Source: an uncultured Actinomycetota bacterium (GTDB taxonomy: Bacteria; Actinomycetota; Actinomycetes; JACCUZ01). Taken from it: a stretch of 64,000 bases of DNA. Position 1 is the first letter of the stretch. Each line of letters opens with the position of its first letter. The stretch spans positions 800,377-864,376 of the forward strand of contig CAVVAH010000008.1 in NCBI GenBank assembly GCA_963746175.1, written 5' to 3'. Both the position numbers and the translations under genes were made by a program. The notes beneath the pieces are model-generated. The model did not search any database, was not told where the DNA came from, and worked only from the letters and a program-made list of their open reading frames with translations. Shown here piece after piece: positions 1 to 64,000 of the stretch.

Positions 1-1161
1 CTGCGCGCCCGCCGGCCCGACCTCGACTGGCGCAGCCGCGAGCGGATGGAGGGCGACCAGCCGATGGGCGCGGGCGAGTCGACCAGCGCGCTGCAGGACC
101 TCGCCGACCTCGACGAGCTCGAGTCGACGCTCGGCCAGGACTACCCGGGCGCCAGCCTCGAGGACGTCGACGAGGAGGCCGTCCGGCGCGCCCTCGGGCG
201 GGGCGCCGCCGACGACCTGCGCGAGCTGCGGCGGCTGGAGCGCGAGCTCGAGGAGCAGGGCTACCTCAACCGCTCCGGCGACCGGCTCGACCTGACCGCG
301 AAGGCCGTGCGTCGACTCGGGCAGACGGCACTGCGGCACGTGTTCGCCGACCTGCGGTCGGCCGGTCGCGGCGGCCACGACGTGCCGGACGCGGGCCAGG
401 CCGGCGAGCTCACCGGCGCGAGCCGGCAGTGGCAGTTCGGCGACGAGCAGCCGCTCGACGTCGTGCGCACGCTGACCAATGCGGTGCGGTCCGGCCGGGT
501 GCTCCCCGGCGAGGGCGCGGGCATCCGGCTCTCGACCGAGGACTTCGAGGTCGCGGAGACCGACCGCCGTACGTCGGCTGCGGTCTGCCTGCTCGTCGAC
601 CTGTCGTACTCGATGGTGCTACGGGACACCTGGGGTGCGGCCAAGGCGACCGCGCTCGCCCTGCACGCGCTGGTGTCCGGCCAGTTCCCGCAGGACGCGC
701 TCACCATCATCGGGTTCTCGTCGTACGCCCGGACGCTGCAGGCCACCGAGCTGGCGGGCCTCGAGGCGGACTACGTGCAGGGCACCAACCTGCAGCACGC
801 GCTGATGCTGGCCGGGCAGTTCCTCGACGAGCACCCCGACCACGAGCCGGTCGTCCTGGTCGTCACCGACGGCGAGCCGACCGCGCACCTGCTGCCCGGC
901 GGCCAACCCTACTTCGCCTGGCCGCCGGAGCCGGAGACGCTCACCGCCACCGTGGTCGAGGTGGACCGGATGACCCGGCGCGGCGCGACCCTCAACGTCT
1001 TCCAGCTCGACGACGACCCGCGGCTGACGGCCTTCATGCAGGACCTCGCGCGACGAAACGGCGGTCGCGTGCTGCTGCCGGACCCGCAGCGGCTCGGGCA
1101 GTACGTCGTCAGCGACTACCTCTCCCGCCGCACGGGGCGCCGGTCGCGTCGCGCGGGCTGA
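1..1161 (+). CDS. von Willebrand factor A (VWA) domain protein; the 5' end probably lies upstream of the window
   Basis: MIDAS-like motif LVDLSYSM (D-x-S-x-S) and the TDGEPT motif typical of VWA domains. The frame stays open from base 1, so the first M at 46 may be internal. Confidence 0.6.
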   Translation: MRARRPDLDWRSRERMEGDQPMGAGESTSALQDLADLDELESTLGQDYPGASLEDVDEEAVRRALGRGAADDLRELRRLERELEEQGYLNRSGDRLDLTAKAVRRLGQTALRHVFADLRSAGRGGHDVPDAGQAGELTGASRQWQFGDEQPLDVVRTLTNAVRSGRVLPGEGAGIRLSTEDFEVAETDRRTSAAVCLLVDLSYSMVLRDTWGAAKATALALHALVSGQFPQDALTIIGFSSYARTLQATELAGLEADYVQGTNLQHALMLAGQFLDEHPDHEPVVLVVTDGEPTAHLLPGGQPYFAWPPEPETLTATVVEVDRMTRRGATLNVFQLDDDPRLTAFMQDLARRNGGRVLLPDPQRLGQYVVSDYLSRRTGRRSRRAG

Positions 1162-1168
1162 GCACGTC

Positions 1169-1978
1169 ATGACGGCGCCGCGGGTGTTCGGCATCCCCGC
1201 GCGGGACGCGCCGGTCGTCGCGGTGCTGCGGCGTGGTCCCAGCGACTGGTCGCACGTCGGCCGGTGGGACGTCGACGCCCTCACGTACGAGAGCGGCGCG
1301 TGGCTGCACGGCACGCTGTACCCGCAGCGCTGCGACCTCTCCCCCGACGGCCGGTGGCTCTGCTGCTTCGCACTGAAGGCCGGTGGACTCTGGTCGGCCG
1401 GGTCGACGTACGTGGCGGTGTCCCGGCTGCCGTGGCTGACCGCGCTCGCGGCGTGGGGCACGGACGGCACCTGGACCCGCGGGGTGCACTTCGTCGCCGA
1501 CCGGGACAGCTGGCCGCTCGAGGACCCCGACGAGGGGGACGTCGCGCCGCTGCGCGATTGGTACGGCCTGGCGTACACCCGGCCGGCGAGCTTCGCCGTC
1601 GAGCGGCGCAACGGGTGGGCCGAGACCGACGACACCCCGCCGCAGGGCGAGCACGACAGCTGGGACGAGAAGCGCGCCGAGCAGATCGTGCTCGCGCGGC
1701 CCAGCCCCCGTGACGGCCGGGTCCTCACGGTCCGCGGCGGCCAGGCGGCGTTCCGGTCCGGACCGGCCGGCTGGTGGCAGGCGCCGCTGTACGCCGTCGA
1801 CGACGAGGTGCTCGACGACGTGCAGTGGGCCGACTGGTCGGCGGACGGCCGGCTGCTGGTGGCGACCGTCGACGGCAGGCTGCAAGTGCGGGACGGGTCG
1901 ACGGTCGCGGGCGAGGTCGACCTGGCCGCACTGACCCCCGACCCGCAGCCGCCGCCGCCCCACGCCACCCACTGGTAG
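1169..1978 (+). CDS. hypothetical protein (Trp/Asp-rich, no recognisable motif)
   Basis: 269-aa intact ORF that starts 8 nt after the VWA gene stop, probably co-transcribed. No conserved motif recognised. Confidence 0.4.
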   Translation: MTAPRVFGIPARDAPVVAVLRRGPSDWSHVGRWDVDALTYESGAWLHGTLYPQRCDLSPDGRWLCCFALKAGGLWSAGSTYVAVSRLPWLTALAAWGTDGTWTRGVHFVADRDSWPLEDPDEGDVAPLRDWYGLAYTRPASFAVERRNGWAETDDTPPQGEHDSWDEKRAEQIVLARPSPRDGRVLTVRGGQAAFRSGPAGWWQAPLYAVDDEVLDDVQWADWSADGRLLVATVDGRLQVRDGSTVAGEVDLAALTPDPQPPPPHATHW

Positions 1979-1991
1979 CCGCCGCCCGCGG

Positions 1992-2200
1992 GATCGCTCG
2001 TGTGCGACATGAGTCCCCGACAGCCGAGGGGGCGTGTCGGGGAGCGAGGTCGCAAACGATCTTCCTGGCCACCCCGCGGCTGCGAGGTGTTCACCGAGCC
2101 GTCCACAGGGGGCCTCAAGTGCTCAGGGCGGATGTCCGATAGACTCATCGGCAGCAGCCCACCCAGAGGTTGCCCGGAGCGCTCGCAGTCGAGCGCCCGG
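1992..2200 (+). repeat. intergenic palindromic repeat element, copy 1 of the gatcg..tgcgac / gtcgcaaacgatc subfamily
   Basis: gatcgctcgtgtgcgac ... tccccgacagcc/ggcgtgtcgggga ... gtcgcaaacgatc. The string ggcgtgtcgggga(g/c)cga(g/c)gtcgcaaacgatc recurs at 22117-22147. It is followed by a tail resembling gctcag..gcggatg..cggcagcagcccaccc. Confidence 0.5.
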
Positions 2201-2353
2201 TCCCCCGCCCCGGAGGGGCGAGCGACTCCAGATCCGCGTGTTTTCTCGCGTGCACGGGTCGCCGTACCTCAGGGCAGGACACGCACCAGCCGCCGACGCG
2301 GACCCCGTAGAGAGATGCGGGTCGCCGGTGGCGCACCACGGAAGGAGACCATC

Positions 2354-2389
2354 ATGGTCGAGGACGACTTCGGTCCCTGGGACGACTGA
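2354..2389 (+). CDS. tiny ORF MVEDDFGPWDD (11 codons), candidate leader peptide or small protein
   Basis: Strong SD (GGAAGGAGA) 6 nt upstream of the ATG. The stop is followed 50 nt later by a 15-bp perfect hairpin. The gene downstream is an MFS transporter. Confidence 0.3.
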   Translation: MVEDDFGPWDD

Positions 2390-2439
2390 CCCAGGACCAC
2401 CCGAGCAGGGAGCCCCACGAGGGATCCCTCTGGTCAACC

Positions 2440-2483
2440 CGACGCCCCGACCGGCCCCGTGCCGGTCGGGGCGTCGTCGTTGC
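2440..2483 (+). terminator. stem-loop cgacgccccgaccgg-ccccgtg-ccggtcggggcgtcg followed by tcgttg
   Basis: 15-bp perfect inverted repeat visible directly. The U-tract is weak, which is typical of high-GC terminators, or it could be an attenuator. Confidence 0.45.
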
Positions 2484-2725
2484 CGAGGTCGTGGCTGATG
2501 GCGGGCCATCAGACGGGGCCCAGGGCAGGCTGACGGTCGGGAGCGGTCCGGGGATCGTCGGCAGGCCGGTGGCCGACAAGGTCGGCAACGGCACCGGCAG
2601 CCCCGAGGCGAGGTGACATGGTGTCCGTAGCCCGGAATCGGATCAAACCGGGGTGATCTAGACCACACAGTCTCCGCCAGTGACCGCCCGGGACGGGACC
2701 TGACCGCCCCGGCTACCGTCGCCGG

Positions 2726-3982
2726 GTGACGACTCGCGCCGACGGATCCCGCCGGTCGCGCAACCCGATGGCCGGCCTGCCACGCGAGGTGGCCGTCCTC
2801 ACCGCAGTCGCCTTCGCCGTCGCCGTCGGCTTCGGCGTCGTCGCCCCCGCGATCCCCGAGTACGCCCGCGACTTCGGCGTCGGGCGCACGGCCGCCGGCG
2901 CGGTGATCTCGGCGTTCGCGTTCATGCGGCTGGTGTCCGCCCTCGGCAGCGGCCGCCTGGTCAACCGGTTCGGCGAGCGACTGGTGCTCGCCACCGGCAT
3001 CGGGATCGTGGCGGTGAGCAGCGCCCTGGCCGGTCTGGCCCAGACGTACACCCAGCTCCTTCTGCTGCGCGGTGTCGGCGGCGTCGGGTCCGCGATGTTC
3101 ACCGTCTCGGCCATCTCGCTGCTGCTGCGCGTCGTCGACGCCGACCAGCGCGGCAAGGCCACCGGCATGTGGCAGTCCGGCTTCCTCGTCGGCGCGATCG
3201 CCGGCCCCGCGATCGGGGGGCCGCTCACGGCCATCTCGTTGCGCGCGCCGTTCTTCGTCTACGCCGGGACGCTCGCAGTCGCCGGCGGAATCGGGCTGCT
3301 CTTCCTCACCCGCGCAGCGCTGCACGAGGCCGAGACGTCGACCACCGACGCCCGGGCCGTGACTCTGCCGCAGGCCTTACGGGTGTCGGGCTACCGGGCG
3401 GCGCTGGTGTCCAACCTCGGCAACGGGTGGGCCCTGTTCGGCGTACGCAGCTCGCTGATCCCGCTGTTCGTCACCGAAGGCATCGGCGCATCGGCCACCT
3501 GGACCGGCATCGGGTTCTTCGTGTCCGCGGCGGCGCAGGGCGGACTGCTGCTCGTCGCCGGCTCGTTCACCGACCGCGTCGGCCGGCGACCGGCGCTGCT
3601 CATCGGCGGTGCGGCCGCCACCGCCGCCATGCTGCTCGTCGCTGTGAGCGACTCACTCGCCGTCTACACCGTGGCGATGGCGCTGTTCGGCGCCGGTTCG
3701 GCCTTCCTGTCCGTGGCGCCGAGCGCGATCGTCGGCGACGTCGTGCACGGCAAGGGCGGCACCGTCGTGGCGGCGTTCCAGATGTCGGCCGACCTGGGAG
3801 CCGTCGTGGGGCCGCTGGCGGCGGGCTGGCTGGCCGACGACTACTCCTTCGGAGCGGCCTTCGGGGTCACCGCGGCCGTCCTCGCCGCCGGTCTGGTCAC
3901 GGCGTTCTTCTCCGCCGAGACCCGGCACCGCACCGACCCCGCAGACCGCAACCCGGACCCGTCGCCCGGCACATCCGGCTGA
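2726..3982 (+). CDS. MFS transporter (12-TMS type)
   Basis: Hydrophobic helices throughout, and the MFS motif region GRLVNRFGERLVL. Alternative start at 2768 (MAGLP). Confidence 0.75.
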   Translation: MTTRADGSRRSRNPMAGLPREVAVLTAVAFAVAVGFGVVAPAIPEYARDFGVGRTAAGAVISAFAFMRLVSALGSGRLVNRFGERLVLATGIGIVAVSSALAGLAQTYTQLLLLRGVGGVGSAMFTVSAISLLLRVVDADQRGKATGMWQSGFLVGAIAGPAIGGPLTAISLRAPFFVYAGTLAVAGGIGLLFLTRAALHEAETSTTDARAVTLPQALRVSGYRAALVSNLGNGWALFGVRSSLIPLFVTEGIGASATWTGIGFFVSAAAQGGLLLVAGSFTDRVGRRPALLIGGAAATAAMLLVAVSDSLAVYTVAMALFGAGSAFLSVAPSAIVGDVVHGKGGTVVAAFQMSADLGAVVGPLAAGWLADDYSFGAAFGVTAAVLAAGLVTAFFSAETRHRTDPADRNPDPSPGTSG

Positions 3983-4005
3983 CCCCGCACCACCCGCACC
4001 CCTCC

Positions 4006-4068
4006 CGCGAGTGGTGGGTTCCGCATCCGTTTCGTCCGTTCCAGGCTGCCGAACCCACCACTCGGCGG
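4006..4068. terminator. bidirectional hairpin ccgcgagtggtgggttc...gaacccaccactcggcgg between convergent genes
   Basis: 17-bp perfect inverted repeat between the MFS stop (3982) and the TetR stop (4079). Confidence 0.5.
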
Positions 4069-4078
4069 GGAGTCGCGG

Positions 4079-4636
4079 TCAGCCGGCGGGGCGGAGCAGG
4101 CCGTCGGCGACGACCTCGAGCAGCGGGCGTACGGCGTCGTCGCCGAGACCGCCCTGGTCGGCGACGGTCGCGATACCACCCACCAGCCGGCAGACCTGCA
4201 CCGACTGGGTGCCGTCGCGCAGCGCACCGTGCTCCCGGAGCCGGGCCAGCACCTTGCCGTTGGCCGCGGTGAGGGCCTGGCACTTGCGGTGCATCGGCGA
4301 TGCCGAGTCCGCCATGGCCGAGGTGATCTTGGCCGGGCCGCCGCGGTGCGCGCTGATGTGGTGGACGTAGTCCGTGAACCAGCCGAGCAGCATCTCGCGG
4401 GGCGGCAGCTCGCTTGCCACGGCCTTGTCGGCGGAGGCGTGGACCCGGGCGACCCAGTCCTTCATCAGGGCGTCGTAGAGAGTGTCGCGGTTGGGGAAGT
4501 GCCGGTAGAGCGTCCCCGGGCCGACCTCGGCCCGTCGGGCGATCTCGTCCATCGAGGCGTCGGCTCCGCGCTCGGCGAACACCTGGCGCGCGACCTCGAG
4601 GATCCGGTCGTAGTTGCGCTGCGCGTCGGCCCGCAC
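4079..4636 (-). CDS. TetR family transcriptional regulator
   Basis: N-terminal HTH with MDEIARRAEVGPGTLYRHFPNRDTL. It is divergent from an MFS efflux gene. Confidence 0.85.
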   Translation of the reverse strand: MRADAQRNYDRILEVARQVFAERGADASMDEIARRAEVGPGTLYRHFPNRDTLYDALMKDWVARVHASADKAVASELPPREMLLGWFTDYVHHISAHRGGPAKITSAMADSASPMHRKCQALTAANGKVLARLREHGALRDGTQSVQVCRLVGGIATVADQGGLGDDAVRPLLEVVADGLLRPAG

Positions 4637-4655
4637 GGCGATTCCTCCTTGCTAA

Positions 4656-4672
4656 ACGGAGATAGTCTCCGT
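4656..4672. promoter_or_regulatory. palindromic operator ACGGAGA-tag-TCTCCGT in the TetR/MFS divergent intergenic region
   Basis: 7-bp perfect inverted-repeat arms with a 3-nt spacer. A second partial copy ctctccgt lies 40 nt downstream. It sits between the divergent starts at 4636 and 4747. Confidence 0.5.
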
Positions 4673-4746
4673 ATTGTCGCCGATGACAACCGGAGCCACT
4701 CTCCGTTCCAGTCTACGTCGGCTCCGCCGACAAGAACAGGACCCCC

Positions 4747-6228
4747 ATGTCATCCACCACCTCGACCTCGCGCGCCTCGCAGCGGACCCGCTCCGCGCTG
4801 CCGCAGGACCTGCCGGCGGACGCCGGCCGCGCAGCGGCGGGCGTCGCGCTCGTCCTCGTCGCCCAGCTCATGCTCATCCTGGACGCCACCGTCGTGAACG
4901 TCGCGCTGCCGCGCATCGACGCCGACCTGGGCTTCGGCCCGGCGGCGCTGTCCTGGGTGCTCAACGCCTACACGCTCGCCTTCGGCGGGCTGCTCCTCCT
5001 CGGCGGCCGCCTCGGCGACGTCTTCGGCCGCCGCCGGGTCTTCGAGATCGGCCTCGCCGTCTTCACCCTCGGCAGCGTCGTCGGCGGCCTCGCGCCGTCC
5101 CCCGCGTGGCTGCTTGCCGGCCGCGCGGCACAGGGCGTCGGCGCCGCGATGGCCGCGCCCGGTGTCCTCGCCCTGCTGACCACCAGCGCCCCGGACGAGG
5201 CGGCTCGCAACCGGGCACTGGCACTCTTCGGCGCGGTCACCTCCGGGGGCATGTCCCTGGGGCTGCTCCTGGGCGGGCTGCTCACGGACCTCGGCTCGTG
5301 GCGCTGGACGCTGTTCATCAACGTCCCGATCGGGATCGCCGTCCTCGCCCTGACCCGTCGCCTGCTCAGCGAGACCCCTCGCCGCCCCGGCCGGTTCGAC
5401 GTCGTCGGGGCCGTCACTGCCACCCTCGGCGCGGTCTCCGTCGTGTGGGCGCTCATCGGCGCCCCCGAGCACGGCTGGACCTCGGCCCGGACCGTCGGCG
5501 GGCTCGCGCTCGGTGTCGTGTCCCTGGTGACCCTGGCGGTCACCGAGCGCCGGGTGTCGCACCCGCTGCTGCGACCGGCCCTGCTCCGGGACCGGACCCG
5601 GGTGGGATCGCTGGCCGTCATGACGCTGATCGTCGGCGCGCAGTTCTCGATGTTCTTCCTGATCGTGCAGTTCCTCCAGCGCGAGCTCGAGCTCGGTCCC
5701 CTGGCCTCCGGGTTCGCCTTCCTCCCTCTGTCGGTCGGCATCTTCGCGATGTCGCGGGTCACCCCGCGGCTGGTCGCGAGGTTCGGCCAGGTGCCCTTGC
5801 TCATGGTCGGCACCGTCGGTATGTCGGCGAGCTTCGCCTGGCTCAGCCTGATGGCACCCGGCCAGGGCTACGCCACCGCGGTCCTCGCGCCGATGCTCCT
5901 CAACGGCATCTCCGCCGGCCTCACGTTCATGCCGGTCACGTCACTCGTCCTGGGCGGCGTGGAGCCAGAGCACGCCGGGTCGGCGTCGGGACTGCTCCAG
6001 ACCGCGCAGCAGCTGGGCGGTGCCGTCGGCCTCGCCGTCATCGTCTCGGTCTACGCCGCGAACGACCGGCCGGGCGAGTTCCTGCCGGGCACCACCGAGG
6101 CGTTCCTCACCTCGGCGTCGTTCGCGCTGGCGGCCTTCCTGATCGCCGTCACCGTCGTGCGCCGCCGGCGTCCGGCCGCCGAGCGGGAGTGCGCGGAGGT
6201 CGTCGAGCGACAGCTCGAGGCGGCATGA
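4747..6228 (+). CDS. MFS transporter, DHA2-like 14-TMS drug:H+ antiporter
   Basis: 493 aa. Motifs LDATVVNVALP and GGRLGDVFGRRRVF. The classic TetR-MFS divergent pair. Confidence 0.8.
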   Translation: MSSTTSTSRASQRTRSALPQDLPADAGRAAAGVALVLVAQLMLILDATVVNVALPRIDADLGFGPAALSWVLNAYTLAFGGLLLLGGRLGDVFGRRRVFEIGLAVFTLGSVVGGLAPSPAWLLAGRAAQGVGAAMAAPGVLALLTTSAPDEAARNRALALFGAVTSGGMSLGLLLGGLLTDLGSWRWTLFINVPIGIAVLALTRRLLSETPRRPGRFDVVGAVTATLGAVSVVWALIGAPEHGWTSARTVGGLALGVVSLVTLAVTERRVSHPLLRPALLRDRTRVGSLAVMTLIVGAQFSMFFLIVQFLQRELELGPLASGFAFLPLSVGIFAMSRVTPRLVARFGQVPLLMVGTVGMSASFAWLSLMAPGQGYATAVLAPMLLNGISAGLTFMPVTSLVLGGVEPEHAGSASGLLQTAQQLGGAVGLAVIVSVYAANDRPGEFLPGTTEAFLTSASFALAAFLIAVTVVRRRRPAAERECAEVVERQLEAA

Positions 6229-6235
6229 TCGGCCG

Positions 6236-6763
6236 GTGCCCGACGGCGTCGTGATCCGACCGGTCGTCACCTCGGACCTCGCCCGCTTGCAGGCGATCGA
6301 GGTGGCGGCCGGTGGCATGTTCCGTCCCCTCGGGATGGACCTCGTCGCCGACGACGACCCGTTCAGCGCCGACGTGCTCCAGTCGTACGCCGACGCGGGC
6401 CACGCCTGGGTCGCGGTGCCCTCCGACGGCGGGCAGGCCGACGGCTACCTGCTGCTGGACGTCGTCGACGGGGCCGCACACGTGGAGCAGGTCACCGTGC
6501 ACCCCGACGGCGCCCGGCGCGGCATCGGGCGGGCGCTCGTCGAGCACGTCGCGAGCTGGGCAGCGGGTGCCGGCTTCAGCGCGATGACGCTGACGACCTT
6601 CCGGGACGTGGCGTGGAACGGGCCCTACTACGAGCGGCTCGGTTTCCGGTACCTCGACCCGGACGACGAAGGTCCGGCACTGCGCCTGCTCCGGGACCAC
6701 GAGCGGGCGCACGGGCTGGATGCCTGGCCGCGGGCCAGCATGCGCCGGGACCTCGACCGGTGA
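6236..6763 (+). CDS. GNAT family N-acetyltransferase
   Basis: RRGIGRALVEH...YERLGF acetyl-CoA binding motif. Confidence 0.7.
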   Translation: MPDGVVIRPVVTSDLARLQAIEVAAGGMFRPLGMDLVADDDPFSADVLQSYADAGHAWVAVPSDGGQADGYLLLDVVDGAAHVEQVTVHPDGARRGIGRALVEHVASWAAGAGFSAMTLTTFRDVAWNGPYYERLGFRYLDPDDEGPALRLLRDHERAHGLDAWPRASMRRDLDR

Positions 6764-6784
6764 CGCTGCACCGACCGTCGACAG

Positions 6785-8107
6785 TCAGCCCCGGAGGCCG
6801 CTCCTGACGAGGTTCCCAGCGGCCTCCGGGTGCTGCTGTGCGAGCAGCCCCGCCGCGGCGAGCACGTACTGCGTGTCCACGACCGTGCGCGCCCGCTCCG
6901 GCACCGCCCACCCACCGGCGAGATCACCCGTCGCCGGCTCGAGCATGGCTGCGGCACGTCCCGCTGTCGCGTGCCGCAGCACCCCGCCCGAGCCGACGAC
7001 CAGCCCGACCTGGCGCAGGTCCTTGCCGCTGCCTCGGGCGTGCCGGCGCAGTGCCACGGTCACCGCGAGGCGCGCCAGCTCGGCGTCGTCGTCCCGTCCC
7101 TGCTCGTCGTCCGGCAGGTACGCCGGGTCCGCCACGCGCGCCGACGCGGCGGCCCGGAGCCGGTCGGCCGACGTGTCGTCGAGCAGCCGCTCGGCGACCG
7201 CCGCCTCGACGACCCCGACCGCGCCCCAGCGCATCCCGAGGTCGCCCTCGACCGTGCGGCTGCGCCAGAGCACCTCGACGACCTCCTTGCGCAGCACTGC
7301 GTCCTCGCCCTGCGGGGTCACCACCGAGTAGACGTCGGTCGTCGCGCCGCCGACGTCCACCACGAGCACGTCGCCGGCACCCTCGTGCGATCCGGCGCCG
7401 TCCGCGAGCACCTCGACACCGGCGAGCACCGCGTCGGGCGTCGCCGCGCGGACCATCGCCGGGAAGTCGGCGCGTGACGAGAGTCCCTTGCCGCCGATGA
7501 CGTGGCCGATGAACACCTCGCGGATCGCCAGCCGGGCCGGCATCGGGTCGAGCCGCCCGATCTCCGGCAGCACGTTCGCCGTCGCCGTCACCGGCACGCC
7601 GGCCGACGTCAGCTCGGCCAGCACGTCGTCGCGTGCGTCGACGTTGCCCGCCACGACCACGGGCACGACCAGCCGGCGCGCGGCCAACGCCGCAGCGTTG
7701 TGCCGGAGGATCTCGCTGTTGCCGCCGTCGGTGCCGCCGACCAGCAGCACCACGTCGGGCCGTGCCGCCAGCAGCGCGCCGAGGGCCGCGCCGTCCAGCG
7801 GGCCGGCCGCGACGTGCTCGACCCGCGCGCCGGCCGAGAGACCGACGCGGTGCCCTGCCTCGGCGGTGACCAGCTGCTCGTAGCCGACCACGGCAAGGCG
7901 CAGCCCGCCGCCGGCCGACGAGCAGGCGAGCGTCCCGACGTCCTTGCCGGCACCGAGCGAGGCGCGGACGGCGTCGACGCCGTCCATCACATCGGTCGCG
8001 ATCGTGGTCGGGTGCGACGCCGTGCCGAGCAGGGTGCCGTCGTCGACGTCGACCAGGGCAGCCTTGGTGAACGTCGACCCGACGTCGACGCAGACGACCG
8101 CCGGCAC
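6785..8107 (-). CDS. glutamate mutase GlmL/MutL-like ASKHA-fold ATPase (DUF/hydantoinase-like)
   Basis: N-terminal VVCVDVGSTFTKAALVD (actin-like ATPase phosphate-1 motif) and VLVVDVGGATTDV. No mutase subunits are nearby. Confidence 0.6.
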   Translation of the reverse strand: MPAVVCVDVGSTFTKAALVDVDDGTLLGTASHPTTIATDVMDGVDAVRASLGAGKDVGTLACSSAGGGLRLAVVGYEQLVTAEAGHRVGLSAGARVEHVAAGPLDGAALGALLAARPDVVLLVGGTDGGNSEILRHNAAALAARRLVVPVVVAGNVDARDDVLAELTSAGVPVTATANVLPEIGRLDPMPARLAIREVFIGHVIGGKGLSSRADFPAMVRAATPDAVLAGVEVLADGAGSHEGAGDVLVVDVGGATTDVYSVVTPQGEDAVLRKEVVEVLWRSRTVEGDLGMRWGAVGVVEAAVAERLLDDTSADRLRAAASARVADPAYLPDDEQGRDDDAELARLAVTVALRRHARGSGKDLRQVGLVVGSGGVLRHATAGRAAAMLEPATGDLAGGWAVPERARTVVDTQYVLAAAGLLAQQHPEAAGNLVRSGLRG

Positions 8108-8108
8108 G

Positions 8109-9251
8109 TCAGGCGAGCGCGCGGGTGAGGTCCTCGACCAGGTCCTCGACGTCCTCGATGCCCACCGAGAGCCGCACCAGGTCGGCCGGCACCTCGAGCG
8201 GCGAGCCCGCCGCGGACGCGTGCGTCATCCGACCAGGGTGCTCGATCAGCGACTCGACGCCGCCCAGCGACTCGCCGAGGGTGAACACCTCGGCGCGGTT
8301 GCACACCTCGACCGCCGCCTCCTCGCCGCCGACGACACGGAACGACACCATGCCGCCGTACGCCTTCATCTGCTTGACGGCGATGTCGTGGCCCGGGTGC
8401 TCGGGCAGACCGGGGTAGAACACCTCGGCGACCTTGGGGTGCGCGGTGAGCAGGTCGACGATCCGCTCGGCGTTGGAGCAGTGCCGGTCCATCCGGACGC
8501 CGAGCGTCTTGATGCCGCGCAGCACCAGCCACGAGTCGAACGGCCCGGCCACCGCGCCCATCGCGTTCTGGTGGTAGGTCACCTTCTCGGCCAGCTCGTC
8601 GTCGGCGAGCACCAGCGCGCCGCCGACCACGTCGGAGTGCCCGCCGAGGTACTTCGTCGTCGAGTGCACGACGGCGTCGGCGCCGAGCGGGATCGGCTGC
8701 TGCAGGTACGGCGAGGCGAACGTGTTGTCGACGACGAGGATCGCGCCGACCTCGTGGGTGACCTCGGCGATGGCGGCGATGTCGGCGATGCCGAGCAGCG
8801 GGTTGGTGGGCGTCTCGAGCCACACGACCTTGGTCTCCCCCGGCCGGATCGATGCCCGGACGGCGTCGACGTCGTGCCCACCGGCGGGGGTGTGCGACAG
8901 CCCCCACGCCTCCTGGACCTTCGCGAACAGCCGGTAGGTGCCGCCGTAGGCGTCACCCGGGATGACCGCGTGGTCGCCGGGGCGGCAGACGGTGCGCAGC
9001 AGGGTGTCCTCCGCCGCCAGCCCGGAGGCGAACGCCAGCCCGCGGCGGCCGGCCTCGATCGCGGCGAGGCAGTCCTCCAGCGCGGTCCGCGTGGGGTTGG
9101 CGCTGCGGCTGTACTCGTAGCCGCCGCGCAGCCCGCCGACGCCGTCCTGCTTGTAGGTCGAGGTCTGGTAGATCGGCGGGACCACCGCCCCGGTCAGCGG
9201 GTCGGGCTCCTGGCCGGCATGGATCGCGAGGGTCTCGAAGTGCATGGGCAC
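8109..9251 (-). CDS. metB: cystathionine gamma-synthase/gamma-lyase (PLP-dependent, Cys/Met metabolism family)
   Basis: 380 aa. YSRSANPTR and the PLP-lysine region HSTTKYLGGHSD. The canonical transsulfuration enzyme fold. Confidence 0.85.
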   Translation of the reverse strand: MPMHFETLAIHAGQEPDPLTGAVVPPIYQTSTYKQDGVGGLRGGYEYSRSANPTRTALEDCLAAIEAGRRGLAFASGLAAEDTLLRTVCRPGDHAVIPGDAYGGTYRLFAKVQEAWGLSHTPAGGHDVDAVRASIRPGETKVVWLETPTNPLLGIADIAAIAEVTHEVGAILVVDNTFASPYLQQPIPLGADAVVHSTTKYLGGHSDVVGGALVLADDELAEKVTYHQNAMGAVAGPFDSWLVLRGIKTLGVRMDRHCSNAERIVDLLTAHPKVAEVFYPGLPEHPGHDIAVKQMKAYGGMVSFRVVGGEEAAVEVCNRAEVFTLGESLGGVESLIEHPGRMTHASAAGSPLEVPADLVRLSVGIEDVEDLVEDLTRALA

Positions 9252-9880
9252 AGCGTATGGCGGTCGCGGACCGTCAGCGGCCTGGGCTACGGTCCGTGCC
9301 GTGCTGGAGCCGACGTACCCGCTCAGGACCGAGCGCCTCGACCTGCGGCCCTACCGGGACGACGACGGCGACTTCCTCTACGAGCTGCAGAAGGACCCCG
9401 ACACGACCAAGTACCTCTACTACGAGCCGCTCACTCCTGAGCGGGTCGACGCCGCGCTCGGCCCGAAGCTCGCGCGGCACGTCCTGCGCGGCGAGGGCGA
9501 AGCCCTGCAGCTGGTCGCCGTTCTGCGGGCGACCGGCGAGCGGGTCGGCGAGGCCACGCTGGGCTGGCCGTCGGAGGAGCACCGTGGCGGCGAGGTCGGC
9601 TACCTCGTCCACCCGGCGCACCGCGGTCGGGGCTACGCCACCGAGATGGCGGCGGAGATGCTCCGGCTGGCCTTCGACGACTTCGGCTGGCACCGCGTCA
9701 TCGGCCGGCTGGACGCCCGCAACGCGGCGTCGGCCGCCGTGCTGGAGCGGCTGGGGATGCGCAGGGAGGCGACGTTCTGGTCAGCAACGAGTTCGTGAAG
9801 GGCGAGTGGGGCGACGAGGTCGTCTACGCGCTGCTGGAGGACGAGTGGCCGACGTCACGGGCCAGCCGGTCCAGCGCCTG
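9244..9880 (+). CDS. GNAT acetyltransferase (RimJ/RimL-like) with an apparent -1 frameshift near 9775
   Basis: The frame reads ...RREATFW then stops. The +1 frame continues VSNEFVKGEWGDEVVYALLEDEW, the typical RimJ C-terminus. A single missing g in tgggtc would restore it. Confidence 0.65.
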
Positions 9881-10698
9881 ACGGACCGCGCCCGGCGCCT
9901 CGTACCAGGGCAGGTGACCGGCTCCGGGCACGACCTCGGTCCACGCGCCCGGGGATGCGGTCGGCGCTGTCACGTCCGGCGCTGTTCGGGATGCTGCTCT
10001 GCTCACCCACGACCACGCCGAGCGGCACGGCGATCCCCGGCAGTGACGCCTCCAGCTCGGGCAGCCGCTGCACCAGGTCGGTGAACAGCCCGGAGTACGC
10101 CGGGATCGACAGCCGCATCGGCCGGGGCATCGGTGGCGCGGCGGGCGGGTCGGCGAAGTATGCGGGCCAGAACAGCCGGAAGCTCTCCAGGGCGAGCTCC
10201 TCCGACGTGTCGCCCTCCTGAGCCAACCGGTCCAGCTCGACGGCGCGCTCACGGTCCGCCTCCGGTGTGCGCCGCTCCATCTCGGCCTCGAACTCGGCGT
10301 TGCCGCCGTCGCCGACCGCACCGAGCGGGTCGACCGCGAGGACACCGAGCAGTCGCTCGGGCAGCCGGCCGGCCACCCAGAACGCGAGGTGACCACCCCA
10401 GGAGCTGCCCACGACGTACGCCCGGTCCCAGCCCAGGTGGTCGAGCACCGCGGCGACGTCGGCGACCGCCTCGTCGATGGTGAAGGAACCGTGGGTCAGC
10501 GACAGCTCGATGCCCCGCTGCTGGTAGGTGGCGACCCGGTACGACGGCGCCAGGTCGGCGACGAGGCCGTCGACGATCGACACCGAGATGCCGGGTCCGC
10601 CGTGCAGCACCAGCACCGGCGGCCCGTCCCCCGTGACGGTGCCGGCGAGCACGCCGCCCTCGACCGTTGCCGCGAAGTCGTCGTACCCAGCCGTCATG
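9824..10698 (-). CDS. alpha/beta hydrolase (proline iminopeptidase-like) with an apparent frameshift near 9905
   Basis: Starts MTAGYDDFAAT. Carries LHGGPGIS and the GSSWGG nucleophile elbow. The C-terminal AWTEVVPGAGHLPWYE is in another frame. Confidence 0.7.
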
Positions 10699-10720
10699 GT
10701 CGCGATCCTGGCACGATGCG

Positions 10721-11589
10721 GCCATGACGACGTCCCGCAGCGACGGTCACGTACGGCGTCCGCTCGATGTCCGCGCCGCTGCAGCGCGTCCTCACGGTCC
10801 GGCCGACGACGACCGGGGACTTCGCCGCGCCGGTTGGCGCCTCCCGGACCCGACGAGCTGCTCCGCGAGCACGAGGCCTTCGTCGAGCTGCTCGAGTCGC
10901 TCGGGGTCGAGGTCGTGGCGCGGCCGACGCCCCGGACGGGATGGTCGACGCCTGCTTCGCGTACGACCCGGTGCTCGTGACCGGTGCCGGGGCGATCGAG
11001 CTGCGGATGGCCAAGCCGGCCCGGCAGGACGAGCCGGGCTTCCTCGTCGCCGAGGTCGAGAAGGCCGGTGTCCCGGTGCTCGGCCGGCTCACCGGCCCCG
11101 CCACCGCCGACGGCGGCGACATGTTCTGGCTGGACGAGTCGACCCTCGCCGTCGGCCGCGGGTACCGCACCAACGCCGAGGCGCACCGCCAGCTGGCCGA
11201 GCTGCTCGCGGCCCGAGGGCGTGACGGTCGAGCGCGCCGACCTGCCGCACCACCGGGGCGCCGCGCACGTCATGCACCTGATGTCCGTCGTGTCCCCGGT
11301 CGCGCCGGACCTGGCCGTGGTCTTCGAGCCGCTCGCCCCCGTGCCGCTGCTCGAGCTGCTCGCCGACCGCGGCTACCGGACGTTGCCCGCCGACCCCGAC
11401 GAGCTCGACGACCAGGGCTGCAACGTGCTCGCAGTACGCCCCGGGGTGGTCGTCATGGCCGACAGCGCCCCGCGCACCCGGGCCACGCTGGAGAAGGCCG
11501 GGGTCGAGGTGCACACCTACGCGGCGTCACAGGTGAACAAGGGTGACGGCGGACCCACCTGCCTCACCCGACCGCTGCTGCGCGCGTAA
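10721..11589 (+). pseudogene. amidinotransferase-superfamily enzyme (DDAH / arginine deiminase-like) broken by at least 4 frameshifts
   Basis: Conserved segments sit in three frames: VTYGVRSMSAPLQRVLTVRP, DELLREHEAFVELLESLGVEVV, DAPDGMVDACFAYDPVLV...GGDMFWLDESTLAVGRGYRTN and VTVERADLPHH...GGPTCLTRPL (catalytic Cys). Confidence 0.6.
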
Positions 11590-11674
11590 CGCCCGGCGGC
11601 CTTGCCGGACAGCAGCAGAGCCGGCCGGAACACCAGCAGCTCCGAACCTGTTGGGAACGGCAACAGGAGGTCAC

Positions 11675-12367
11675 ATGTTCTTCGGCAGGAAGCCCGTCAT
11701 GGTCACCCGGCAGGACGCCCTCCCGGGCCGACCCGACCGTCCGTTCCGCATCGCCCCCGACCACGTCGTCCTCGGCACCCCGATCGAGGCGCCGGCCGCG
11801 CCCGGCCACGAGGAGATCTTCTTCGGCATGGGCTGCTTCTGGGGGTCCGAGCGGATCTTCTGGCAGATCCCCGGCGTCGACGTCACCGCGGTCGGCTACC
11901 AGGGCGGATACACCCCGAACCCGACGTACGAGGAGACGACGACCGGCCTCACCGGCCATGCCGAGGTCGTCCGGGTCGTCTACGACCCCTCGAAGGCCGA
12001 GCTCGAGACCTTGCTCAAGGCGTTCTGGGAGAACCACGATCCGACGACGCCGAACCAGCAGGGCAACGACGTCGGCACGACCTACCGCTCGGCGATCTAC
12101 ACGACCAGCGACGCGCAGCAGGCGGCTGCCGAGGAGTCACGGTCCCGCTACCAGCAGGCGCTCAAGGAGGCCGGGTTCGGCGAGATCTCGACCGAGATCA
12201 AGCCGGCGTCCGAGGCCGGCACGTTCTGGTACGCCGAGGACTACCACCAGGGCTACCTGCACAAGAACCCGCGCGGCTACTGCAACCACGGGTTCTGCCA
12301 GGTGGCGTACGACGCCAAGGCACACGGTCAGGACGCCCCCACCAAGGTCGAGCTCCCCGAGTCCTGA
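11675..12367 (+). CDS. msrA: peptide methionine sulfoxide reductase MsrA
   Basis: GMGCFWG active-site motif. SD aggagg 6 nt before the ATG. Confidence 0.9.
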   Translation: MFFGRKPVMVTRQDALPGRPDRPFRIAPDHVVLGTPIEAPAAPGHEEIFFGMGCFWGSERIFWQIPGVDVTAVGYQGGYTPNPTYEETTTGLTGHAEVVRVVYDPSKAELETLLKAFWENHDPTTPNQQGNDVGTTYRSAIYTTSDAQQAAAEESRSRYQQALKEAGFGEISTEIKPASEAGTFWYAEDYHQGYLHKNPRGYCNHGFCQVAYDAKAHGQDAPTKVELPES

Positions 12368-12602
12368 GGCGAGCCTGCCGTGCACGCACGGTGACGACGG
12401 CACACGCTGCGTCGACCCGTTGGTGGCGATGCCCGAACTGCCCGGATAACTCCAACGAATCGCGCGAGGTCGCGCGACCGGACGCCTTGTGGTGGCGCTG
12501 CGGGCGGGAGTACGAACGAGTGGGCTCACCACGGCCACCAACGGGGCGACCAACGGGGGTCCTGCGGCGACGTCATCGCCGCCCGTAGGAGGGGGACTGC
12601 CT

Positions 12603-14210
12603 GTGAGACGCATCGTTGCCCTGGGAGCGGTCGGCGCGCTGGCCGCCAGCTCGTTCCTGGTCACACCGTCGGTCGACGCCACCACCCAGGCCCGCGTCGA
12701 GAAGTCCACCATCTCCTGGGGCCGCTGCGACGACCCCTTCCTGCGCGAGCTCGGCGCACAGTGCTCCACGCTCGAGGTCCCCGTCGCCTACGCCCGCCCC
12801 GAGCTCGGCACGCTGACCCTGGCCCTTTCCCGGCTGCGGCACACGGCGCCGAGGAAGGACTACAAGGGCGTCCTGCTGGCCAACCCGGGCGGGCCGGGCG
12901 GCTCCGGCCTGACGCTGGCCCCCGTCCTGGCGGTGTTCGCGATGCCGGACGACATCCGCGCGGCGTACGACTGGATCGGCTTCGACCCGCGCGGCGTGGG
13001 CTCCAGCGAGCCCCGGCTGTCCTGCGACCCCGACTACTTCGTCGGCCCGCGTCCCGACTACGACATCGGGCTGACGCCCTCGGCCGAGAGCGAGTGGGTT
13101 GCCCGGTCGCAGGGCTACGCCGCCGACTGCGCGGCCGCTGGAGGCGAGCTGCTCAATCACCTGCGCACCACCGACAACGTCCGCGACATGAACCTGATCC
13201 GGGCCGCGCTGGGCGCACCGAAGCTGAACTTCTACGGCTTCTCCTACGGCACCTACCTAGCGCAGGTCTACGCCACGAAGTTCCCGCGGCGGGTCGGCCG
13301 GATGGTTCTCGACGCCAACGTCAACCCGACAAGGGTCTGGTACGACGCGAACATCGACCAGGACCACGCGTTCGAGATCGTGATCGGCAGGTTCTTCGCC
13401 TGGGTCGCCGACCACGACGACATCTACGACCTGGGCACGTCGGCCGCCGAGGTCGAGGCGGCCTACTACGACGCGCGGGCAAAGCTGACCGCGAACCCGG
13501 AGGGCCCGCTCGGCCCGTCCGAGCTGACCGACGCCTTCCTGCCGGCCGGCTACGTCCAGGTCCTCTGGCCGGACGAGGCACAGGCGCTCTCAGACCTGGT
13601 GCATGGCGACCCGTCCGGCGCGACCGCGTTCTACGAGGCTTTCGACGGCCCAGGTGACGACAACGGGTTCGCGATGTACCTCGCCACCGTCTGCACCGAC
13701 GGCCGGTGGAAGCCCTATCCCGCCTTCCGCGCCGAGAACGTCGCGGTCGACGAGCAGGCGCCGTTCTTCTCGTGGGGCAACTTCTGGTTCAACGCCCCGT
13801 GCGTCTACTGGGCCGGTCGGTCGCACCACCCGGTGAACGTCAACGGGAGCGCCGCGCCGCCGCTGCTGCTCATCGGCGAGACCCTCGACGCCGCGACTCC
13901 GCTGCCGGGCAGCTTCGAGGTGCGGCGGCGGTTCCCACGGTCGGCGTTGGTCGAGGTGGACGGCGGGACCACCCACGCGAACTCGCTGTCGGGAAACCCG
14001 TGCGTCGACGAGCCGATCTTCACCTACCTGCGCACCGGGGTCGTCCCGCCGCGGGTGGCGGGCGACGGCCCGGACGTCCTCTGCCCGGCCCCGCCGCTGC
14101 CCGAGCCGGCGACGGCGACGGCGTCCTCGACCTCGGGGGGAGGCAACCAGCGCCACGGGCTGACTCCGATGTGGTCCACGCAGCTCTCAGCCGGCTTCAG
14201 CCGGCCCTGA
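12603..14210 (+). CDS. secreted S33-family tripeptidyl aminopeptidase-like alpha/beta hydrolase
   Basis: GTG start after SD AGGAGGGGGA. Signal peptide. GFSYGT nucleophile motif. About 535 aa. Confidence 0.7.
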   Translation: MRRIVALGAVGALAASSFLVTPSVDATTQARVEKSTISWGRCDDPFLRELGAQCSTLEVPVAYARPELGTLTLALSRLRHTAPRKDYKGVLLANPGGPGGSGLTLAPVLAVFAMPDDIRAAYDWIGFDPRGVGSSEPRLSCDPDYFVGPRPDYDIGLTPSAESEWVARSQGYAADCAAAGGELLNHLRTTDNVRDMNLIRAALGAPKLNFYGFSYGTYLAQVYATKFPRRVGRMVLDANVNPTRVWYDANIDQDHAFEIVIGRFFAWVADHDDIYDLGTSAAEVEAAYYDARAKLTANPEGPLGPSELTDAFLPAGYVQVLWPDEAQALSDLVHGDPSGATAFYEAFDGPGDDNGFAMYLATVCTDGRWKPYPAFRAENVAVDEQAPFFSWGNFWFNAPCVYWAGRSHHPVNVNGSAAPPLLLIGETLDAATPLPGSFEVRRRFPRSALVEVDGGTTHANSLSGNPCVDEPIFTYLRTGVVPPRVAGDGPDVLCPAPPLPEPATATASSTSGGGNQRHGLTPMWSTQLSAGFSRP

Positions 14211-14216
14211 CCGCCG

Positions 14217-14278
14217 GTACGGAGCTGCATGATCACCGCGACTCTGCTCGTCGGTGATCATGCAGCTCCGTACCCGTC
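14217..14278. terminator. perfect 24-bp palindrome cggtacggagctgcatgatcaccg-N13-cggtgatcatgcagctccgtaccg between convergent genes
   Basis: Seen directly. The core tgatcacc...ggtgatcatgcagc recurs at 29553-29590. Confidence 0.6.
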
Positions 14279-15110
14279 AGCCGACCTCGGTGACGTCCTC
14301 GACGGTGAACTCCGGCGGGTGCGACTCCCGGGTGGCGTGGCAGGTGAGCAGACCCGGCTCCGGCCGGGCACCGGCCCGGACCGTGACGATGAGGTTCCGC
14401 GGCTGCCGCCGCAGCCGCACCTGGAACCTGCCGTCACCGAGGTGCAGCGTGCCGGCCGGTGCGAGCGAGTCGACCGCGAGGTCGCCGAGCTCGCGCCGGA
14501 CGTGCGCGACCGCGGCCTGCGCGGCCGGTGCCGTCGTCGACCGGCCGCGCAGCAGGTCGGGCAGCACCTCGCCGCGCTCGTGCGCGGCCACCAGCTCGGG
14601 CACCCGGTCGGTGCCGACCCGCCCGTAGTAGAGGCCGTGCGGCATCGCCACGACGTTCGCCGCGAACCGGTCGCCTCCGACGTGCGAGCACTCCCAGGCC
14701 GCACCGGGCCGGTGCCGCGCGAGCGCCAGCGCCACCGGCCGGCCCTCGACCGCGCAGCAGGCGTCGTGCCGGCCGTGGGTGCAGACCAGGTAGAACGGCT
14801 CGTACGACACCGTGCCGGCGCTGCCGTCGAGCGGCAGCGTCCGCAGCTCCTCGTCCGCGCCGAACGTGCCCCACGACGACACCTCGCGCCCGGGCCGGGA
14901 GCTGACGACCGCCCAGCTGCGCCGCTCCGGCACCGGCTGCCGGCCGGGCCGACGGATCAGCAGGACCCGCAGACCCTGCCGGATCGCGCGGCGGGACACC
15001 TCCAGCCCGACCGCTGTGTCGAGCCGGGACGACGTGAGCGCCTGGCGGCCCCAGCCACCGGGCTGCTCGACGAGCAGGTACCCCGCTGCGGGTGCGGCGG
15101 TGCCGGCCAT
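14277..15110 (-). CDS. sucrase/ferredoxin-like (thioredoxin-like [2Fe-2S] ferredoxin family) protein
   Basis: CTHGRHDACCA cysteine motif characteristic of the Suc_Fer-like family. 277 aa, counted from the stop. Confidence 0.65.
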   Translation of the reverse strand: MAGTAAPAAGYLLVEQPGGWGRQALTSSRLDTAVGLEVSRRAIRQGLRVLLIRRPGRQPVPERRSWAVVSSRPGREVSSWGTFGADEELRTLPLDGSAGTVSYEPFYLVCTHGRHDACCAVEGRPVALALARHRPGAAWECSHVGGDRFAANVVAMPHGLYYGRVGTDRVPELVAAHERGEVLPDLLRGRSTTAPAAQAAVAHVRRELGDLAVDSLAPAGTLHLGDGRFQVRLRRQPRNLIVTVRAGARPEPGLLTCHATRESHPPEFTVEDVTEVG

Positions 15111-15169
15111 CGGGTCGCCGCGGAGGCGGGCAGCGACCGCGCACCGGGGCGCAGCGACGACCGGCTCGC

Positions 15170-16429
15170 TCAACGCTCCTCGACCAGCACGACGGCCTCG
15201 CGCACCAGGCGCCGGGCGAGCACCATGGCGTCGCCCGGGTCGAGGCCCGGCAGGTCCGCCACCCGCAGCGACTCGCCGTCGAGCAGCGAGCGGACGGCCT
15301 TCGCCGTCGCCGCGGGCAGCCGCAGCGTCCGGTCGTGCAGCCGCAGCACGATCTCGTCGCCGTCCATGGCCAGCGTGTGCCGGAGGTGGCGGCGGGCGCG
15401 GAGCACCGACTCGGCCGCGAGCGTCGACAGTGCCGCGGCCTGTGCCAACGGCGCGACCGGCTCCGGCCGGTTGCTGCCGACGAGCGAGCCACCCAGCCGC
15501 TCGGACACCTGGGCGGCGGTGACCGCCGGCAGCCGGTCCAGGAGCACGGCGAGGGTGGCCTCCACGTCGGCCTGCACCGCAGCGGGGTCGCCGAGGTCGA
15601 CACCCATCGGCAGCGACGTCCGCAGCGCCGGGTCGTCGGCCACCAGGTCGAGCAGCGCCTCGAGCACGTGGTGCCGGGTGACAGGGTGGACGCCGACGGT
15701 CAGGTGGCACGAGACGTCGCCGAGCGCCTCGGCGGCGTGCAGGTAGCCTCGCGGCAGGTAGAGGGCGTCGCCCGGCCGCAGCACGGTGTCGACGACCGGC
15801 TCCTCCGCGGCGCGCGCCTCGACCGCGGCGCGGCGCTGCTCCCACGGCTGGTCGCGCAGCGGCGCCGGCAGCACCGGTTCGTGGATCCGCCAGCGCTTCT
15901 CGCCCGCGACCTGCAGGACGAAGACGTCGTGCACGTCGTAGTGCGCCGAGAAGCCCTGTGACGAGCTCGGCGTGACGTAGGCGTTGACCTGCACCGGGTG
16001 GCCCAGCTCGGTCGCCAGCTCGCCGGCGAAGTCGGTGATCGGACCCCAGGTGCGGTGCAGACCCTGGAAGACGACGGTGTGCCCGTCGGCGAAGAGCTCC
16101 AGGACCCGGTCATCGGCCACCTGGTCGGCGACCTGCGCGCCGGTGCCGCCACCGCGGGTGTAGCGCGCGGCCGGCGTGACGACACCGTCCTTGGCGATCC
16201 GCAGGAACGGCGTACGCAGGCCGCGCCGCGACAGCAGCTCGTCGACGGCGGCCAGCGAGAAGAGGTCGTCGAAGCCGGCCGGTCCGTCGCCCGCCAGCTG
16301 CTCGCGCGTCGAGAGCAGCGGCTGCCGTGACCAGACGCGCGCGGCGAAGTCGTCGCGGTCGACGGCCGCGCAGCGCCGCAGGGCGGGCCAGGAGATGGAG
16401 TCTCCCGGCCCGCCCGCGGTGTCGCTCAT
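15170..16429 (-). CDS. JmjC / cupin-4 family Fe(II)-2OG oxygenase (ribosomal oxygenase RoxA/YcfD-like)
   Basis: HYDVHDVFVLQVAGEKRWRIH (HxD...H facial triad region). Start at MSDTAGG. The long upstream ORF extension overlaps a repeat and was rejected. Confidence 0.65.
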   Translation of the reverse strand: MSDTAGGPGDSISWPALRRCAAVDRDDFAARVWSRQPLLSTREQLAGDGPAGFDDLFSLAAVDELLSRRGLRTPFLRIAKDGVVTPAARYTRGGGTGAQVADQVADDRVLELFADGHTVVFQGLHRTWGPITDFAGELATELGHPVQVNAYVTPSSSQGFSAHYDVHDVFVLQVAGEKRWRIHEPVLPAPLRDQPWEQRRAAVEARAAEEPVVDTVLRPGDALYLPRGYLHAAEALGDVSCHLTVGVHPVTRHHVLEALLDLVADDPALRTSLPMGVDLGDPAAVQADVEATLAVLLDRLPAVTAAQVSERLGGSLVGSNRPEPVAPLAQAAALSTLAAESVLRARRHLRHTLAMDGDEIVLRLHDRTLRLPAATAKAVRSLLDGESLRVADLPGLDPGDAMVLARRLVREAVVLVEER

Positions 16430-16448
16430 GGTGCTCAGAGCAGGGACC

Positions 16449-16694
16449 TCAGGCGCCGCTGTCCGCGCCGCCGTCGCCACCACCGTCAGCGGCCCCGTCG
16501 GCACCGCCGTCGTGCTCACCGGGCGTGCCGGACGCGCCGCCGTCGGCCGGACCTTCGGCACCGCCGTCCGCGCCGCCGTCCGCGCCACCGTCGGCTCCGC
16601 CGTCCGCACCGCCGTCGCCGCCGCTGCCGGCTCCGCCGTCCGCGGGCCCGTGCTCCTGCGGGCTTGTGGTCATGTCGTCGTCGTCGAGCGCCAT
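16449..16694 (-). CDS. small (81 aa) acidic intrinsically disordered (DGGA)n-repeat protein
   Basis: Perfect SD GAGGGAGGA 5 nt before the ATG. Sequence MALDDDDMTTSPQEHGPADGG(A/S)G...(DGGA)x5... The stop lies 19 nt before the cupin start. The DNA is a tandem 12-nt repeat. Confidence 0.5.
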   Translation of the reverse strand: MALDDDDMTTSPQEHGPADGGAGSGGDGGADGGADGGADGGADGGAEGPADGGASGTPGEHDGGADGAADGGGDGGADSGA

Positions 16695-16797
16695 ACGTGT
16701 CCTCCCTCTCGGTCGAACTCCGGCGCCCGCTGTCCGGGGCGCCCGTCCCCGTCCTACCCGACGCGGGAAGCGGAAACCAGCGGCAGTCCGCCTCGCC

Positions 16798-18243
16798 TCA
16801 GCCGGCGGCGAGGTGCCCGAGCAGGTCCTGCCGGGTCAGGACACCGGCCGGCTTGCCGTCCTCGTGCACGAGCACCGCGTCGGACTTCGCGAGCGCAGCC
16901 GTCGCCGCCGACACCGGCTCCCCCGAGCCGACGATCGGCAGCGGCGCCGACATGTGCCGCTCCAGCGCGTCGGCGAGGTGCGCGTCACCGGAGAACAGCA
17001 GGTCGAGCAGCTCCTTCTCGCTGACCGAGCCGACGACCTCCCCCGCCGTCACCGGGGGCTCGGCCTTGACGACCGGCATCTGCGACACGCTGTACTCACG
17101 GAGGATGTCGATGGCCTCGCGGACCGTCTCGTACGGGTGCACGTGCACGAGCGTGGGCACCTCGGCGCCCTTGCTGGCGAGCACGTCGCCGACGGTGGTG
17201 CCCGAGGTGGAGTCGGCGTCGAGGAAGCCGTAGTCGGCCATCCAGTCGTCGTTGAAGATCTTGCCGAGGTAGCCGCGGCCGCTGTCCGGCAGCAGCACCA
17301 CCACCACGTCGTCCGCGGTGAGCCGTTCCGCGACCCGCAGCGCGGCGACGACCGCCATGCCGCAGGAGCCGCCGACGAGCAGACCCTCCTCGCGGGCCAG
17401 CCGCCGGGTCATGTGGAAGGAGTCGCGGTCGGACACGGCCACGATCTCGTCGGTCACGGTCCGGTCGTACGCCGACGGCCAGAAGTCCTCGCCGACTCCC
17501 TCGACGAGGTACGGCCGGCCGGTGCCGCCGGAGTAGACCGAGCCCTCCGGGTCGGCACCGACGATCTGCACCTTCCCGTCGCTGACCTCCTTGAGGTAGC
17601 GGCCGGTGCCACTGATGGTGCCGCCGGTGCCGACGCCGGTGACGAAGTGCGTGACGCGACCGTCGGTCTGCGTCCAGATCTCCGGCCCGGTCGTCTCGTA
17701 GTGCGACCGCGGGTTGTTCGGGTTGGAGTACTGGTCCGGCTTCCAGGCGCCGTCGATCTCGCGCACCAGCCGGTCGCTGACCGAGTAGTACGACCGCGGG
17801 TCCTCCGGCGACACGGCCGTGGGGCACACCTCGACGCGGGCGCCGTACGCCGTGAGCACGTTGATCTTGTCCTGGCTCACCTTGTCGGGCAGCACGAAGA
17901 CGCACTGGTAGCCGCGCTGCTGCGCGACCAGCGCGAGCCCGACGCCGGTGTTGCCGGAGGTCGGCTCGACGATGGTGCCGCCGGGCCGGAGCTCGCCGGA
18001 CTCCTCGGCGGCGTCGACCATCCGCACGGCGATCCGGTCCTTCACGGACCCGCCCGGGTTGAGGTACTCGACCTTCGCGAGCACGGTCGCCGGGACGTCC
18101 CGGGCGACGGACTTCAGCCTGACCAGCGGGGTGTTGCCGACCAGGTCGACCATGGACTCGTAGACCTGCATGGGCATGAGCGTAGAGCGCGGCTCGTGAC
18201 TCGCTCTCGAACGGGGAGCGTCGTGTGGCGCCCGATCCGTCAA
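16798..18243 (-). CDS. cbs: cystathionine beta-synthase (PLP cysteine-synthase fold plus tandem CBS domains)
   Basis: PLP-lysine motif SVKDR, GNTG, GTGGT, and C-terminal CBS pair. Alternative start at MPMQVY (18177). Confidence 0.85.
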   Translation of the reverse strand: MTDRAPHDAPRSRASHEPRSTLMPMQVYESMVDLVGNTPLVRLKSVARDVPATVLAKVEYLNPGGSVKDRIAVRMVDAAEESGELRPGGTIVEPTSGNTGVGLALVAQQRGYQCVFVLPDKVSQDKINVLTAYGARVEVCPTAVSPEDPRSYYSVSDRLVREIDGAWKPDQYSNPNNPRSHYETTGPEIWTQTDGRVTHFVTGVGTGGTISGTGRYLKEVSDGKVQIVGADPEGSVYSGGTGRPYLVEGVGEDFWPSAYDRTVTDEIVAVSDRDSFHMTRRLAREEGLLVGGSCGMAVVAALRVAERLTADDVVVVLLPDSGRGYLGKIFNDDWMADYGFLDADSTSGTTVGDVLASKGAEVPTLVHVHPYETVREAIDILREYSVSQMPVVKAEPPVTAGEVVGSVSEKELLDLLFSGDAHLADALERHMSAPLPIVGSGEPVSAATAALAKSDAVLVHEDGKPAGVLTRQDLLGHLAAG

Positions 18244-18482
18244 GGCGGAGGAGTTCCGCGTAGCGGTGTTCTACGCGGAACGACGAGAACACAGCCGGGC
18301 GGGATGCCACGCGGCGCGAGCCGAGATGGGGTCGCGAGCCTCGCTCTGAGGGCGTGACATCACGACGCCGGACCCGGCCGGGCCCGTCACGGGTCCGCTA
18401 GATTCGCGAGCGTGGCCCGCCCCCCTGCCGTGCAGCTCGCGCCGGGCGTCTGGCGTGTGCCCGGCCGGGCGGTGACGACCCG

Positions 18483-19514
18483 GTGGTGACGAAGGCGCGG
18501 GTCGCCCGGCGGATCGCGATGGCCGCGGCGTACGGCGGGGGCGGCCTCGGCCTGCTCTCCGCCGGGGCCTTCGGCCTGGTCCGGGCCGAGGCGGCGCTGG
18601 CCCGCCGGGCGATCGGGGAGCCCACCGGGTCGCCGCCGGACACCGACGGGCGGTACGGCGGCCACCACCGCGGCGAGCCGATCCGGATGGTGGTGCTCGG
18701 TGACTCCAGCGCCTGCGGGCTGGGTGTCGAGGCACCGCACCAGACCCCCGGCGCGATGCTCGCCGCCGGCATCGCCGAGTGCGCCGACCGGCCGGTCGAC
18801 GTCACGGTCGTCGCCGTCGTCGGTGCGCAGAGCAGCGACCTGTCCGGCCAGGTCGAGCAGGTCGCCGGCAGCGCCCCCGACGTCGCCATGATCATGATCG
18901 GCGCCAACGACGTGACCCACCGGGTCCGACCGCCCACCGCCGTACGCCACCTCGACCACGCCGTACGGCGGCTGCGCGAGCTCGGCGCCGAGGTCGTCGT
19001 CGGGACCTGCCCGGACCTCGGCACCGTCGAGCCGGTCCCCCAGCCCCTGCGCTGGATCGCCCGCCGCGCCAGCCGGCAGCTCGCCGCGGCGCAGACCATC
19101 GCGGTCGTCGAGGCGGGCGGCCGGACGGTGTCGCTGGGCGACGTCCTCGGGCCGGAGTTCGCCGCGTCGCCGTCGGAGATGTTCGGCCCGGACCGGTTCC
19201 ACCCGTCGGTCGCCGGCTACGCGAGCGCGGCCGCCGTCATGCTGCCGTCGATGTGCGCGGCGCTCGGTCTGTGGTTCGGGGCCGAGCGCGAGCTCGCGCC
19301 GGACCTCGCCCGCGGCGAGGGAGTCCGGCCGATCTCGCTGGCAGCCGTCGAGGCTGCCGACGAGCCCGGTACCGAGGTCGCCGGCGCCCAGGTCGGTGGC
19401 CGGGACCGCGGCCCGCGTGGGCGCTGGGCGCTGCTGCGGCACCGCGAGAGCACCGACGGACCGGACGCGAACCGGCTGCTGGCCGCCGCGGAGTCGGACG
19501 CCCCGCCGCGCTAG
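18483..19514 (+). CDS. SGNH/GDSL hydrolase family lipase/esterase
   Basis: VVLGDSSACG block I (GDS), GAND block, and DRFHP (catalytic His). Signal-anchor N-terminus. Confidence 0.7.
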   Translation: MVTKARVARRIAMAAAYGGGGLGLLSAGAFGLVRAEAALARRAIGEPTGSPPDTDGRYGGHHRGEPIRMVVLGDSSACGLGVEAPHQTPGAMLAAGIAECADRPVDVTVVAVVGAQSSDLSGQVEQVAGSAPDVAMIMIGANDVTHRVRPPTAVRHLDHAVRRLRELGAEVVVGTCPDLGTVEPVPQPLRWIARRASRQLAAAQTIAVVEAGGRTVSLGDVLGPEFAASPSEMFGPDRFHPSVAGYASAAAVMLPSMCAALGLWFGAERELAPDLARGEGVRPISLAAVEAADEPGTEVAGAQVGGRDRGPRGRWALLRHRESTDGPDANRLLAAAESDAPPR

Positions 19515-19566
19515 GCTCGTTGTTACTGGCCGGTAACTCCGGCCGTCAGGTCCCCAGGAGGTCCCC

Positions 19567-20790
19567 GTGCCCGAGGCAGTGATCGTCGCCACCGCGCGCA
19601 GCCCGATCGGCCGCGCGTTCAAGGGTTCGCTCATCGGCGTCCGGCCCGACGACCTGGCCGGTACGGTGATCCGCGCCGCCCTGGACAAGGTGCCCGGGCT
19701 CGACCCGGCCACGCTGGACGACCTCATGCTCGGCTGCGCCGAACCGGACGGCGAGCAGGGCGTCAACATGGCCCGCCGGATCGCCGTCGCGCTCGGTTTC
19801 GACAGCCTCCCCGGCACGACGGTCAACCGGTTCTGCGCCTCGTCGGTGCAGACCTCGCGGATGGCGTTCCACGCCATCAAGGCCGGCGAGGGCCACGCGT
19901 TCGTGTCCGCCGGCGTCGAGTGCGTGTCCCGCTACCCCGCGTTCAGCGGCGCCGGCGCGGGCAACGAGGAGTTCGTCAACCCGCTCTTCGACCAGGCCCG
20001 GGCCCGCACCGAGGCCACCGCGAAGACCAACGAGACCTGGCACGACCCGCGCGAGGACGGCCTGCTGCCCGACGTCTACATCTCGATGGGCCAGACCGCG
20101 GAGAACCTCGCCACCTCGCGCGGCATCACCCGCGCGGACCAGGACGAGTTCGGCGTCCGCTCGCAGAACCTCGCCGAGAAGGCCATCGCCGACGGCTTCT
20201 TCGAGCGCGAGATCGTGCCGATCACCACGCCGGACGGCTTCGTGGTCGCACGCGACGACGGCCCGCGGCCGGGCGTGACCATGGAGGGCGTGGCCGGGCT
20301 CAAGACGGTCTTCCGCGAGGACGGCACGATCACCGCCGGCAACTGCTGCCCGCTCAACGACGGAGCGGCAGCCGTCGTGATCATGTCCGACACCCGCGCC
20401 GCCGAGCTGGGCATCACCCCGCTCGCCCGGATCGTGTCGACCGGAGTCAGCGGCCTGTCCCCGGAGATCATGGGCCTCGGCCCGGTCGAGGCGTCCCGCC
20501 GGGCGCTCGCACTGGCCGGCCTGACCGTCGACGACATCGACCTGGTCGAGATCAACGAGGCGTTCGCCGCCCAGGTCATCCCGTCGTACCGCGAGCTGGG
20601 CATCGACATCGACCGGCTCAACGTGCATGGCGGGGCGATCGCCCTCGGGCACCCGTTCGGCTCCACCGGCGCCCGCATCACGACGACCCTGCTCAACGGG
20701 CTGCAGAGCCGCGACAAGGAGCTCGGTCTCGAGACGATGTGCGTCGGCGGCGGCCAGGGCATGGCGATGGTCGTCCAGCGCCTGGGCTGA
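19567..20790 (+). CDS. acetyl-CoA C-acyltransferase (thiolase)
   Basis: 407 aa. NRFCASS active-site Cys region, NVHGGAIALGHPFGSTG and CVGGGQG C-terminal signatures. Confidence 0.9.
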   Translation: MPEAVIVATARSPIGRAFKGSLIGVRPDDLAGTVIRAALDKVPGLDPATLDDLMLGCAEPDGEQGVNMARRIAVALGFDSLPGTTVNRFCASSVQTSRMAFHAIKAGEGHAFVSAGVECVSRYPAFSGAGAGNEEFVNPLFDQARARTEATAKTNETWHDPREDGLLPDVYISMGQTAENLATSRGITRADQDEFGVRSQNLAEKAIADGFFEREIVPITTPDGFVVARDDGPRPGVTMEGVAGLKTVFREDGTITAGNCCPLNDGAAAVVIMSDTRAAELGITPLARIVSTGVSGLSPEIMGLGPVEASRRALALAGLTVDDIDLVEINEAFAAQVIPSYRELGIDIDRLNVHGGAIALGHPFGSTGARITTTLLNGLQSRDKELGLETMCVGGGQGMAMVVQRLG

Positions 20791-20797
20791 GGTACCG

Positions 20798-21349
20798 CTA
20801 GAGCCGGCGGCGCAGGTCGGCGAGCAGCCTCGCGGCGAGCTCGATCCGCTCCCGCGCCGGCAGCCCGTCGTCCTGCCCCATCGGCACGACCGTCTGGGGG
20901 TCGACCAGGTGCATGGCCGCGAGCAGGTCGTTCCCGCCGACGGCGACCTGGTCGCCGGCGGCGAAGACGTTCAGCTCGGGCATCCCCCGGGGGCCGGGGT
21001 AGGGCCGTCCCTCCGCTGCCGCCTCGAACGCGACGGCCAGGTCCGACAGCCAGCTCCCCATCGCCTGACCGGCCTGCGCCCGGGTGCCCCAGTGCGGCAG
21101 CTGCTCTTCGCCGGGTGCCACCTGGCCGTCCAGGCGGGCGTGCGACATCGAACGCAGCCGGTCGGCCACCCGCCCGACGTCGGCGGCCAGCTCGGAGCGC
21201 AGCGGCTCCCAGCTGTCCACGTCGTGGTCCGGCACGCGCGTGACCCTAACCGGGGGTTGTGGCGAGCCCGGTCGTGAGGCAGTCTCGACCCCATGGTTCG
21301 CTGAGTCCCCCACTGGAGGCGCCGATGTCCCTGCACCACTCCGAGGCAA
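20798..21349 (-). CDS. hypothetical protein
   Basis: ORF with no recognised motif. The true start may be an internal GTG near 21241. Confidence 0.35.
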   Translation of the reverse strand: MPRSGAGTSAPPVGDSANHGVETASRPGSPQPPVRVTRVPDHDVDSWEPLRSELAADVGRVADRLRSMSHARLDGQVAPGEEQLPHWGTRAQAGQAMGSWLSDLAVAFEAAAEGRPYPGPRGMPELNVFAAGDQVAVGGNDLLAAMHLVDPQTVVPMGQDDGLPARERIELAARLLADLRRRL

Positions 21350-21555
21350 CCCACCAGCAGCTGATCGAGCGGGTGCCGCAGGTCACCGGACGCGACCTGC
21401 CCCAGTGGTTCGAGACCCTCGAGAACGGGCCCGGCCTCCTCCGCTTCGACGAGCGGGTCAACTGGCTGCGCGACGAGCACGGCATCTCGCACGGCCACGC
21501 CTCGGCGATCGTGCACGAGCACGACCTCCGGCGCGGGGCGCGGCGCCACTCCTGA
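21325..21555 (+). CDS. DUF4287 domain protein
   Basis: MSLHHSEATHQQLIERVPQVTGRDLPQWFETLE...ERVNWLRDEHGISHGHASAIV matches the DUF4287 consensus. SD ggagg before the ATG. Confidence 0.6.
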   Translation: MSLHHSEATHQQLIERVPQVTGRDLPQWFETLENGPGLLRFDERVNWLRDEHGISHGHASAIVHEHDLRRGARRHS

Positions 21556-21962
21556 CGGCCGACGAGGCGCGCGCCTTCGTCCGCGCCCACCACCTGGCTG
21601 TGCTCGCGACCTTCCGCCGCGACGGCCGGCCGCAGCTCTCGCCGGTCACGGCGGGCGTCGACGACGACGGCCGGATCGAGATCTCGACCCGCGAGCCGTC
21701 GATGAAGGTCAAGAACCTGCGCCGCGACCCGAGGGTCTCCCTCTGCCTGCTCAACCGGTCGTTCTTCGGCGAGTGGGGACAGGTCGAGGGCACCGCCGAG
21801 ATCGTCGAGCGACCGGCCGCGCTACCGCTGCTCGTCGACTACTACCGCCGGATCTCCGGCGAGCACCCGGACTGGGACGACTACCGCGCCGCCATGGAGC
21901 GCGAGCAGCGGGTGCTGGTCCGCTTCGAGATCGAGCGCGCCGGACCGACCGTCGAAGGTTGA
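21556..21962 (+). CDS. PPOX-class (pyridoxamine 5'-phosphate oxidase-like, probable F420-dependent) protein
   Basis: EARAFVRAHHLAVLATFRRDGRPQLSPV N-terminal signature. No canonical start, so it may be fused to DUF4287 by a frameshift. Confidence 0.55.
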
Positions 21963-22074
21963 CGAGTGCGTCCCGCCCGCCGGTGACCCGCCGTCGTGGT
22001 GGCGGTCAGAGCGCCAGGACCAGGACGTTGCGCCGTTGCTCCCACGGCGCCGTCGGTGCCTGTCCACCGTCCGC

Positions 22075-22230
22075 AAATGATCGTTTGCGACCTGGTTCAC
22101 CGGACACGCCGTGCCGAGCCCGGCGTGTCGGGGACCGACGTCGCAAACGATCACTCGCGGGGTGGAACGGTAGGCCGGCTCGCGGACGGCGGGCCGCCAC
22201 CTCCCGCCTCCGCCGTCCTGGCCGCTCTGA
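22075..22230 (+). repeat. intergenic palindromic repeat element, copy 2 of the gatcg..tgcgac subfamily, with the conserved gcggacggcg...cctccc tail
   Basis: gatcgtttgcgac-ctggttcaccggacacgcc-gtgccgagcccggc-gtgtcggggaccgac-gtcgcaaacgatc, then cggctcgcggacggcgggccgccacctcccgcctcc. Confidence 0.55.
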
Positions 22231-22329
22231 CGCGAGCAAGCGACGGCGGGACAGGTCGCCAGCCGACCCAGAACGCAGGACGGGCCGCACCCCGAGGGGT
22301 GCGGCCCGGCCGTGCGTCTTGGTCTGGGA

Positions 22330-23130
22330 CTAGTCGCCGCGCAGGATCGCGATCAGGCGCAGCATCTCGATGTACAGCCACACCAGCGTGACGACGAGGC
22401 CGAAGGCCGCGAGCCAGGCGTAGCGCTCGGGGATGCCGTTCTTGACGCCCTGGTCGGCGAAGTCGAAGTCCAGGATGAGCATCGCGGCAGCCAGGCCGAC
22501 CGCGAACAACCCGATCAAGAAGCCGAACGGACCCTGTCGGAGACCGAAGTCGCCACCGCCACCGAAGAGCATCACCACGAGATTGACCAGGCAGAAGACC
22601 AGGTAGCCGCCCATCCCGATGAGGACGGTGCGGCGGAACTTCGGGGTGGCCCGGACCTTGCCGCTCTTGTACGCCGCGAGTGCCACGGCGAACACCGCCA
22701 GGGTGCCGATGACGGCCTGGGCGACGACGCCCGGCCAGCGGTTCTCGAACGCCTGGCTGATGCCGCCGATGAAGAGGCCCTCGGCGGCGGCGTAGCCGAT
22801 GATGAGTGCGGGGCTGGTCGACTGCTTGAACGAGACGACGAGACCGAGCACCAGCCCGGCGATCGCACCGCCGATCGTGAGCAGCGGGCTGGCGAGCCAC
22901 CAGTTCACGGCGGCGGCCGGCACCAGCACCGCGAAGAGGATGCCGGTCCTGATGACGACGTCGTCCATCGTCATGCGGCCGGTGTCGACCCCGCTGGCGG
23001 GCGGCGCGTTGTACATGTCCTCGAGCTGGCCGGCGGTCGCGGTGGGCACGGCCGACTGCTCGTTGAACGTGGCGTACCCCTTCTGCGAGAACGCCTTGCT
23101 GTTGTTGAAGACCGGGTTGCGGCTCTCCAT
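22330..23130 (-). CDS. Bax inhibitor-1 / YccA (TMBIM) family membrane protein
   Basis: 266 aa, seven hydrophobic helices. N-terminal NPVFNN...KGY typical of the BI-1/YccA family. Confidence 0.75.
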   Translation of the reverse strand: MESRNPVFNNSKAFSQKGYATFNEQSAVPTATAGQLEDMYNAPPASGVDTGRMTMDDVVIRTGILFAVLVPAAAVNWWLASPLLTIGGAIAGLVLGLVVSFKQSTSPALIIGYAAAEGLFIGGISQAFENRWPGVVAQAVIGTLAVFAVALAAYKSGKVRATPKFRRTVLIGMGGYLVFCLVNLVVMLFGGGGDFGLRQGPFGFLIGLFAVGLAAAMLILDFDFADQGVKNGIPERYAWLAAFGLVVTLVWLYIEMLRLIAILRGD

Positions 23131-23230
23131 GACACTCCTCCGTGGGGTGCCCGCGGGAAGTCGCGGGACAGGATCCTGCCCAGAGTAACGACAAGGGCGG
23201 ATCCCGCGTTCCCCGAACGGGTGACGAACG

Positions 23231-23305
23231 TGCCCCCGGTGGGACTCGAACCCACACTGGACCCGCTTTTAAGGCGAGCGCCTCGACCAATTGGGCTACA
23301 GGGGC
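23231..23305 (-). tRNA. tRNA gene, class I (short variable loop), apparent anticodon UAA (would read UUA Leu), discriminator A
   Basis: Minus-strand sequence GCCCCTGTAGCCCAATTGGTCGAGGCGCTCGCCTTAAAAGCGGGTCCAGTGTGGGTTCGAGTCCCACCGGGGGCA. 7-bp acceptor stem, GGTTCGAGTCC T-loop, anticodon stem CTCGC/GCGGG with loop CTTAAAA. No CCA encoded. Confidence 0.8.
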
Positions 23306-23379
23306 GGCTGCGGCTCGCCCACCCGCTCTCGACGAGTGAGCGTGTCGAGGCGGACGCGTAGCGTTCTCGCGAGCGAACG

Positions 23380-23918
23380 AAACGACGGATGCATCGGCGG
23401 CGCGAGCGGCGGGGTGCAGGGCATCCGCCGGCCCGGTCGAGGAACAGCAGCCCGTCGAGGTGGTCGATCTCGTGCTGCAGGGCGCGGGCCTCGAAGCCGT
23501 CGGTCTCGATCTCGACCTCGGCGCCGGTCCCTGGCACCACCGCCAGGACCACCAGCCGGGTGGCTCGCTTGACGTCACCGGTGAGGTCGGGCACCGACAG
23601 ACAGCCCTCCCGGCCGCGCTCCCAGCGGCTCGCCGACGCCACCGCCGGGTTCGCCAGCACCAGCGCGCCGTGGCAGGCCTTGGTCCGCGGGTGATCGGAG
23701 ACGTCCAACGAGAGCACCCGGAGGGGCACCCCGACCTGCGGCGCTGCGAGCCCTACGCAGCCGGCCGCGGAACGCTGCGTCGCCAGCAGGTCGGCAGCCA
23801 GCGCCAGGACGTCCGGGTCGAGCGGGTCGACCTCCTCCGCTCGCGAGGACAGCACCCTCGCGGGCGCCAGCACCGACTGCCGCACCCGCCCGACAGGAAG
23901 GGGCGGGAGCAGGCTCAC
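23380..23918 (-). CDS. def: peptide deformylase (C-terminus uncertain; no in-frame stop before the tRNA)
   Basis: GLAAPQVG, EGCLSVP and QHEIDHLDG motifs. The ORF runs on without a stop to 22971, through the tRNA, so a frameshift or lost stop is inferred. Confidence 0.75.
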
Positions 23919-24433
23919 AGCACGTCGGGGTCGAGGACCCGCAGGGAGACGTCCACGCCGAGGTCGCTGCCGACCGCCGCGAGGTCCCGGCTCAGCTCCT
24001 CCGGGTCGACCGCTCCCGGCAGGTCGACCTCGGCGAGCAGGACGTAGAGGTCGCCCGAGAGCCGGGTCGACAGGTCGGTGACGTTGCCGCCGGCCTCCGC
24101 GACCAGCCCCGTGACGGTCGCGACGATCCCGGGCCGGTCGGCCCCGTGCACCGAGAGGAGGTACGTCGAGCCGAGCGCCGTCGCGGGGTCCTCGTACGGG
24201 ATCTCCCGCACCGACACCTGCAGCGTGCCGTCGGCGGAGAGCGAGCGCAGCGCGTCCTCGGCCTCGGCCGGCGTGACCTCGGCATGGGCGACCACCACCA
24301 TCGCGAAGTGACCCCGCAGGATGGTCATCGTCGAGTCCTCGAGGTTCGCCCCGAGCTCCGCGAGCACTCCGGTCGTCTCGGCGATGATGCCCGGCCGGTC
24401 ATGGCCGAGGACGGTGACCGCGAGCAGCGTCAC
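23915..24433 (-). CDS. tandem ACT-domain protein (GcvR-like regulator)
   Basis: Two VxVxGxDRPGIVA ACT signatures: VTVLGHDRPGIIAETTGVLA and LSVHGADRPGIVATVTGLVA. GTG start. Stop overlaps the def start. Confidence 0.65.
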   Translation of the reverse strand: MTLLAVTVLGHDRPGIIAETTGVLAELGANLEDSTMTILRGHFAMVVVAHAEVTPAEAEDALRSLSADGTLQVSVREIPYEDPATALGSTYLLSVHGADRPGIVATVTGLVAEAGGNVTDLSTRLSGDLYVLLAEVDLPGAVDPEELSRDLAAVGSDLGVDVSLRVLDPDVL

Positions 24434-25765
24434 CGGCTTGCCTCGCTGAACTCCTCGCGGGGTCGCTGCAGCGACCCGAGCGACACCACGTCCCGGCGGA
24501 AGAAGAGCGCCAGCGTCCAGTCGAGGACGACCCGGACCTTGCGGTTGAACGTCGGGACCCGGCTCACGTGGTAGGTCCGGTGCATGAACCAGGCCGGGAA
24601 GCCGCGCAGCTTGACGCCGTAGACCTGCGCGACCCCCTTGTGCAGGCCGAGCGAGGCCACCGACCCCACGTGCTTGTGCGCGTAGGCCCGCGGGTCGCGG
24701 CCGTTGAGCACCAGGGCGATGTTGTCGCCGAGGACCTTGGCCTGGCGTACGGCGTGCTGCGCGCTCGGGCTGGTCGCGGACTCCCGGGCCGGCCGTCAGG
24801 TCGGGGACCGACGCGCCGTCCCCGGCCGACCAGGCACCGTCGACGTCCTCCACCCGCAGGTCCGGCCGGCAGCGCAGCCGGCCCTTGTCGTCGAGCGGCA
24901 GGCCGGTCCTCGCGAGCACCGGGTTGGCCCTGACGCCGGCGGTCCAGACGATCGTGTCGGCGTCGAACGCCGTGCCGTCGGACAGCACGACGTGGCCGTC
25001 GACGCACGACTCGAGCCGGGTGTCCAGCCGGACGTCGATCTTGCGCTTCACCAGCTCGCGGACCGTGTACCGCCCGAGGTCCTCCCCGACCTCCGGGAGG
25101 ATCCGGCCGGTGGCCTCGACGAGCACGAAGCGGATGTCGCCCTTGGACAGCTCCGGGTAGTAGCGGGTCGCGTAGGTGGTCATGTCCTCCAGCTCGGCCA
25201 GCGCCTCGATCCCGGCGTAGCCACCACCGACGAACACGAACGTGAGCAGCTTGCGGCGCTCGGCGTGGTCGGTGACGCTCGTCGCGATGTCGAGCTTCTC
25301 GAGGACCTGGTTGCGCAGCGCGATGGCCTCCTCGACCTGCTTGAACCCGATGCCCTGCTCGGCCAGCCCCGGGATCGGCAGGGTGCGCGCGATGGACCCG
25401 GGCGCCAGCACCACCACCTCGTAGGACAGCTCGTACGCGTCCCCTCGGGGAGGCTGGATCACCGCGACCCGGCGCTCGTGGTCGAGCGAGACGAACCGGC
25501 CGGTGAGGACCTCGCACTTGTCGAGGACGCGGCGCAGCGGGACGACGACGTGCCGCGGCTCGACGCTGCCGGCAGCCGCCTCGGGCAGGAACGGCTGGTA
25601 GGTCATGTACGACCGGGGGTCGACGACGATGACCTCGACCCGCTTCGCCTTGATCTCGGACCGGAGCCGGCGCTGCAGCCGCAGTGCGGTGTACATCCCG
25701 ACGTAGCCGCCACCGACGATCAGGATGCGGGTCCGTCCGGGTGAGGCAGCGGGCGTGATCGCCAT
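24430..25765 (-). CDS. ndh: type II NADH dehydrogenase (NDH-2) with an apparent frameshift near 24790
   Basis: ILIVGGGYVGMYTA Rossmann motif, a second FVGGGYAG. The C-terminus (NGRDPRAYAHKH...WFMHRTYH) lies in a different frame (ORF 24430-24711). Confidence 0.7.
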
Positions 25766-25767
25766 GA

Positions 25768-26564
25768 TCAGACTGTATTCCGCAGCCCCGCGACGGTGGC
25801 CGCCCGGTCCAGGACCTGGTCGAGCATCTCCTCGGTCAGCCGGCCGGTGAAGGTGTTCTGCTGGCTCGGGTGGAACGAGCCGACAACGGTCACGGCACCG
25901 ATGACCGCCTCCGCGCCGTGACCGAAGCGCGGTCGTGGGCGGGGCTCTCCAGGCCGAGCCTGGACAGGCAGCCCGAACGTCGCCTGCCAGGCGAAGGCAC
26001 CGAGGGCGACGACGACCCGCAGCTGCGGCAGCAGCAGCGCGACCTCGGCGTCCATCCACGGCGCGCAGGTGTCCCGCTCGGCGGGCGTGGGCGCGTTGGC
26101 CGGCGGCGCGCAGCGCACCGGCGCCAGCATCCGCGTGCCGATCAGCCGCTGCCCGTCGCCGGCGCGCGTGCTGGTCGGCCGGGCGGCCAGCCCGACCCGG
26201 TGCAGCGCCGCGAACAACCAGTCGCCGCTGCGGTCACCGGTGAAGATCCGGCCGGTCCGGTTGCCGCCGTGGGCGGCCGGCGCGAGGCCGACCACGAGCG
26301 ACGGCGCCGCGGGTCGCCCCAGCCCGCGATCGGCCGACCCCAGTACTGCTCGGCGTCGAACGACCTCCGCCGGTCGACGGCGACCTGCTCGCGCCACTGC
26401 ACGAGCCGTGGGCAGGCACGGCACACCGAGACGGCTGCGTCGAGCTCGGGCAGCGTGACCGCGGCGCGCGGCCAGCCGGCGTACGTCGTCGGGCGACGAC
26501 GCGACCGGGGTGCGCCCGTCGGCGGGGTCGTCCGGCCACCCGGTGCCCGGCGGCACCGGACCAC
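25768..26564 (-). CDS. uracil-DNA glycosylase, family 4/5 (UdgB-like, GLAPA motif) with an apparent frameshift near 26290
   Basis: CRACPRL Fe-S motif in one frame. [26 protein letters not shown] and GAFAW...HPS motifs in another. Confidence 0.6.
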
Positions 26565-26573
26565 GCACCCCGC

Positions 26574-27278
26574 TCAGAGGCGGCTGCGGAGCAGGTCGAC
26601 CGTGCGGCGCCATGCAGCGTCCGAGTGCTCCTTGTCGTGGACCTCGGGACGGGTGTCGTTGAAGAACGCGTGCGACGACCCGGGGTAGTCGTAGACCTCG
26701 ACGTCTCCGCCGGCCTTCTCGATGCCGCGGACCGCGGCCTGGACGCCGTCGGCCTTGGAGGTGCCGTCCTCCTCGGAGGCGTGGATCATCGCGCTCTTGT
26801 TCGTGTAGTTGCCCCACGTCGGCGACATCGCGTCCCACGGCAGCGCGGGGTAGAAGCCGACCGCGACCTTGATCTCCTCGTCGATGGCGCCGCTCCAGAG
26901 CGCGAGCGAGCCACCCATGCAGAACCCGACCGCCCCCACACCGGTGCCCTCGGTCTCGGACCGCTCGGCGAGGTAGCGCGCCGCGCCCTGGATGTCCTTG
27001 GCGGCGCGGTCCATCTCCATCGACATGAGCAGCCGCTGCGCGTCGTCGGGCTCGGCGGTCTGCTGGCCGTGGAAGAAGTCAGGCGCCAGGGCCACGAAGC
27101 CGGCTTCGGCGAAGCGGTCGCTGACGTCCTTGATGTGGTCGACGAGGCCCCACCACTCCTGGACGACGATCACTCCGGGGTGCGCTCCGTCGGCGTCGGG
27201 CACGGCGAGGTAGGCCTCGCAGCTGTCGCCGTTGCTGGGGAAGCTGACCATCTCGCCCACGGGCGGGACCTCTTTCAC
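26574..27278 (-). CDS. dienelactone hydrolase family protein
   Basis: GVIVVQEWWGL and GAVGFCMGGSLA nucleophile elbow, and the HAF motif. Alternative start at MVSFP (27251). Confidence 0.75.
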   Translation of the reverse strand: MKEVPPVGEMVSFPSNGDSCEAYLAVPDADGAHPGVIVVQEWWGLVDHIKDVSDRFAEAGFVALAPDFFHGQQTAEPDDAQRLLMSMEMDRAAKDIQGAARYLAERSETEGTGVGAVGFCMGGSLALWSGAIDEEIKVAVGFYPALPWDAMSPTWGNYTNKSAMIHASEEDGTSKADGVQAAVRGIEKAGGDVEVYDYPGSSHAFFNDTRPEVHDKEHSDAAWRRTVDLLRSRL

Positions 27279-27479
27279 GCTCGGCGTGCGGCGCCGCGGT
27301 GGCGCCAGGTGCTGGCGTGGAGGACCTTTCCACTCCGGGGCCGCGCTACGCCAGGGTCCCCCGACCGATTCCCGTCACCGTTTCCGCGGTCGGGCTCGGG
27401 CTCGCGGTGCGGTGACGGCGCTGGCTCCAGGGGTGGGCGTGACCAGCGACCAGCGGCGGCGCGTCGACCGACGGGCCGG

Positions 27480-28347
27480 CGTCGGGTCCTGACGGTGCGT
27501 CGGACTCGACGTACGGTAGGGGAAGGCGTTGTCGATCACGCGGCCCTGGCTGTCGAAGACCGGCCGCGGGTGCACGTCCGGTGACAGGTCGAGCGAGAGC
27601 GGCGCGCCGTCTGGTCGTACAGGCGGACGTCGTGGAGCAGTGGCCCTGAGGCGTCGTAGGCGTACAGGTTCCACACCTGGTGCCGCGGCGTAGACGCCCT
27701 CGGGCGGCACCAGGTGTCGCTGGTGAGGAGTACAGCGCACCTTCCTGGATGTACACGACGTTGTTCGCCTGGTCGACGCAGGAGGGGCGAGCACGGGGAC
27801 GGCGGCCAGGGCCGCCACCAGGATAGAGGGCGAGCACGGCGCGACGCGGCAGCGGTCCATGCCCCGGCGGCCGAGCTGCACCGAGGCCCACACGGCGACG
27901 ACGAGGAGGAGCAGGCCCACCTCGGGCGACACGACCCGCGGCACGAAGGGCAGGTTGCCGGACCAGGTCCGGCGTGCTCTGGCCGGGCCACATCGCCACG
28001 AGCCCGACGAGGACCCAGGCGCGGGCCAGCCACCAGACCGGCCGCAACGAGGTGAGGTACGCCTGCGCCGCCGCGACCCGGCGGCCGCCGGCCGCAGCGC
28101 CAGCCGGGCCACGAGGCGTCCGCCGGCGCGACCCCGTGCCGCACCGGCGGCAGCCCGGCCGACGCGAGCTCGCGGCGACTGGTGGCGGCGAGCCGGGTCG
28201 CGAGCGGCGCGTCGCTCTCGGCGGCCAGCTCGTCGAGGTCGTCGCGAGCTCGTCGAGCAGGTCGGCGCGGTCCTCGACAGGCAGGTCGGCCAGCCGGGCC
28301 GCGACGCCGTCGAGGTAGTCCTGCGATTCACGACTGCGGGTCATCAT
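27480..28347 (-). pseudogene. membrane protein with a DUF1700-like N-terminus, fragmented across three frames
   Basis: MMTRSRESQDYLDGVAARLADLPVEDRADLLDEL, then TM segments (LRPVWWLARAWVLVGLVAMW; GLLLLVVAVWASVQL) and a conserved-looking VWNLYAYDASGPLLHDVRLYDQ stretch, spread over different frames. Confidence 0.35.
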
Positions 28348-28474
28348 GCTGGTCCCCGTGCCCGGTCCCGTGCTCATCGTCGCCCCTCTGCGTGCGTCGC
28401 GCCGGCCAGCAGGCCGCCCATGGTGTCGGCGAAGGCCAACCAGGAGGCGCATCGCCGACTGAAACGTTCGGCAG

Positions 28475-29536
28475 ATGGACCCGGACATATCGGATGCCGA
28501 ACGTCTCAGTCGCGGGAAAGGGGTCGCTGAGCGGGGGAGGCTGCCCCTACGGTCGTCCGCCGTGACGACCTCCAGCCGCCCCACGATCCGCCCGTTCGAC
28601 GCTGCCGACGTGCCTGCGGCGGGCCGGCTGCTGGCCGAGCGGCACGCCGCGCACCGCCGGGACGAGCCGCTGCTCGCCGCGCGGTTCGAGGACCCGGCGG
28701 TCGCTGCCACCGAGGTGGAGGCGCTGGTCGACGCCGGCGCCACCGGTGCGGTGGCCGAGGCCGACGGGGAGCTGGTCGGCTACCTGGTCGGCCGGCACAA
28801 GCCGGTCGCGACGTGGGGCGCCAACCGCTGGGTCGAGGACGCCGGCCACGCCGTCCGCGACGCCGAGCTGGCCCGCGACCTCTACGCGGTCGCGGCGACC
28901 GGCTGGGTCGCCGAGGGACACGACGTGCACTACGCGCTCGTCCCGGCGCACGACGCGGCGCTGGTCGACGCGTGGTTCCGGCTCGGGTTCGGGCAGCAGC
29001 ACGTCCACGCGCTGCGCGAGCTCCCGACCGAGCCCTCGACGACACCGGACGGGGTCACGGTGCGGGCCGCCGAGCGGAGCGACATCCCGGTGCTGGGCCG
29101 GCTCGACCTCGTGCTGCCGGAGCACCAGGGCCTCGCCCCGACGTTCTCCTCCGGCGAGGTCCCGTCGCTGGAGGAAGCGGTGGCGGAGTGGGAGGAGTCC
29201 TTCGACGACGACGGCTTCGGCTTCCTCGTCGCCGAGCACGGCGGCGAGGTCGTCGGCGCGGCGGTCGCGTGCGCGCTGGAGAAGTCGTCGAGCAACACCG
29301 CCCTGATGCGACCCGACCACGCGGGCTTCCTCGGCTTCGCCGCGGTGCTCCCCGAGGCGCGCGGGCTCGGCGCCGGCCGGGCGCTCGGCGAGGCGGTGCA
29401 CGACTGGTGCGTCGCCCAGGGGTTCACCAGCCTGGCGACCGACTGGCGCGCGACCAACCTGCTGTCGTCGCGCACCTGGACGCGGCTCGGCTACCGCCCG
29501 GCATTCCTGCGGCTGCACCGCCGGCTGGGCTACTGA
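28475..29536 (+). CDS. tandem-GNAT N-acetyltransferase (MshD-like architecture)
   Basis: Two acetyltransferase halves. The second has ARGLGAGRALGEAV...RLGYR. Probable GTG start near 28562. Confidence 0.6.
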   Translation: MDPDISDAERLSRGKGVAERGRLPLRSSAVTTSSRPTIRPFDAADVPAAGRLLAERHAAHRRDEPLLAARFEDPAVAATEVEALVDAGATGAVAEADGELVGYLVGRHKPVATWGANRWVEDAGHAVRDAELARDLYAVAATGWVAEGHDVHYALVPAHDAALVDAWFRLGFGQQHVHALRELPTEPSTTPDGVTVRAAERSDIPVLGRLDLVLPEHQGLAPTFSSGEVPSLEEAVAEWEESFDDDGFGFLVAEHGGEVVGAAVACALEKSSSNTALMRPDHAGFLGFAAVLPEARGLGAGRALGEAVHDWCVAQGFTSLATDWRATNLLSSRTWTRLGYRPAFLRLHRRLGY

Positions 29537-29659
29537 TCCTCCGGGCGCTGGATGATCACCAACAACCACGGTCCGGTGATCATGCAGCCGGGGACATGAC
29601 TGCAGGTGCGGTGTGGCCAGGTCAGAGCGGCTGCGGAAGCGTCTGCGCCCCTCGGCCGC

Positions 29660-29790
29660 CGTCCGCATCGTGGAATCGAGGAAAGTGGCCCCGCTGCGGG
29701 TGCGGATTCCGGGTCCCTGGCGGGGCCACTTGGCCGAGTCCCAGACTGCGCCCACGATGCGGACGGCGAGCAACCCTCGTCCTTCCTGGC
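29660..29790 (+). repeat. intergenic hairpin-plus-tail repeat element, copy A of the aagtggccccgc subfamily
   Basis: gaaagtggccccgctg ... ggcggggccactt ... gatgcggacggcgagcaaccctcgtccttcc. Aligns with the copies at 34750 and 43086. Confidence 0.6.
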
Positions 29791-29883
29791 CGCCTTTGAC
29801 CTGAGGGATCCTTCCGGCACTTCCGCCGCCGACGACAACGGACGCGAGCGCGAGCCACCCAGCCCATGACCTAGGTTGCGCGG

Positions 29884-30855
29884 ATGGTCGAGACCGCGCT
29901 GCCCGTCGCCGTCTCGGAACCGGACCGGCAGCGCAACCCCGCGCGCGGCTACGTCTACCTGGTGGTGGCGGCCGCTCTGTTCGCCCTCAACGGCACCGTG
30001 TCGAAGGTGATCCTCGCCAGCGGCATGACGGCGATGCGGCTCACCGAGCTGCGCTGCGCCGGCGCGGCCCTCGGCCTCGGGCTGGTCCTGCTCGTCGTCG
30101 CGCCCGGCAGGCTGCGGGTCTCCCGGTCCGAGCTCCCGCTGCTGGCGGCGTACGGCGTGGCAGGGGTGGCGCTGACCCAGTGCTTCTACTTCGTCGCCAT
30201 CGCACGGATGCCGGTGAGCATCGCGCTGCTGCTGGAGTACACCGCCGTCCTCATGGTCGCGTTGTGGGCGCGGTTCGTCATGCACCAGCCGGTCCGGAAC
30301 CGGGTCTGGGCCGCCCTCGCCCTGTCCCTCACCGGGCTGGCCTTCGTCGCGGAGATCTGGACCGGAGGTGGCCTGGACGGCTTCGGTGTGGCCGCTGCGC
30401 TCGGCGCCGCGGTCGCGCTGGCCGCCTACTACCTGCTCGGCGAGCACAGCGCGAACCACCGTGACCCCCTGTCGACGACGTTCTGGGCGTTCGTGTTCGC
30501 CACGTTGCTGTGGTCGGTCGTCCAGCCCTGGTGGGACTTCCCGGTCGACGCGACGAAGGGCAGCGCGTCGCTGCTCGGCAACCTCGACGACCGGACCCTC
30601 CCGGTCTGGGTGCTCATGACGTCGATGGTGGTGCTGGGCACGATCGTGCCGTTCGTGCTCGTGCTGTCGGGGCTTCACCACCTGCCGGCGACACGGGTCG
30701 GGATGGTGGGCATGCTGGAGCCGGTGCTCGCCGGTGTCATCGCGTGGGCCTGGCTGGCCGAGGCGCTCAGCCCGCTGCAGCTGGTCGGTGCCGTGGTCGT
30801 GCTGGTGGGCATCGTGCTCGCCCAGACGGCGCGCGCCGACCCGCCGCCGGCCTGA
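29884..30855 (+). CDS. EamA/DMT superfamily transporter
   Basis: Ten TM helices, two EamA repeats. Confidence 0.7.
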   Translation: MVETALPVAVSEPDRQRNPARGYVYLVVAAALFALNGTVSKVILASGMTAMRLTELRCAGAALGLGLVLLVVAPGRLRVSRSELPLLAAYGVAGVALTQCFYFVAIARMPVSIALLLEYTAVLMVALWARFVMHQPVRNRVWAALALSLTGLAFVAEIWTGGGLDGFGVAAALGAAVALAAYYLLGEHSANHRDPLSTTFWAFVFATLLWSVVQPWWDFPVDATKGSASLLGNLDDRTLPVWVLMTSMVVLGTIVPFVLVLSGLHHLPATRVGMVGMLEPVLAGVIAWAWLAEALSPLQLVGAVVVLVGIVLAQTARADPPPA

Positions 30856-30857
30856 CG

Positions 30858-31504
30858 TCAGCCGGGCAGGTCGAACAGCGGCAGCGCGGCGTCGAGGCCC
30901 TCGACGCGCACGTCCGGGCCACCGCCGGCAGCGACCCAGTCGGCCAGGGTCATCCGGAGGTGCAGGAGCGTGTCGACGCCGTCGGTGTCCTCGCGGGCCA
31001 TCAATGACTCGCCGTTGGGCCGGTAGCCGAGGGCTCGCGAGACACCGAGCGAGCCGTGGTTGTCGTGCCACGCCGACGTGATCGCGGCCTGCGCGCCGAG
31101 GTGGTCGAACGCCAGCGCCAGGACGGCTCGCCGCATGGCTTTCCCGACCCCGGTCCCGCGCACCTCGGGTGCCAGCCAGGACGACGTGTCGACCGTCCGC
31201 ACCGTGCGGAAGTCCGGCCCCTCGAGCCCCTGGAGGCCGAGCACCTGACCGTCGCGGCGGACCGTGAAGTAGACCTCCCAGTCGTCGGGCGACCAGCCGC
31301 CCATGGACTTCCAGTACTCCTGGTGCACGACGGCGCCGCGCCAGGTGCGGTCCGGCAGTCCCGGGTACCGGGTCGCCTTGGGGTTCAGCTCCAGGTCGTC
31401 CGGGACGACGGACGCGACCTCGTCGAGGTCGGCCTCGGTCATGGCGGTGAGGACCAGGTCCCCGGTCGTCAGGCGCAGCCCGTGCAACGGCCACCATCGT
31501 GAGC
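30858..31504 (-). CDS. GNAT family N-acetyltransferase
   Basis: RGTGVGKAMRRAVLALAF...ALGYR motif. The GTG start overlaps the ppx stop (GTGA). Confidence 0.65.
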
Positions 31505-32446
31505 TCACGACGCCGCACCGTCGGTCAGGGACCAGGCGATGCCGTCGAGGATGTCGTGCTCGGAGACGACGACGTCCTCGACCGGAACGTGCTCCAGCAG
31601 GACGGCCAGCACGAGGGCGCCGGCGCCGATCACGTCGACGCGGCCGGGGTGCATGAAGGGCAGCGCCGCCCGCTCCCCGTGGCTCATCGACAGCAGGCGG
31701 TCGGCGACCCGGTGGACGTCTGCTGACGCGATCCGGGCGTGATGGATGCGGTCCCGGTCGTACGTCGGGAGGTCCAGGGCCATCGCCGCGACCGTCGTGA
31801 CCGAGCCGGCGAGTCCGACGAGGGTGCGGGCGTCGGCGAGCGGCACCGTCTCGGCGGCCAGGCGGACGGCCGCCTCGATGTCGGCGCGGGTCGCGGCGAC
31901 CTGGGCCGGCGTCGGCGGGTCGTCGTGCAGGTGCCGCTCGGTCATCCGCACGCAGCCCACGTCGACCGACCGGGCCGCGGTGGGCGCCGCACCCGGCGTC
32001 CCGAGGACCAGCTCGGTCGAGCCGCCGCCGATGTCGGTGACGAGGAACGGCTCGGCCAACCCCGACCCGGTCAGCTCGCGCGTCGCGCCGGTGAAGGACA
32101 GCGTCGCCTCCTCGTCGCCGGTGACGACCTCGGGCTCGACGCCGAGACGCTCGCGGACCCCGGCGACGAACTCGTCGCGGTTCTCGACGTCGCGGGAGGC
32201 GGAGGTGGCGACGAACCGGAGCCGTTCCGCCCCGGCGTCGCGCACAGCCGCGGCATAGTCGTCGCAGGCGGCGAAGGTCCGCGCCAGCGCGTCGGGCGCG
32301 AGCCGGCGGGTGCGGTCGACGTCCTGGCCGAGCCGGACGATCGTCATCCGCCGGTCGACGTCGGTCAGGGTGGACGCGGCCGGGTCGAGGTCGGCGACGA
32401 GCAGCCGGATCGAGTTGGTGCCGCAGTCGACGGCCGCCACTCTCAT
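31505..32446 (-). CDS. ppx: Ppx/GppA family exopolyphosphatase
   Basis: MRVAAVDCGTNSIRLLV and DIGGGSTE actin-like ATPase motifs. The ATG overlaps the upstream stop (ATGA). Confidence 0.85.
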   Translation of the reverse strand: MRVAAVDCGTNSIRLLVADLDPAASTLTDVDRRMTIVRLGQDVDRTRRLAPDALARTFAACDDYAAAVRDAGAERLRFVATSASRDVENRDEFVAGVRERLGVEPEVVTGDEEATLSFTGATRELTGSGLAEPFLVTDIGGGSTELVLGTPGAAPTAARSVDVGCVRMTERHLHDDPPTPAQVAATRADIEAAVRLAAETVPLADARTLVGLAGSVTTVAAMALDLPTYDRDRIHHARIASADVHRVADRLLSMSHGERAALPFMHPGRVDVIGAGALVLAVLLEHVPVEDVVVSEHDILDGIAWSLTDGAAS

Positions 32447-32945
32447 GCGTCGTCCCCGGGCACCGAGACGCAGGGACCGTTGCGCCACCACTCGGGCAGG
32501 GCTGCGAGCGCCTCGTCGCCGAGCGGGTTGGCCCCCGGGCCTTCGGCCAGCGACTGGGCGACGAGCACGTGCAGGCACTTGACCCGGTCCGGCATGCCGC
32601 CGGCCGAGGTCCCGGCGATCTCCGGCACCGCCTCGACAGCGTCGCGCTGCGCCAGGTAGCGCTCGTGCGCTCCTCGGTAGGCCGCACGCAGGCCGTCGTC
32701 GACCGCGAGCCGATCGGTCATCTCGCGCATCGTGCCGTCGGCCTCGAGCGTGCCGACGGCCCCGGCCGCGCGTGGGCAGGTGAGGTACCAGAACGTCGGG
32801 AACGGCGTGCCGTCGGGCAGCCGCGGCGCGGTCTCGACGACGTCGGGGTTGCCGCACGGGCACCGGTGCGCCACCCGGACCACGCCACGCATCTCGCGGC
32901 CGAGCTGCGCGGCCATCGCGTCGAGGTCGCGACGGTCGGGCTCGG

Positions 32946-32949
<4 letters not shown>
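32443..32949 (-). CDS. DUF501 domain protein
   Basis: CPCGNP...FPTFWYLTCP motif. GTGA overlap with the ftsB-like stop. Conserved actinobacterial eno-ftsB-DUF501-ppx neighbourhood. Confidence 0.7.
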
Positions 32950-34684
<1,735 letters not shown>

Positions 34685-34749
34685 TCAGGCTACCGGCGGC
34701 GCGCCGTCCAGCCACTTGCCCCACGCGGCCCTTCCCGCCGTTCTCGAGC

Positions 34750-34860
34750 CGAGCGGCCCCGCCAGCAGCGTGGAATCCACGACTCCAGCGGGGCCACTTC
34801 GCTCGTTCCACGGACAGCGCTCAGCATGCGGACGGTCGGTCGCCGCATCCTCCTCCGGGC
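34750..34860 (+). repeat. intergenic hairpin-plus-tail repeat element, copy B
   Basis: gagcggccccgcc...cgtggaatccacgactccagcggggccacttcgctc...gctcagcatgcggacggtcggtcgccgcatcctcctcc. Confidence 0.6.
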
Positions 34861-34912
34861 GCTGTTGATCTGGCGGCCACCGCACATGGCCCCGAGGGCC
34901 CCCACCACCTGC

Positions 34913-36568
34913 CTACAAGTCCAGCAGCGTCCGCAGGTGGCGGGGTGCGGGCGAGCCGTGGGCGAGCATGGCGTCGTGCCGGCCCCGCACCGACAGCTCC
35001 GGCCGGGCGGTGGCCAGGTCGCGCGCCACGTCGGACACCTCGACGTAGCCGACGTAGTACGTCGACAGCTGGGCGCTGGAGAGCAGGGCGCGCCGCCACT
35101 TCCCGGCGGCCTCACCCTCCTCCTGGTGGCCACGCACCATCATCAGCCGCATCGCCTCGTCCTCGGTCATCCCATGGGCGTGGACCCGGGCGTCCAGGAT
35201 CGCGTTGATGGTCATCCGCAGCTGCATCTTGAGCTGCTGCATCCGCAACGCGTCGTTCAGGCCCTCCTCGGCGCGGTAGCCGGCGTCGACCATCAGCTCC
35301 TCGGCGTACACCGCCCAGCCCTCCACGAACGACCCGCTCCACAGCGCTTTGCGCACGGGAACCGGCGACTCGTAGCGCGCGTTGTGCGCGAGCTGCAGCA
35401 CGTGGCCGGGCATCGCCTCGTGGACCGTGAGGTTCTGCAGCATGTGCGCGTTGTACTCGCGGAAGAACGACGCCACCCGCTCCTCGGACCAGTCCGCGGG
35501 GGTCGGCGACACGGCGAAGTACGTCGGCAGCAGCGTCGTCTCTAGCGGCCCGGGCGGATCGCAGTAGGCGACCGCGACTCCCCGGTGGATCTCCGGCATC
35601 ACGATCACCTCGACGGGGTCGTCGTGGACCGTGACCAGGTCCTGGGCGCGCACGAACTCGGTGGCGTGCGCCATCGCGTCGACGCAGAGCCCGACGATGC
35701 TGGCGTCGTCGACGTGGCCCTCGGTGGCGAGCCGGTCGAGCACCCGGCGGACCCGGCCCTCGGCGTCGCCGGCGTCGAGCCGGGCCGCGGTCTCCTCGAT
35801 CTGCGCCTCGACCCTTTCGAGGTCGGCCTCGGCGCGTGCCAGGACTGCATCGGCGTCGCTGGCCGTGTCGAGGGTCAGTGCCAGCTTGCGGGAGAACAGG
35901 TCTGCGCCGAGTCGCGGGTCCCGGTCAGCGTTCTCGAGCCGGGCCTGCAGCCACTCGATGTGCTCGTCCAGCGCGGTCACGGCGGCGTCGCGGGCCGGCT
36001 CGACCTCGGCCCGCAGCGACGGCTCGTCGCCCAGTGCGCGTTCGAGCTCGGTCGCGATCAGGGTGCGAGTTCCGGTGAACTGGCCGATGGCGGTCTCGAC
36101 GTGCACCCTCGGCATCGCCCCGAGCGTGGCGCGTGCCTGACTGAGCCGCTCCGGCACCGCGGCCAGCCGGCCGGCGGCCGACCGCAGCCGGTCGCCGAGC
36201 GGCGCGAAGTCGCGCGTCAGCACGGTGTAGATCGCCGTGCCGGGGTTGGCGACGAGGGCGTCCCACTCGGTGTCGCGCAGTGACTCGAGGTCCAGCAGTC
36301 GGGAGCGCAGCGCGGTCCGCACGATCTCGACGTCGACCCGGTCGGCCACGGCGAGGGCGTCGTCGCCGACCGACTCCAGGTCTCCCAGTCGGCGACCGGC
36401 CCAGGCCAGCTCCTCCGCCCGGGCGCTCTCGCCCTGGTCGCCGAGCCGGTCGTCGAAGCGGTGGTCGCCCAGGATCGTGGCCCACTCGGGGTGCCGCTCG
36501 AGCAGCTCGTCCAGGACCGCCGAGGTCAGCCGGTGGACGTCGGTGGCGATGCGGGTCTGCTCTGTCAC
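34913..36568 (-). CDS. DUF885 family protein (HEXXH metallopeptidase-like)
   Basis: 551 aa. HEAMPGHVLQ zinc-binding motif. Confidence 0.7.
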   Translation of the reverse strand: MTEQTRIATDVHRLTSAVLDELLERHPEWATILGDHRFDDRLGDQGESARAEELAWAGRRLGDLESVGDDALAVADRVDVEIVRTALRSRLLDLESLRDTEWDALVANPGTAIYTVLTRDFAPLGDRLRSAAGRLAAVPERLSQARATLGAMPRVHVETAIGQFTGTRTLIATELERALGDEPSLRAEVEPARDAAVTALDEHIEWLQARLENADRDPRLGADLFSRKLALTLDTASDADAVLARAEADLERVEAQIEETAARLDAGDAEGRVRRVLDRLATEGHVDDASIVGLCVDAMAHATEFVRAQDLVTVHDDPVEVIVMPEIHRGVAVAYCDPPGPLETTLLPTYFAVSPTPADWSEERVASFFREYNAHMLQNLTVHEAMPGHVLQLAHNARYESPVPVRKALWSGSFVEGWAVYAEELMVDAGYRAEEGLNDALRMQQLKMQLRMTINAILDARVHAHGMTEDEAMRLMMVRGHQEEGEAAGKWRRALLSSAQLSTYYVGYVEVSDVARDLATARPELSVRGRHDAMLAHGSPAPRHLRTLLDL

Positions 36569-36665
36569 GGCGGCGACCCTAACCGGCGTCGGCGCCCTGT
36601 TCGGTCACCCTCCGGTCACGATGTCCCGGAGCCGGGTGGCCCGGCCGCCAGCTCTCGAGACGGGT

Positions 36666-37562
36666 TCAGGTCGGACCGTCAGCCGGCAAGTCCGCCACCC
36701 GGCCCAGCTCGTCCGGGAGAGGGCCGACCGACGACTCGCCGTGGCGGACGCTCGTGCGCCGGTGCACGCGGCGGAGATCCACGGTTCTGCTCCCGGGGTC
36801 CGGGTCGACCTGCTCTGCCGCCGCCCGCTCCGCCTCAGCGCGCTCGCGAGCCTCATGGGCCATCCAGGCCGCCTCGGCTCGCTGCGCCCTGGCCTCCCGT
36901 GCGGCCAGCCGCTCGGCCGCCAGTTCGGCCTCCGCCCTCGCCAGCGCCGAGCGATGCTCCGCCTCGGCAGCCAGCTCGTGGCGGGGGTCGCCTGGGCTCG
37001 AGGCCAGGTGCGCCCGGTCGACGTGCGCACGGGCCTCGGCGGCGGCCGCCACCTCGCGCTCGCGGGTCCGCTGCTGACGTTCCCGCGACCGGGCGTACGC
37101 CTGCTCACGCTCCTGGCGGCTGCGCTCGTCCTGGAGGAGCGCGGCGCGGACTGCAGCCTCCTCGTACGCCGCGGCCTCAGCGCGTTCCCGCGACGTCGGA
37201 CCACCGCCGAGCGCGCCGTCGAGATCCTCGATGGCCGCGATGCGACGCCGCCTGAGCTCGCGCTGGGGCATCCGACGGCGAGCAGACGGGGTCGCCAGCT
37301 CTCGCACCGGCAGCACCGAGAGGACGACGAGGTCGAGGACTGCCCGGCGCGCCTCGTCGCCACGCCTCCAGGCGAACGTCAGCGCCAGTCCGAACAGTGC
37401 CAGGCCGAGGAGGCCGATCATCAGCGCGAGGAGCAGCGTCCACGGCGTGGTCGCGCCGTCAGTCGAGGCGGACCGCAGCAGATCGGGCGATGCATGCGGC
37501 AGCACGAGGCCCGCGGACGCCATCGGCGCGGCCGCGCGTGCGGACGTACGACTTCTCGACAC
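36666..37562 (-). CDS. hypothetical membrane-anchored coiled-coil protein (Ala/Arg/Glu-rich)
   Basis: One TM helix (WTLLLALMIGLLGLALFGLALTFAW) then a long charged helical region. Confidence 0.4.
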   Translation of the reverse strand: MSRSRTSARAAAPMASAGLVLPHASPDLLRSASTDGATTPWTLLLALMIGLLGLALFGLALTFAWRRGDEARRAVLDLVVLSVLPVRELATPSARRRMPQRELRRRRIAAIEDLDGALGGGPTSRERAEAAAYEEAAVRAALLQDERSRQEREQAYARSRERQQRTREREVAAAAEARAHVDRAHLASSPGDPRHELAAEAEHRSALARAEAELAAERLAAREARAQRAEAAWMAHEARERAEAERAAAEQVDPDPGSRTVDLRRVHRRTSVRHGESSVGPLPDELGRVADLPADGPT

Positions 37563-37610
37563 ACGATCTCCCGTAGGCAGTCCCCTGCCCTGACCGTCAG
37601 GGTAAGGCTC

Positions 37611-38612
37611 TCAGGGCTCGCGTGGAGGGGAGTCACCCGATCGGCCCTTCAGCTCCGCCGTCCGTACGCGAGCGGCGAACCGGCGGGCCGCGGCGCGCAG
37701 CTCGGACTCCGGGTCCAGCCCGGCGGCCCGGGCCTCGACGGCCAGCAGCATCAGCCGGTCCCCCACGGTGTCGCCGTCGGACGGGTCGACGTGGACGCCG
37801 TTCTTCTCGGCCCGGTGCACCAGCTTGGTGGCGAGCGACAGGGCGGGCAACGCCATCGGCACGCCGTCCACCGCGGAGGCGCGGCCCTTCTCGGTCGCCT
37901 TCTGCCGCTCCCAGCCCGCCTCGACGTCGGCGGCGGTCTCGGCGGTGGTGGAGCCGAAGACGTGCGGGTGGCGGCGTACCAGCTTGTCGACGATGCCCTC
38001 GGCGACGTCGTCGACCGACCACGGGTCGTCCGCGTCCTCGCCGGCGATCCGCGCGTGGAAGACGACCTGCAGCAGCAGGTCACCGAGCTCCTCGCGCAGG
38101 TGCTCGCGGTCGCCGGTCTCGATCGCCTCGAGGGTCTCGTAGGTCTCCTCGACGAGGTACGTCGCCAGCGAGGCGTGAGTCTGCTCGGCATCCCACGGGC
38201 AGCCGCCGGGTGAGCGCAGCCGGTCCATCACGGCGACCAGGTCGAGCAGACGGGCCCCGGGCAGGTCGTAGGAGCCGGGCAGCACCTCGAGCTCGACCGC
38301 GGCGGCGCCGCCCTCGAGCAGCTCGCCGATCGCCAGGCCGAGCCGAGGGTCGCCGTCGGCCCCGACCAGCCACACGACGGTCCCGCCCGAGGCGCGGTCG
38401 AGCAGCTCGGCCGCGAGGGCACGGTCGTCGGAGGCGGACGGGGCGCCGACCTCGACACCCTCGGCCTCGACGTACGGCGTCAGCGGGTGGCCCGGCGCCG
38501 CCAGCACCAGGGCACCGGATCGCAGCACGTCCCAGGCGGCGGCGGCGAGCAGGCCGGGGGCGACCCGGGGCGACGTGGGGAGCAGGACCAGCCGGCCGGT
38601 CACGGCGGCCAC
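37611..38612 (-). CDS. mazG: MazG nucleoside triphosphate pyrophosphohydrolase
   Basis: EETYETLEAIE...LREELGDLLLQVVFHA MazG motif. Lies downstream of mfd, as is typical. Confidence 0.8.
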   Translation of the reverse strand: MAAVTGRLVLLPTSPRVAPGLLAAAAWDVLRSGALVLAAPGHPLTPYVEAEGVEVGAPSASDDRALAAELLDRASGGTVVWLVGADGDPRLGLAIGELLEGGAAAVELEVLPGSYDLPGARLLDLVAVMDRLRSPGGCPWDAEQTHASLATYLVEETYETLEAIETGDREHLREELGDLLLQVVFHARIAGEDADDPWSVDDVAEGIVDKLVRRHPHVFGSTTAETAADVEAGWERQKATEKGRASAVDGVPMALPALSLATKLVHRAEKNGVHVDPSDGDTVGDRLMLLAVEARAAGLDPESELRAAARRFAARVRTAELKGRSGDSPPREP

Positions 38613-38622
38613 CGCGGCGCCG

Positions 38623-39249
38623 TCAGCCCTGGTCGCGGAGCTGGTCGGCGGTCGAGGCCAGGCCGCCGCTGACCAGCGGCTGGATCCCGTTGCGCGTGCT
38701 CCAGGTGCCGTAGCGCGGGTTGACCCGGATGTCCATGGCGTGACCGGTCGCGATGAGCGCCTTCGTCGTCGCCGCGACGCTGGCCTGCGACTGGGGGTCG
38801 CCGCCGACCGCGAGCCTGGCCGCGATCCGGCGGTACAGCACCTGGTCCTTGAACCAGCGGTCGATGCCGGACGGGGCCAGGATCACCGGCGACTGGCCGG
38901 CGGCCAGCTGGCGGAGCAGGCCCGAACGGCCGCCGACGCTCGGCAGCAGGTCGTCGCGCTGCTTCGCCACGGCCGCGGGGCTGGCGTGCACGCCGACCTT
39001 GCGCGCCGCGGCCGAGATGATGCGGGACAGGATCTCCCGCTGCAGGAGCGCTCGCTGCACCTCCCCGGTGTCGGCACCCGGCACGGTCTTGACGTACGCC
39101 CGGGTGTCCGCCTGCAGGTCGTCGGTGGAGATCTGGTGACCGTCGATGACGGCGGCCGAGCCGAGCCGCTCCCCGGCGCCGCAGCCGGCGAGGCCGGTGA
39201 CGGCCATGCGTGGCGACGGCGATCGCGGCGGCGGTGCGGGTCAGGCGGC

Positions 39250-39259
<10 letters not shown>
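38623..39259 (-). CDS. lipoprotein (SurA N-terminal-like domain) with an apparent frameshift in the signal peptide
   Basis: Lipobox LAGC. The signal peptide MSRLTRTAAAIAVA is in an adjacent frame. Confidence 0.45.
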
Positions 39260-42831
<3,572 letters not shown>

Positions 42832-43085
42832 GGGTGTCGGTCTCCCAGGAGGTCGGAACAGCACAGCAGCCCCGATCCGCAGAGCGGCCGGGGGTCGCTC
42901 CCAGCGTACGTCGGCCCGGGGACAGCGCTCGACCTGCGAGTGAGTCCGTCTCCCGTCGTCGCCGGTGCGGGTCAGAGCGGCCAGGACGACGGGGGCAGGC
43001 GGGTGGCTGCTCGCCGCCCGCGGCTCGGCCGCCGTGCAGGCCTTGCCCGGAGCGGATCCCGTGATGCGGTCGGATGTGGCCCGCC

Positions 43086-43195
43086 TGCTGGTCAAGAGCG
43101 AAGTGGCCCCGCTCCCGTCGTGCATTCCACGACTCCAGCGGGGCCACTTCGCTCTGCCCGCGACGGTGGCTCGGCATGCGGACGGCGAGCAGCCC
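43086..43195 (+). repeat. intergenic hairpin-plus-tail repeat element, copy C, in the mfd/ppc divergent region
   Basis: gagcgaagtggccccgct-N23-agcggggccacttcgctc (18-bp perfect stem), then ggctcggcatgcggacggcgagcagccctcctccc. Confidence 0.65.
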
Positions 43196-43314
43196 TCCTC
43201 CCAAGCAGGTCTGACCCGCACCAACGACGGCGGAACAGGCGCCGACCCCATCCCGGGTCTCGGATCGCGGGCCGCGGCGTCTCGGATCGCGGGCGGCGAC
43301 CTATCGTCGTGCGC

Positions 43315-46066
43315 ATGTCCGAGTCGGCGGACGGCATCAGCAGCGACACCGCGCAGGCGGCGCTGCGTGCCGACGTACGCCGCCTCGGGAACCTGCTCGG
43401 CGAGTCGCTGGTCCGCCAGGAGGGGCCCGAGCTGCTCGCGCTGGTCGAGGAGGTCCGGCGGCGGAGTCGCGGGGACGACGCCGACGGCGCGGACGCCGGC
43501 GGCCTGGCAGCCCTGCTCGAGGACGTCGACCTCGACACGGCAGCACGGCTGGTGCGGGCCTTCGGCACCTACTTCCACCTCGCCAACGTCACCGAGCAGG
43601 TGCACCGGGCCCGCGAGATGCGCGCGGAGCGGGCCGGCAAGGGCGGCTGGCTGGCGCAGACGGCAGAGCGGATCCGGGCCGCCGGCCTGCCCGCGGCGGA
43701 CATCGCCGCGCTCGTCGACCGGCTCGCGGTCCGCCCGGTCTTCACCGCCCACCCGACCGAGGCGGCCCGCCGGTCGATCCTGTCCAAGCGCCGCCGGGTC
43801 GCCGACCTGCTCGACGCGGTCGACGACCCGCGGGCCGACCGCCGGATCGCCGAGGTCATCGACCTGCTGTGGCAGACCGCCGAGCTGCGCCAGGACCGGC
43901 CCGAGCCGGTCGACGAGGCACGCAACGCGGCGTACTACCTCGACGAGCTGATGCTGCACACGGTCGCCGACGTGCTCGAGGAGCTGGCCGACCAGCTGGC
44001 CTCGCTCGGGGTCGAGCTGCCGACCGAGGCTCGCACGCTGCGGTTCGGCAGCTGGATCGGCGGTGACCGCGACGGCAACCCGAACGTCACGCCGCAGGTC
44101 ACCCACGACGTCCTCGTGCTCCAGCACGGGCACGCGCTGCGCGACCTCACGATGCTGGTCGACGACCTGATGGAGGACCTGTCGACGCTCCGCGCAGCTG
44201 GTCGGCGCGAGCGGCGACCTGCTGGCGAGCATCGAGCGCGACCTCGCTGCCCTGCCCGACCTGCCGGCGCGGGTGCGCCGGATCAACGCCGACGAGCCCT
44301 ACCGGCTGAAGGGCCGGTGCGTGCAGCTCAAGCTGGCGCACACCCGCGACCGGATCGCCGCGGGTGCCGCGCACCGCCCGGGCCACGACTACCTCGGCTC
44401 GGGCGAGCTGCTCGCCGACCTCCGGCTGATGCGCGACTCGCTGGCGACGCACCGCGCTGCGCTCGCGGCACAGGGCCGGATGGACCGGCTGCTCCGCGTC
44501 GTCGCGACCTTCGGCCTGCACCTCGCGACCCTCGACGTGCGCGAGCACGCCGACTCGCACCACCACGCGCTGGCGCAGATGTTCGACCGGCTCGGCGAGC
44601 TGTCCTGGCGGTACGCCGACCTGCCGCGCCGCAACCGCCTGGAGCTGCTGCGCAAGGAGCTCGCGGGACGGCGGCCGCTCGGCGCGCAGCAGGCCACCCT
44701 CGACGAGGACGGCGCCCGCACCCTCGCCGTCTTCACCACGATCCGCGACGCGCTCGACACCCTCGGGCCGGAGGTGTGCGAGAGCTACATCGTGTCGATG
44801 ACCCGCGGCGCCGACGACCTGCTCGCCGCAGTGCTGCTCGCCCGCGAGGCGGGACTGGTCGACCTGCACGAGGACGTCGCGCGGATCGGATTCGTGCCGC
44901 TGCTGGAGACGGTCTCCGAGCTGCGCGAGGCCGGCCGGGTGCTCGACGAGCTGCTCGTCGACCCGTCGTACCGCCGGCTGGTGCAGCTGCGCGGTGACGT
45001 GCAGGAGGTGATGCTCGGCTACTCCGACTCCAACAAGGAAGCAGGCATCGCGACCTCGCAGTGGGAGATCCACCGGGCCCAGCGCCAGCTGCGCGACGTC
45101 GCGGTACGGCACGGCGTGCGGCTGCGGCTCTTCCACGGACGCGGCGGCACCATCGGCCGCGGCGGCGGCCCGACGCACGACGCGATCCTCGCCCAGCCGT
45201 GGGGCACCCTCGACGGCGAGATCAAGGTGACCGAGCAGGGCGAGGTCATCAGCGACAAGTACTCGCTGCCGGCACTCGCCCGGGAGAACCTCGAGCTCAC
45301 CCTCGCGGCGACGTTGGAGGCGACCGTCCTGCACCGCGAACCACGGACGTCATCGGCGCAGCTGGCCCGTTACGACGACGTCATGGACGTGCTGTCGGAC
45401 GCCGCGCAGACGGCGTACCGGGGCCTCGTCGAGCACCCGGACCTGCCGGCGTACTTCGTGCAGTCCACACCGGTCGAGCTGCTCACCGACCTCAACATCG
45501 GGTCGCGGCCCTCCCGCCGGCCCGACAGTGGTGCCGGCCTCTCCGGCCTGCGCGCCATCCCCTGGGTGTTCGGCTGGACCCAGTCCCGGCAGGTCGTGCC
45601 CGGCTGGTACGGCGTCGGCACCGGCCTCGCTGCGGTCCGCGAGGCCGGCCTGGGCGACGTGCTCGACGAGATGTACGACGGCTGGCACTTCTTCCGCACG
45701 TTCCTGTCCAACGTCTCCATGACGCTGGCCAAGACCGACCTGCGGATCGCGGCGCACTACGTCGACTCGTTGGTCGACCCCGACCTGCGGCACCTCTTCG
45801 ACGCCGTGCGCGCCGAGCACGACGTGACGGAGCGCGAGGTCCTCGCGGTGACCCGTGAGGCCTCGCTGCTGGGGTCGAACCCGATGCTGGCGCGGACGTT
45901 GCAGGTGCGCGACGCCTACCTCGACCCGATCAGCTACCTGCAGGTGTCGCTGCTGCGCCGGTCGCGCGCCGCCGTCGCGGCCGGCCAGGTCCCGGACCCG
46001 CGGCTGCGCGAGGCCCTCCTGCTCACGGTCAACGGTGTCGCGGCCGGCCTGCGCAACACCGGCTGA
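43315..46066 (+). CDS. ppc: phosphoenolpyruvate carboxylase with an apparent frameshift near 44195
   Basis: VFTAHPTE and GGDRDGNP motifs in the upstream frame. [14 protein letters not shown] and C-terminal LRNTG in the ORF 44273-46066 frame. Confidence 0.8.
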
Positions 46067-46193
46067 GCACCGACCGCGATGCTCCGGGCGTCGCCGGACT
46101 GCGTGCAACTGCACCGGGAATCGCCATGGCCACCGCAGCCGGCGGGTAGTTTGGTTCGATGATGACTCCTGACGCCGCGCACCACGGCTGACG

Positions 46194-46934
46194 ATGACCG
46201 AGCAGGCCGTCACGCCGCCCCGGGAGCGGGAGACCTTCGCCCAGGTGGCGGCACGGCTCGGTGCCGCGCAGAAGAGCACCGTCGGCGTCCCCGCGTACCT
46301 GAGGTTCGTGAACCGCAAGGCCGGCGGCCTGCTTGCCGTTGCCGCCCATCAGGCCGGGCTCTCCCCCGCCCAGGTGACAGCGATGAGTGCGTCGTGCGCG
46401 CTCGCCGGGATCGCCGGCCTCGTCCTCGTGGAGCCGTCGCTGTGGCTCGGCATCGCGGTTGCCGTCGCGCTGTGCCTGGGTTACGCCCTGGACTCCGCCG
46501 ACGGGCAGCTCGCCAGGCTGCAGAGGAGGCAGGGCCCCGCCGGCGAGTGGCTCGACCACGTGGTGGACTGCGCCAAGTCGCTGTTGCTGCACGGCGCCGT
46601 GCTCACCTCGATGTACCGATTCTTCGACCTGTCCCACGAGGCGCTCCTCCTGCTCCCGGTCGGCTTCTCGACAGTCGGCCTCACCTTCTACTTCGCCATG
46701 ATGCTGCGCGACCAGCTGCTGAAGGGGCTGGATGCCGGCGCGCGCACGGGGGACGGCTCGGTGGCCCGCTCCTTCCTGCTGCTTCCCGCCGACTACGGGA
46801 CTCTGTGCCTCTCCTTCTGCCTTCTGGGGGCCGAGAACCTCTTCCTGCTGGCTTACGGCTTCTTGTTCCTGAGCACTGCCCTGCTGGCGGCACGGGGGCT
46901 GCCCAAGGCCTACCGGTTGCTGTCGGCGGGCTGA
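46194..46934 (+). CDS. CDP-alcohol phosphatidyltransferase family membrane protein
   Basis: DSADGQLAR...GEWLDHVVD, the D-G-x2-A-R...G-x3-D-x3-D signature. Confidence 0.7.
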   Translation: MTEQAVTPPRERETFAQVAARLGAAQKSTVGVPAYLRFVNRKAGGLLAVAAHQAGLSPAQVTAMSASCALAGIAGLVLVEPSLWLGIAVAVALCLGYALDSADGQLARLQRRQGPAGEWLDHVVDCAKSLLLHGAVLTSMYRFFDLSHEALLLLPVGFSTVGLTFYFAMMLRDQLLKGLDAGARTGDGSVARSFLLLPADYGTLCLSFCLLGAENLFLLAYGFLFLSTALLAARGLPKAYRLLSAG

Positions 46935-47091
46935 GTCGGCCTCGCGTCACCTCGACCACCGGTTCATGGCAATCCGCCCGATGTGCAACGCGGCCGCCGC
47001 TACTCTGATGGACGCCCCTGTACCGGCTGTGGTCGACTCGTTCTGCGGTTCACCAGGGCCTCCTGTCCGCCCTGCGCCTGCAACACCGTGA

Positions 47092-48684
47092 GTGAGACGA
47101 CCGAGCATGCGGGATGACGACCGCTCCAGGGAGCCTGCGCACGGCGACCTGCCCGACCGCGAGCTCATGCTCACCTCCGTCGCGCGCGGTGGCAGCGCGG
47201 CGTTCGGCGGCACGTCGGCCGCCGCGGTCCTCGGGTTCGCTCTGACGGTCGTGGTCACCCGCGGCCTCAGCACCGGGACCGCAGGGGAGTTCTTCAGCGC
47301 TACGGCGCTCTTCCTCGTCTCCCAGACCGCACTCAGCTTCGGCGTCGCCGCAGGCGTCGTCCGCTTCGTCCCGCGGCTGCGGGCTCAGAGCCGCGAGGCG
47401 GACGTGCCGGCCATGCTCGTCATCGCCGTGGTACCGGTGGCACTCGCGGCCGTGCTCGGTGGTATCGCGATGTGGTTCGCGTCGCCGCTGCTGGCTGAGC
47501 ACTTCCACCACCAGGCATCGGTGTCCCCACCCGGCACGTTCCACCTGCTGGCGGTGTTCGTGCCCGTCGGGGTGCTCGAGGTGGTGGCGGTGGAGTCCAC
47601 GCGGGCGTTCGGAAGCATCGGACGCTACGTGCTGATCCAGCAGATCCTGCTGCCGCTGGCGCGGCCGGTGCTCGTGCTCGTAGCGCTCACCGTCGACGCC
47701 CCGCTGTGGGGCGTGGTACTTGCCTGGCTGCTGCCCTTGGTGGTGGCGCTGACACTTGCCGCCTTGGTCGTGACCGCGGCGTTGACGGCGACCTGCGGCC
47801 GTCCCTTCCCGTGGCCGCAGCGCACCGTCCCGCTGCCCACGCTTGCGCGCGAGTACTGGTCCTTCACCGGGGCCCGAGGCGTTGCCAGCGTCATCGACAT
47901 CCTGCTGACCTGGTTGGACGTCCTCCTCGTGGCGGCCATCGTGTCTCCGAGGGATGCGGCGATCTACGCCGCGGCCAGCCGCTTCATCACCTCGGGCACG
48001 CTGGTCATGCAGGCGCTGCGCCTGGCGATCTCCCCGGATCTCAGCGCCGCTCTGGCCCGCAACGACCTCATGAGGGCAGCGGAGATGTACCGCGTCTCCA
48101 CCCAGTGGATCCTGCTCTCCTCGTGGCCCCTGTACCTGACGATGGGTGTCTTCGCGCCCACCGTGCTCGGTGTCTTCGGGCCGACGTACTCCGAGGGCGC
48201 GACAGCGATGTCGGTCCTGTGCGCCGCCATGCTCGTCGCCCTCGCCGCCGGCAACGTGGGGTCGGTGCTGCTGATGGGCGGGCGCAGCACCTGGGTCCTG
48301 GGCGACAAGGTCGTCGCCCTGAGCGTGAACGTGACGGCGAACCTGCTCCTCGTGCCTCGCTACGGACTCACGGGGGCCGCCGTCGCGTGGGCGCTCACCA
48401 TCGTGGTCGACAACGCCATGGGCTTCGCCCAGGTCCGCTGGGGCATGCACATCTCCGCGCGCAGCCGCGGTATCGGGCTCGCGGCCGGGGCCTCGCTGCT
48501 CCTGTACGGCGTAGGCCTGCTCGGTGTCCGGTGGATCTGGGGCTCGACCCCGACGTCGCTGTTCGTGGGCGCGACCCTGGCATCTGCGATCTATGTCGGA
48601 TTTGCCTGGCGGCAGCGCGCCGTGCTGGATCTCCCCCTCCTGGTCGCGGCCTTGCGACGGCGCACCGGATCGCCGATCGAGTGA
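47092..48684 (+). CDS. wzx: polysaccharide biosynthesis protein / Wzx-type flippase (PST family)
   Basis: 530 aa, about 14 TM helices, typical PST N-terminal topology. Confidence 0.65.
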   Translation: MRRPSMRDDDRSREPAHGDLPDRELMLTSVARGGSAAFGGTSAAAVLGFALTVVVTRGLSTGTAGEFFSATALFLVSQTALSFGVAAGVVRFVPRLRAQSREADVPAMLVIAVVPVALAAVLGGIAMWFASPLLAEHFHHQASVSPPGTFHLLAVFVPVGVLEVVAVESTRAFGSIGRYVLIQQILLPLARPVLVLVALTVDAPLWGVVLAWLLPLVVALTLAALVVTAALTATCGRPFPWPQRTVPLPTLAREYWSFTGARGVASVIDILLTWLDVLLVAAIVSPRDAAIYAAASRFITSGTLVMQALRLAISPDLSAALARNDLMRAAEMYRVSTQWILLSSWPLYLTMGVFAPTVLGVFGPTYSEGATAMSVLCAAMLVALAAGNVGSVLLMGGRSTWVLGDKVVALSVNVTANLLLVPRYGLTGAAVAWALTIVVDNAMGFAQVRWGMHISARSRGIGLAAGASLLLYGVGLLGVRWIWGSTPTSLFVGATLASAIYVGFAWRQRAVLDLPLLVAALRRRTGSPIE

Positions 48685-48824
48685 CGGTGCCCGAACTGCG
48701 GGCGACCAGCCGTGTTCTGGCCTATCCTGGCGAGCAAGGGCTGACCTGACGGGGCCGGCGGTTTGCGCCTGCCGCGGGACCGTCCTGTCGGCATCGATGC
48801 TTCATCCACTGTGGGGGGAACCGC

Positions 48825-49256
48825 ATGGGACGCAGAGTTGGCTATGCCCCGGGCGTCTACGACCTGTTCCACGTCGGGCACCTCAACATCCTGCGCGAGG
48901 CGCGCAAGGCGTGCGACTTCCTCGTCGCGGGCGTGGTCTCCGACGAGATGGCGGTCCGGGCCAAGGGCCGGCCGCCGGTCATCCCGCTGCACGAGCGCCT
49001 CGAGATCGTCCAGAGCATCACCTACGTGGACCAGGCCTACGCGGAGACGGTGCCCGACAAGCTGACGGTCTGGGAGGAGCTCCGCTTCGACGTGATCTTC
49101 AAGGGGGACGACTGGCGCGGCACCGAGAAGGGCGACAAGCTCGAGCGCGACTTCGCCAGCGTGGGCGTCGAGGTCGTCTACTTCGCCTACACCGTGGAGA
49201 CATCGAGCGCGAAGCTTCGCGACGTCCTTGACGTACTGCTCGAGCCGGCCTCGTGA
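48825..49256 (+). CDS. tagD: glycerol-3-phosphate cytidylyltransferase (CDP-glycerol synthesis)
   Basis: GVYDLFHVGHLNIL (HxGH) and the RTEGISTS-like TEKGDKL region. 143 aa, the typical TagD size. Confidence 0.85.
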   Translation: MGRRVGYAPGVYDLFHVGHLNILREARKACDFLVAGVVSDEMAVRAKGRPPVIPLHERLEIVQSITYVDQAYAETVPDKLTVWEELRFDVIFKGDDWRGTEKGDKLERDFASVGVEVVYFAYTVETSSAKLRDVLDVLLEPAS

Positions 49257-49342
49257 ACGGGTGCCGCCCCGTATGACCGACCGACCTCGACGGACCTCGA
49301 CCTGGAGCTCCTGCTGCCCCGGCTGCAGGGAGGAAGCACTCC

Positions 49343-51000
49343 GTGGCTGACGTCGACCGGACCGTCGCCAGCAGCGTCACGATCTCGCAGTTCGTGGCCG
49401 TGCTCCGTCAGAGGTGGCACGTCATCGCGGCGATCGTGGCACTGTGCCTGCTTGCCGCCGGGGGCTTGCTCTCCTCCACTCCCCCGACCTACAGCGCTCG
49501 CGCCGTGGTACGGGTGACCCCGCTGACCGGCACGGCCGACAAGGACATCAGCACCATCACCGAGTCCAGGATCGCCACCTCGACCTCGGTCGCCCGGCGG
49601 GTCCGCACGCTGCTCAAGACCGACCGGACACCCGCGCAGCTCGTGTCGCACGTCGCCGTCAGCTCGCCGCTCGACAGCCAGGTGCTGGCGTTCGAGTACT
49701 CCGCCAGCTCCGCGCGCAAGGCCGCGGCCGGGGCCAACGCGTTCGCGGAGGCCTACCTGGCCTACCGCCGTGACACCAAGCAGGGCGAGCTGGACAAGCA
49801 GGACGCCCGGATCTCCCAGCAGATCGGCGAGGCAGCGGTCTGCTCACGGAGCTCGACCAGAAGCTGCGCGCGGCGGGCCTCGACGCGGACCAGCGGGCCG
49901 CAGACGGAGACGAGCGCACCGCCGCGCAGCTGCAGCTGCGCAACCTGCGTGCCGAGCAGTCCAGCCTGCGGTCCTTGACGCTGACCCCCGGTCAGCTCGC
50001 CGGCCGGGCCCTGGAGCCCACCGGTCCCGACTCACCGCGTCCGGTCATCTATCTCGCGGGCGGGCTGTTGTTCGGCTTCCTGCTGGGGTCGGTCGCGGCC
50101 GTCGCCCTGGATCGCCGCGATGACGGGATCCACGGTGTCGACGACCTCGAGCGCAGCGCAGGCGTGCCGGTCCTCGCAACCCTGCAGGGCGACTCGTTCC
50201 GCCGCGGATCCGCGACCCGAGGCTTCGCGGCCGTCGACGACGTCTACGGGACCGAGGCAGACGCGTTCCGGACCCTGGCTGCGAAGCTCAGGGGACCAGC
50301 AACGGGACGCGGTGCCCGGAGCATCGTGCTGGTGTGCCCTGGCGGCCGCAACGCCCGTCTTGCGCCGGCGAACCTCGCCGTGACGTTGGCCCGGCAGGGT
50401 CTCGACGTGGCGCTGATCGCCGCCGATGGGGCCATGGCCCGGACGACCGAACTGCTCGCGGCGCTGGCCAGGGCGGGGGCCGAGTCCGAGCTCCGCCACA
50501 GGGACGGCTCGCGGCGCGTTCCCGCCGTCGACCGGGTGCACCTGCTGTCCCTGGGCGACGAGCTCCTGCTGGACGCGACGCTGCGCGATCCCGATGCCCT
50601 CGGGCTCGACGCCGTCATGGAGAAGGCCGACATCATGGTCGTCGACGCGGTCAACCTGCAGCTGCCGTCCAGCACGTTGACGTTGGGACGGTTGGCGGAC
50701 GCAGCCCTGGTGCTCGGCGAGGAGCGGAAGAGCCGGCACACCGACGTCCGCAGAGCCGTGCGTGATCTCGCACAGGTGGGCACGCCCGTGGTGGGCGCGA
50801 CCTACGTCCGTCGTCGCCGCCGGTTTCCGGTCCGCTGGTCCGTCCGCCGCCCGAAGCCGGTGAGCCAGCCCACGCACGCCGCAGCAAGGCCCAGACCCGC
50901 ACTCGTCCGCACGCCCAAGGCTCCGGTGGCGCGCGCCCTCCGGCCCGGGCCCGACGAGCCGGACGACGACTCGCAGACGCACCAGACCGCCAGCCGCTGA
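49343..51000 (+). CDS. polysaccharide co-polymerase (Wzz/PCP-like) with a C-terminal BY-kinase-like ATPase domain carrying a degenerate Walker A; apparent frameshift near 49843
   Basis: N-terminal TM plus the Wzz region (SARAVVRVTPL). The coiled-coil LLTELDQKLRAAGLD continues in another frame. The second TM (VIYLAGGLLFGFLLG), then SIVLVCPGGRNARLAPANLA where the GKS/T is expected. Confidence 0.6.
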
Positions 51001-51010
51001 CGGTCGTTGC

Positions 51011-52315
51011 TCACGCCCGGTTGGCGACGGGGGCGCGCTGCGGCTCGCGCACAGTCGCGGGTGTCTCCGTATCCTCGACGCCCCGCATCGCCACTCCCGC
51101 GGCAGCCATGGCGACCGCGAGCTGCATGCCGTCGTATCCGTAGAAGAACACCGTCAGCAGTACGACGACGAGCGTGACATGGACGAACAGGCTGGCCTGT
51201 GTCGGCAGTGCGCGGGTGCACCACGCCGCCACGATGAACCAGGCCAGGAAGAAGAACAGCGCAGGGAAGCCGTAGCTGAACATCACGTTCCAGACCTGGC
51301 CCTGGGTGCCGATGGAGATGTCCAACGTCTCGGAGGGCTTCGGGGAGCCGTTGCCGAAGACGGGGGATGCCACGGCACCGTCGTACGCCTCGCGATAGAT
51401 CGTCTGGCGCCCCACGTTGGTCTGGCTGTAGTGCAGACGTTCGGACAGCGAGGACGTCACTCCGGTCGCCACGGCGATGACCACGCCCGACAAGGCGGAG
51501 ATGAGGATCGCCACGAGCGGCACCAGCCGTCCCCGCAGAGCGAGCCGGATCGAGGCGTACGCGAGGCCGAACCCGACGGCGAGGAACATGCCACGGTTCA
51601 ACGTGGCGAATGCCGGGACGGTCGCAGCGGCCAGCGTTCCGATCAGCAGCAACCGCACGCGGCCGCGTCCGACCATGCTGACGGTGGCGAGGACGAGGGG
51701 CACGAGCAGCGCGACGTTGCAGCCCCAGCTGTTCGTGTACGGGAACGGCGCGCTGGGACGGTAGAACGTGCGGGGTGAACCGTAGGGCTGCTGGACCTCG
51801 GCGAAGGTGGGGTTCACGAGCGCGTGGACGTACTCGTTCTGCGCGATCGCGGCAGGCAGGACCTGGGCGACGGGGGTCGACAAGGTCACCCGCGGCAGGA
51901 GGAGACCGAGGTACCCACCGATGACGACGAACCCGAAGAAGGCGGCCAGACCCAGCAGGACGCGCCTGGTCGGGAGTGACCTCTGCGTGCTGTTGTAGAT
52001 GTAGAGGAAGACCAGCGTCGCGCCGGCGTACGTGCTCAGCCGTACGGCGAAGCCGATCAGACGCAGTGAGCCCTGGACCTCCACGGCGGCGAAGCAGGCC
52101 CAGAGGACGAACAGCAGCCACAGCACGAATCCTCGTGGCATCCGGACGTTCCGGCGGACGCACAGCAGCACGGCCATGGGGACGGCGGTCAACGCCAGGG
52201 CGAAGCCGCCCAGGCCGAGCACCCACCAGACGGGGTAGCCGACGAACAGGACGTAGAACGGCCACGCCGGGAGGTCCGGTCCGGTCCCCGCCTCCGCTGA
52301 CCGGGTCGTCCTCAC
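51011..52315 (-). CDS. O-antigen ligase/polymerase-like (Wzy/WaaL family) membrane protein
   Basis: 434 aa, about 11 TM helices with a large periplasmic loop. GC content noticeably lower than the flanks. Confidence 0.6.
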   Translation of the reverse strand: MRTTRSAEAGTGPDLPAWPFYVLFVGYPVWWVLGLGGFALALTAVPMAVLLCVRRNVRMPRGFVLWLLFVLWACFAAVEVQGSLRLIGFAVRLSTYAGATLVFLYIYNSTQRSLPTRRVLLGLAAFFGFVVIGGYLGLLLPRVTLSTPVAQVLPAAIAQNEYVHALVNPTFAEVQQPYGSPRTFYRPSAPFPYTNSWGCNVALLVPLVLATVSMVGRGRVRLLLIGTLAAATVPAFATLNRGMFLAVGFGLAYASIRLALRGRLVPLVAILISALSGVVIAVATGVTSSLSERLHYSQTNVGRQTIYREAYDGAVASPVFGNGSPKPSETLDISIGTQGQVWNVMFSYGFPALFFFLAWFIVAAWCTRALPTQASLFVHVTLVVVLLTVFFYGYDGMQLAVAMAAAGVAMRGVEDTETPATVREPQRAPVANRA

Positions 52316-52316
52316 C

Positions 52317-53279
52317 TCAGAAGCCTCGCCCGACGCGCCGTCCGGCTGCGATCACCCTGTCGGCACTCATCAGGCCACTCGCCACGAGCAGTGCCGCGTA
52401 GCTGTGCCGAACACGCCTCGACCTGCGCAGCGACCGACCGGCATAACGAACCGCTCGCCGCCGTCGGCCCATGGCCGCGTTCGCGAACGCGATCTGGCCT
52501 TCTATCCGGGCCAGCCCACGCGGCTGACGCGAGAACTCGGGAACCCGAGCGAGCAGGTAGGTCAGGGCCTCGTCGATCATCGTCCAGCGACTGACGAAGA
52601 ACGACGAGTCGTGCCAGTAGATGCGGGTCAACGGCTCCTGCACGCAGAGGATCGGTCCGGTGCGGGCGGCCCGAAGCAACCACTCGTAGTCCTCGGCGTA
52701 ACCGCCCGGGAGGTCCTCGTCCACCAGACCCACCGGCCCGAGCAGGCCGGCCTTGCGGGCCATGAACGAGGAGGAGTTCGCCTCGATGTGGCGGCTCCGC
52801 AGCAGGTCGTCGAACGACAGCTCCGCGTGGTCGGCCGGCCGTTCGAGATCGCGGCCTCGATGATTGATCAGGATTCCGGTTCCGCAGGCGCTGGCGTCCG
52901 GGCGGCTCCGGAGCAGCTCGACCTGCGCCGAGACCTTTCCCGGGAGCCACTCGTCGTCGTCGTCACACCCGCAGATGAGCTCGCCGGCTGCTTGCAGGTA
53001 GCCGGTGTTGCGCGTGCCTGCCAGACCGGGCGACCGGGAGTTCGTCACGACCCTCAGCGTCCGGTGGGCCGACTCTGCCACGTCGGGTCGGACCGGCTCG
53101 GTCCGGTCGAAGACCACGATGCACTCGATGTGTCCGGGATAGTCCTGACCGAGGATCGACGTCACCGTGCGGCGGAGCAGCTCCGGCCGGTCGCGCGTCG
53201 GGACGACGGCGGTCACCTGCGGCCACTCGGACACGTCGGCCCGCGCAGGCAGCGCCGTGGGGTCGACCTCCAAGTCCAT
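52317..53279 (-). CDS. family 2 glycosyltransferase
   Basis: VVPTRDRPELL and the DxD motif CDDDDEW. Confidence 0.75.
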   Translation of the reverse strand: MDLEVDPTALPARADVSEWPQVTAVVPTRDRPELLRRTVTSILGQDYPGHIECIVVFDRTEPVRPDVAESAHRTLRVVTNSRSPGLAGTRNTGYLQAAGELICGCDDDDEWLPGKVSAQVELLRSRPDASACGTGILINHRGRDLERPADHAELSFDDLLRSRHIEANSSSFMARKAGLLGPVGLVDEDLPGGYAEDYEWLLRAARTGPILCVQEPLTRIYWHDSSFFVSRWTMIDEALTYLLARVPEFSRQPRGLARIEGQIAFANAAMGRRRRAVRYAGRSLRRSRRVRHSYAALLVASGLMSADRVIAAGRRVGRGF

Positions 53280-53392
53280 GCAAGGCTCCCCTGGCGCTGA
53301 GCGCCGGCTCTCGATCAGGTCCGCGGTGTCGCCCGTTCGCCATCCATGATGTCAGTACCGCCCGCTGAGTGGAGGCCGGATGACCAAGCTGG

Positions 53393-54342
53393 TCACCGCC
53401 ACTGGTACACGCGGACGTAGTCGATCGCATAGTCAGCAGGGAACGCGGTCGCCGCATCCGGTTCGCCCGGCCACGATCCACCGACTGCGAGGTTCAGGCG
53501 CAGGAAGAACGGTCGGTTGAACGCATCGTCGAGCCACGGTGTGCTGACCCTGCTCCGCATATACGTGAGCTTCCGGTCGACGTACCACCGGATGCTGCCT
53601 CGCTGCCACTTCACGACGTAGGTGTGGAAGCCGTCCGACGGAGAGCCGGACGGGAACTCCACGCTGGTCGACTCCTGAGGGAAGCTGCTGTCGTAGTCGA
53701 ACCAGATGGTGTGGTGAACCTGGTTCCACTCTGACGATGAGGCATCGCCACCTATCGCCTCGAGAGCGTCCAGCTCCCCCGCACCGCCGTCCGTCGGTCG
53801 AAGCCAGAACGCCGGCCAGAGGCCCTTCGACGTGGCGCGTTGCGTCGGCAAGCGTGCCCGGATCTCGAAGCGCCCGTAGGTCCAGGCAGCCTTGCCCTTC
53901 GTGGAGATCATGGCGGAGCTGTACTCGCGCCCCTGCGGGAACCGAGGATCCTGTGAGCCGCACGGGAGCGGGACACTCTCGCGCTGGGCTCGCAGGGACA
54001 GGACACCGTCCCGCAGAGCGACGTTCTCGGGCCGGTCCATCAGGCAGGCGAGCTCGCCGTTGCCCTCTCCGAAGGTGGACCTGTCCTCGACCAGCCACTT
54101 GCGCGGCGCGAGGGCTCGGCCGGAGAACTCGTCGTGCCACACCAGCTTCCATCCGGGGACGTGCTGCGGGCCGGCGGAAAAGGCACCCGTGGACAGCAGG
54201 ACGGCACCGATGGCGGTGACGACGACGAGCACGCCCGCAACCGCCGCAGCGCCGGGCGACAGCCCCGATGATCCGACGAGTCGACTGCGGTAGCCCCCCA
54301 CACCCTCACGGTAGGCCACCGCGACGAGGCCCGAGCGGACAT
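53393..54342 (-). CDS. GH16 family glycoside hydrolase (beta-1,3-glucanase/laminarinase-like), membrane-anchored
   Basis: Catalytic GELDALE (ExDxxE). Signal-anchor AAAVAGVLVVVTAIGAVLL. Start uncertain: the ATG at 54342 is in a neighbouring frame across a gggggg run, and an in-frame GTG lies near 54313. Confidence 0.7.
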
Positions 54343-54366
54343 CGCTCCACTCGGGCCTCGGTCGGG

Positions 54367-55989
54367 CTATCGCTGGTAGACGCGGACCCAGTCGACCTGG
54401 TAGTCCGCCGGGAACTGGGTCGACGAGGTCGGGGTTCCTGGCCACGACCCGCCGACCTGCATGTTCAGCCTGATGTTGAAGTTCCGGCCGAACGACTTGT
54501 CGATCCACGGGATGTCGCTGCGGCTCCGGGTGTAGGTGACCGTGTCGTCGACCAGGAACCGGATGACACCCGGCTCCCACTCCACGGCATAGGTGTGGAA
54601 CTTCTCCGACATCGTGTCGCCACCCGCGAAGGTGACCCCGTGCGCCTGCCTCGGGTAGGTGTTGTTGTAGTCCGCCCACAACGTCTGACTCACCGAGTTG
54701 TAGTTCCGCTCCCCCGCACCGGAACCGATCGCCTCCATGATGTCGATCTCGCCGTCACCACCGTCGTCGGGACGCAACCAGAACGCAGGCCACAGACCCT
54801 TGGACGTGTCAGCCTGCGTCGGCAGCTTCGCCCGCATCTCGAACCGCCCGTACGTGCGAGACATCTTGCCGATGGTGTCCAGGTAACCGGAGGTCCAGCT
54901 GCTGCTGTAGCCACCGCAGGTGTACTGCTCACGCTGCGCGACGATGTGCAGGACGCCGCCGCTGACCGCCACGTTCTGCGGCCGGCTCGTCAAGCAGGAC
55001 AGCTCGTTGGAGTTGTGGTCCCCGTTACGGACCCGCCACTTCGAACCGTCCACCGCGGAACCGTTGAACTCGTCCGACCAGGCCAACCGCCAGTTCGCCG
55101 GAGCTGGCGTCGTCGGAGCCGGCGGCGGCGGCGACGTGCTCGGGGCCGACGTGGTCGGTGCCGGTGCCGGCGCAGGCGTGGTCGGTGCCGACGTGGTCGG
55201 TGCCGGTGCCGGCGCAGGCGTGGTCGGTGCCGACGTGGTCGGTGCCGGTGCCGGTGCTGGCGAGGTCGCGCTCGGCGCCGACGAGGTCTTGCTCGGTGCC
55301 GGTGCCGGGGGGGTCGTCGTGACCGGTGCCGGCGCGTGGGTCTGTGCCGGCGCCGGCGCCGGTGCAGGTGTCGGTTTCGACGTGGTGGTGCTCGGTACGG
55401 GCGCCGACGTGGCCGTCCACAGCGTCACGTCGTCGATGTCCAGCGACGCCGACGATGGAAGCTGCCACGCGAGAGCATTCAGGTCGAGAGTCGCTCCGTC
55501 GCTCGCGGCCACATAGCTGAGGTTGACCTGCTGCCACCCCGTGGTCCTCAACCACACGCTCGCAACCTTCTGGCCGAGAAGGGTGGAACCGCGGTACTCC
55601 ATGACGCGCAGTGCAGCCGTGGTCCCCGGTGCCGTCGTGCGCAGCCATGCCGATGCGCTGTACACCACTCCTCGCTTGGTCTGCGACACCGTGTTGGCCG
55701 AATCGTTCAGCACGGATGTCAGGGGACCGGCCGACGTGTTCGTCACGTGACCCGCGAACGACCCACTGTGCCCCGCCGAACGTGTCAGGGTCGCGCCTGC
55801 CTTGGTCACCCAGCCTGTCGTGCTCGACTCGAAGGTCGGGTTCACGACGAGGTTCTCCTGGGCCGCCGAGGCCGAGAGGGCGAAGAAAGCGACGACGAGG
55901 GAGGCGGCGGAGACGATGGCGACTGGCGGGCCCAAAGTCTTTCCGGCCCTTTTCGCTGGGTGGGGGCGAGGGATCCGGTGACGGGACAT
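54367..55989 (-). CDS. secreted GH16 beta-glucanase with an N-terminal CBM-like domain and Pro/Thr-rich linker
   Basis: Signal peptide. PAPAPTTSAPTT x3 linker. Catalytic GEIDIMEAIG. The C-terminal about 265 aa are nearly identical to the next gene. Confidence 0.8.
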   Translation of the reverse strand: MSRHRIPRPHPAKRAGKTLGPPVAIVSAASLVVAFFALSASAAQENLVVNPTFESSTTGWVTKAGATLTRSAGHSGSFAGHVTNTSAGPLTSVLNDSANTVSQTKRGVVYSASAWLRTTAPGTTAALRVMEYRGSTLLGQKVASVWLRTTGWQQVNLSYVAASDGATLDLNALAWQLPSSASLDIDDVTLWTATSAPVPSTTTSKPTPAPAPAPAQTHAPAPVTTTPPAPAPSKTSSAPSATSPAPAPAPTTSAPTTPAPAPAPTTSAPTTPAPAPAPTTSAPSTSPPPPAPTTPAPANWRLAWSDEFNGSAVDGSKWRVRNGDHNSNELSCLTSRPQNVAVSGGVLHIVAQREQYTCGGYSSSWTSGYLDTIGKMSRTYGRFEMRAKLPTQADTSKGLWPAFWLRPDDGGDGEIDIMEAIGSGAGERNYNSVSQTLWADYNNTYPRQAHGVTFAGGDTMSEKFHTYAVEWEPGVIRFLVDDTVTYTRSRSDIPWIDKSFGRNFNIRLNMQVGGSWPGTPTSSTQFPADYQVDWVRVYQR

Positions 55990-56130
55990 GGGAAGCTCCG
56001 AGATGGTGGATGGAACAGCGATAGCGCGCGAACCTGACCGGGAGTACGACTGGTGGGTCGACCTTTCGTTGGGGGCGCTTGAGGTGGTTCACCCGTACGC
56101 AGGCGGCAAACGAGACGATCCTTACCAAGT

Positions 56131-56925
56131 CATGGCGCGGGCTATCGCTGGTAGACGCGGACCCAGTCGACCTGGTAGTCCGCCGGGAACTGGGTCGACG
56201 AGGTCGGGGTTCCTGGCCACGACCCGCCGACCTGCATGTTCAGCCTGATGTTGAAGTTCCGGCCGAACGACTTGTCGATCCACGGGATGTCGCTGCGGCT
56301 CCGGGTGTAGGTGACCGTGTCGTCGACCAGGAACCGGATGACACCCGGCTCCCACTCCACGGCATAGGTGTGGAACTTCTCCGACATCGTGTCGCCACCC
56401 GCGAAGGTGACCCCGTGCGCCTGCCTCGGGTAGGTGTTGTTGTAGTCCGCCCACAACGTCTGACTCACCGAGTTGTAGTTCCGCTCCCCCGCACCGGAAC
56501 CGATCGCCTCCATGATGTCGATCTCGCCGTCACCACCGTCGTCGGGACGCAACCAGAACGCAGGCCACAGACCCTTGGACGTGTCAGCCTGCGTCGGCAG
56601 CTTCGCCCGCATCTCGAACCGCCCGTACGTGCGAGACATCGTGCCGATGGTGTCCAGGTAACCGGAGGTCCAGCTGCTGCTGTAGCCACCGCAGGTGTAC
56701 TGCTCACGCTGCGCGACGATGTGCAGGACGCCGCCGCTGACCGCCACGTTCTGCGGCCGGCTCGTCAAGCAGGACAGCTCGTTGGAGTTGTGGTCCCCGT
56801 TACGGACCCGCCACTTCGAACCGTCCACCGCGGAACCGTTGAACTCGTCCGACCAGGCCAACCGCCAGTTCGCCGGAGCTGGCGTCGTCGGAGCCGGCGG
56901 CGGCGGCGACGTGCTCGGGGCCGGC
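56131..56925. repeat. about 0.8-kb near-perfect direct repeat (tandem duplication) of 54356-55150
   Basis: Identical runs, including cgggctatcgctggtagacgcggacccagtcgacctggtagtccgcc at both 54361 and 56136. Identical spurious antisense ORFs. Confidence 0.85.
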
Positions 56926-57596
56926 GGGGTCGTGGCCGCGGGCGTCGTCCCGGCCGCCTTCACCCGTGGAGACGCGCTGGGCGGCAGGCGCACGACGCGG
57001 ACCTTGTCGACATCGAACGCCTTGGCGACCGGCAGGGCCCAGGCGATGGCGACGACCCTGAGCGCGTCACCACGGGTCTTGGCCTTGTACCGCACCGTGA
57101 CCTTGTGCCACGCCCGGTCCGCGAGAACGACCCTGGACAGCACTCGACCGTCGACGCGATCGCCCGCTCGCTCCGTCAGGCGCAGCGCGACCTTCGTCCC
57201 GGGCGCCGTCGTGCGCAGCCGCGCGGTGGCCCGGTAGACCACGCCCTTGCGGGTCTCCGGCACGGCACCGGTGGGCGCGCGCAGCACAGCCTTCCGCGGC
57301 ACGGACAGGCTGTGGATCCGTGCAGCGCTCTCCGACTCGTATCCCGGTGCACTGCTCAGCCTCAGGCCCGGATCGACGTGCCATCCGCCGGTCGTGCGCT
57401 CGAAGTCTGCCCGCTGGACCAGAGCCGGCTGCGGCTGCGCGCCCGATGGGCTCTGCGCGCCCGATGCCATCTGGGCGCCCGCACCGCTCAGCGATCCGAC
57501 CATGGCGGCGATGGCGACGACAGGGACGGCGGCCGTTCTCCACCTGCCCCGAGGGCCGCGACGCTGCGCGCGTCCCGGTGCTCTGTGCTTCGGCAT
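56142..57596 (-). CDS. secreted GH16 beta-glucanase paralog with a different N-terminal beta-sandwich domain
   Basis: Same catalytic domain (GEIDIMEAIG) as 54367-55989, with one K/T difference. Distinct N-terminus. Confidence 0.8.
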   Translation of the reverse strand: MPKHRAPGRAQRRGPRGRWRTAAVPVVAIAAMVGSLSGAGAQMASGAQSPSGAQPQPALVQRADFERTTGGWHVDPGLRLSSAPGYESESAARIHSLSVPRKAVLRAPTGAVPETRKGVVYRATARLRTTAPGTKVALRLTERAGDRVDGRVLSRVVLADRAWHKVTVRYKAKTRGDALRVVAIAWALPVAKAFDVDKVRVVRLPPSASPRVKAAGTTPAATTPPAPSTSPPPPAPTTPAPANWRLAWSDEFNGSAVDGSKWRVRNGDHNSNELSCLTSRPQNVAVSGGVLHIVAQREQYTCGGYSSSWTSGYLDTIGTMSRTYGRFEMRAKLPTQADTSKGLWPAFWLRPDDGGDGEIDIMEAIGSGAGERNYNSVSQTLWADYNNTYPRQAHGVTFAGGDTMSEKFHTYAVEWEPGVIRFLVDDTVTYTRSRSDIPWIDKSFGRNFNIRLNMQVGGSWPGTPTSSTQFPADYQVDWVRVYQR

Positions 57597-58082
57597 CTGG
57601 CGTCGCCTTCCGTCTACCACGAGCTGCCCCGGGGGACACTGGTGCTCCTGGCGGTCGTCGGACCGAACGCTGCGGCGCTTGAGCGGCTTTGCCAAACCTG
57701 GGAGGAAGTGCGGCTCGTTCGTGGCGGGAGTGGCCGTGCGTAGGACGGCTCGGAGCGGTACACGTGATGTGGGCGAAGCATCTGTCTCCCGCGTCAGCGG
57801 GCTCCACCGGTGAGTGGAGCGAGGGGGGCGAGGAAGCACGCAAGACGTAGTGCCTCACGCACCGCCAGTCAGGTGGCTTCCCCCCACCGAGACGGCTCGG
57901 ACGAGCTGTTCCGTCATGCAGCCGGTGGTCATCCGTTAGGCCGCTTGACGACTCATGGATAGCCGATGTGGCAAGGAGATCGCAACTCGATCATCGATCG
58001 GCGCGCCACAGGCGTTCGCATGGTTACTGCGAGTACTTCTCTCGCTGCGCACACGTATCCGAGGCACCGTCCGGACGGCGAA

Positions 58083-58116
58083 CGGCCCGGCCGCAGCAGG
58101 GGCTGCGGCCGGGCCG
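58083..58116 (-). terminator. hairpin ggcccggccgcagc-agggg-ctgcggccgggcc downstream of the large secreted protein gene
   Basis: 14-bp perfect inverted repeat 20 nt after the stop at 58136. Confidence 0.5.
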
Positions 58117-58135
58117 GCGGAGCTGCCCGGCTCGC

Positions 58136-61100
58136 CTAGTTCGCCGCCTCGCGCAGGGCGAGATCATCGATGGCGACGGCCTTGGCGCCGACGTTCGTTC
58201 CCCCGCGCACCAACGACAGGTGCAGCTGCCCCGCCGCCGACACGCTGGAGTCGGTCTCCACCGCCGACCAGGTGGACGGCTCGACCTGGCCGTCCCGCCA
58301 GATGCGGAAGCTGATGGAGCTGCCGACGACGCGCAGCCGGAGCCACTGCTTGTCGGTCGTGACCGCCTGACCCCCAGTGACGTTGCGTAGGTTCGTCGTC
58401 ACACCGTTGACGTTCTTCTGGACGGTCACCGTGCCAGAGCTCGGGGAGAGCTGCAGGCCGTAGCCGTTGCGCGGCCGGTAGCCGTTCTGCCACCCGCCGG
58501 ATCCGCGGAGGTAGACGCTGAACGCCGCATTGGCAGTGAGCTGCTTCCAGCGGTACGAGAACAGGATCTCGGAGTCGGCGGTCGCGGCGACACCGGTCAG
58601 CTGTGCCCTGCTGTAGGCGTTCGTCACGTCCGTGAAGGACAGCTCTCCTTCGCCACCTTGGGTGAGCACGGCGCCACTGGCCGTGCCAGCAGACCAGCTG
58701 CTTCCCCAGGGAGAGCCGTCAGCCGCGGACCAGGTGTCTGCGAAGAGCAGCTGGGCACCGGCCGGCGTCGTCACATCAGCACCCGGGCTGTCACCACTCA
58801 CGTTCCCGGCGGCATCGACGGCGCGGACGGTCCAGTGATAGCTGGTGCCACCGGTCAGGCCCACATCGGTGAACGTCAGCCCGGAGACGGTGCCCGGCAG
58901 CGTCACGCCGTTGCGGACCACCTGGTAACCGACCACCCCGCGGTCGTCCGACGCTGCGGGCCACGTCAGGTCGGCCTGCGTCGCCGTCACATTGGTCGCC
59001 GTCAGTGCCGCGGGTGCGTTCGGCGCCGTCGTGTCCGAAGGCACGGTGACTGTGACGAGTGCGGAGCTCGCCTGGTTGCCGGAGGTGTCCGTGGCGACGA
59101 CCCGGAGCGTGTGCGAACCGACCGCGGTGGCGCTCCACGAGAACTCGTAGGGCAGGGCGTCATCCGTCGCGACCAGAGTGCCGTCGACCTCCAGGCCGAC
59201 CGAGGCGACCGCACGGTCGTCCGACGCCGTCGCCGTGACGGCGGTGTCGCCGTAGAGGACGGCCCCGTCCGACGGCGAGGTCAGAGAGGCGGTCGGCTTG
59301 GTGGTGTCAGGCGTGAGCACCGCGGCACCGACCGTTGTGGCGGAACGGTTCCCCTCGTCGTCGATCGCCCGGACGAAGTACGTCGCCGGCAGCGACGCCG
59401 TGGTGTCCGTGTAGTTCAAGGTCGTCGCAGACGTCGTCGCGATGACGCGGTCGTTGCGCAGGACCTCGTACGTCGGGCTGCCACTGGCGTCGGTCGAGGC
59501 GGACCAGGTCACCTTGATGCCTGTGTCGGTGGGGACCGCCTTCAGGTTCGTCGGGACGGTCGGGGCCGTGGTGTCACGCGGGCAGAACTTTCCGAACCCC
59601 CCGAGCCACTGGTAGGCGGTGCCCGTCCACGAGCCCTTCGTCATGTCGCCGCCGAACCAGAGGCAGCTGTTGGAGTCCTTCGTCAGCTCCCATGGTCCGA
59701 TGCCACCACGCGTGTCGAGCGAAGCCGGGTAGAAGTCCGGCAGGTACTCACCCGTGGTCGCGTCCCACGCGCCGATCAGGCTGATGGTGTTGACGTCCGT
59801 CGCCGACGGGATCGGGTCGTTGTAGCTCCGAGTGCCCGAGTAGTTCCAGTTGCCGCAGTGACAGGAACCGTAGACGACACCGTCGACGGCCCCGAGCGCC
59901 TGGAAGTCGCCCCCGGCCTTCGTCATGTTGGTGCTGACGAACGAGAAGTCGGCCCGGCGGTACTGGCTCATGATGTGCTCGGACCCGCCGACCCAGACGT
60001 AGTCGCCGACCTCCTTGATGGTCTGCTGGTAGGTCTTCGTCGTGCCCGTCGACGGCAGCCACGGCTGCAGTCCCGGCACGTTGGCGGCGCCCGCCGCCGT
60101 GCTGACCACACCGACCCGCGGTGAGGAGATGTGGTTGACCTCGTCGAAGTAGCCCGCGAAGTACACGCGGTCGCCACGGTCGCTGGCATCGACCTCGGCA
60201 GGCGTGCCGTCGAAGTTGGGCTTCCAGGTGCCGTCCGGCTTGCCGTCGCTCACGCGCAGCCGGGCGGCCCGGCCGATCGTCACCGGTCCCACACTCGGGA
60301 CACCGCCGGTGATCCGGTTGATGCGACCGACGACGTAGACGTAGCCGTCCTGGTAGTCCAGGGCCCTGACCTGGGGCGTGAGCCCTGTCGTGTTGACGTA
60401 GTCGACGCTGGCACGCCAACCCGGGTCGACCGCACCGGTCACCGGGTCGAGCGCGGCGAGGCCGGTGGTGCCCGGCTCACCGTTGACGCTGGTGAACTCG
60501 CCGGCGATGATCAACGTCCCCTGGGGTGTCGCCTGCAGGTCCCAGACCTCGCCGTTGACGACCGGCCTGAACGTGCTCAGCCACTCCCCCGTGTTCACGT
60601 CGAAGCCTGCGACGTAGGACTGGTGGATCTTCTCGGCGGGCGAGGGATTGGCTCCCTTCTGTACCCACTCGAAGGTGCCGCCCACGTACATGACATCGCC
60701 GACCTGGGCGAAGGACTCCACCTCGAGCGTCAGCTCACCCTTGTATCCCCCGACGATGCCTGTCACGCCCCACGGGGTCGTGTTGGACGTCTGGGACGAC
60801 ATCAGCGGGCGAAGCGTGCTCGCGGGAAGACCGGCGGCGGGGATGGTGGGGTAGGTCACCGAGGTGAGCTTCGGGCGGATGAAGACCTGCGAGAACGGCA
60901 GTGCCGACTTCTCGGCCGCGTACTGCCACAGGTAGTTGTTCGGGTCGTTGGCGCCGGAGATCTTGTTGCCGTAGGCGAAGCCCTGCTTGTAGTTGTGCGC
61001 CGCAGCGTCGTTGGTCGTCATCCGCAGCAGGTTCTGGTCACCGTTGACCGCCCACGACTGGGTGTTACCGCCGGAGTAGGTGGTCCCGTTGATGATCACG

Positions 61101-61646
61101 TTGGACATCAGCTCGCCGCCACCGATCGCCCAGGACCAGGTCGACCGGTTGGACATCTTCAGGCGCATCTCCTGCCACGCCGTACCGGTGGAGTTCGTGG
61201 CGCGGCGCACCCGGACGCCGTCAGGCAGGGCATCGACGCGGCCCCCGCCGAGCAGGCCCTGGACGGTCTGGGTCGGGTAGGTGGCCGGGGCGAAGGCAGC
61301 CGGCCCGGTGACCGTGGTGCGGAGTGCCGGTAGACCGCCCTGACCGGCCGGGCTCCACGTCCAGCCCTCCCTGCCGCGGCCGATGAGCACCCAGCCGCCG
61401 CCGTCGGTCGTCATGTCGCAGTAGAACTGACGCGGCGTGACGAGCTGCGGGGTCTGCAGCCAGTAGATCCCGTTGGCGCTCGACGGCTGGCTCTGCTTGA
61501 TCGCCCAGCACGACGGAGCCGCCGTGGCGGAGCTCACGCCGTCCGCCACCGACACCGCCGCCGTGGCGGGAGCGGGTGGCAGCGCGACCATGGTGGCGAT
61601 CAGCGTTGTGATGGTCGCGGCGAACCCCGCCCAACGGACCTGCTTC
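58136..61646 (-). CDS. large secreted multidomain protein: N-terminal fibrinogen-related domain, Ig-like/FN3 repeats, C-terminal concanavalin/LamG-like domain
   Basis: Signal peptide MKQVRWAGFAATITTLIATMVALPPAPATAA. FReD signature C..NGIYWLQTPQLVTPRQFYCDMTTDGGGWVLIGRG. FN3-like PNAPAALTATNVTATQADLTWPAASDDRGVVGYQVVRNG. The C-terminal about 200 aa are shared with the next protein. Confidence 0.75.
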
Positions 61647-61899
61647 ATCGAATTCCCCTTGTTGCGCATGGTGGGCGCCCCCCAGGGGCGGTGTTGAGAA
61701 GGCAACCTGACGCTGGTGCGATGGTGCGAGGTTGTCCCGGGTGTTGCCAGCCGGTCGGTGATGCTGCGTCCGCCGGCTGGCTGAATCGTTGACTCTCCGT
61801 ATCGGTCGGGTTCCGTGCTGTTCGTCTTGCCATTCCTCCCGTGGCCGTGACTCCCCTGGCGGGCCGGGACGACGGTGCTCGCCGTCCCGGCCCCCGTCC

Positions 61900-64000
61900 C
61901 TAGTTCAGGACCAGGTCGTCCAGCGCCACGAACTTGGCGCCGACGTTGCTCGCTGCCCGGTTGAGCGACAGGAACGTCTGCCCGTTGCCGGTCACGCTCG
62001 AGTCGGTCACCGTGGCCGCCCACGTGCCCGGCTCCGGGCTGCCGTCCAGCCAGGTACGGAACTGGATGGTCGAGCCCGTCGCCCGCAGCCGCAGCCAGTG
62101 CTTGGCGGTGCTGACTGTCTGCGCACCGGCAACGTTCTGGATGGTGGTGCGGGTCCCGGCGACGTTCTTCTCCAGCGTGATCGTCCCCGAGTTCGGCGTG
62201 ATCTGCAGGCCGTAGCCGTTGACCGGGCGGTAGCCGTTCTGCCAACCGCCGGAGCCTCGGACGTAGACGCTGAAGTACGAGCCCGCCGTCGTCGAGCTGA
62301 ACTGGTACGACGTCAGCAGGTCGGCGTCCGGACGAGCGGTCACCACGGTGAGCTGCGCCCGGGCGAACGCGCTGGCCACGTCGTTGAACGTGAGCCGGCC
62401 CTCGTTCGACTGGATGCTCGCGGCGCCGTTGGTGCCGCCCGTCGCCCAGGCCGCCGGCCACCCCGAACCGTTGGCTCCCGTCCACGTCTCCGTGTACAGC
62501 GAGCTGGACTCGGGGAGGGTCGTGATCCCGACCACGTTGCTGTCATCGCTGACGTTGCCGGCTGCGTCCACCGCGCGCACGGTGTACGAGTACGCCGTGC
62601 CCGGGGTGAGCCCGGTGTCGGTGAACGTCCGCACGCTCAGCGTGCCCGGCAGCACCGTCCCGTTCCGCACCACCCGGTAACCCGTGACACCACGGTCGTC
62701 CGTCGACGCGTTCCAGGCCAGGTCCACCGACGTCTTGGTGACGTTGCTGGCCGCGAGCCCGGTCGGTGCCGACGGGTCCTCCGTGTCCGGTGGGACGGTC
62801 ACGTGCACGACGGTCGACGAACCGGTGTTCCCGGCCGCGTCCTGAGCCACCGCCTGCAGCGTGTGGGCGCCTTCGTCCACGGCGTTCCAGCTGAAGCTGT
62901 ACGGCGCCGACGTGTCGTTGCCCACGGCACTGCCGTCCACGAGGAACTGGACCGCGGTCACGCCCCGGTTGTCGCTCGCCGTGGCCGTCACGTTCGTCGG
63001 CCCGAAGACGTTGCTGCCCTCGGACGGCGCCGTGATGCTGGCCGTCGGGTCCTCCGTGTCGGGACCGATCACGGTCACGTGCACCGCGTCGGACGTCCCG
63101 TCGTTGCCGGCTGCGTCGTGCGCGACCGTGCGCAGCGTGTAGTCACCTTCGGTGGCGTTCCAGGTGAAGGTGTACGGCGCCGTGCTGTCGGTGTCGACCG
63201 TCGAGCCGTCCACCTGCAGGTCGACCGAGGTCACGCCGACGTTGTCCGAGGCGTTCGCCTCGACGGAGGTGGCTCCGGCCTCGATGGTGTCACCCTCGAT
63301 CGGCGACGTGATCGCCGTGTCCGGCGCCAGGAGGTCCGGACCGCTACGACCGGAGGCGTGGTAGTGGTTGTCGACCTGGATGGCCGTCAGCGCGTTCGCG
63401 TAGATGGCGACCTCGTCGATCGTCCCGTTGAACCAGTCGCTGGACGGCCGGTCCGGCCAGAAGCCGAGGTTGTCGCCACCCACCCGCCAGTAGCCGCCGT
63501 AGCCCTGGTTCGTGGTGACGCCGTTCGAGTCGACCAGGGCGTCGTCCAGGTAGAGCTTCATCCCGGACGAGTCCTGCATCGCGACGACGTGGTGCCAGTT
63601 GCCGTCGTTCTGACCTGCTGCCGACCGCACGATGTCGAAGCTGCCGTTGTACACACCGAACTCGAGTCGGCCGTTGTCGGTCATCCAGACGTGCTTGTCG
63701 TAGGCGCCGCTGTTGCCGGTCTGGCTGTTGCCGAAGCCGATCAGCTTGCCGCCCTGGTTGGTGGTCGTCTTGAACCACAGCTCGGTCGAGAACGTCGAGG
63801 GTCCGCCGGTCGCGTTCGTGCTGGCGACGTTGCCCGTCGACCCGTTGAACGTCGCCGCGTTGCCGACGCCGCCGCTCAGCGCACCCGCCGCACCTTGCGT
63901 CACACCGCCGATGTACTGGCCGGTGTTGCCGCTGTCCGACGTGTCGGCAGCCGTCGTGCCGGACGTCTCGTCGAGGCGCCAGTAGGCGACCGGCGAGTCG
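61900..64000 (-). CDS. large secreted LamG/Ig-like/FN3 multidomain protein (paralog; N-terminus beyond the window)
   Basis: LamG-like LWFKTTTNQGGKLIGFGN...HHVVAMQD. Repeated Ig-like TAPYTFTWNA / SAPYSFSWNA modules. FN3. The same C-terminal domain as the 58136-61646 protein. No signal peptide at the first M, so the gene extends past 64000. Confidence 0.7.
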   Translation of the reverse strand, partial: DSPVAYWRLDETSGTTAADTSDSGNTGQYIGGVTQGAAGALSGGVGNAATFNGSTGNVASTNATGGPSTFSTELWFKTTTNQGGKLIGFGNSQTGNSGAYDKHVWMTDNGRLEFGVYNGSFDIVRSAAGQNDGNWHHVVAMQDSSGMKLYLDDALVDSNGVTTNQGYGGYWRVGGDNLGFWPDRPSSDWFNGTIDEVAIYANALTAIQVDNHYHASGRSGPDLLAPDTAITSPIEGDTIEAGATSVEANASDNVGVTSVDLQVDGSTVDTDSTAPYTFTWNATEGDYTLRTVAHDAAGNDGTSDAVHVTVIGPDTEDPTASITAPSEGSNVFGPTNVTATASDNRGVTAVQFLVDGSAVGNDTSAPYSFSWNAVDEGAHTLQAVAQDAAGNTGSSTVVHVTVPPDTEDPSAPTGLAASNVTKTSVDLAWNASTDDRGVTGYRVVRNGTVLPGTLSVRTFTDTGLTPGTAYSYTVRAVDAAGNVSDDSNVVGITTLPESSSLYTETWTGANGSGWPAAWATGGTNGAASIQSNEGRLTFNDVASAFARAQLTVVTARPDADLLTSYQFSSTTAGSYFSVYVRGSGGWQNGYRPVNGYGLQITPNSGTITLEKNVAGTRTTIQNVAGAQTVSTAKHWLRLRATGSTIQFRTWLDGSPEPGTWAATVTDSSVTGNGQTFLSLNRAASNVGAKFVALDDLVLN

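What the first reader, a model, noticed from the sequence alone, without database searches (positions are those of the whole stretch)
46194..53279. Compact glycerol-phosphate/glycopolymer locus with lower GC than the flanks and a Wzz/BY-kinase-like protein lacking a canonical P-loop
The locus holds a CDP-alcohol phosphatidyltransferase, a Wzx flippase, TagD (CDP-glycerol), a Wzz-like co-polymerase, a Wzy/ligase-like protein and a GT2. This implies a Wzx/Wzy-dependent polymer decorated with glycerol phosphate, a teichoic-acid-like chemistry, rather than an ABC-dependent teichoic acid pathway. The Wzy-like gene (51011-52315) and parts of the locus are visibly less GC-rich than the rest of the window, which hints at horizontal origin. 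The PCP protein's kinase-like domain reads CPGGRNAR where Walker A GKS/T is expected, so it is probably a non-catalytic pseudo-kinase.
Basis: partly seen in the sequence, partly recalled or inferred. Interest (0 to 1): 0.5.

Follow-up and report, generated by a model that had tools for sequence, protein, structure and literature searches.

The report
Polysaccharide locus with dead-kinase co-polymerase
This is a resident, widely conserved actinobacterial gene cluster for a surface polysaccharide that probably carries a phospho-alcohol side group; its chain-length regulator has a permanently inactive kinase domain, and it is neither imported DNA nor a clearly broken gene.

Summary
They are a CDP-alcohol phosphotransferase, a Wzx-type flippase, a small cytidylyltransferase, a Wzc-like co-polymerase (PCP), an O-antigen-ligase/Wzy-family protein and a GT2.

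The PCP's cytoplasmic domain has the BY-kinase fold but lacks the Walker A lysine, Walker A' and the tyrosine tail. About 60 actinobacterial relatives show the same loss, so it is a conserved pseudokinase. Correcting the frameshift cannot restore a P-loop.

The frameshift near 49.83 kb is real in this sequence but is probably an assembly error:
- A 99.3%-identical public contig carries a different frameshift at the same 13-bp site.
- Two housekeeping genes in the window are also frameshifted.
- The closest relative found (69% aa identity, a JGI metagenome contig) has an intact 539-aa gene.

GC is about 3 points below the left flank, but the right flank is lower still. Codon usage is unremarkable. 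The whole gene order recurs next to mfd in Nocardioides, Jatrophihabitans and several MAGs, so horizontal origin is not supported.

"TagD" is not established. The enzyme scores equally with ethanolamine-phosphate and glycerol-3-phosphate cytidylyltransferases.

The cytidylyltransferase/CDP-alcohol-phosphotransferase pair recurs inside actinobacterial Wzx/Wzy clusters. It appears to be uncharacterised.

The parts
46194..46934 (+). Small (246 aa) membrane CDP-alcohol phosphotransferase family protein. The catalytic motif DSADGQLAR-x8-GEWLDHVVD lies at 46491-46568.
   Evidence: PF01066 at 26.4 bits (cut-off 22). AF2 model pLDDT 92; best fold match is AF2299 (4o6m), TM 0.69, followed by PIP synthases, DIPPS and CEPT1. 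Profile vs PDB: AF2299 E=1e-8. More than 2,600 homologues, all with generic names.
47092..48684 (+). Wzx-type (MOP superfamily) flippase. The start is probably near 47106.
   Evidence: PF01943 at 33.9 bits (cut-off 28.2). At least 9 hydrophobic segments. 54-58% identical in syntenic loci.
48825..49256 (+). 143-aa cytidylyltransferase of the TagD/ECT/CCT branch. HxGH lies at 48867-48881, and GDDW is present. The C-terminal motif is YTVETSSA instead of RTEGISTT.
   Evidence: PF01467 at 55 bits. TIGR01518 at 60.7 bits against a cut-off of 165.4. PDB: ECT 3elb, TagD 1coz/2b7l, CCT. 55-73% identical to orthologues, including those in Streptomyces.
49343..51000 (+). Fused PCP-2a (Wzc-like) co-polymerase. 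It has TM1 at 49415-49477, a Wzz-type extracytoplasmic domain of about 190 aa, TM2 at 50044-50109, a cytoplasmic BY-kinase-fold domain, and an Arg/Pro-rich tail with no tyrosine cluster. It is read in two frames in this sequence.
   Evidence: PF02706 Wzz on the N-terminal part. Family profile vs PDB: Wzc 7ni2 E=5e-13, CapAB 8.5e-12. AF2 model of the 69%-identical P0002 (pLDDT 83) matches full-length Wzc (E=8e-21) and kinase domains at TM about 0.7. Two TM segments.
49830..49843 (+). Apparent -1 frameshift site (one base missing relative to an intact ORF).
   Evidence: Frame plot and translations. The 99.3%-identical ENA contig differs here by a 2-bp indel plus 3 substitutions and is frameshifted the other way. 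Restoring one base gives a junction that is gap-free against P0002.
50335..50367 (+). Degenerate Walker A equivalent, CPGGRNARLAP. The GK[ST] lysine position is Ala.
   Evidence: Alignments to CapA1B1 and Wzc. The same loss is seen in P0002-P0060.
50407..50439 (+). Degenerate Walker A' equivalent, VALIAADGAMA (canonical is hhhhDxDxR).
50632..50655 (+). Walker B equivalent, IMVVDAVN. The Asp is retained and is invariant in the clade; the canonical PP is absent.
51011..52315 (-). O-antigen-ligase/Wzy-family polytopic membrane protein, the presumed repeat-unit polymerase.
   Evidence: About 10-12 hydrophobic segments. Most of the 120 listed homologues (50-95% identical) carry PF04932. Syntenic in all close loci.
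52317..53279 (-). Soluble GT2 glycosyltransferase with a DDDD(E) motif. Its stop is 1 nt from the Wzy start.
   Evidence: PF00535 at 69.8 bits. No TM segment. Sequence.
53393..54250 (-). GH16 glycanase.
   Evidence: PF00722 at 70.9 bits; NCBIfam endo-1,3-1,4-beta-glycanase EglC/ExoK-like. Syntenic.
54367..55989 (-). CBM4_9, a Pro/Thr-rich linker and GH16.
56142..57854 (-). Third GH16 gene. Its 3' 795 bp are 99.6% identical to 54363-55157.
58136..63999 (-). Two very large secreted proteins (RGI_lyase-like/Big_7/fn3, and Laminin_G_3/Big_7/fn3). They are conserved at this position in orthologous loci and run off the window.
   Evidence: Synteny.

Best explanation
The region is the core of a long-resident actinobacterial Wzx/Wzy-dependent surface-polysaccharide locus. 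It sits at a fixed chromosomal site beside mfd.

ORGANISATION: two convergent operons.
- Plus strand: CDP-alcohol phosphotransferase, Wzx, cytidylyltransferase, PCP.
- Minus strand: large secreted proteins, GH16 glycanases, GT2, Wzy.

INFERRED MECHANISM (none of these steps is shown directly):
1. A phosphoglycosyl transferase encoded outside the window primes undecaprenyl phosphate.
2. GT2 extends the repeat unit.
3. The cytidylyltransferase makes a CDP-alcohol from CTP and a common alcohol phosphate. sn-Glycerol-3-phosphate is the most parsimonious candidate; phosphoethanolamine is not excluded.
4. The membrane CDP-alcohol phosphotransferase transfers the alcohol phosphate to a hydroxyl of the lipid-linked unit and releases CMP.
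5. Wzx flips the unit and the Wzy-family protein polymerises it.
6. The fused PCP-2a sets polymerisation and chain length.
7. The GH16 enzymes trim the product.

THE PCP (shown): it has the Wzc architecture and the BY-kinase fold, but no Walker A lysine, no Walker A' and no tyrosine tail. It cannot run a phosphorylation cycle. By inference it acts as a phosphorylation-independent oligomerisation scaffold, as proposed for GumC, EcpK and HfsB.

The frameshift is most likely an assembly error. The GC dip is a compositional property of the locus.
For: GENE IDENTITIES.

PCP FOLD AND HOMOLOGY.

MOTIF LOSS
- All of about 60 relatives at 36-69% identity lack the motifs.
- 71 of 84 related genome loci lack GK[ST].
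- 111 of 142 top 50%-identity cluster representatives lack it.
- Conservation persists in the dead domain: an invariant Walker B Asp, the motif LAPLNLAATFA-QGL, and a D-x2-R remnant of ExxRxxR.

SYNTENY
- The order mfd / CT / (epimerase) / CDPOH / Wzx / PCP / Alg14 / Alg13 / Wzy / GT2 / GH16 / CBM-GH16 / giant protein is seen in N. panacis, in Jatrophihabitans (including J. lederbergiae DSM 44399) and in MAGs.

CT-CDPOH COUPLING
- They co-occur in 43 of the 44 loci that carry either partner.
- Their genes overlap by 4 nt in Agromyces, downstream of a Bac_transf PGT and a GT4.
- CDPOH lies among glycosyltransferases, Wzx, Wzy and Wzz in Rhodococcus and Streptomyces.
- The best solved relatives of the CT (ECT, TagD, CCT; also Fom1) activate an alcohol phosphate or phosphonate with CMP.

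FRAMESHIFT AS ARTEFACT
- The window and ENA contig_13518 differ by 29 indels in 21 kb and disagree at the site.
- PEPC and ndh are also frameshifted in the window.
- Gene calls are fragmented in sister assemblies.
- The PCP is intact at 539 aa and PEPC is intact in the closest JGI metagenome contigs.

NO HGT.
Against: - No biochemical evidence exists for any step.
- The alcohol cannot be identified from sequence: TagD and ECT tie, and the RTEGISTT motif is diverged.
- The acceptor of the CDP-alcohol phosphotransferase is inferred only from gene context.
- No priming transferase lies within the 64 kb.
- Both near-identical assemblies are out of frame at the same site. A real lesion or population heterogeneity there is therefore not excluded.
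- Substitutions between the two strains in the PCP are 7 non-synonymous to 6 synonymous, against 4 to 9 in GT2. This is compatible with relaxed constraint, though the numbers are small.
- Residual nucleotide binding by the degenerate P-loop is not excluded.
Confidence: 0.6

Rival explanations
1. The PCP gene really is a pseudogene in this strain (a true frameshift), so the locus is decaying or chain-length control has been lost.
For: Two independent, 99.3%-identical assemblies are both out of frame within the same 13 bp. The PCP shows 7 non-synonymous to 6 synonymous differences between the two strains.
Against: - The two assemblies carry different lesions at the site (-1 versus +1), and the ENA contig has two further indels nearby.
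- Housekeeping PEPC and ndh are also frameshifted in the window.
- GC3 stays at 0.88-0.94 on both sides of the site.
- Both halves stay about 66-77% identical to the intact P0002.
- All neighbouring genes are intact.
Confidence: 0.2
2. The locus is a recently acquired genomic island.
For: GC is 3 points lower than the left flank, p=1e-5. GC3 is slightly lower, at 0.86-0.94 against 0.94-0.96.
Against: - The right flank is lower still.
- Codon usage is within the flank range.
- No integrase, transposase or tRNA lies at the borders; the only tRNA is 23 kb away.
- The gene order and the position beside mfd are conserved across genera.
- A similar dip is seen in N. panacis and other loci.
Confidence: 0.07
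3. The CT/CDPOH pair adds a different head group (phosphoethanolamine, phosphocholine or a phosphonate) rather than glycerol phosphate.
For: Human ECT is the top PDB match. The KG-PPV segment resembles ECT/CCT more than TagD. CPT1/CEPT1 are among the solved relatives of the CDPOH.
Against: - No ethanolamine or choline kinase and no PEP mutase is present in any of the loci inspected.
- The enzyme has the single-domain size of TagD and aligns with it end to end, including GDDW-G.
- A two-gene module suggests a ubiquitous precursor such as glycerol-3-phosphate.
Confidence: 0.3
4. The CT/CDPOH pair makes a membrane phospholipid or lipid anchor, unrelated to decoration of the repeat unit.
For: Most characterised PF01066 enzymes make phospholipids. 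PIP synthases are close structural matches. NCBIfam's best hit is archaetidylinositol-phosphate synthase at 42 bits.
Against: The scores are far below the family cut-offs. The gene is embedded among glycosyltransferases, Wzx, Wzy and PCP genes in very different actinobacterial clusters, and it is translationally coupled to the CT.
Confidence: 0.12
5. The degenerate domain still binds nucleotide, or it is regulated by a separate BY-kinase/phosphatase pair encoded elsewhere.
For: The Walker B Asp is invariant and the loop stays Gly-rich. The rest of the genome is not available.
Against: No tyrosine cluster is present to phosphorylate. No BY-kinase-like sequence or in-frame Walker A other than mfd's occurs in the 64 kb. 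No kinase or phosphatase was seen in the syntenic loci.
Confidence: 0.1

Closest known systems
GumC (Xanthomonas xanthan PCP) and the stand-alone BY pseudokinases EcpK (Myxococcus) and HfsB (Caulobacter)
   Same: All have a BY-kinase-like cytoplasmic domain that lacks catalytic motifs and/or the Tyr cluster and works with a PCP-2 in a Wzx/Wzy pathway. A scaffold role independent of phosphorylation has been proposed for them (PMC9800525; PMC12004946). As in EcpK, the C-terminus here is basic and free of tyrosine clusters.
   Different: Here the dead domain is fused to a short, CapA-like extracytoplasmic domain in a Gram-positive phylum, so there is no OPX partner. The Walker B Asp and part of the ExxRxxR motif are kept. 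The clade is large and is linked to a CT/CDPOH module.
Wzc (E. coli) and CapAB (S. aureus), the canonical PCP-2a/2b with active BY-kinase
   Same: The overall architecture and fold match (Foldseek E=8e-21 to Wzc; TM about 0.7 to CapAB, BceF and the Wzc kinase domains). Profile homology is E=5e-13.
   Different: Walker A GK[ST], Walker A' DxDxR and the Tyr-rich tail are absent. The extracytoplasmic domain is about 190 aa, against about 400 aa in Wzc.
Succinoglycan (exo) cluster of Sinorhizobium: ExoP/ExoQ/ExoT with the ExoK glycanase
   Same: Both combine a Wzx/Wzy/PCP pathway with dedicated GH16 endo-glycanases in the same locus. NCBIfam gives ExoK/EglC-like hits for the GH16 genes. JGI names some PCP relatives ExoP.
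   Different: ExoP is an active tyrosine kinase (own knowledge). The exo cluster has no CDP-alcohol module. This is a resemblance of organisation, not orthology.
CDP-alcohol-dependent decoration of Wzx/Wzy-built polymers in Firmicutes (pneumococcal teichoic acid and glycerol- or ribitol-phosphate capsules)
   Same: A cytoplasmic cytidylyltransferase supplies a CDP-alcohol, and its alcohol phosphate is added to an undecaprenyl-linked repeat unit before Wzx flipping (own knowledge of these pathways).
   Different: Those systems use TagF/TagB-type or LicD-type transferases. Here the transferase is a PF01066 integral-membrane enzyme. Full-text searches for that combination found no paper.
AF2299, IPCT-DIPPS (Archaeoglobus) and eukaryotic CPT1/CEPT1
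   Same: These are the closest solved relatives of the CDPOH. DIPPS and CPT1/CEPT1 use soluble CDP-alcohols, and in IPCT-DIPPS the cytidylyltransferase is coupled to the transferase (own knowledge; the DIPPS fusion is named).
   Different: Sequence identity is 16-20%. The acceptor here is presumed to be a lipid-linked glycan rather than inositol phosphate or diacylglycerol. The cytidylyltransferase belongs to a different fold class from IPCT.

Membership tests
Catalytic BY-kinase (Wzc/CapB/Etk type) | Walker A G-x-x-G-x-GK[ST] | tested here: not met
   CPGGRNARLAP. Ala occupies the Lys position in alignments to CapA1B1 and Wzc. The motif is absent in the whole clade.
Catalytic BY-kinase (Wzc/CapB/Etk type) | Walker A' hhhhDxDxR | tested here: not met
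   The window has VALIAADGAMA and the clade consensus is TVIAGPRQAVEP.
Catalytic BY-kinase (Wzc/CapB/Etk type) | Walker B hhhhDxPP | tested here: inconclusive
   IMVVDAVN. The Asp is kept and is invariant in 29 sequences, but the PP is missing.
Catalytic BY-kinase (Wzc/CapB/Etk type) | C-terminal tyrosine cluster | tested here: not met
   The tail is Arg/Pro-rich and holds a single Tyr; relatives have 0-2 Tyr in the last 40 residues.
Catalytic BY-kinase (Wzc/CapB/Etk type) | P-loop ATPase (MinD/ParA-like) fold | tested here: met
   The AF2 model of the 69%-identical orthologue matches CapAB, BceF and the Wzc kinase domains at TM 0.68-0.74.
PCP-2a (fused Wzc-like co-polymerase) | Two TM helices flanking a Wzz-type extracytoplasmic domain, followed by a cytoplasmic BYK-like domain in one polypeptide | tested here: met
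   PF02706. TM segments at residues 27-45 and 237-255. Full-length Foldseek match to Wzc. A single ORF in P0002 and about 60 relatives. In this window the polypeptide is interrupted by the frameshift.
BY pseudokinase (GumC/EcpK/HfsB kind) | BYK fold without catalytic motifs and without a Tyr tail, in a Wzx/Wzy cluster | tested here: met
   Definition taken from PMC12004946 and PMC9800525.
BY pseudokinase (GumC/EcpK/HfsB kind) | Needed for polymer synthesis and acts by protein-protein contact | not testable with these tools
   Requires genetics and biochemistry.
CDP-alcohol phosphatidyltransferase family (PF01066) | Motif D-x2-DG-x2-AR-x8-G-x3-D-x3-D on a polytopic membrane protein, with a score above the Pfam cut-off | tested here: met
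   The motif is intact and invariant in 28 homologues. 26.4 bits against 22. The fold matches AF2299.
TagD, glycerol-3-phosphate cytidylyltransferase (TIGR01518) | Equivalog score of at least 165.4 bits | tested here: not met
   60.7 bits; rfaE_dom_II scores 69.1 bits.
TagD, glycerol-3-phosphate cytidylyltransferase (TIGR01518) | HxGH and the C-terminal RTEGISTT motif | tested here: inconclusive
   HVGH and GDDW are present. The C-terminal motif is YTVETSSA in the window and PYTVHTSST in orthologues.
TagD, glycerol-3-phosphate cytidylyltransferase (TIGR01518) | Closer to TagD than to other cytidylyltransferases | tested here: not met
   Orthologue profile: ECT domain 1 scores 65.6 bits, TagD 64.8 bits and CCT 49 bits.
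Wzx (MOP flippase) | PF01943/PF13440 above the cut-off, on a polytopic protein | tested here: met
   33.9 bits against 28.2; at least 9 TM segments.
Wzy / O-antigen ligase family (PF04932) | Wzy_C domain on a protein with 10-12 TM helices | tested here: inconclusive
   The window protein has no hit at E<=0.01. Most of the 120 listed homologues (50-95% identical) carry PF04932. About 10-12 hydrophobic segments. Polymerase versus ligase cannot be told apart.
Classical wall teichoic acid pathway (TagF/TagB polymerase plus TagGH ABC exporter) | Glyphos_transf (PF04464) and an ABC exporter in the locus | tested here: not met
   Neither was found among the roughly 45 GC3-supported ORFs of the window that were scanned, nor in the syntenic loci.
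Horizontally acquired genomic island | Deviant composition and codon usage, mobility genes or tRNA at the borders, patchy presence at the site | tested here: not met
   A mild GC dip that is shared by orthologous loci. Codon usage z = 0.5-1.6. No border tRNA. Conserved position beside mfd.

The most novel reading that the evidence does not exclude
The small actinobacterial PF01066 enzymes paired with a TagD/ECT-like cytidylyltransferase would be an uncharacterised class of glycan phospho-alcohol transferases. They would decorate undecaprenyl-linked repeat units in Wzx/Wzy pathways, doing the job that TagF-, LicD- or EptA-type enzymes do elsewhere.

They also travel with fused, kinase-dead PCP-2a proteins. 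All 44 loci that carry the module have a Walker-A-less PCP, and none of the 13 loci with a canonical kinase carries it. This would imply that phosphorylation-independent chain-length control is the common mode for these polymers in Actinomycetota.
Probability: 0.35. Interest if true: 0.6.

Novelty: new variant of a known kind. Interest (0 to 1): 0.38.

Why it matters
Chain-length control by PCP-2 proteins is explained today by a tyrosine phosphorylation cycle. A large actinobacterial clade of fused co-polymerases that cannot run this cycle adds weight to the recent idea of phosphorylation-independent PCPs. The clade has cultured members in which this can be tested, including Nocardioides panacis, Jatrophihabitans lederbergiae, Motilibacter peucedani and many Streptomyces.

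The recurrent cytidylyltransferase/CDP-alcohol-phosphotransferase pair inside these clusters points to an unstudied route for putting phosphodiester-linked alcohols on actinobacterial surface polymers. Such teichoic-acid-like chemistry is known in this phylum, but its genetics are poorly known there.

For the scan itself, the practical lesson is that this window carries indel errors, so single frameshifts in it should not be read as pseudogenes.

Tried and rejected
- SPLICING THE ENA CONTIG'S VERSION OF THE SITE INTO THE WINDOW to repair the ORF failed. It adds 2 bases where 1 is needed, which showed that the ENA contig is itself frameshifted there.
- SEARCH FOR A COGNATE KINASE IN THE WINDOW: tblastn with canonical BY-kinase domains and a six-frame Walker A scan found only mfd's P-loop. 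Pfam scans of the GC3-supported flank ORFs found no kinase or phosphatase. The rest of the genome is not available. The species has no representative in the GTDB-based genome collection; the best hit there is 44% identical.
- RESOLVING THE CYTIDYLYLTRANSFERASE SUBSTRATE with NCBIfam, single-sequence PDB and profile PDB searches gave a tie.
- RESOLVING THE DONOR TYPE OF THE CDP-ALCOHOL PHOSPHOTRANSFERASE (soluble CDP-alcohol versus CDP-diacylglycerol) by profile and fold gave mixed neighbours.
- LITERATURE SEARCHES for PF01066 enzymes in Wzx/Wzy clusters, for actinobacterial LtaS-independent lipoteichoic acid genes and for Nocardioides teichoic acids returned nothing usable.
- A PRIMING PHOSPHOGLYCOSYL TRANSFERASE was sought in the window and not found.
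- One Pfam call failed on wrong coordinates.
- Rfam found only a tRNA.

Full report
WHAT IS IN THE SEQUENCE

The window is about 73% G+C, so genes were called from third-position GC rather than from raw ORFs. Between 46194 and 53279 there are six genes in two convergent groups.

Plus strand:
- A 246-aa CDP-alcohol phosphotransferase family protein at 46194-46934. It scores 26.4 bits on PF01066 against a cut-off of 22, and the full D-x2-DG-x2-AR-x8-G-x3-D-x3-D motif is present.
- A Wzx/MOP flippase at 47092-48684 (PF01943).
- A 143-aa cytidylyltransferase at 48825-49256 (PF01467).
- A polysaccharide co-polymerase at 49343-51000.

Minus strand:
- A polytopic O-antigen-ligase/Wzy-family protein at 51011-52315.
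- A soluble GT2 at 52317-53279.

The Wzy-like protein has no Pfam hit of its own. Its homologues (50-95% identical among the 120 listed) mostly carry PF04932 and are named O-antigen ligase family or PslJ.

The functional locus extends further right, into three GH16 glycanase genes and two very large secreted Big_7/fn3/Laminin_G proteins.

COMPOSITION

- In 1-kb windows the locus averages 0.702 G+C. The left 45 kb averages 0.734 +/- 0.020, and the region to the right averages 0.688. The dip is real but is not flanked on both sides; it runs from about 46 kb to the end of the window.
- The Wzy gene is 0.684. Most of its deficit sits in first codon positions (GC1 0.65, GC3 0.91), which reflects membrane-protein amino-acid composition.
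- Synonymous codon usage of every locus gene lies within the spread of the left-flank genes (z = 0.5-1.6).
- Orthologous loci in Nocardioides panacis and two MAGs show a similar dip relative to their mfd gene. Jatrophihabitans loci show it only over the GH16/giant-protein part.

THE CO-POLYMERASE

The N-terminal part is a Wzz domain between two TM helices. The C-terminal 300 residues match no Pfam P-loop family.

Homology and fold:
- A profile of 29 relatives hits full-length Wzc (E=5e-13) and also CapAB, BceF and VpsO.
- An AlphaFold model of the 69%-identical intact orthologue P0002 (pLDDT 83) matches full-length Wzc (Foldseek E=8e-21). It matches isolated BY-kinase domains at TM about 0.7.
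- The protein is therefore a fused PCP-2a with a BY-kinase fold.

Motifs in these alignments:
- The Walker A position reads CPGGRNARLAP, with Ala where the lysine should be.
- Walker A' (DxDxR) reads AADGA.
- The Walker B aspartate is kept.
- The tail is Arg/Pro-rich with no tyrosine cluster.

This is not a private defect:
- All of about 60 relatives at 36-69% identity (Jatrophihabitans, Motilibacter, N. panacis, Pseudonocardiales MAGs) lack GK[ST] and DxDxR. They nevertheless conserve a distinct motif, LAPLNLAATFA-QGL, the Walker B Asp, and a D-x2-R remnant of the ExxRxxR oligomerisation helix.
- Among 84 related genome loci, 71 lack GK[ST], including many Streptomyces, Kribbella and Sinosporangium.
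- Among the 142 best 50%-identity cluster representatives, 111 lack it.
- These samples are biased by the query, so they are not a census.

THE FRAMESHIFT

The frame changes between 49830 and 49843. One added base gives a 552-codon ORF whose junction aligns gap-free with P0002. The degenerate Walker A lies 500 nt downstream, in the frame that is conserved in all relatives. Repairing the shift therefore cannot create a P-loop.

Several observations argue that the shift is an assembly artefact:
- The window is 99.26% identical to ENA ERZ25039588 contig_13518, with 124 substitutions and 29 indels over 21 kb.
- At the frameshift site the two sequences differ by a 2-bp indel plus three substitutions. 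The ENA version is out of frame in the other direction and has two further nearby indels.
- The window-specific extra C at 44186 splits phosphoenolpyruvate carboxylase, which is intact (916 aa) in the ENA contig. The type-II NADH dehydrogenase gene also changes frame near 24795.
- Sister assemblies of the same ENA series have heavily fragmented gene calls.
- Two JGI metagenome contigs (sample 3300048101) from the closest relative found (69% PCP and 75% CDPOH identity) reproduce the window's gene order. In them the PCP is intact at 539 aa and PEPC at 922 aa.

Many substitutions between the window and the ENA contig are third-position synonymous (9 of 13 in GT2). The two are therefore real strain variants carrying superimposed indel noise. 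I put about 0.7 on artefact and about 0.2 on a true lesion.

SYNTENY AND DISTRIBUTION

- The left flank is core: eno, DUF885, mazG, mfd, ppc.
- In N. panacis CP077062, several Jatrophihabitans genomes (including J. lederbergiae DSM 44399) and MAGs, the order recurs directly beside mfd. It reads: cytidylyltransferase, (NAD-epimerase), CDP-alcohol phosphotransferase, Wzx, PCP, Alg14, Alg13, Wzy, GT2, GH16, CBM4_9-GH16, giant secreted protein.
- The window's lineage lacks the Alg14/Alg13 pair and the epimerase. It has the cytidylyltransferase between Wzx and PCP, as does a Nanopelagicales MAG.
- No mobility genes or border tRNA are present.
- Horizontal acquisition is therefore not supported.

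THE CDP-ALCOHOL MODULE

Co-occurrence and context:
- The cytidylyltransferase and the PF01066 protein co-occur in 43 of the 44 loci that carry either one.
- In Agromyces their genes overlap by 4 nt and follow a Bac_transf priming enzyme and a GT4.
- In Rhodococcus and Streptomyces the PF01066 gene lies among glycosyltransferase, Wzx, Wzy and Wzz genes.
- The cytidylyltransferase is 55-73% identical from this MAG to Streptomyces.

What can and cannot be said about substrates:
- The best solved relatives of the cytidylyltransferase are human ethanolamine-phosphate cytidylyltransferase (65.6 bits, domain 1), B. subtilis TagD (64.8), an RfaE-like protein (57.5), Fom1 (51) and CCT (49).
- The TagD equivalog model scores 60.7 against a cut-off of 165.4.
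- The enzyme clearly makes a CDP-alcohol-type product, but the alcohol is not determined.
- Glycerol-3-phosphate is the parsimonious guess. The module needs no extra precursor enzyme, and the protein has TagD's single-domain size and GDDW motif.
- The PF01066 protein models at pLDDT 92. It is closest to AF2299, then PIP synthases, DIPPS and CEPT1/CPT1. This does not settle the donor or the acceptor.

MECHANISM

- SHOWN: the gene identities; the PCP-2a architecture with a BY-kinase fold and no catalytic motifs; conserved synteny beside mfd; and tight CT-CDPOH linkage inside Wzx/Wzy clusters.
- INFERRED: priming on undecaprenyl phosphate by a transferase outside the window (none within the 64 kb; present nearby in N. 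panacis, Agromyces and Streptomyces loci). Extension by GT2, and cytoplasmic addition of an alcohol phosphate from a CDP-alcohol by the membrane transferase. Then Wzx flipping, Wzy polymerisation, chain-length control by an oligomeric and phosphorylation-independent PCP, and trimming by the GH16 enzymes.

COMPARISON WITH WHAT IS KNOWN, AND NOVELTY

- BY pseudokinases are a recognised kind. GumC has been called a pseudo-BY-kinase (PMC9800525). [quoted passage not shown]
- All of those cases are Gram-negative. The same review counts actinobacterial BY-kinases as overwhelmingly of the fused type (PMC9800525).
- The protein here is a fused, Gram-positive variant of that kind and belongs to a large clade.
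- I found no paper linking PF01066 enzymes to Wzx/Wzy clusters. The library searched is incomplete.
- Overall this is a new variant of a known kind: moderately interesting to specialists and not surprising in its outline.

WHAT LED NOWHERE

See the section on what was tried and rejected. The main failures were the attempts to identify the alcohol and the acceptor, and the search for a partner kinase or phosphatase beyond the window.

Noticed in passing
window 43312-46066 (+), site 44186: Phosphoenolpyruvate carboxylase is split into two frames (N-terminal part 43312-44190, C-terminal part 44273-46066). The cause is an extra C at 44186 that is absent from the 99.3%-identical ENA contig, where the gene is an intact 916 aa.
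   Followed up: yes
window 24430-25729 (-): The type-II NADH dehydrogenase gene changes frame near 24795. Its Pyr_redox_2 part and its NDH2_C part are in different frames. The mechanical ORF 23915-26059 reads through into an adjacent ACT-domain gene. This is another likely indel error.
   Followed up: partly
window 54363-55157 and 56138-56932: A 795-bp direct repeat, 99.6% identical. It forms the GH16 catalytic 3' halves of two neighbouring minus-strand genes. It could be a recent duplication, gene conversion or an assembly collapse.
   Followed up: partly
window 59600-61000: Differences from the ENA contig (substitutions and indels) are densely clustered inside the giant Big_7/fn3 secreted-protein gene. 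The density is far higher than elsewhere in the 21-kb overlap.
   Followed up: no
window 58136-62542 (-) and 61900-63999 (-): Two long minus-strand ORFs with strong GC3 signal overlap by about 640 nt in different frames. The true start of the first is probably near 61.8 kb, or there is another frameshift.
   Followed up: no
window 51000-51011: The PCP stop and the Wzy stop are convergent and only 10 bp apart. The Alg14/Alg13 glycosyltransferase pair that sits here in most orthologous loci is absent. It is also absent in the closest relative's contig, which starts at the PCP gene (sample 3300048101).
   Followed up: partly
window 23230-23305 (-): tRNA-Leu(TAA). It is the only RNA gene found in the window and lies far from the locus borders.
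   Followed up: yes
L031-L085 (Streptomyces loci): Streptomyces species carry the same cytidylyltransferase/CDP-alcohol-phosphotransferase pair with Walker-A-less PCPs, in two different cluster architectures. One has Wzx and a Bac_transf gene. The other has GT4s, a hexapeptide acyltransferase and a Laminin_G_3 protein.
   Followed up: partly
L003 (Nocardioides panacis CP077062) 3600-6800: A glycerophosphodiester phosphodiesterase (GDPD), an inositol-monophosphatase-family gene and a HAD hydrolase lie directly upstream of the cytidylyltransferase in this orthologous locus. This is a weak hint towards glycerophosphodiester chemistry.
   Followed up: no
window 39250-44298 (-): The mechanical mfd ORF is 1682 aa because the antisense of ppc has no stop codons. 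The Pfam domains begin at residue 642, so the real mfd is about 1200 aa and ends its 5' extent near 42.9 kb.
   Followed up: partly

What the first reader, a model, noticed from the sequence alone, without database searches (positions are those of the whole stretch)
58136..64000. Fibrinogen-related domain in a giant secreted actinobacterial protein, paired with a LamG/Ig/FN3 paralog sharing a C-terminal lectin-like domain
The mature N-terminus of the 1170-aa protein carries a textbook FReD signature (Cys ... NGIYWLQTP ... FYCDMTTDGGGW(V)LIGRG). FReDs bind acetylated sugars in animal ficolins and tenascins and are rare in bacteria. It is fused to Ig-like and FN3 repeats and a roughly 200-aa C-terminal concanavalin-like domain that is duplicated in the adjacent 667+ aa protein, which instead carries a LamG domain. 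Together with three adjacent GH16 beta-1,3-glucanases, this suggests a secreted glycan-targeting arsenal, for example against fungal chitin and beta-glucan walls, or an envelope glycopolymer-binding S-layer-like system.
Basis: partly seen in the sequence, partly recalled or inferred. Interest (0 to 1): 0.6.

Follow-up and report, generated by a model that had tools for sequence, protein, structure and literature searches.

The report
Bacterial fibrinogen-like propeller protein, glycopolymer cluster
A large secreted actinobacterial protein does begin with a divergent fibrinogen-like domain, but it belongs to a widespread, uncharacterised family that sits inside cell-surface polysaccharide gene clusters, so it most likely acts on the bacterium's own polymer, not on fungal walls.

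Summary

The domain is divergent:
- Pfam Fibrinogen_C is sub-threshold.
- It has two cysteines, and no NCA..WWY..C-type motif is visible.

The family is not rare: at least 466 loci in species-representative genomes, the best 80 almost all Actinomycetota.

In 38 of 50 loci with full flanks the gene adjoins Wzx/Wzy-type polysaccharide genes, with a median gap of 132 bp. In this organism A and paralogue B lie between Bac_transf/Alg13-14 and GH16 x3/GT2/Wzy_C.

My reading: A binds or processes the cluster's own glycopolymer. The antifungal-arsenal idea is not supported. No function has been tested. Moderately interesting.

The parts
58136..61648 (-). Protein A, 1170 aa. Order of parts: signal peptide, FReD-like domain, 7-blade propeller, fn3-like, Big_7, fn3, ConA-like module.
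   Evidence: ORF and translation; AAGGGG Shine-Dalgarno sequence before the ATG at 61648; domain hits.
61559..61648 (-). Sec-type signal peptide, aa 1-30, with A-T-A before the predicted cleavage site.
   Evidence: Read directly from the sequence. Homologues also begin with hydrophobic leaders.
60869..61531 (-). Divergent fibrinogen-related (FReD-like) domain, aa ~40-260. The GGGWT_bact motif module is aa 46-89 (window 61382-61513).
59564..60751 (-). Seven-blade beta-propeller of the DUF5122 type, aa ~300-695. H558, D581, Q583, H597 and W664 are invariant and D668 nearly so, all in blades 5-7.
   Evidence: Repeat motifs. DUF5122 hits in 34 of 46 and Rax2 in 25 of 46 homologues. Invariant columns in the 38-sequence alignment. 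Fused to the FReD-like domain in 78 of 80 loci.
59339..59545 (-). fn3-like beta-sandwich (Pfam RGI_lyase beta-sheet domain), aa 702-770. It is part of the family's conserved core.
   Evidence: 33.9 bits against a cutoff of 27.8. Conserved CPRDxTAP...YEVLR consensus.
59099..59296 (-). Big_7 bacterial Ig-like domain, aa 785-850.
   Evidence: 62.3 bits.
58802..59017 (-). Fibronectin type III domain, aa 878-949.
   Evidence: 32.6 bits against a cutoff of 25.
58139..58756 (-). C-terminal concanavalin-A-like jelly-roll module, aa ~965-1170. It has no GH16-type catalytic motif. Proposed to be a shared glycan-binding or retention module.
61900..64000 (-). Protein B, cut by the window end. The visible part holds Laminin_G_3, two Big_7, one fn3 and the ConA-like module (61903-62502). 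In the 98.8%-identical contig L081 its N-terminus is a signal peptide plus a DUF5122 propeller, with no FReD.
56142..57839 (-). GH16 glycoside hydrolase 3. The ORF is taken from the earliest GTG, so the true start is probably further downstream.
   Evidence: Pfam Glyco_hydro_16 at 74.7 bits; EIDIME motif.
54367..55989 (-). GH16 glycoside hydrolase 2, with an N-terminal CBM_4_9 domain and a Pro/Thr-rich linker.
   Evidence: Pfam at 75.9 bits and CBM_4_9 at 26.3 bits.
53393..54679 (-). GH16 glycoside hydrolase 1. The 5' end of the ORF overlaps GH16-2, so the true start is probably near 54360.
   Evidence: Pfam at 70.9 bits; ELDALE motif.
52317..53279 (-). GT2 glycosyltransferase, a conserved neighbour of the family.
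   Evidence: Pfam at 69.8 bits. Orthologues in 33-37 of 80 loci.
51011..52315 (-). Wzy_C-family multi-pass membrane protein (polymerase or ligase type), a conserved neighbour.
   Evidence: 23 of 26 orthologues hit PF04932. Full-length orthologues in 41-43 of 80 loci.
49343..51000 (+). Wzz chain-length-determinant domain (49343-49978), followed by a degenerate tyrosine-kinase-like P-loop protein (49975-51000).
   Evidence: Pfam Wzz at 34.6 bits. Weak eps_fam/EpsG/MinD similarities.
48825..49256 (+). Small cytidylyl/adenylyl-transferase (TagD/RfaE-II-like).
   Evidence: TIGR00125 at 64.6 bits against a cutoff of 27.7.
47092..48684 (+). Wzx-type polysaccharide flippase (Polysacc_synt), a conserved neighbour.
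   Evidence: Pfam at 33.9 bits. Orthologues in 37-40 of 80 loci.
46194..46934 (+). CDP-alcohol phosphatidyltransferase-family membrane protein. In other genomes this is the gene most often immediately next to the FReD-propeller gene.
   Evidence: Pfam at 26.4 bits against a cutoff of 22. Orthologues in 23 loci. It is the nearest neighbour in 19 loci.

Best explanation
Protein A belongs to a widespread, experimentally uncharacterised actinobacterial family of secreted proteins. The invariant core of the family is a divergent fibrinogen-like domain fused to a seven-blade DUF5122-type beta-propeller and an fn3-like domain.

The family is an accessory of a Wzx/Wzy-dependent cell-surface glycopolymer pathway. 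I propose three steps:
1. After Sec export, the FReD-like and propeller head recognises the polymer made by the neighbouring genes. That polymer is probably anionic, carrying phospho-alcohol or sulfate groups.
2. The variable C-terminal tail holds the protein on the cell surface or matrix. Here the tail is Big_7, fn3 and a concanavalin-like module.
3. That module is shared with paralogue B and with a secreted metallophosphoesterase, so it acts as a common polymer-binding retention tag.

On this reading the protein organises or cross-links the polymer as a matrix lectin. This is comparable in logic to the lectin-plus-propeller matrix proteins RbmC/Bap1, encoded beside the Vibrio cholerae vps genes (comparison from my own knowledge). 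The adjacent GH16 enzymes would then trim the same polymer, as ExoK does for succinoglycan (also from my own knowledge).

**Shown:** domain identities, folds, fusion, family size and conserved gene neighbourhood.

**Inferred:** ligand identity, lack of catalysis, the retention role of the ConA-like module, and the role of the GH16 enzymes.
For: **FReD-like head**
- Motif and fold relationship to FReDs.
- The head and propeller are contiguous in 73-78 of 80 loci.

**Conserved neighbourhood** (de novo ORF clustering of the 80 loci)
- Counts: Wzy_C 41, Wzx 37, GT2 33, sulfotransferase 23, CDP-OH_P_transf 23, Alg13-like 19, Bac_transf 18, the two Wzz clusters in 10 and 8 loci, Alg14 11.
- Of the 50 loci with full +/-8 kb flanks, 38 have at least one such gene and 33 have Wzy_C or Wzx.
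- The nearest such gene is a median of 132 bp away and on the same strand in 44 of 52 loci.

**This organism**
- The 98.8%-identical contig L081 shows the order Bac_transf, Alg14, Alg13-like, Metallophos protein, B, A, GH16 x3, GT2, Wzy_C, all on one strand.
- A and B are therefore flanked on both sides by biosynthesis genes.

**ConA-like module**
- It occurs in three consecutive secreted proteins with different heads, at 54-56% identity.
- Its best structural matches are L-type lectins and mycobacteriophage receptor-binding domains.
- It lacks a GH16 catalytic motif.

**Variable tails.** Other family members carry other binding modules: CWB2, LamG, a PL4 CBM-like domain, and Ig or fn3 repeats.

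**GH16 similarity.** The best NCBIfam similarities of the GH16 enzymes are EglC and ExoK, both sub-threshold.
Against: - No binding or activity data exist for any family member. None was found in the literature searches.
- The propeller carries invariant His, Asp and Gln residues in blades 5-7. That pattern looks more like an active or metal site than a passive scaffold.
- 12 of the 50 full-flank loci show no polysaccharide gene within 8 kb.
- Strong hairpins and 250-300 bp gaps after B and A suggest separate transcription units rather than one operon.
- The ConA-like tail is found in only 4 of 80 loci, so the retention-tag idea applies only to this lineage.
Confidence: 0.42

Rival explanations
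1. The protein has the same genomic role as in the best explanation, but it is an enzyme. The propeller would be a catalytic domain that cleaves, modifies or transfers the nascent glycopolymer outside the cell, for example as a lyase, hydrolase, transglycosylase or wall ligase. The FReD-like domain would act as its substrate-binding module.
For: - H558, D581, Q583, H597 and W664 are invariant and D668 nearly so. All lie at equivalent turn positions of blades 5-7, whereas blades 1-4 conserve only Gly and Phe.
- The head-plus-propeller unit is rigidly conserved while the tails vary. That is the usual pattern for a catalytic core carrying accessory binding modules.
- Propeller-fold polysaccharide lyases exist (my own knowledge).
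- The neighbouring secreted proteins of the same cluster are enzymes: GH16 and Metallophos.
Against: - Neither a sequence profile nor a single sequence finds any solved enzyme.
- No CAZy-type Pfam family covers the propeller.
Confidence: 0.3
2. One reading: a secreted arsenal aimed at foreign glycans, in which the FReD binds acetylated sugars such as chitin and the GH16 enzymes degrade fungal beta-1,3-glucan.
For: - Animal FReDs bind acetyl groups (my own knowledge).
- The GH16 enzymes carry the EIDIME motif with the extra Met residue, as in laminarinase-type GH16 (my own knowledge).
- GH16-2 has a CBM_4_9 domain.
- All of these proteins are secreted.
Against: - No NCA..WWY..C-type motif is visible, and the domain has only two Cys. 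From my own knowledge, canonical FReDs have a second disulfide and a calcium site in the P subdomain that forms the acetyl site.
- GH16 accompanies the family in only 13 of 80 loci, whereas Wzx/Wzy genes do so in about two thirds.
- A and B lie inside a biosynthetic cluster.
- No chitinase or chitin-binding module is present in the locus.
Confidence: 0.1
3. The protein is an adhesin for host or environmental surfaces, meaning animal or plant glycans or matrix. It would be encoded next to capsule genes only because both belong to a surface-structure island.
For: - The architecture is modular, with Ig and fn3 repeats.
- Tandem triplicate copies occur in the human oral genus Rothia.
- A CWB2 wall anchor occurs in one homologue.
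Against: - Most carriers are soil or water Actinomycetota and Acidimicrobiia with no host.
- The tight 132-bp, same-strand adjacency to biosynthesis genes across orders argues for a functional link rather than mere co-location in an island.
Confidence: 0.1
4. The protein is itself the substrate. It would be a surface (S-layer-like) glycoprotein that receives the glycan from the Wzy_C-family protein acting as an O-oligosaccharyltransferase.
For: - Wzy_C-family proteins include protein O-oligosaccharyltransferases (my own knowledge).
- The protein is large, secreted and encoded next to Wzy_C.
Against: - There are no S-layer domains and no obvious Ser/Thr/Tyr-rich acceptor repeats in A.
- A Wzz and tyrosine-kinase-like pair points to polymerisation and export of a free polymer.
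Confidence: 0.05

Closest known systems
NCBIfam NF040941 (GGGWT_bact), the "fibrinogen-like YCDxxxxGGGW domain-containing protein"
   Same: Protein A matches the model at 74.8 bits against a cutoff of 30, over aa 46-89. Many homologues already carry this NCBI name.
   Different: The model covers only a 46-residue module, and that module also occurs in unrelated downstream contexts. It does not describe the ~220-aa domain, the obligatory propeller fusion or the link to polysaccharide clusters. No function is attached to the name.
Animal fibrinogen-related domains (Pfam PF00147): ficolins, angiopoietins, FIBCD1, tenascins, fibrinogen beta/gamma
   Same: - The Cys...YCDM disulfide pair and the GGGW strand are present.
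- The closing strand reads VFIRP. Its likeness to the FReD MKIRP-type closing strand rests on my own recollection of that motif.
   Different: - The Pfam score is below the gathering cutoff and covers 39 of 221 positions.
- Identity is only 12-19% and TM-scores are 0.38-0.50.
- No second disulfide is possible, and no NCA..WWY..C-type motif is visible on reading the sequence.
- The domain sits at the N-terminus of the protein rather than the C-terminus, and is fused to a propeller rather than to collagen or coiled-coil stalks.
Intelectins / X-type lectins (human intelectin-1, XEEL, lamprey serum lectin)
   Same: - They are the best sequence matches among solved structures: E 9e-11 to 1e-9 with the family profile, against 4e-6 for the best classical FReD.
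- As in intelectins, only the first ~45 residues keep FReD-like sequence.
   Different: There is no detectable similarity beyond aa ~95. Whether any counterpart of the intelectin calcium and diol-binding site exists could not be tested. This family is bacterial and fused to a propeller.
Vibrio cholerae matrix proteins RbmC/Bap1, encoded between the vps clusters (comparison from my own knowledge)
   Same: They are secreted proteins that combine a beta-propeller with lectin domains. They are encoded beside exopolysaccharide genes and act by binding the polymer and surfaces.
   Different: No sequence relationship was tested or is expected. The lectin type (beta-prism), propeller type and phylum all differ. 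This is an analogy of logic only.
ExoK/EglC-type GH16 glycanases encoded in exopolysaccharide clusters
   Same: These are the best NCBIfam similarities of the three GH16 genes. They are GH16 enzymes sitting within a polysaccharide cluster.
   Different: Scores are far below the equivalog cutoffs (97 against 700, and 24 against 350). Substrate is unknown.

Membership tests
Fibrinogen-related domain (Pfam PF00147 Fibrinogen_C) | Score at or above the Pfam gathering threshold across the ~220-residue profile | tested here: not met
   19.2 bits against a cutoff of 22; only profile positions 14-52 of 221 are matched. 25 of 46 homologues give weak hits, best E 1.7e-4.
Fibrinogen-related domain (Pfam PF00147 Fibrinogen_C) | A-subdomain disulfide (Cys...YCDM) followed by the GGGW(T/V) central strand | tested here: met
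   C47 and C77 are invariant, and GGGW at aa 83-86 is invariant or nearly so, in the 46-sequence alignment. NF040941 scores 74.8 bits.
Fibrinogen-related domain (Pfam PF00147 Fibrinogen_C) | Overall FReD fold (A and B subdomains) | tested here: met
Fibrinogen-related domain (Pfam PF00147 Fibrinogen_C) | P subdomain with a second disulfide, an NCA..(G)WWY..C motif and a calcium site forming the acetyl-binding pocket (feature list from my own knowledge) | tested here: not met
   The domain has only two Cys, at 47 and 77. No NCA..WWY..C-type motif is visible on reading the sequence, although one is visible in P0094, a Fibrinogen_C/COLFI-annotated hit. The Pfam alignment stops at profile position 52.
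Fibrinogen-related domain (Pfam PF00147 Fibrinogen_C) | Binding of acetylated or other glycan ligands | not testable with these tools
   Needs glycan arrays or binding assays.
NCBIfam NF040941 GGGWT_bact | Score above the curated cutoff of 30 bits | tested here: met
   74.8 bits, E 4e-21, aa 46-89, full model length 1-46.
Intelectin / X-type lectin | Homology over the whole ~270-residue lectin domain, including the calcium and exocyclic-diol site | tested here: not met
DUF5122-type beta-propeller (Pfam PF17164) | Repeated blade motif recognised by the Pfam repeat model | tested here: inconclusive
   A itself gives only E 0.42. However, 34 of 46 homologues hit DUF5122 (best E 9.4e-9) and 25 of 46 hit the Rax2 propeller. 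Seven hYhGGxF-type repeats are visible at 41-72-aa spacing. No model of this part was made.
Concanavalin A-like lectin/glucanase fold (C-terminal module) | Jelly-roll beta-sandwich superimposable on L-type lectins and GH16 | tested here: met
Glycoside hydrolase family 16 (as a possible identity of the C-terminal module) | Catalytic ExDx(x)E motif | tested here: not met
   No E.D..?E pattern anywhere in A. There is no Pfam or NCBIfam GH16 hit on the module and no PDB sequence hit.
Glycoside hydrolase family 16 (three neighbouring genes) | Pfam PF00722 above cutoff, plus the catalytic motif | tested here: met
   70.9, 75.9 and 74.7 bits against a cutoff of 22. ELDALE and EIDIME motifs are present. 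Beta-1,3 specificity was not tested.
Wzx/Wzy-dependent polysaccharide gene cluster (context) | Co-located initiating transferase, glycosyltransferases, Wzx flippase, Wzy-family polymerase and Wzz/PCP | tested here: met
   Window: Polysacc_synt, Wzz, GT2, and Wzy_C through its orthologues. Bac_transf, Alg14 and Alg13-like lie just beyond the window in the 98.8%-identical contig.

The most novel reading that the evidence does not exclude
The FReD-like plus propeller unit is a previously unrecognised extracellular catalytic or assembly component of Wzx/Wzy-dependent anionic glycopolymer pathways across Actinomycetota, including human-associated Rothia. The invariant His/Asp/Gln/His cluster on propeller blades 5-7 would be its active site. 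The bacterial domain would also represent an ancient prokaryotic lineage of the fibrinogen/intelectin lectin fold, rather than a recent import from animals.
Probability: 0.15. Interest if true: 0.8.

Novelty: new variant of a known kind. Interest (0 to 1): 0.5.

Why it matters
Fibrinogen-related and intelectin lectins are usually treated as animal innate-immunity and matrix modules. This finding shows a divergent relative fixed at the head of a propeller protein family throughout Actinomycetota. That family is tied to the genes that build surface polysaccharides.

If the link is functional, it identifies a missing extracellular player, either a binder or an enzyme, in actinobacterial capsule, exopolysaccharide or wall-glycopolymer assembly. 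It would also provide a shared lectin-like retention module for surface display, and a bacterial reference point for the origin of the FReD fold.

The case also corrects a tempting misreading. GH16 enzymes plus a "chitin-type" lectin do not here add up to an antifungal arsenal.

Tried and rejected
- **Exact-sequence look-ups of A.** Both the 1170-aa and 1177-aa forms found nothing. The organism's locus was instead reached through the partial homologue P0003.
- **Sequence searches against the PDB.** The propeller (single sequence and 38-sequence profile) and the C-terminal module gave no meaningful hits. The Wzy_C profile also found no solved relative.
- **AlphaFold-database Foldseek search.** The library was not available, so the taxonomic spread of the fold outside bacteria could not be examined.
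- **Structure predictions.** Both jobs went to the FReD-like and C-terminal domains, so the propeller was not modelled.
- **Literature searches.** Searches for bacterial FReDs, "YCDxxxxGGGW", DUF5122 or delta-60 repeats, and fibrinogen with Wzy and Actinobacteria found nothing on this family. The Doolittle 2012 FReD evolution paper is not held.
- **C-terminal module as a fourth GH16.** Rejected, because there is no catalytic motif and no GH16 profile hit.
- **Recent horizontal transfer from animals.**
  - The family spans two classes of Actinomycetota at 35-69% identity.
  - GC across 52-64 kb (0.68-0.69) is only slightly below the rest of the window.
  - No phylogeny was made.
- **Consensus scan.** No sigma-70 promoter-like site or T-tract terminator was found on the coding (-) strand between 53.2 and 62.1 kb.

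Full report
**What is in the sequence**

The window is high-GC DNA (0.68-0.76).

A begins with a Sec-type signal peptide (aa 1-30, ending A-T-A). It then contains the quoted signature C47...NGIYWLQTP...FYC77DMTTDGGGWVLIGRG.

Upstream on the same strand, protein B (stop at 61900) runs off the window end. 699 aa of B are visible.

Pfam places these domains:
- In A: an fn3-like RGI_lyase beta-sheet domain (aa 702-770), Big_7 (785-850) and fn3 (878-949).
- In B: Laminin_G_3, two Big_7 and one fn3.

A and B are 54% identical over 424 aa.

The three genes downstream of A are GH16 hydrolases with ELDALE or EIDIME catalytic motifs.

**Is the N-terminal domain a FReD?**

The motif is not a chance match:
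- NCBIfam NF040941, the "fibrinogen-like YCDxxxxGGGW domain", scores 74.8 bits against a cutoff of 30.
- A phmmer search of the PDB returns only intelectins and FReDs.

I collected homologues of aa 30-290 (95 clusters) and aligned 37 of them. The AlphaFold2 model from that alignment has mean pLDDT 89.7.
- Foldseek independently ranks 50 FReD chains first with probability 1.0, but TM-scores are only 0.38-0.50.

The relationship is therefore real but remote:
- Pfam Fibrinogen_C scores 19.2 bits, below its cutoff of 22, and covers profile positions 14-52 only.
- The domain has just two cysteines, the A-subdomain pair.
- No NCA..WWY..C-type motif is visible on reading the sequence. Such a motif is visible in P0094, a Fibrinogen_C/COLFI-annotated hit.
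- The last strand reads VFIRP (family consensus PFxxVxxRP). From my own knowledge this resembles the FReD closing strand.

With the family profile, the best solved relatives by sequence are X-type lectins (XEEL 9e-11, intelectin-1 4e-10). The best classical FReD scores 4e-6. In every case the alignment covers only about 45 residues.

I therefore call this a divergent FReD-fold domain. It keeps the A/B core but has no visible canonical ligand-site motif. This situation is reminiscent of intelectins.

Residues ~300-695 contain seven hYhGGxF-type repeats spaced 41-72 aa apart.
- A itself gives only faint Pfam hits to propeller models (Rax2, DUF5122).
- Among 46 full-length homologues, 34 hit DUF5122 and 25 hit the Rax2 propeller.
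- In a 38-sequence alignment, blades 1-4 conserve only structural Gly and Phe.
- Blades 5-7 carry invariant H558 (GGSEH), D581 and Q583 (GGDFQ), H597 (CHC) and W664, plus nearly invariant D668 (LWxGGD).
- No solved structure is detectable by sequence or profile.

**How common is the family?**

- The best 80 are almost all Actinomycetota, and one is labelled an Acidobacteria MAG.
- Genera include Jatrophihabitans (66-69% identity, the closest), Planobispora, Amycolatopsis, Actinomadura, Microbacterium, Agromyces, Arthrobacter, Glutamicibacter, Rothia (including R. mucilaginosa), Nocardioides, Ilumatobacter and Aquihabitans.

A full HMMER pass over 1.84 billion representatives at 50% identity gives 191 hits at E 1e-30 or better and 489 at 1e-10 or better. 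Nearly all full-length matches start within the first ~120 residues of proteins that, when complete, are mostly 750-2500 aa long; a few lie internally.

"Rare in bacteria" is therefore wrong for this type. NCBI already names the motif module, and many homologues carry that name. The same 45-residue module also occurs in unrelated contexts.

**Gene neighbourhood, the main new result**

I first ran tblastn of the window's proteins against the 80 loci. I then clustered all ORFs of those loci de novo and assigned Pfam families to the clusters.

The FReD-like domain is followed directly by the propeller in 78 of 80 loci. In 73 of them at least 380 of 410 propeller residues are covered.

Families found beside the gene within +/-8 kb:

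| Neighbouring gene family | Loci (of 80) |
|---|---|
| Wzy_C-family membrane protein | 41 |
| Wzx-type flippase | 37 |
| GT2 | 33 |
| Sulfotransferase | 23 |
| CDP-alcohol phosphatidyltransferase | 23 |
| Alg13-like | 19 |
| Bac_transf initiating transferase | 18 |
| GH16 | 13 |
| Alg14-like | 11 |
| Wzz, cluster a | 10 |
| Wzz, cluster b | 8 |
| Small cytidylyltransferase | 8 |

- The window's Wzy_C copy (51011-52315) has no Pfam hit itself, but 23 of 26 orthologues match PF04932.
- Of the 50 loci with full flanks, 38 (76%) have at least one such gene, and 33 (66%) have Wzy_C or Wzx.
- The nearest such gene is a median of 132 bp away, under 500 bp in 39 of 52 loci, and on the same strand in 44 of 52.
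- That nearest gene is most often the CDP-alcohol transferase (19 loci) or the sulfotransferase (17 loci).
- A genome holds only a handful of Wzy_C genes, so chance co-location within 16 kb would be on the order of 1%. This figure is my inference, not a computed control.

**This organism's locus**

The window holds these genes:
- CDP-OH_P_transf: 46194-46934 (+)
- Wzx: 47092-48684 (+)
- Cytidylyltransferase: 48825-49256 (+)
- Wzz and a degenerate tyrosine-kinase-like protein: 49343-51000 (+)
- Wzy_C: 51011-52315 (-)
- GT2: 52317-53279 (-)
- GH16 x3: 53393-57839 (-)
- A and B

A metagenome contig, L081, is 98.8% identical to window 50878-64000 and extends 7.6 kb further. Beyond B, on the same strand, it shows:
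- Bac_transf, Alg14 and an Alg13-like gene.
- A 1058-aa secreted protein with a Metallophos domain, fn3 repeats and two copies of the same terminal module, each 56% identical to A's.

B's true N-terminus is a signal peptide followed directly by a DUF5122 propeller, which is distantly related to A's (25% identity, E 2e-12). B has no FReD.

A and B therefore sit in the middle of a polysaccharide cluster, with biosynthesis genes on both sides.

**The C-terminal module**

Sixty clusters of homologues, wherever a preceding domain is annotated, show the module following fn3. The module models at pLDDT 95.5.
- It is a concanavalin-A-like jelly roll.
- It has no ExDx(x)E motif and no profile hit.
- Among the 80 loci it occurs in only 4, all close relatives.
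- In this organism it ends three consecutive secreted proteins with different heads.
- Other family members end in CWB2, LamG, a PL4 CBM-like domain, or Ig and fn3 repeats.

A common C-terminal module on different secreted heads is how non-covalent surface retention usually looks. SLH, CWB2 and choline-binding repeats are examples from my own knowledge. I therefore propose that it binds the cluster's polymer or the cell wall.

**Most likely mechanism and its rivals**

*Shown:* secretion signal, domain folds, the conserved fusion, and the conserved link to Wzx/Wzy clusters.

*Inferred (confidence 0.42):*
- The head recognises the bacterium's own glycopolymer. That polymer is probably anionic, given the adjacent phospho-alcohol and sulfate transferases.
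- The tail retains the protein on the surface or matrix.
- The GH16 enzymes trim the polymer.

*Main rival (0.30):* the same role, but catalytic. The invariant His/Asp/Gln/His set on three adjacent blades looks like an active or metal site.

- The canonical acetyl-site motif is not visible.
- GH16 is an occasional companion of the family, not a constant one.
- The genes are embedded in a biosynthetic cluster.

*A host adhesin (0.10) and a glycoprotein substrate or S-layer (0.05)* remain possible.

Against a single operon: A and B are each followed by a perfect hairpin with a stem of at least 15 bp (-57 and -42 kcal/mol, z -3.3) and by a 250-300 bp gap.

**Novelty and verdict**

The motif module is already curated, so the bare observation is known at annotation level. 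In the held literature I found no description of three things:
- The full divergent FReD-fold domain.
- Its obligatory propeller partner.
- Its conserved placement in Wzx/Wzy clusters across Actinomycetota.

I rate it a new variant of a known kind, interest 0.5.

Noticed in passing
window 54363-55157 and 56138-56932: The catalytic halves of GH16-2 and GH16-3 are a tandem duplication, 795 bp at 99.6% identity with 3 mismatches. Their N-terminal halves differ: GH16-2 has a CBM_4_9 domain and a long Pro/Thr/Ala linker. This indicates recent duplication or gene conversion.
   Followed up: partly
window 58050-58140 (-) and 61820-61905 (-): Perfect GC-rich hairpins with stems of at least 15 bp and no U-tract begin within ~20 nt of the stop codons of A and B. 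Energies are -57.4 and -42.2 kcal/mol, z about -3.3 against shuffles. They are likely actinobacterial-style terminators or mRNA-stabilising elements. The consensus terminator scan misses them.
   Followed up: partly
L081:1936-5112 (just beyond the window end, in a 98.8%-identical contig): A 1058-aa secreted protein has a Metallophos (calcineurin-like phosphoesterase) head, fn3 repeats and two copies of the same ConA-like module. Residues ~360-655 and ~760-1055 appear identical on reading the translation. This could be a real internal duplication or an assembly artefact of that contig.
   Followed up: partly
P0179 (4522 aa), P0190 (3103 aa), P0228 (4035 aa), P0270 (2041 aa): Giant proteins in the representative library carry 6-15 tandem matches to only the first ~60-70 residues, the GGGW motif module. 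This is a different, repeat-type use of the module.
   Followed up: no
P0092, P0093, P0090: Other prokaryotic or viral-looking proteins carry the YCDMTTDGGGW module, followed by sequences that look unrelated to this family on reading. The 45-residue module is therefore shared by several distinct families.
   Followed up: no
L074 and L079 (Rothia spp.); also L046, L058 and several two-copy loci: The FReD-propeller gene occurs as two or three tandem paralogues in some genomes, three in a row in Rothia sp. and Rothia mucilaginosa. Several MAGs carry it at three separate loci.
   Followed up: no
window ~43900-44300 (+): A phosphoenolpyruvate-carboxylase-like reading frame appears split. PEPC-like N-terminal sequence lies at the end of the long + strand ORF 38575-44997, then degenerates. 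The PEPC-like C-terminal part is in another frame (44273-46066). This is either a frameshift, a sequencing error or a pseudogene. The identification rests on reading the translation only.
   Followed up: no
window 52000-64000: GC content is 0.68-0.69 across the GH16/A/B part of the cluster, against 0.70-0.76 over most of the rest of the window. The dip is mild and shared by the whole surface-polysaccharide region.
   Followed up: no
loci L001-L080: The gene immediately next to the FReD-propeller gene is most often a CDP-alcohol phosphatidyltransferase-family protein (19 loci) or a sulfotransferase (17 loci). This hints that the associated polymer carries phospho-alcohol or sulfate substituents.
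   Followed up: partly
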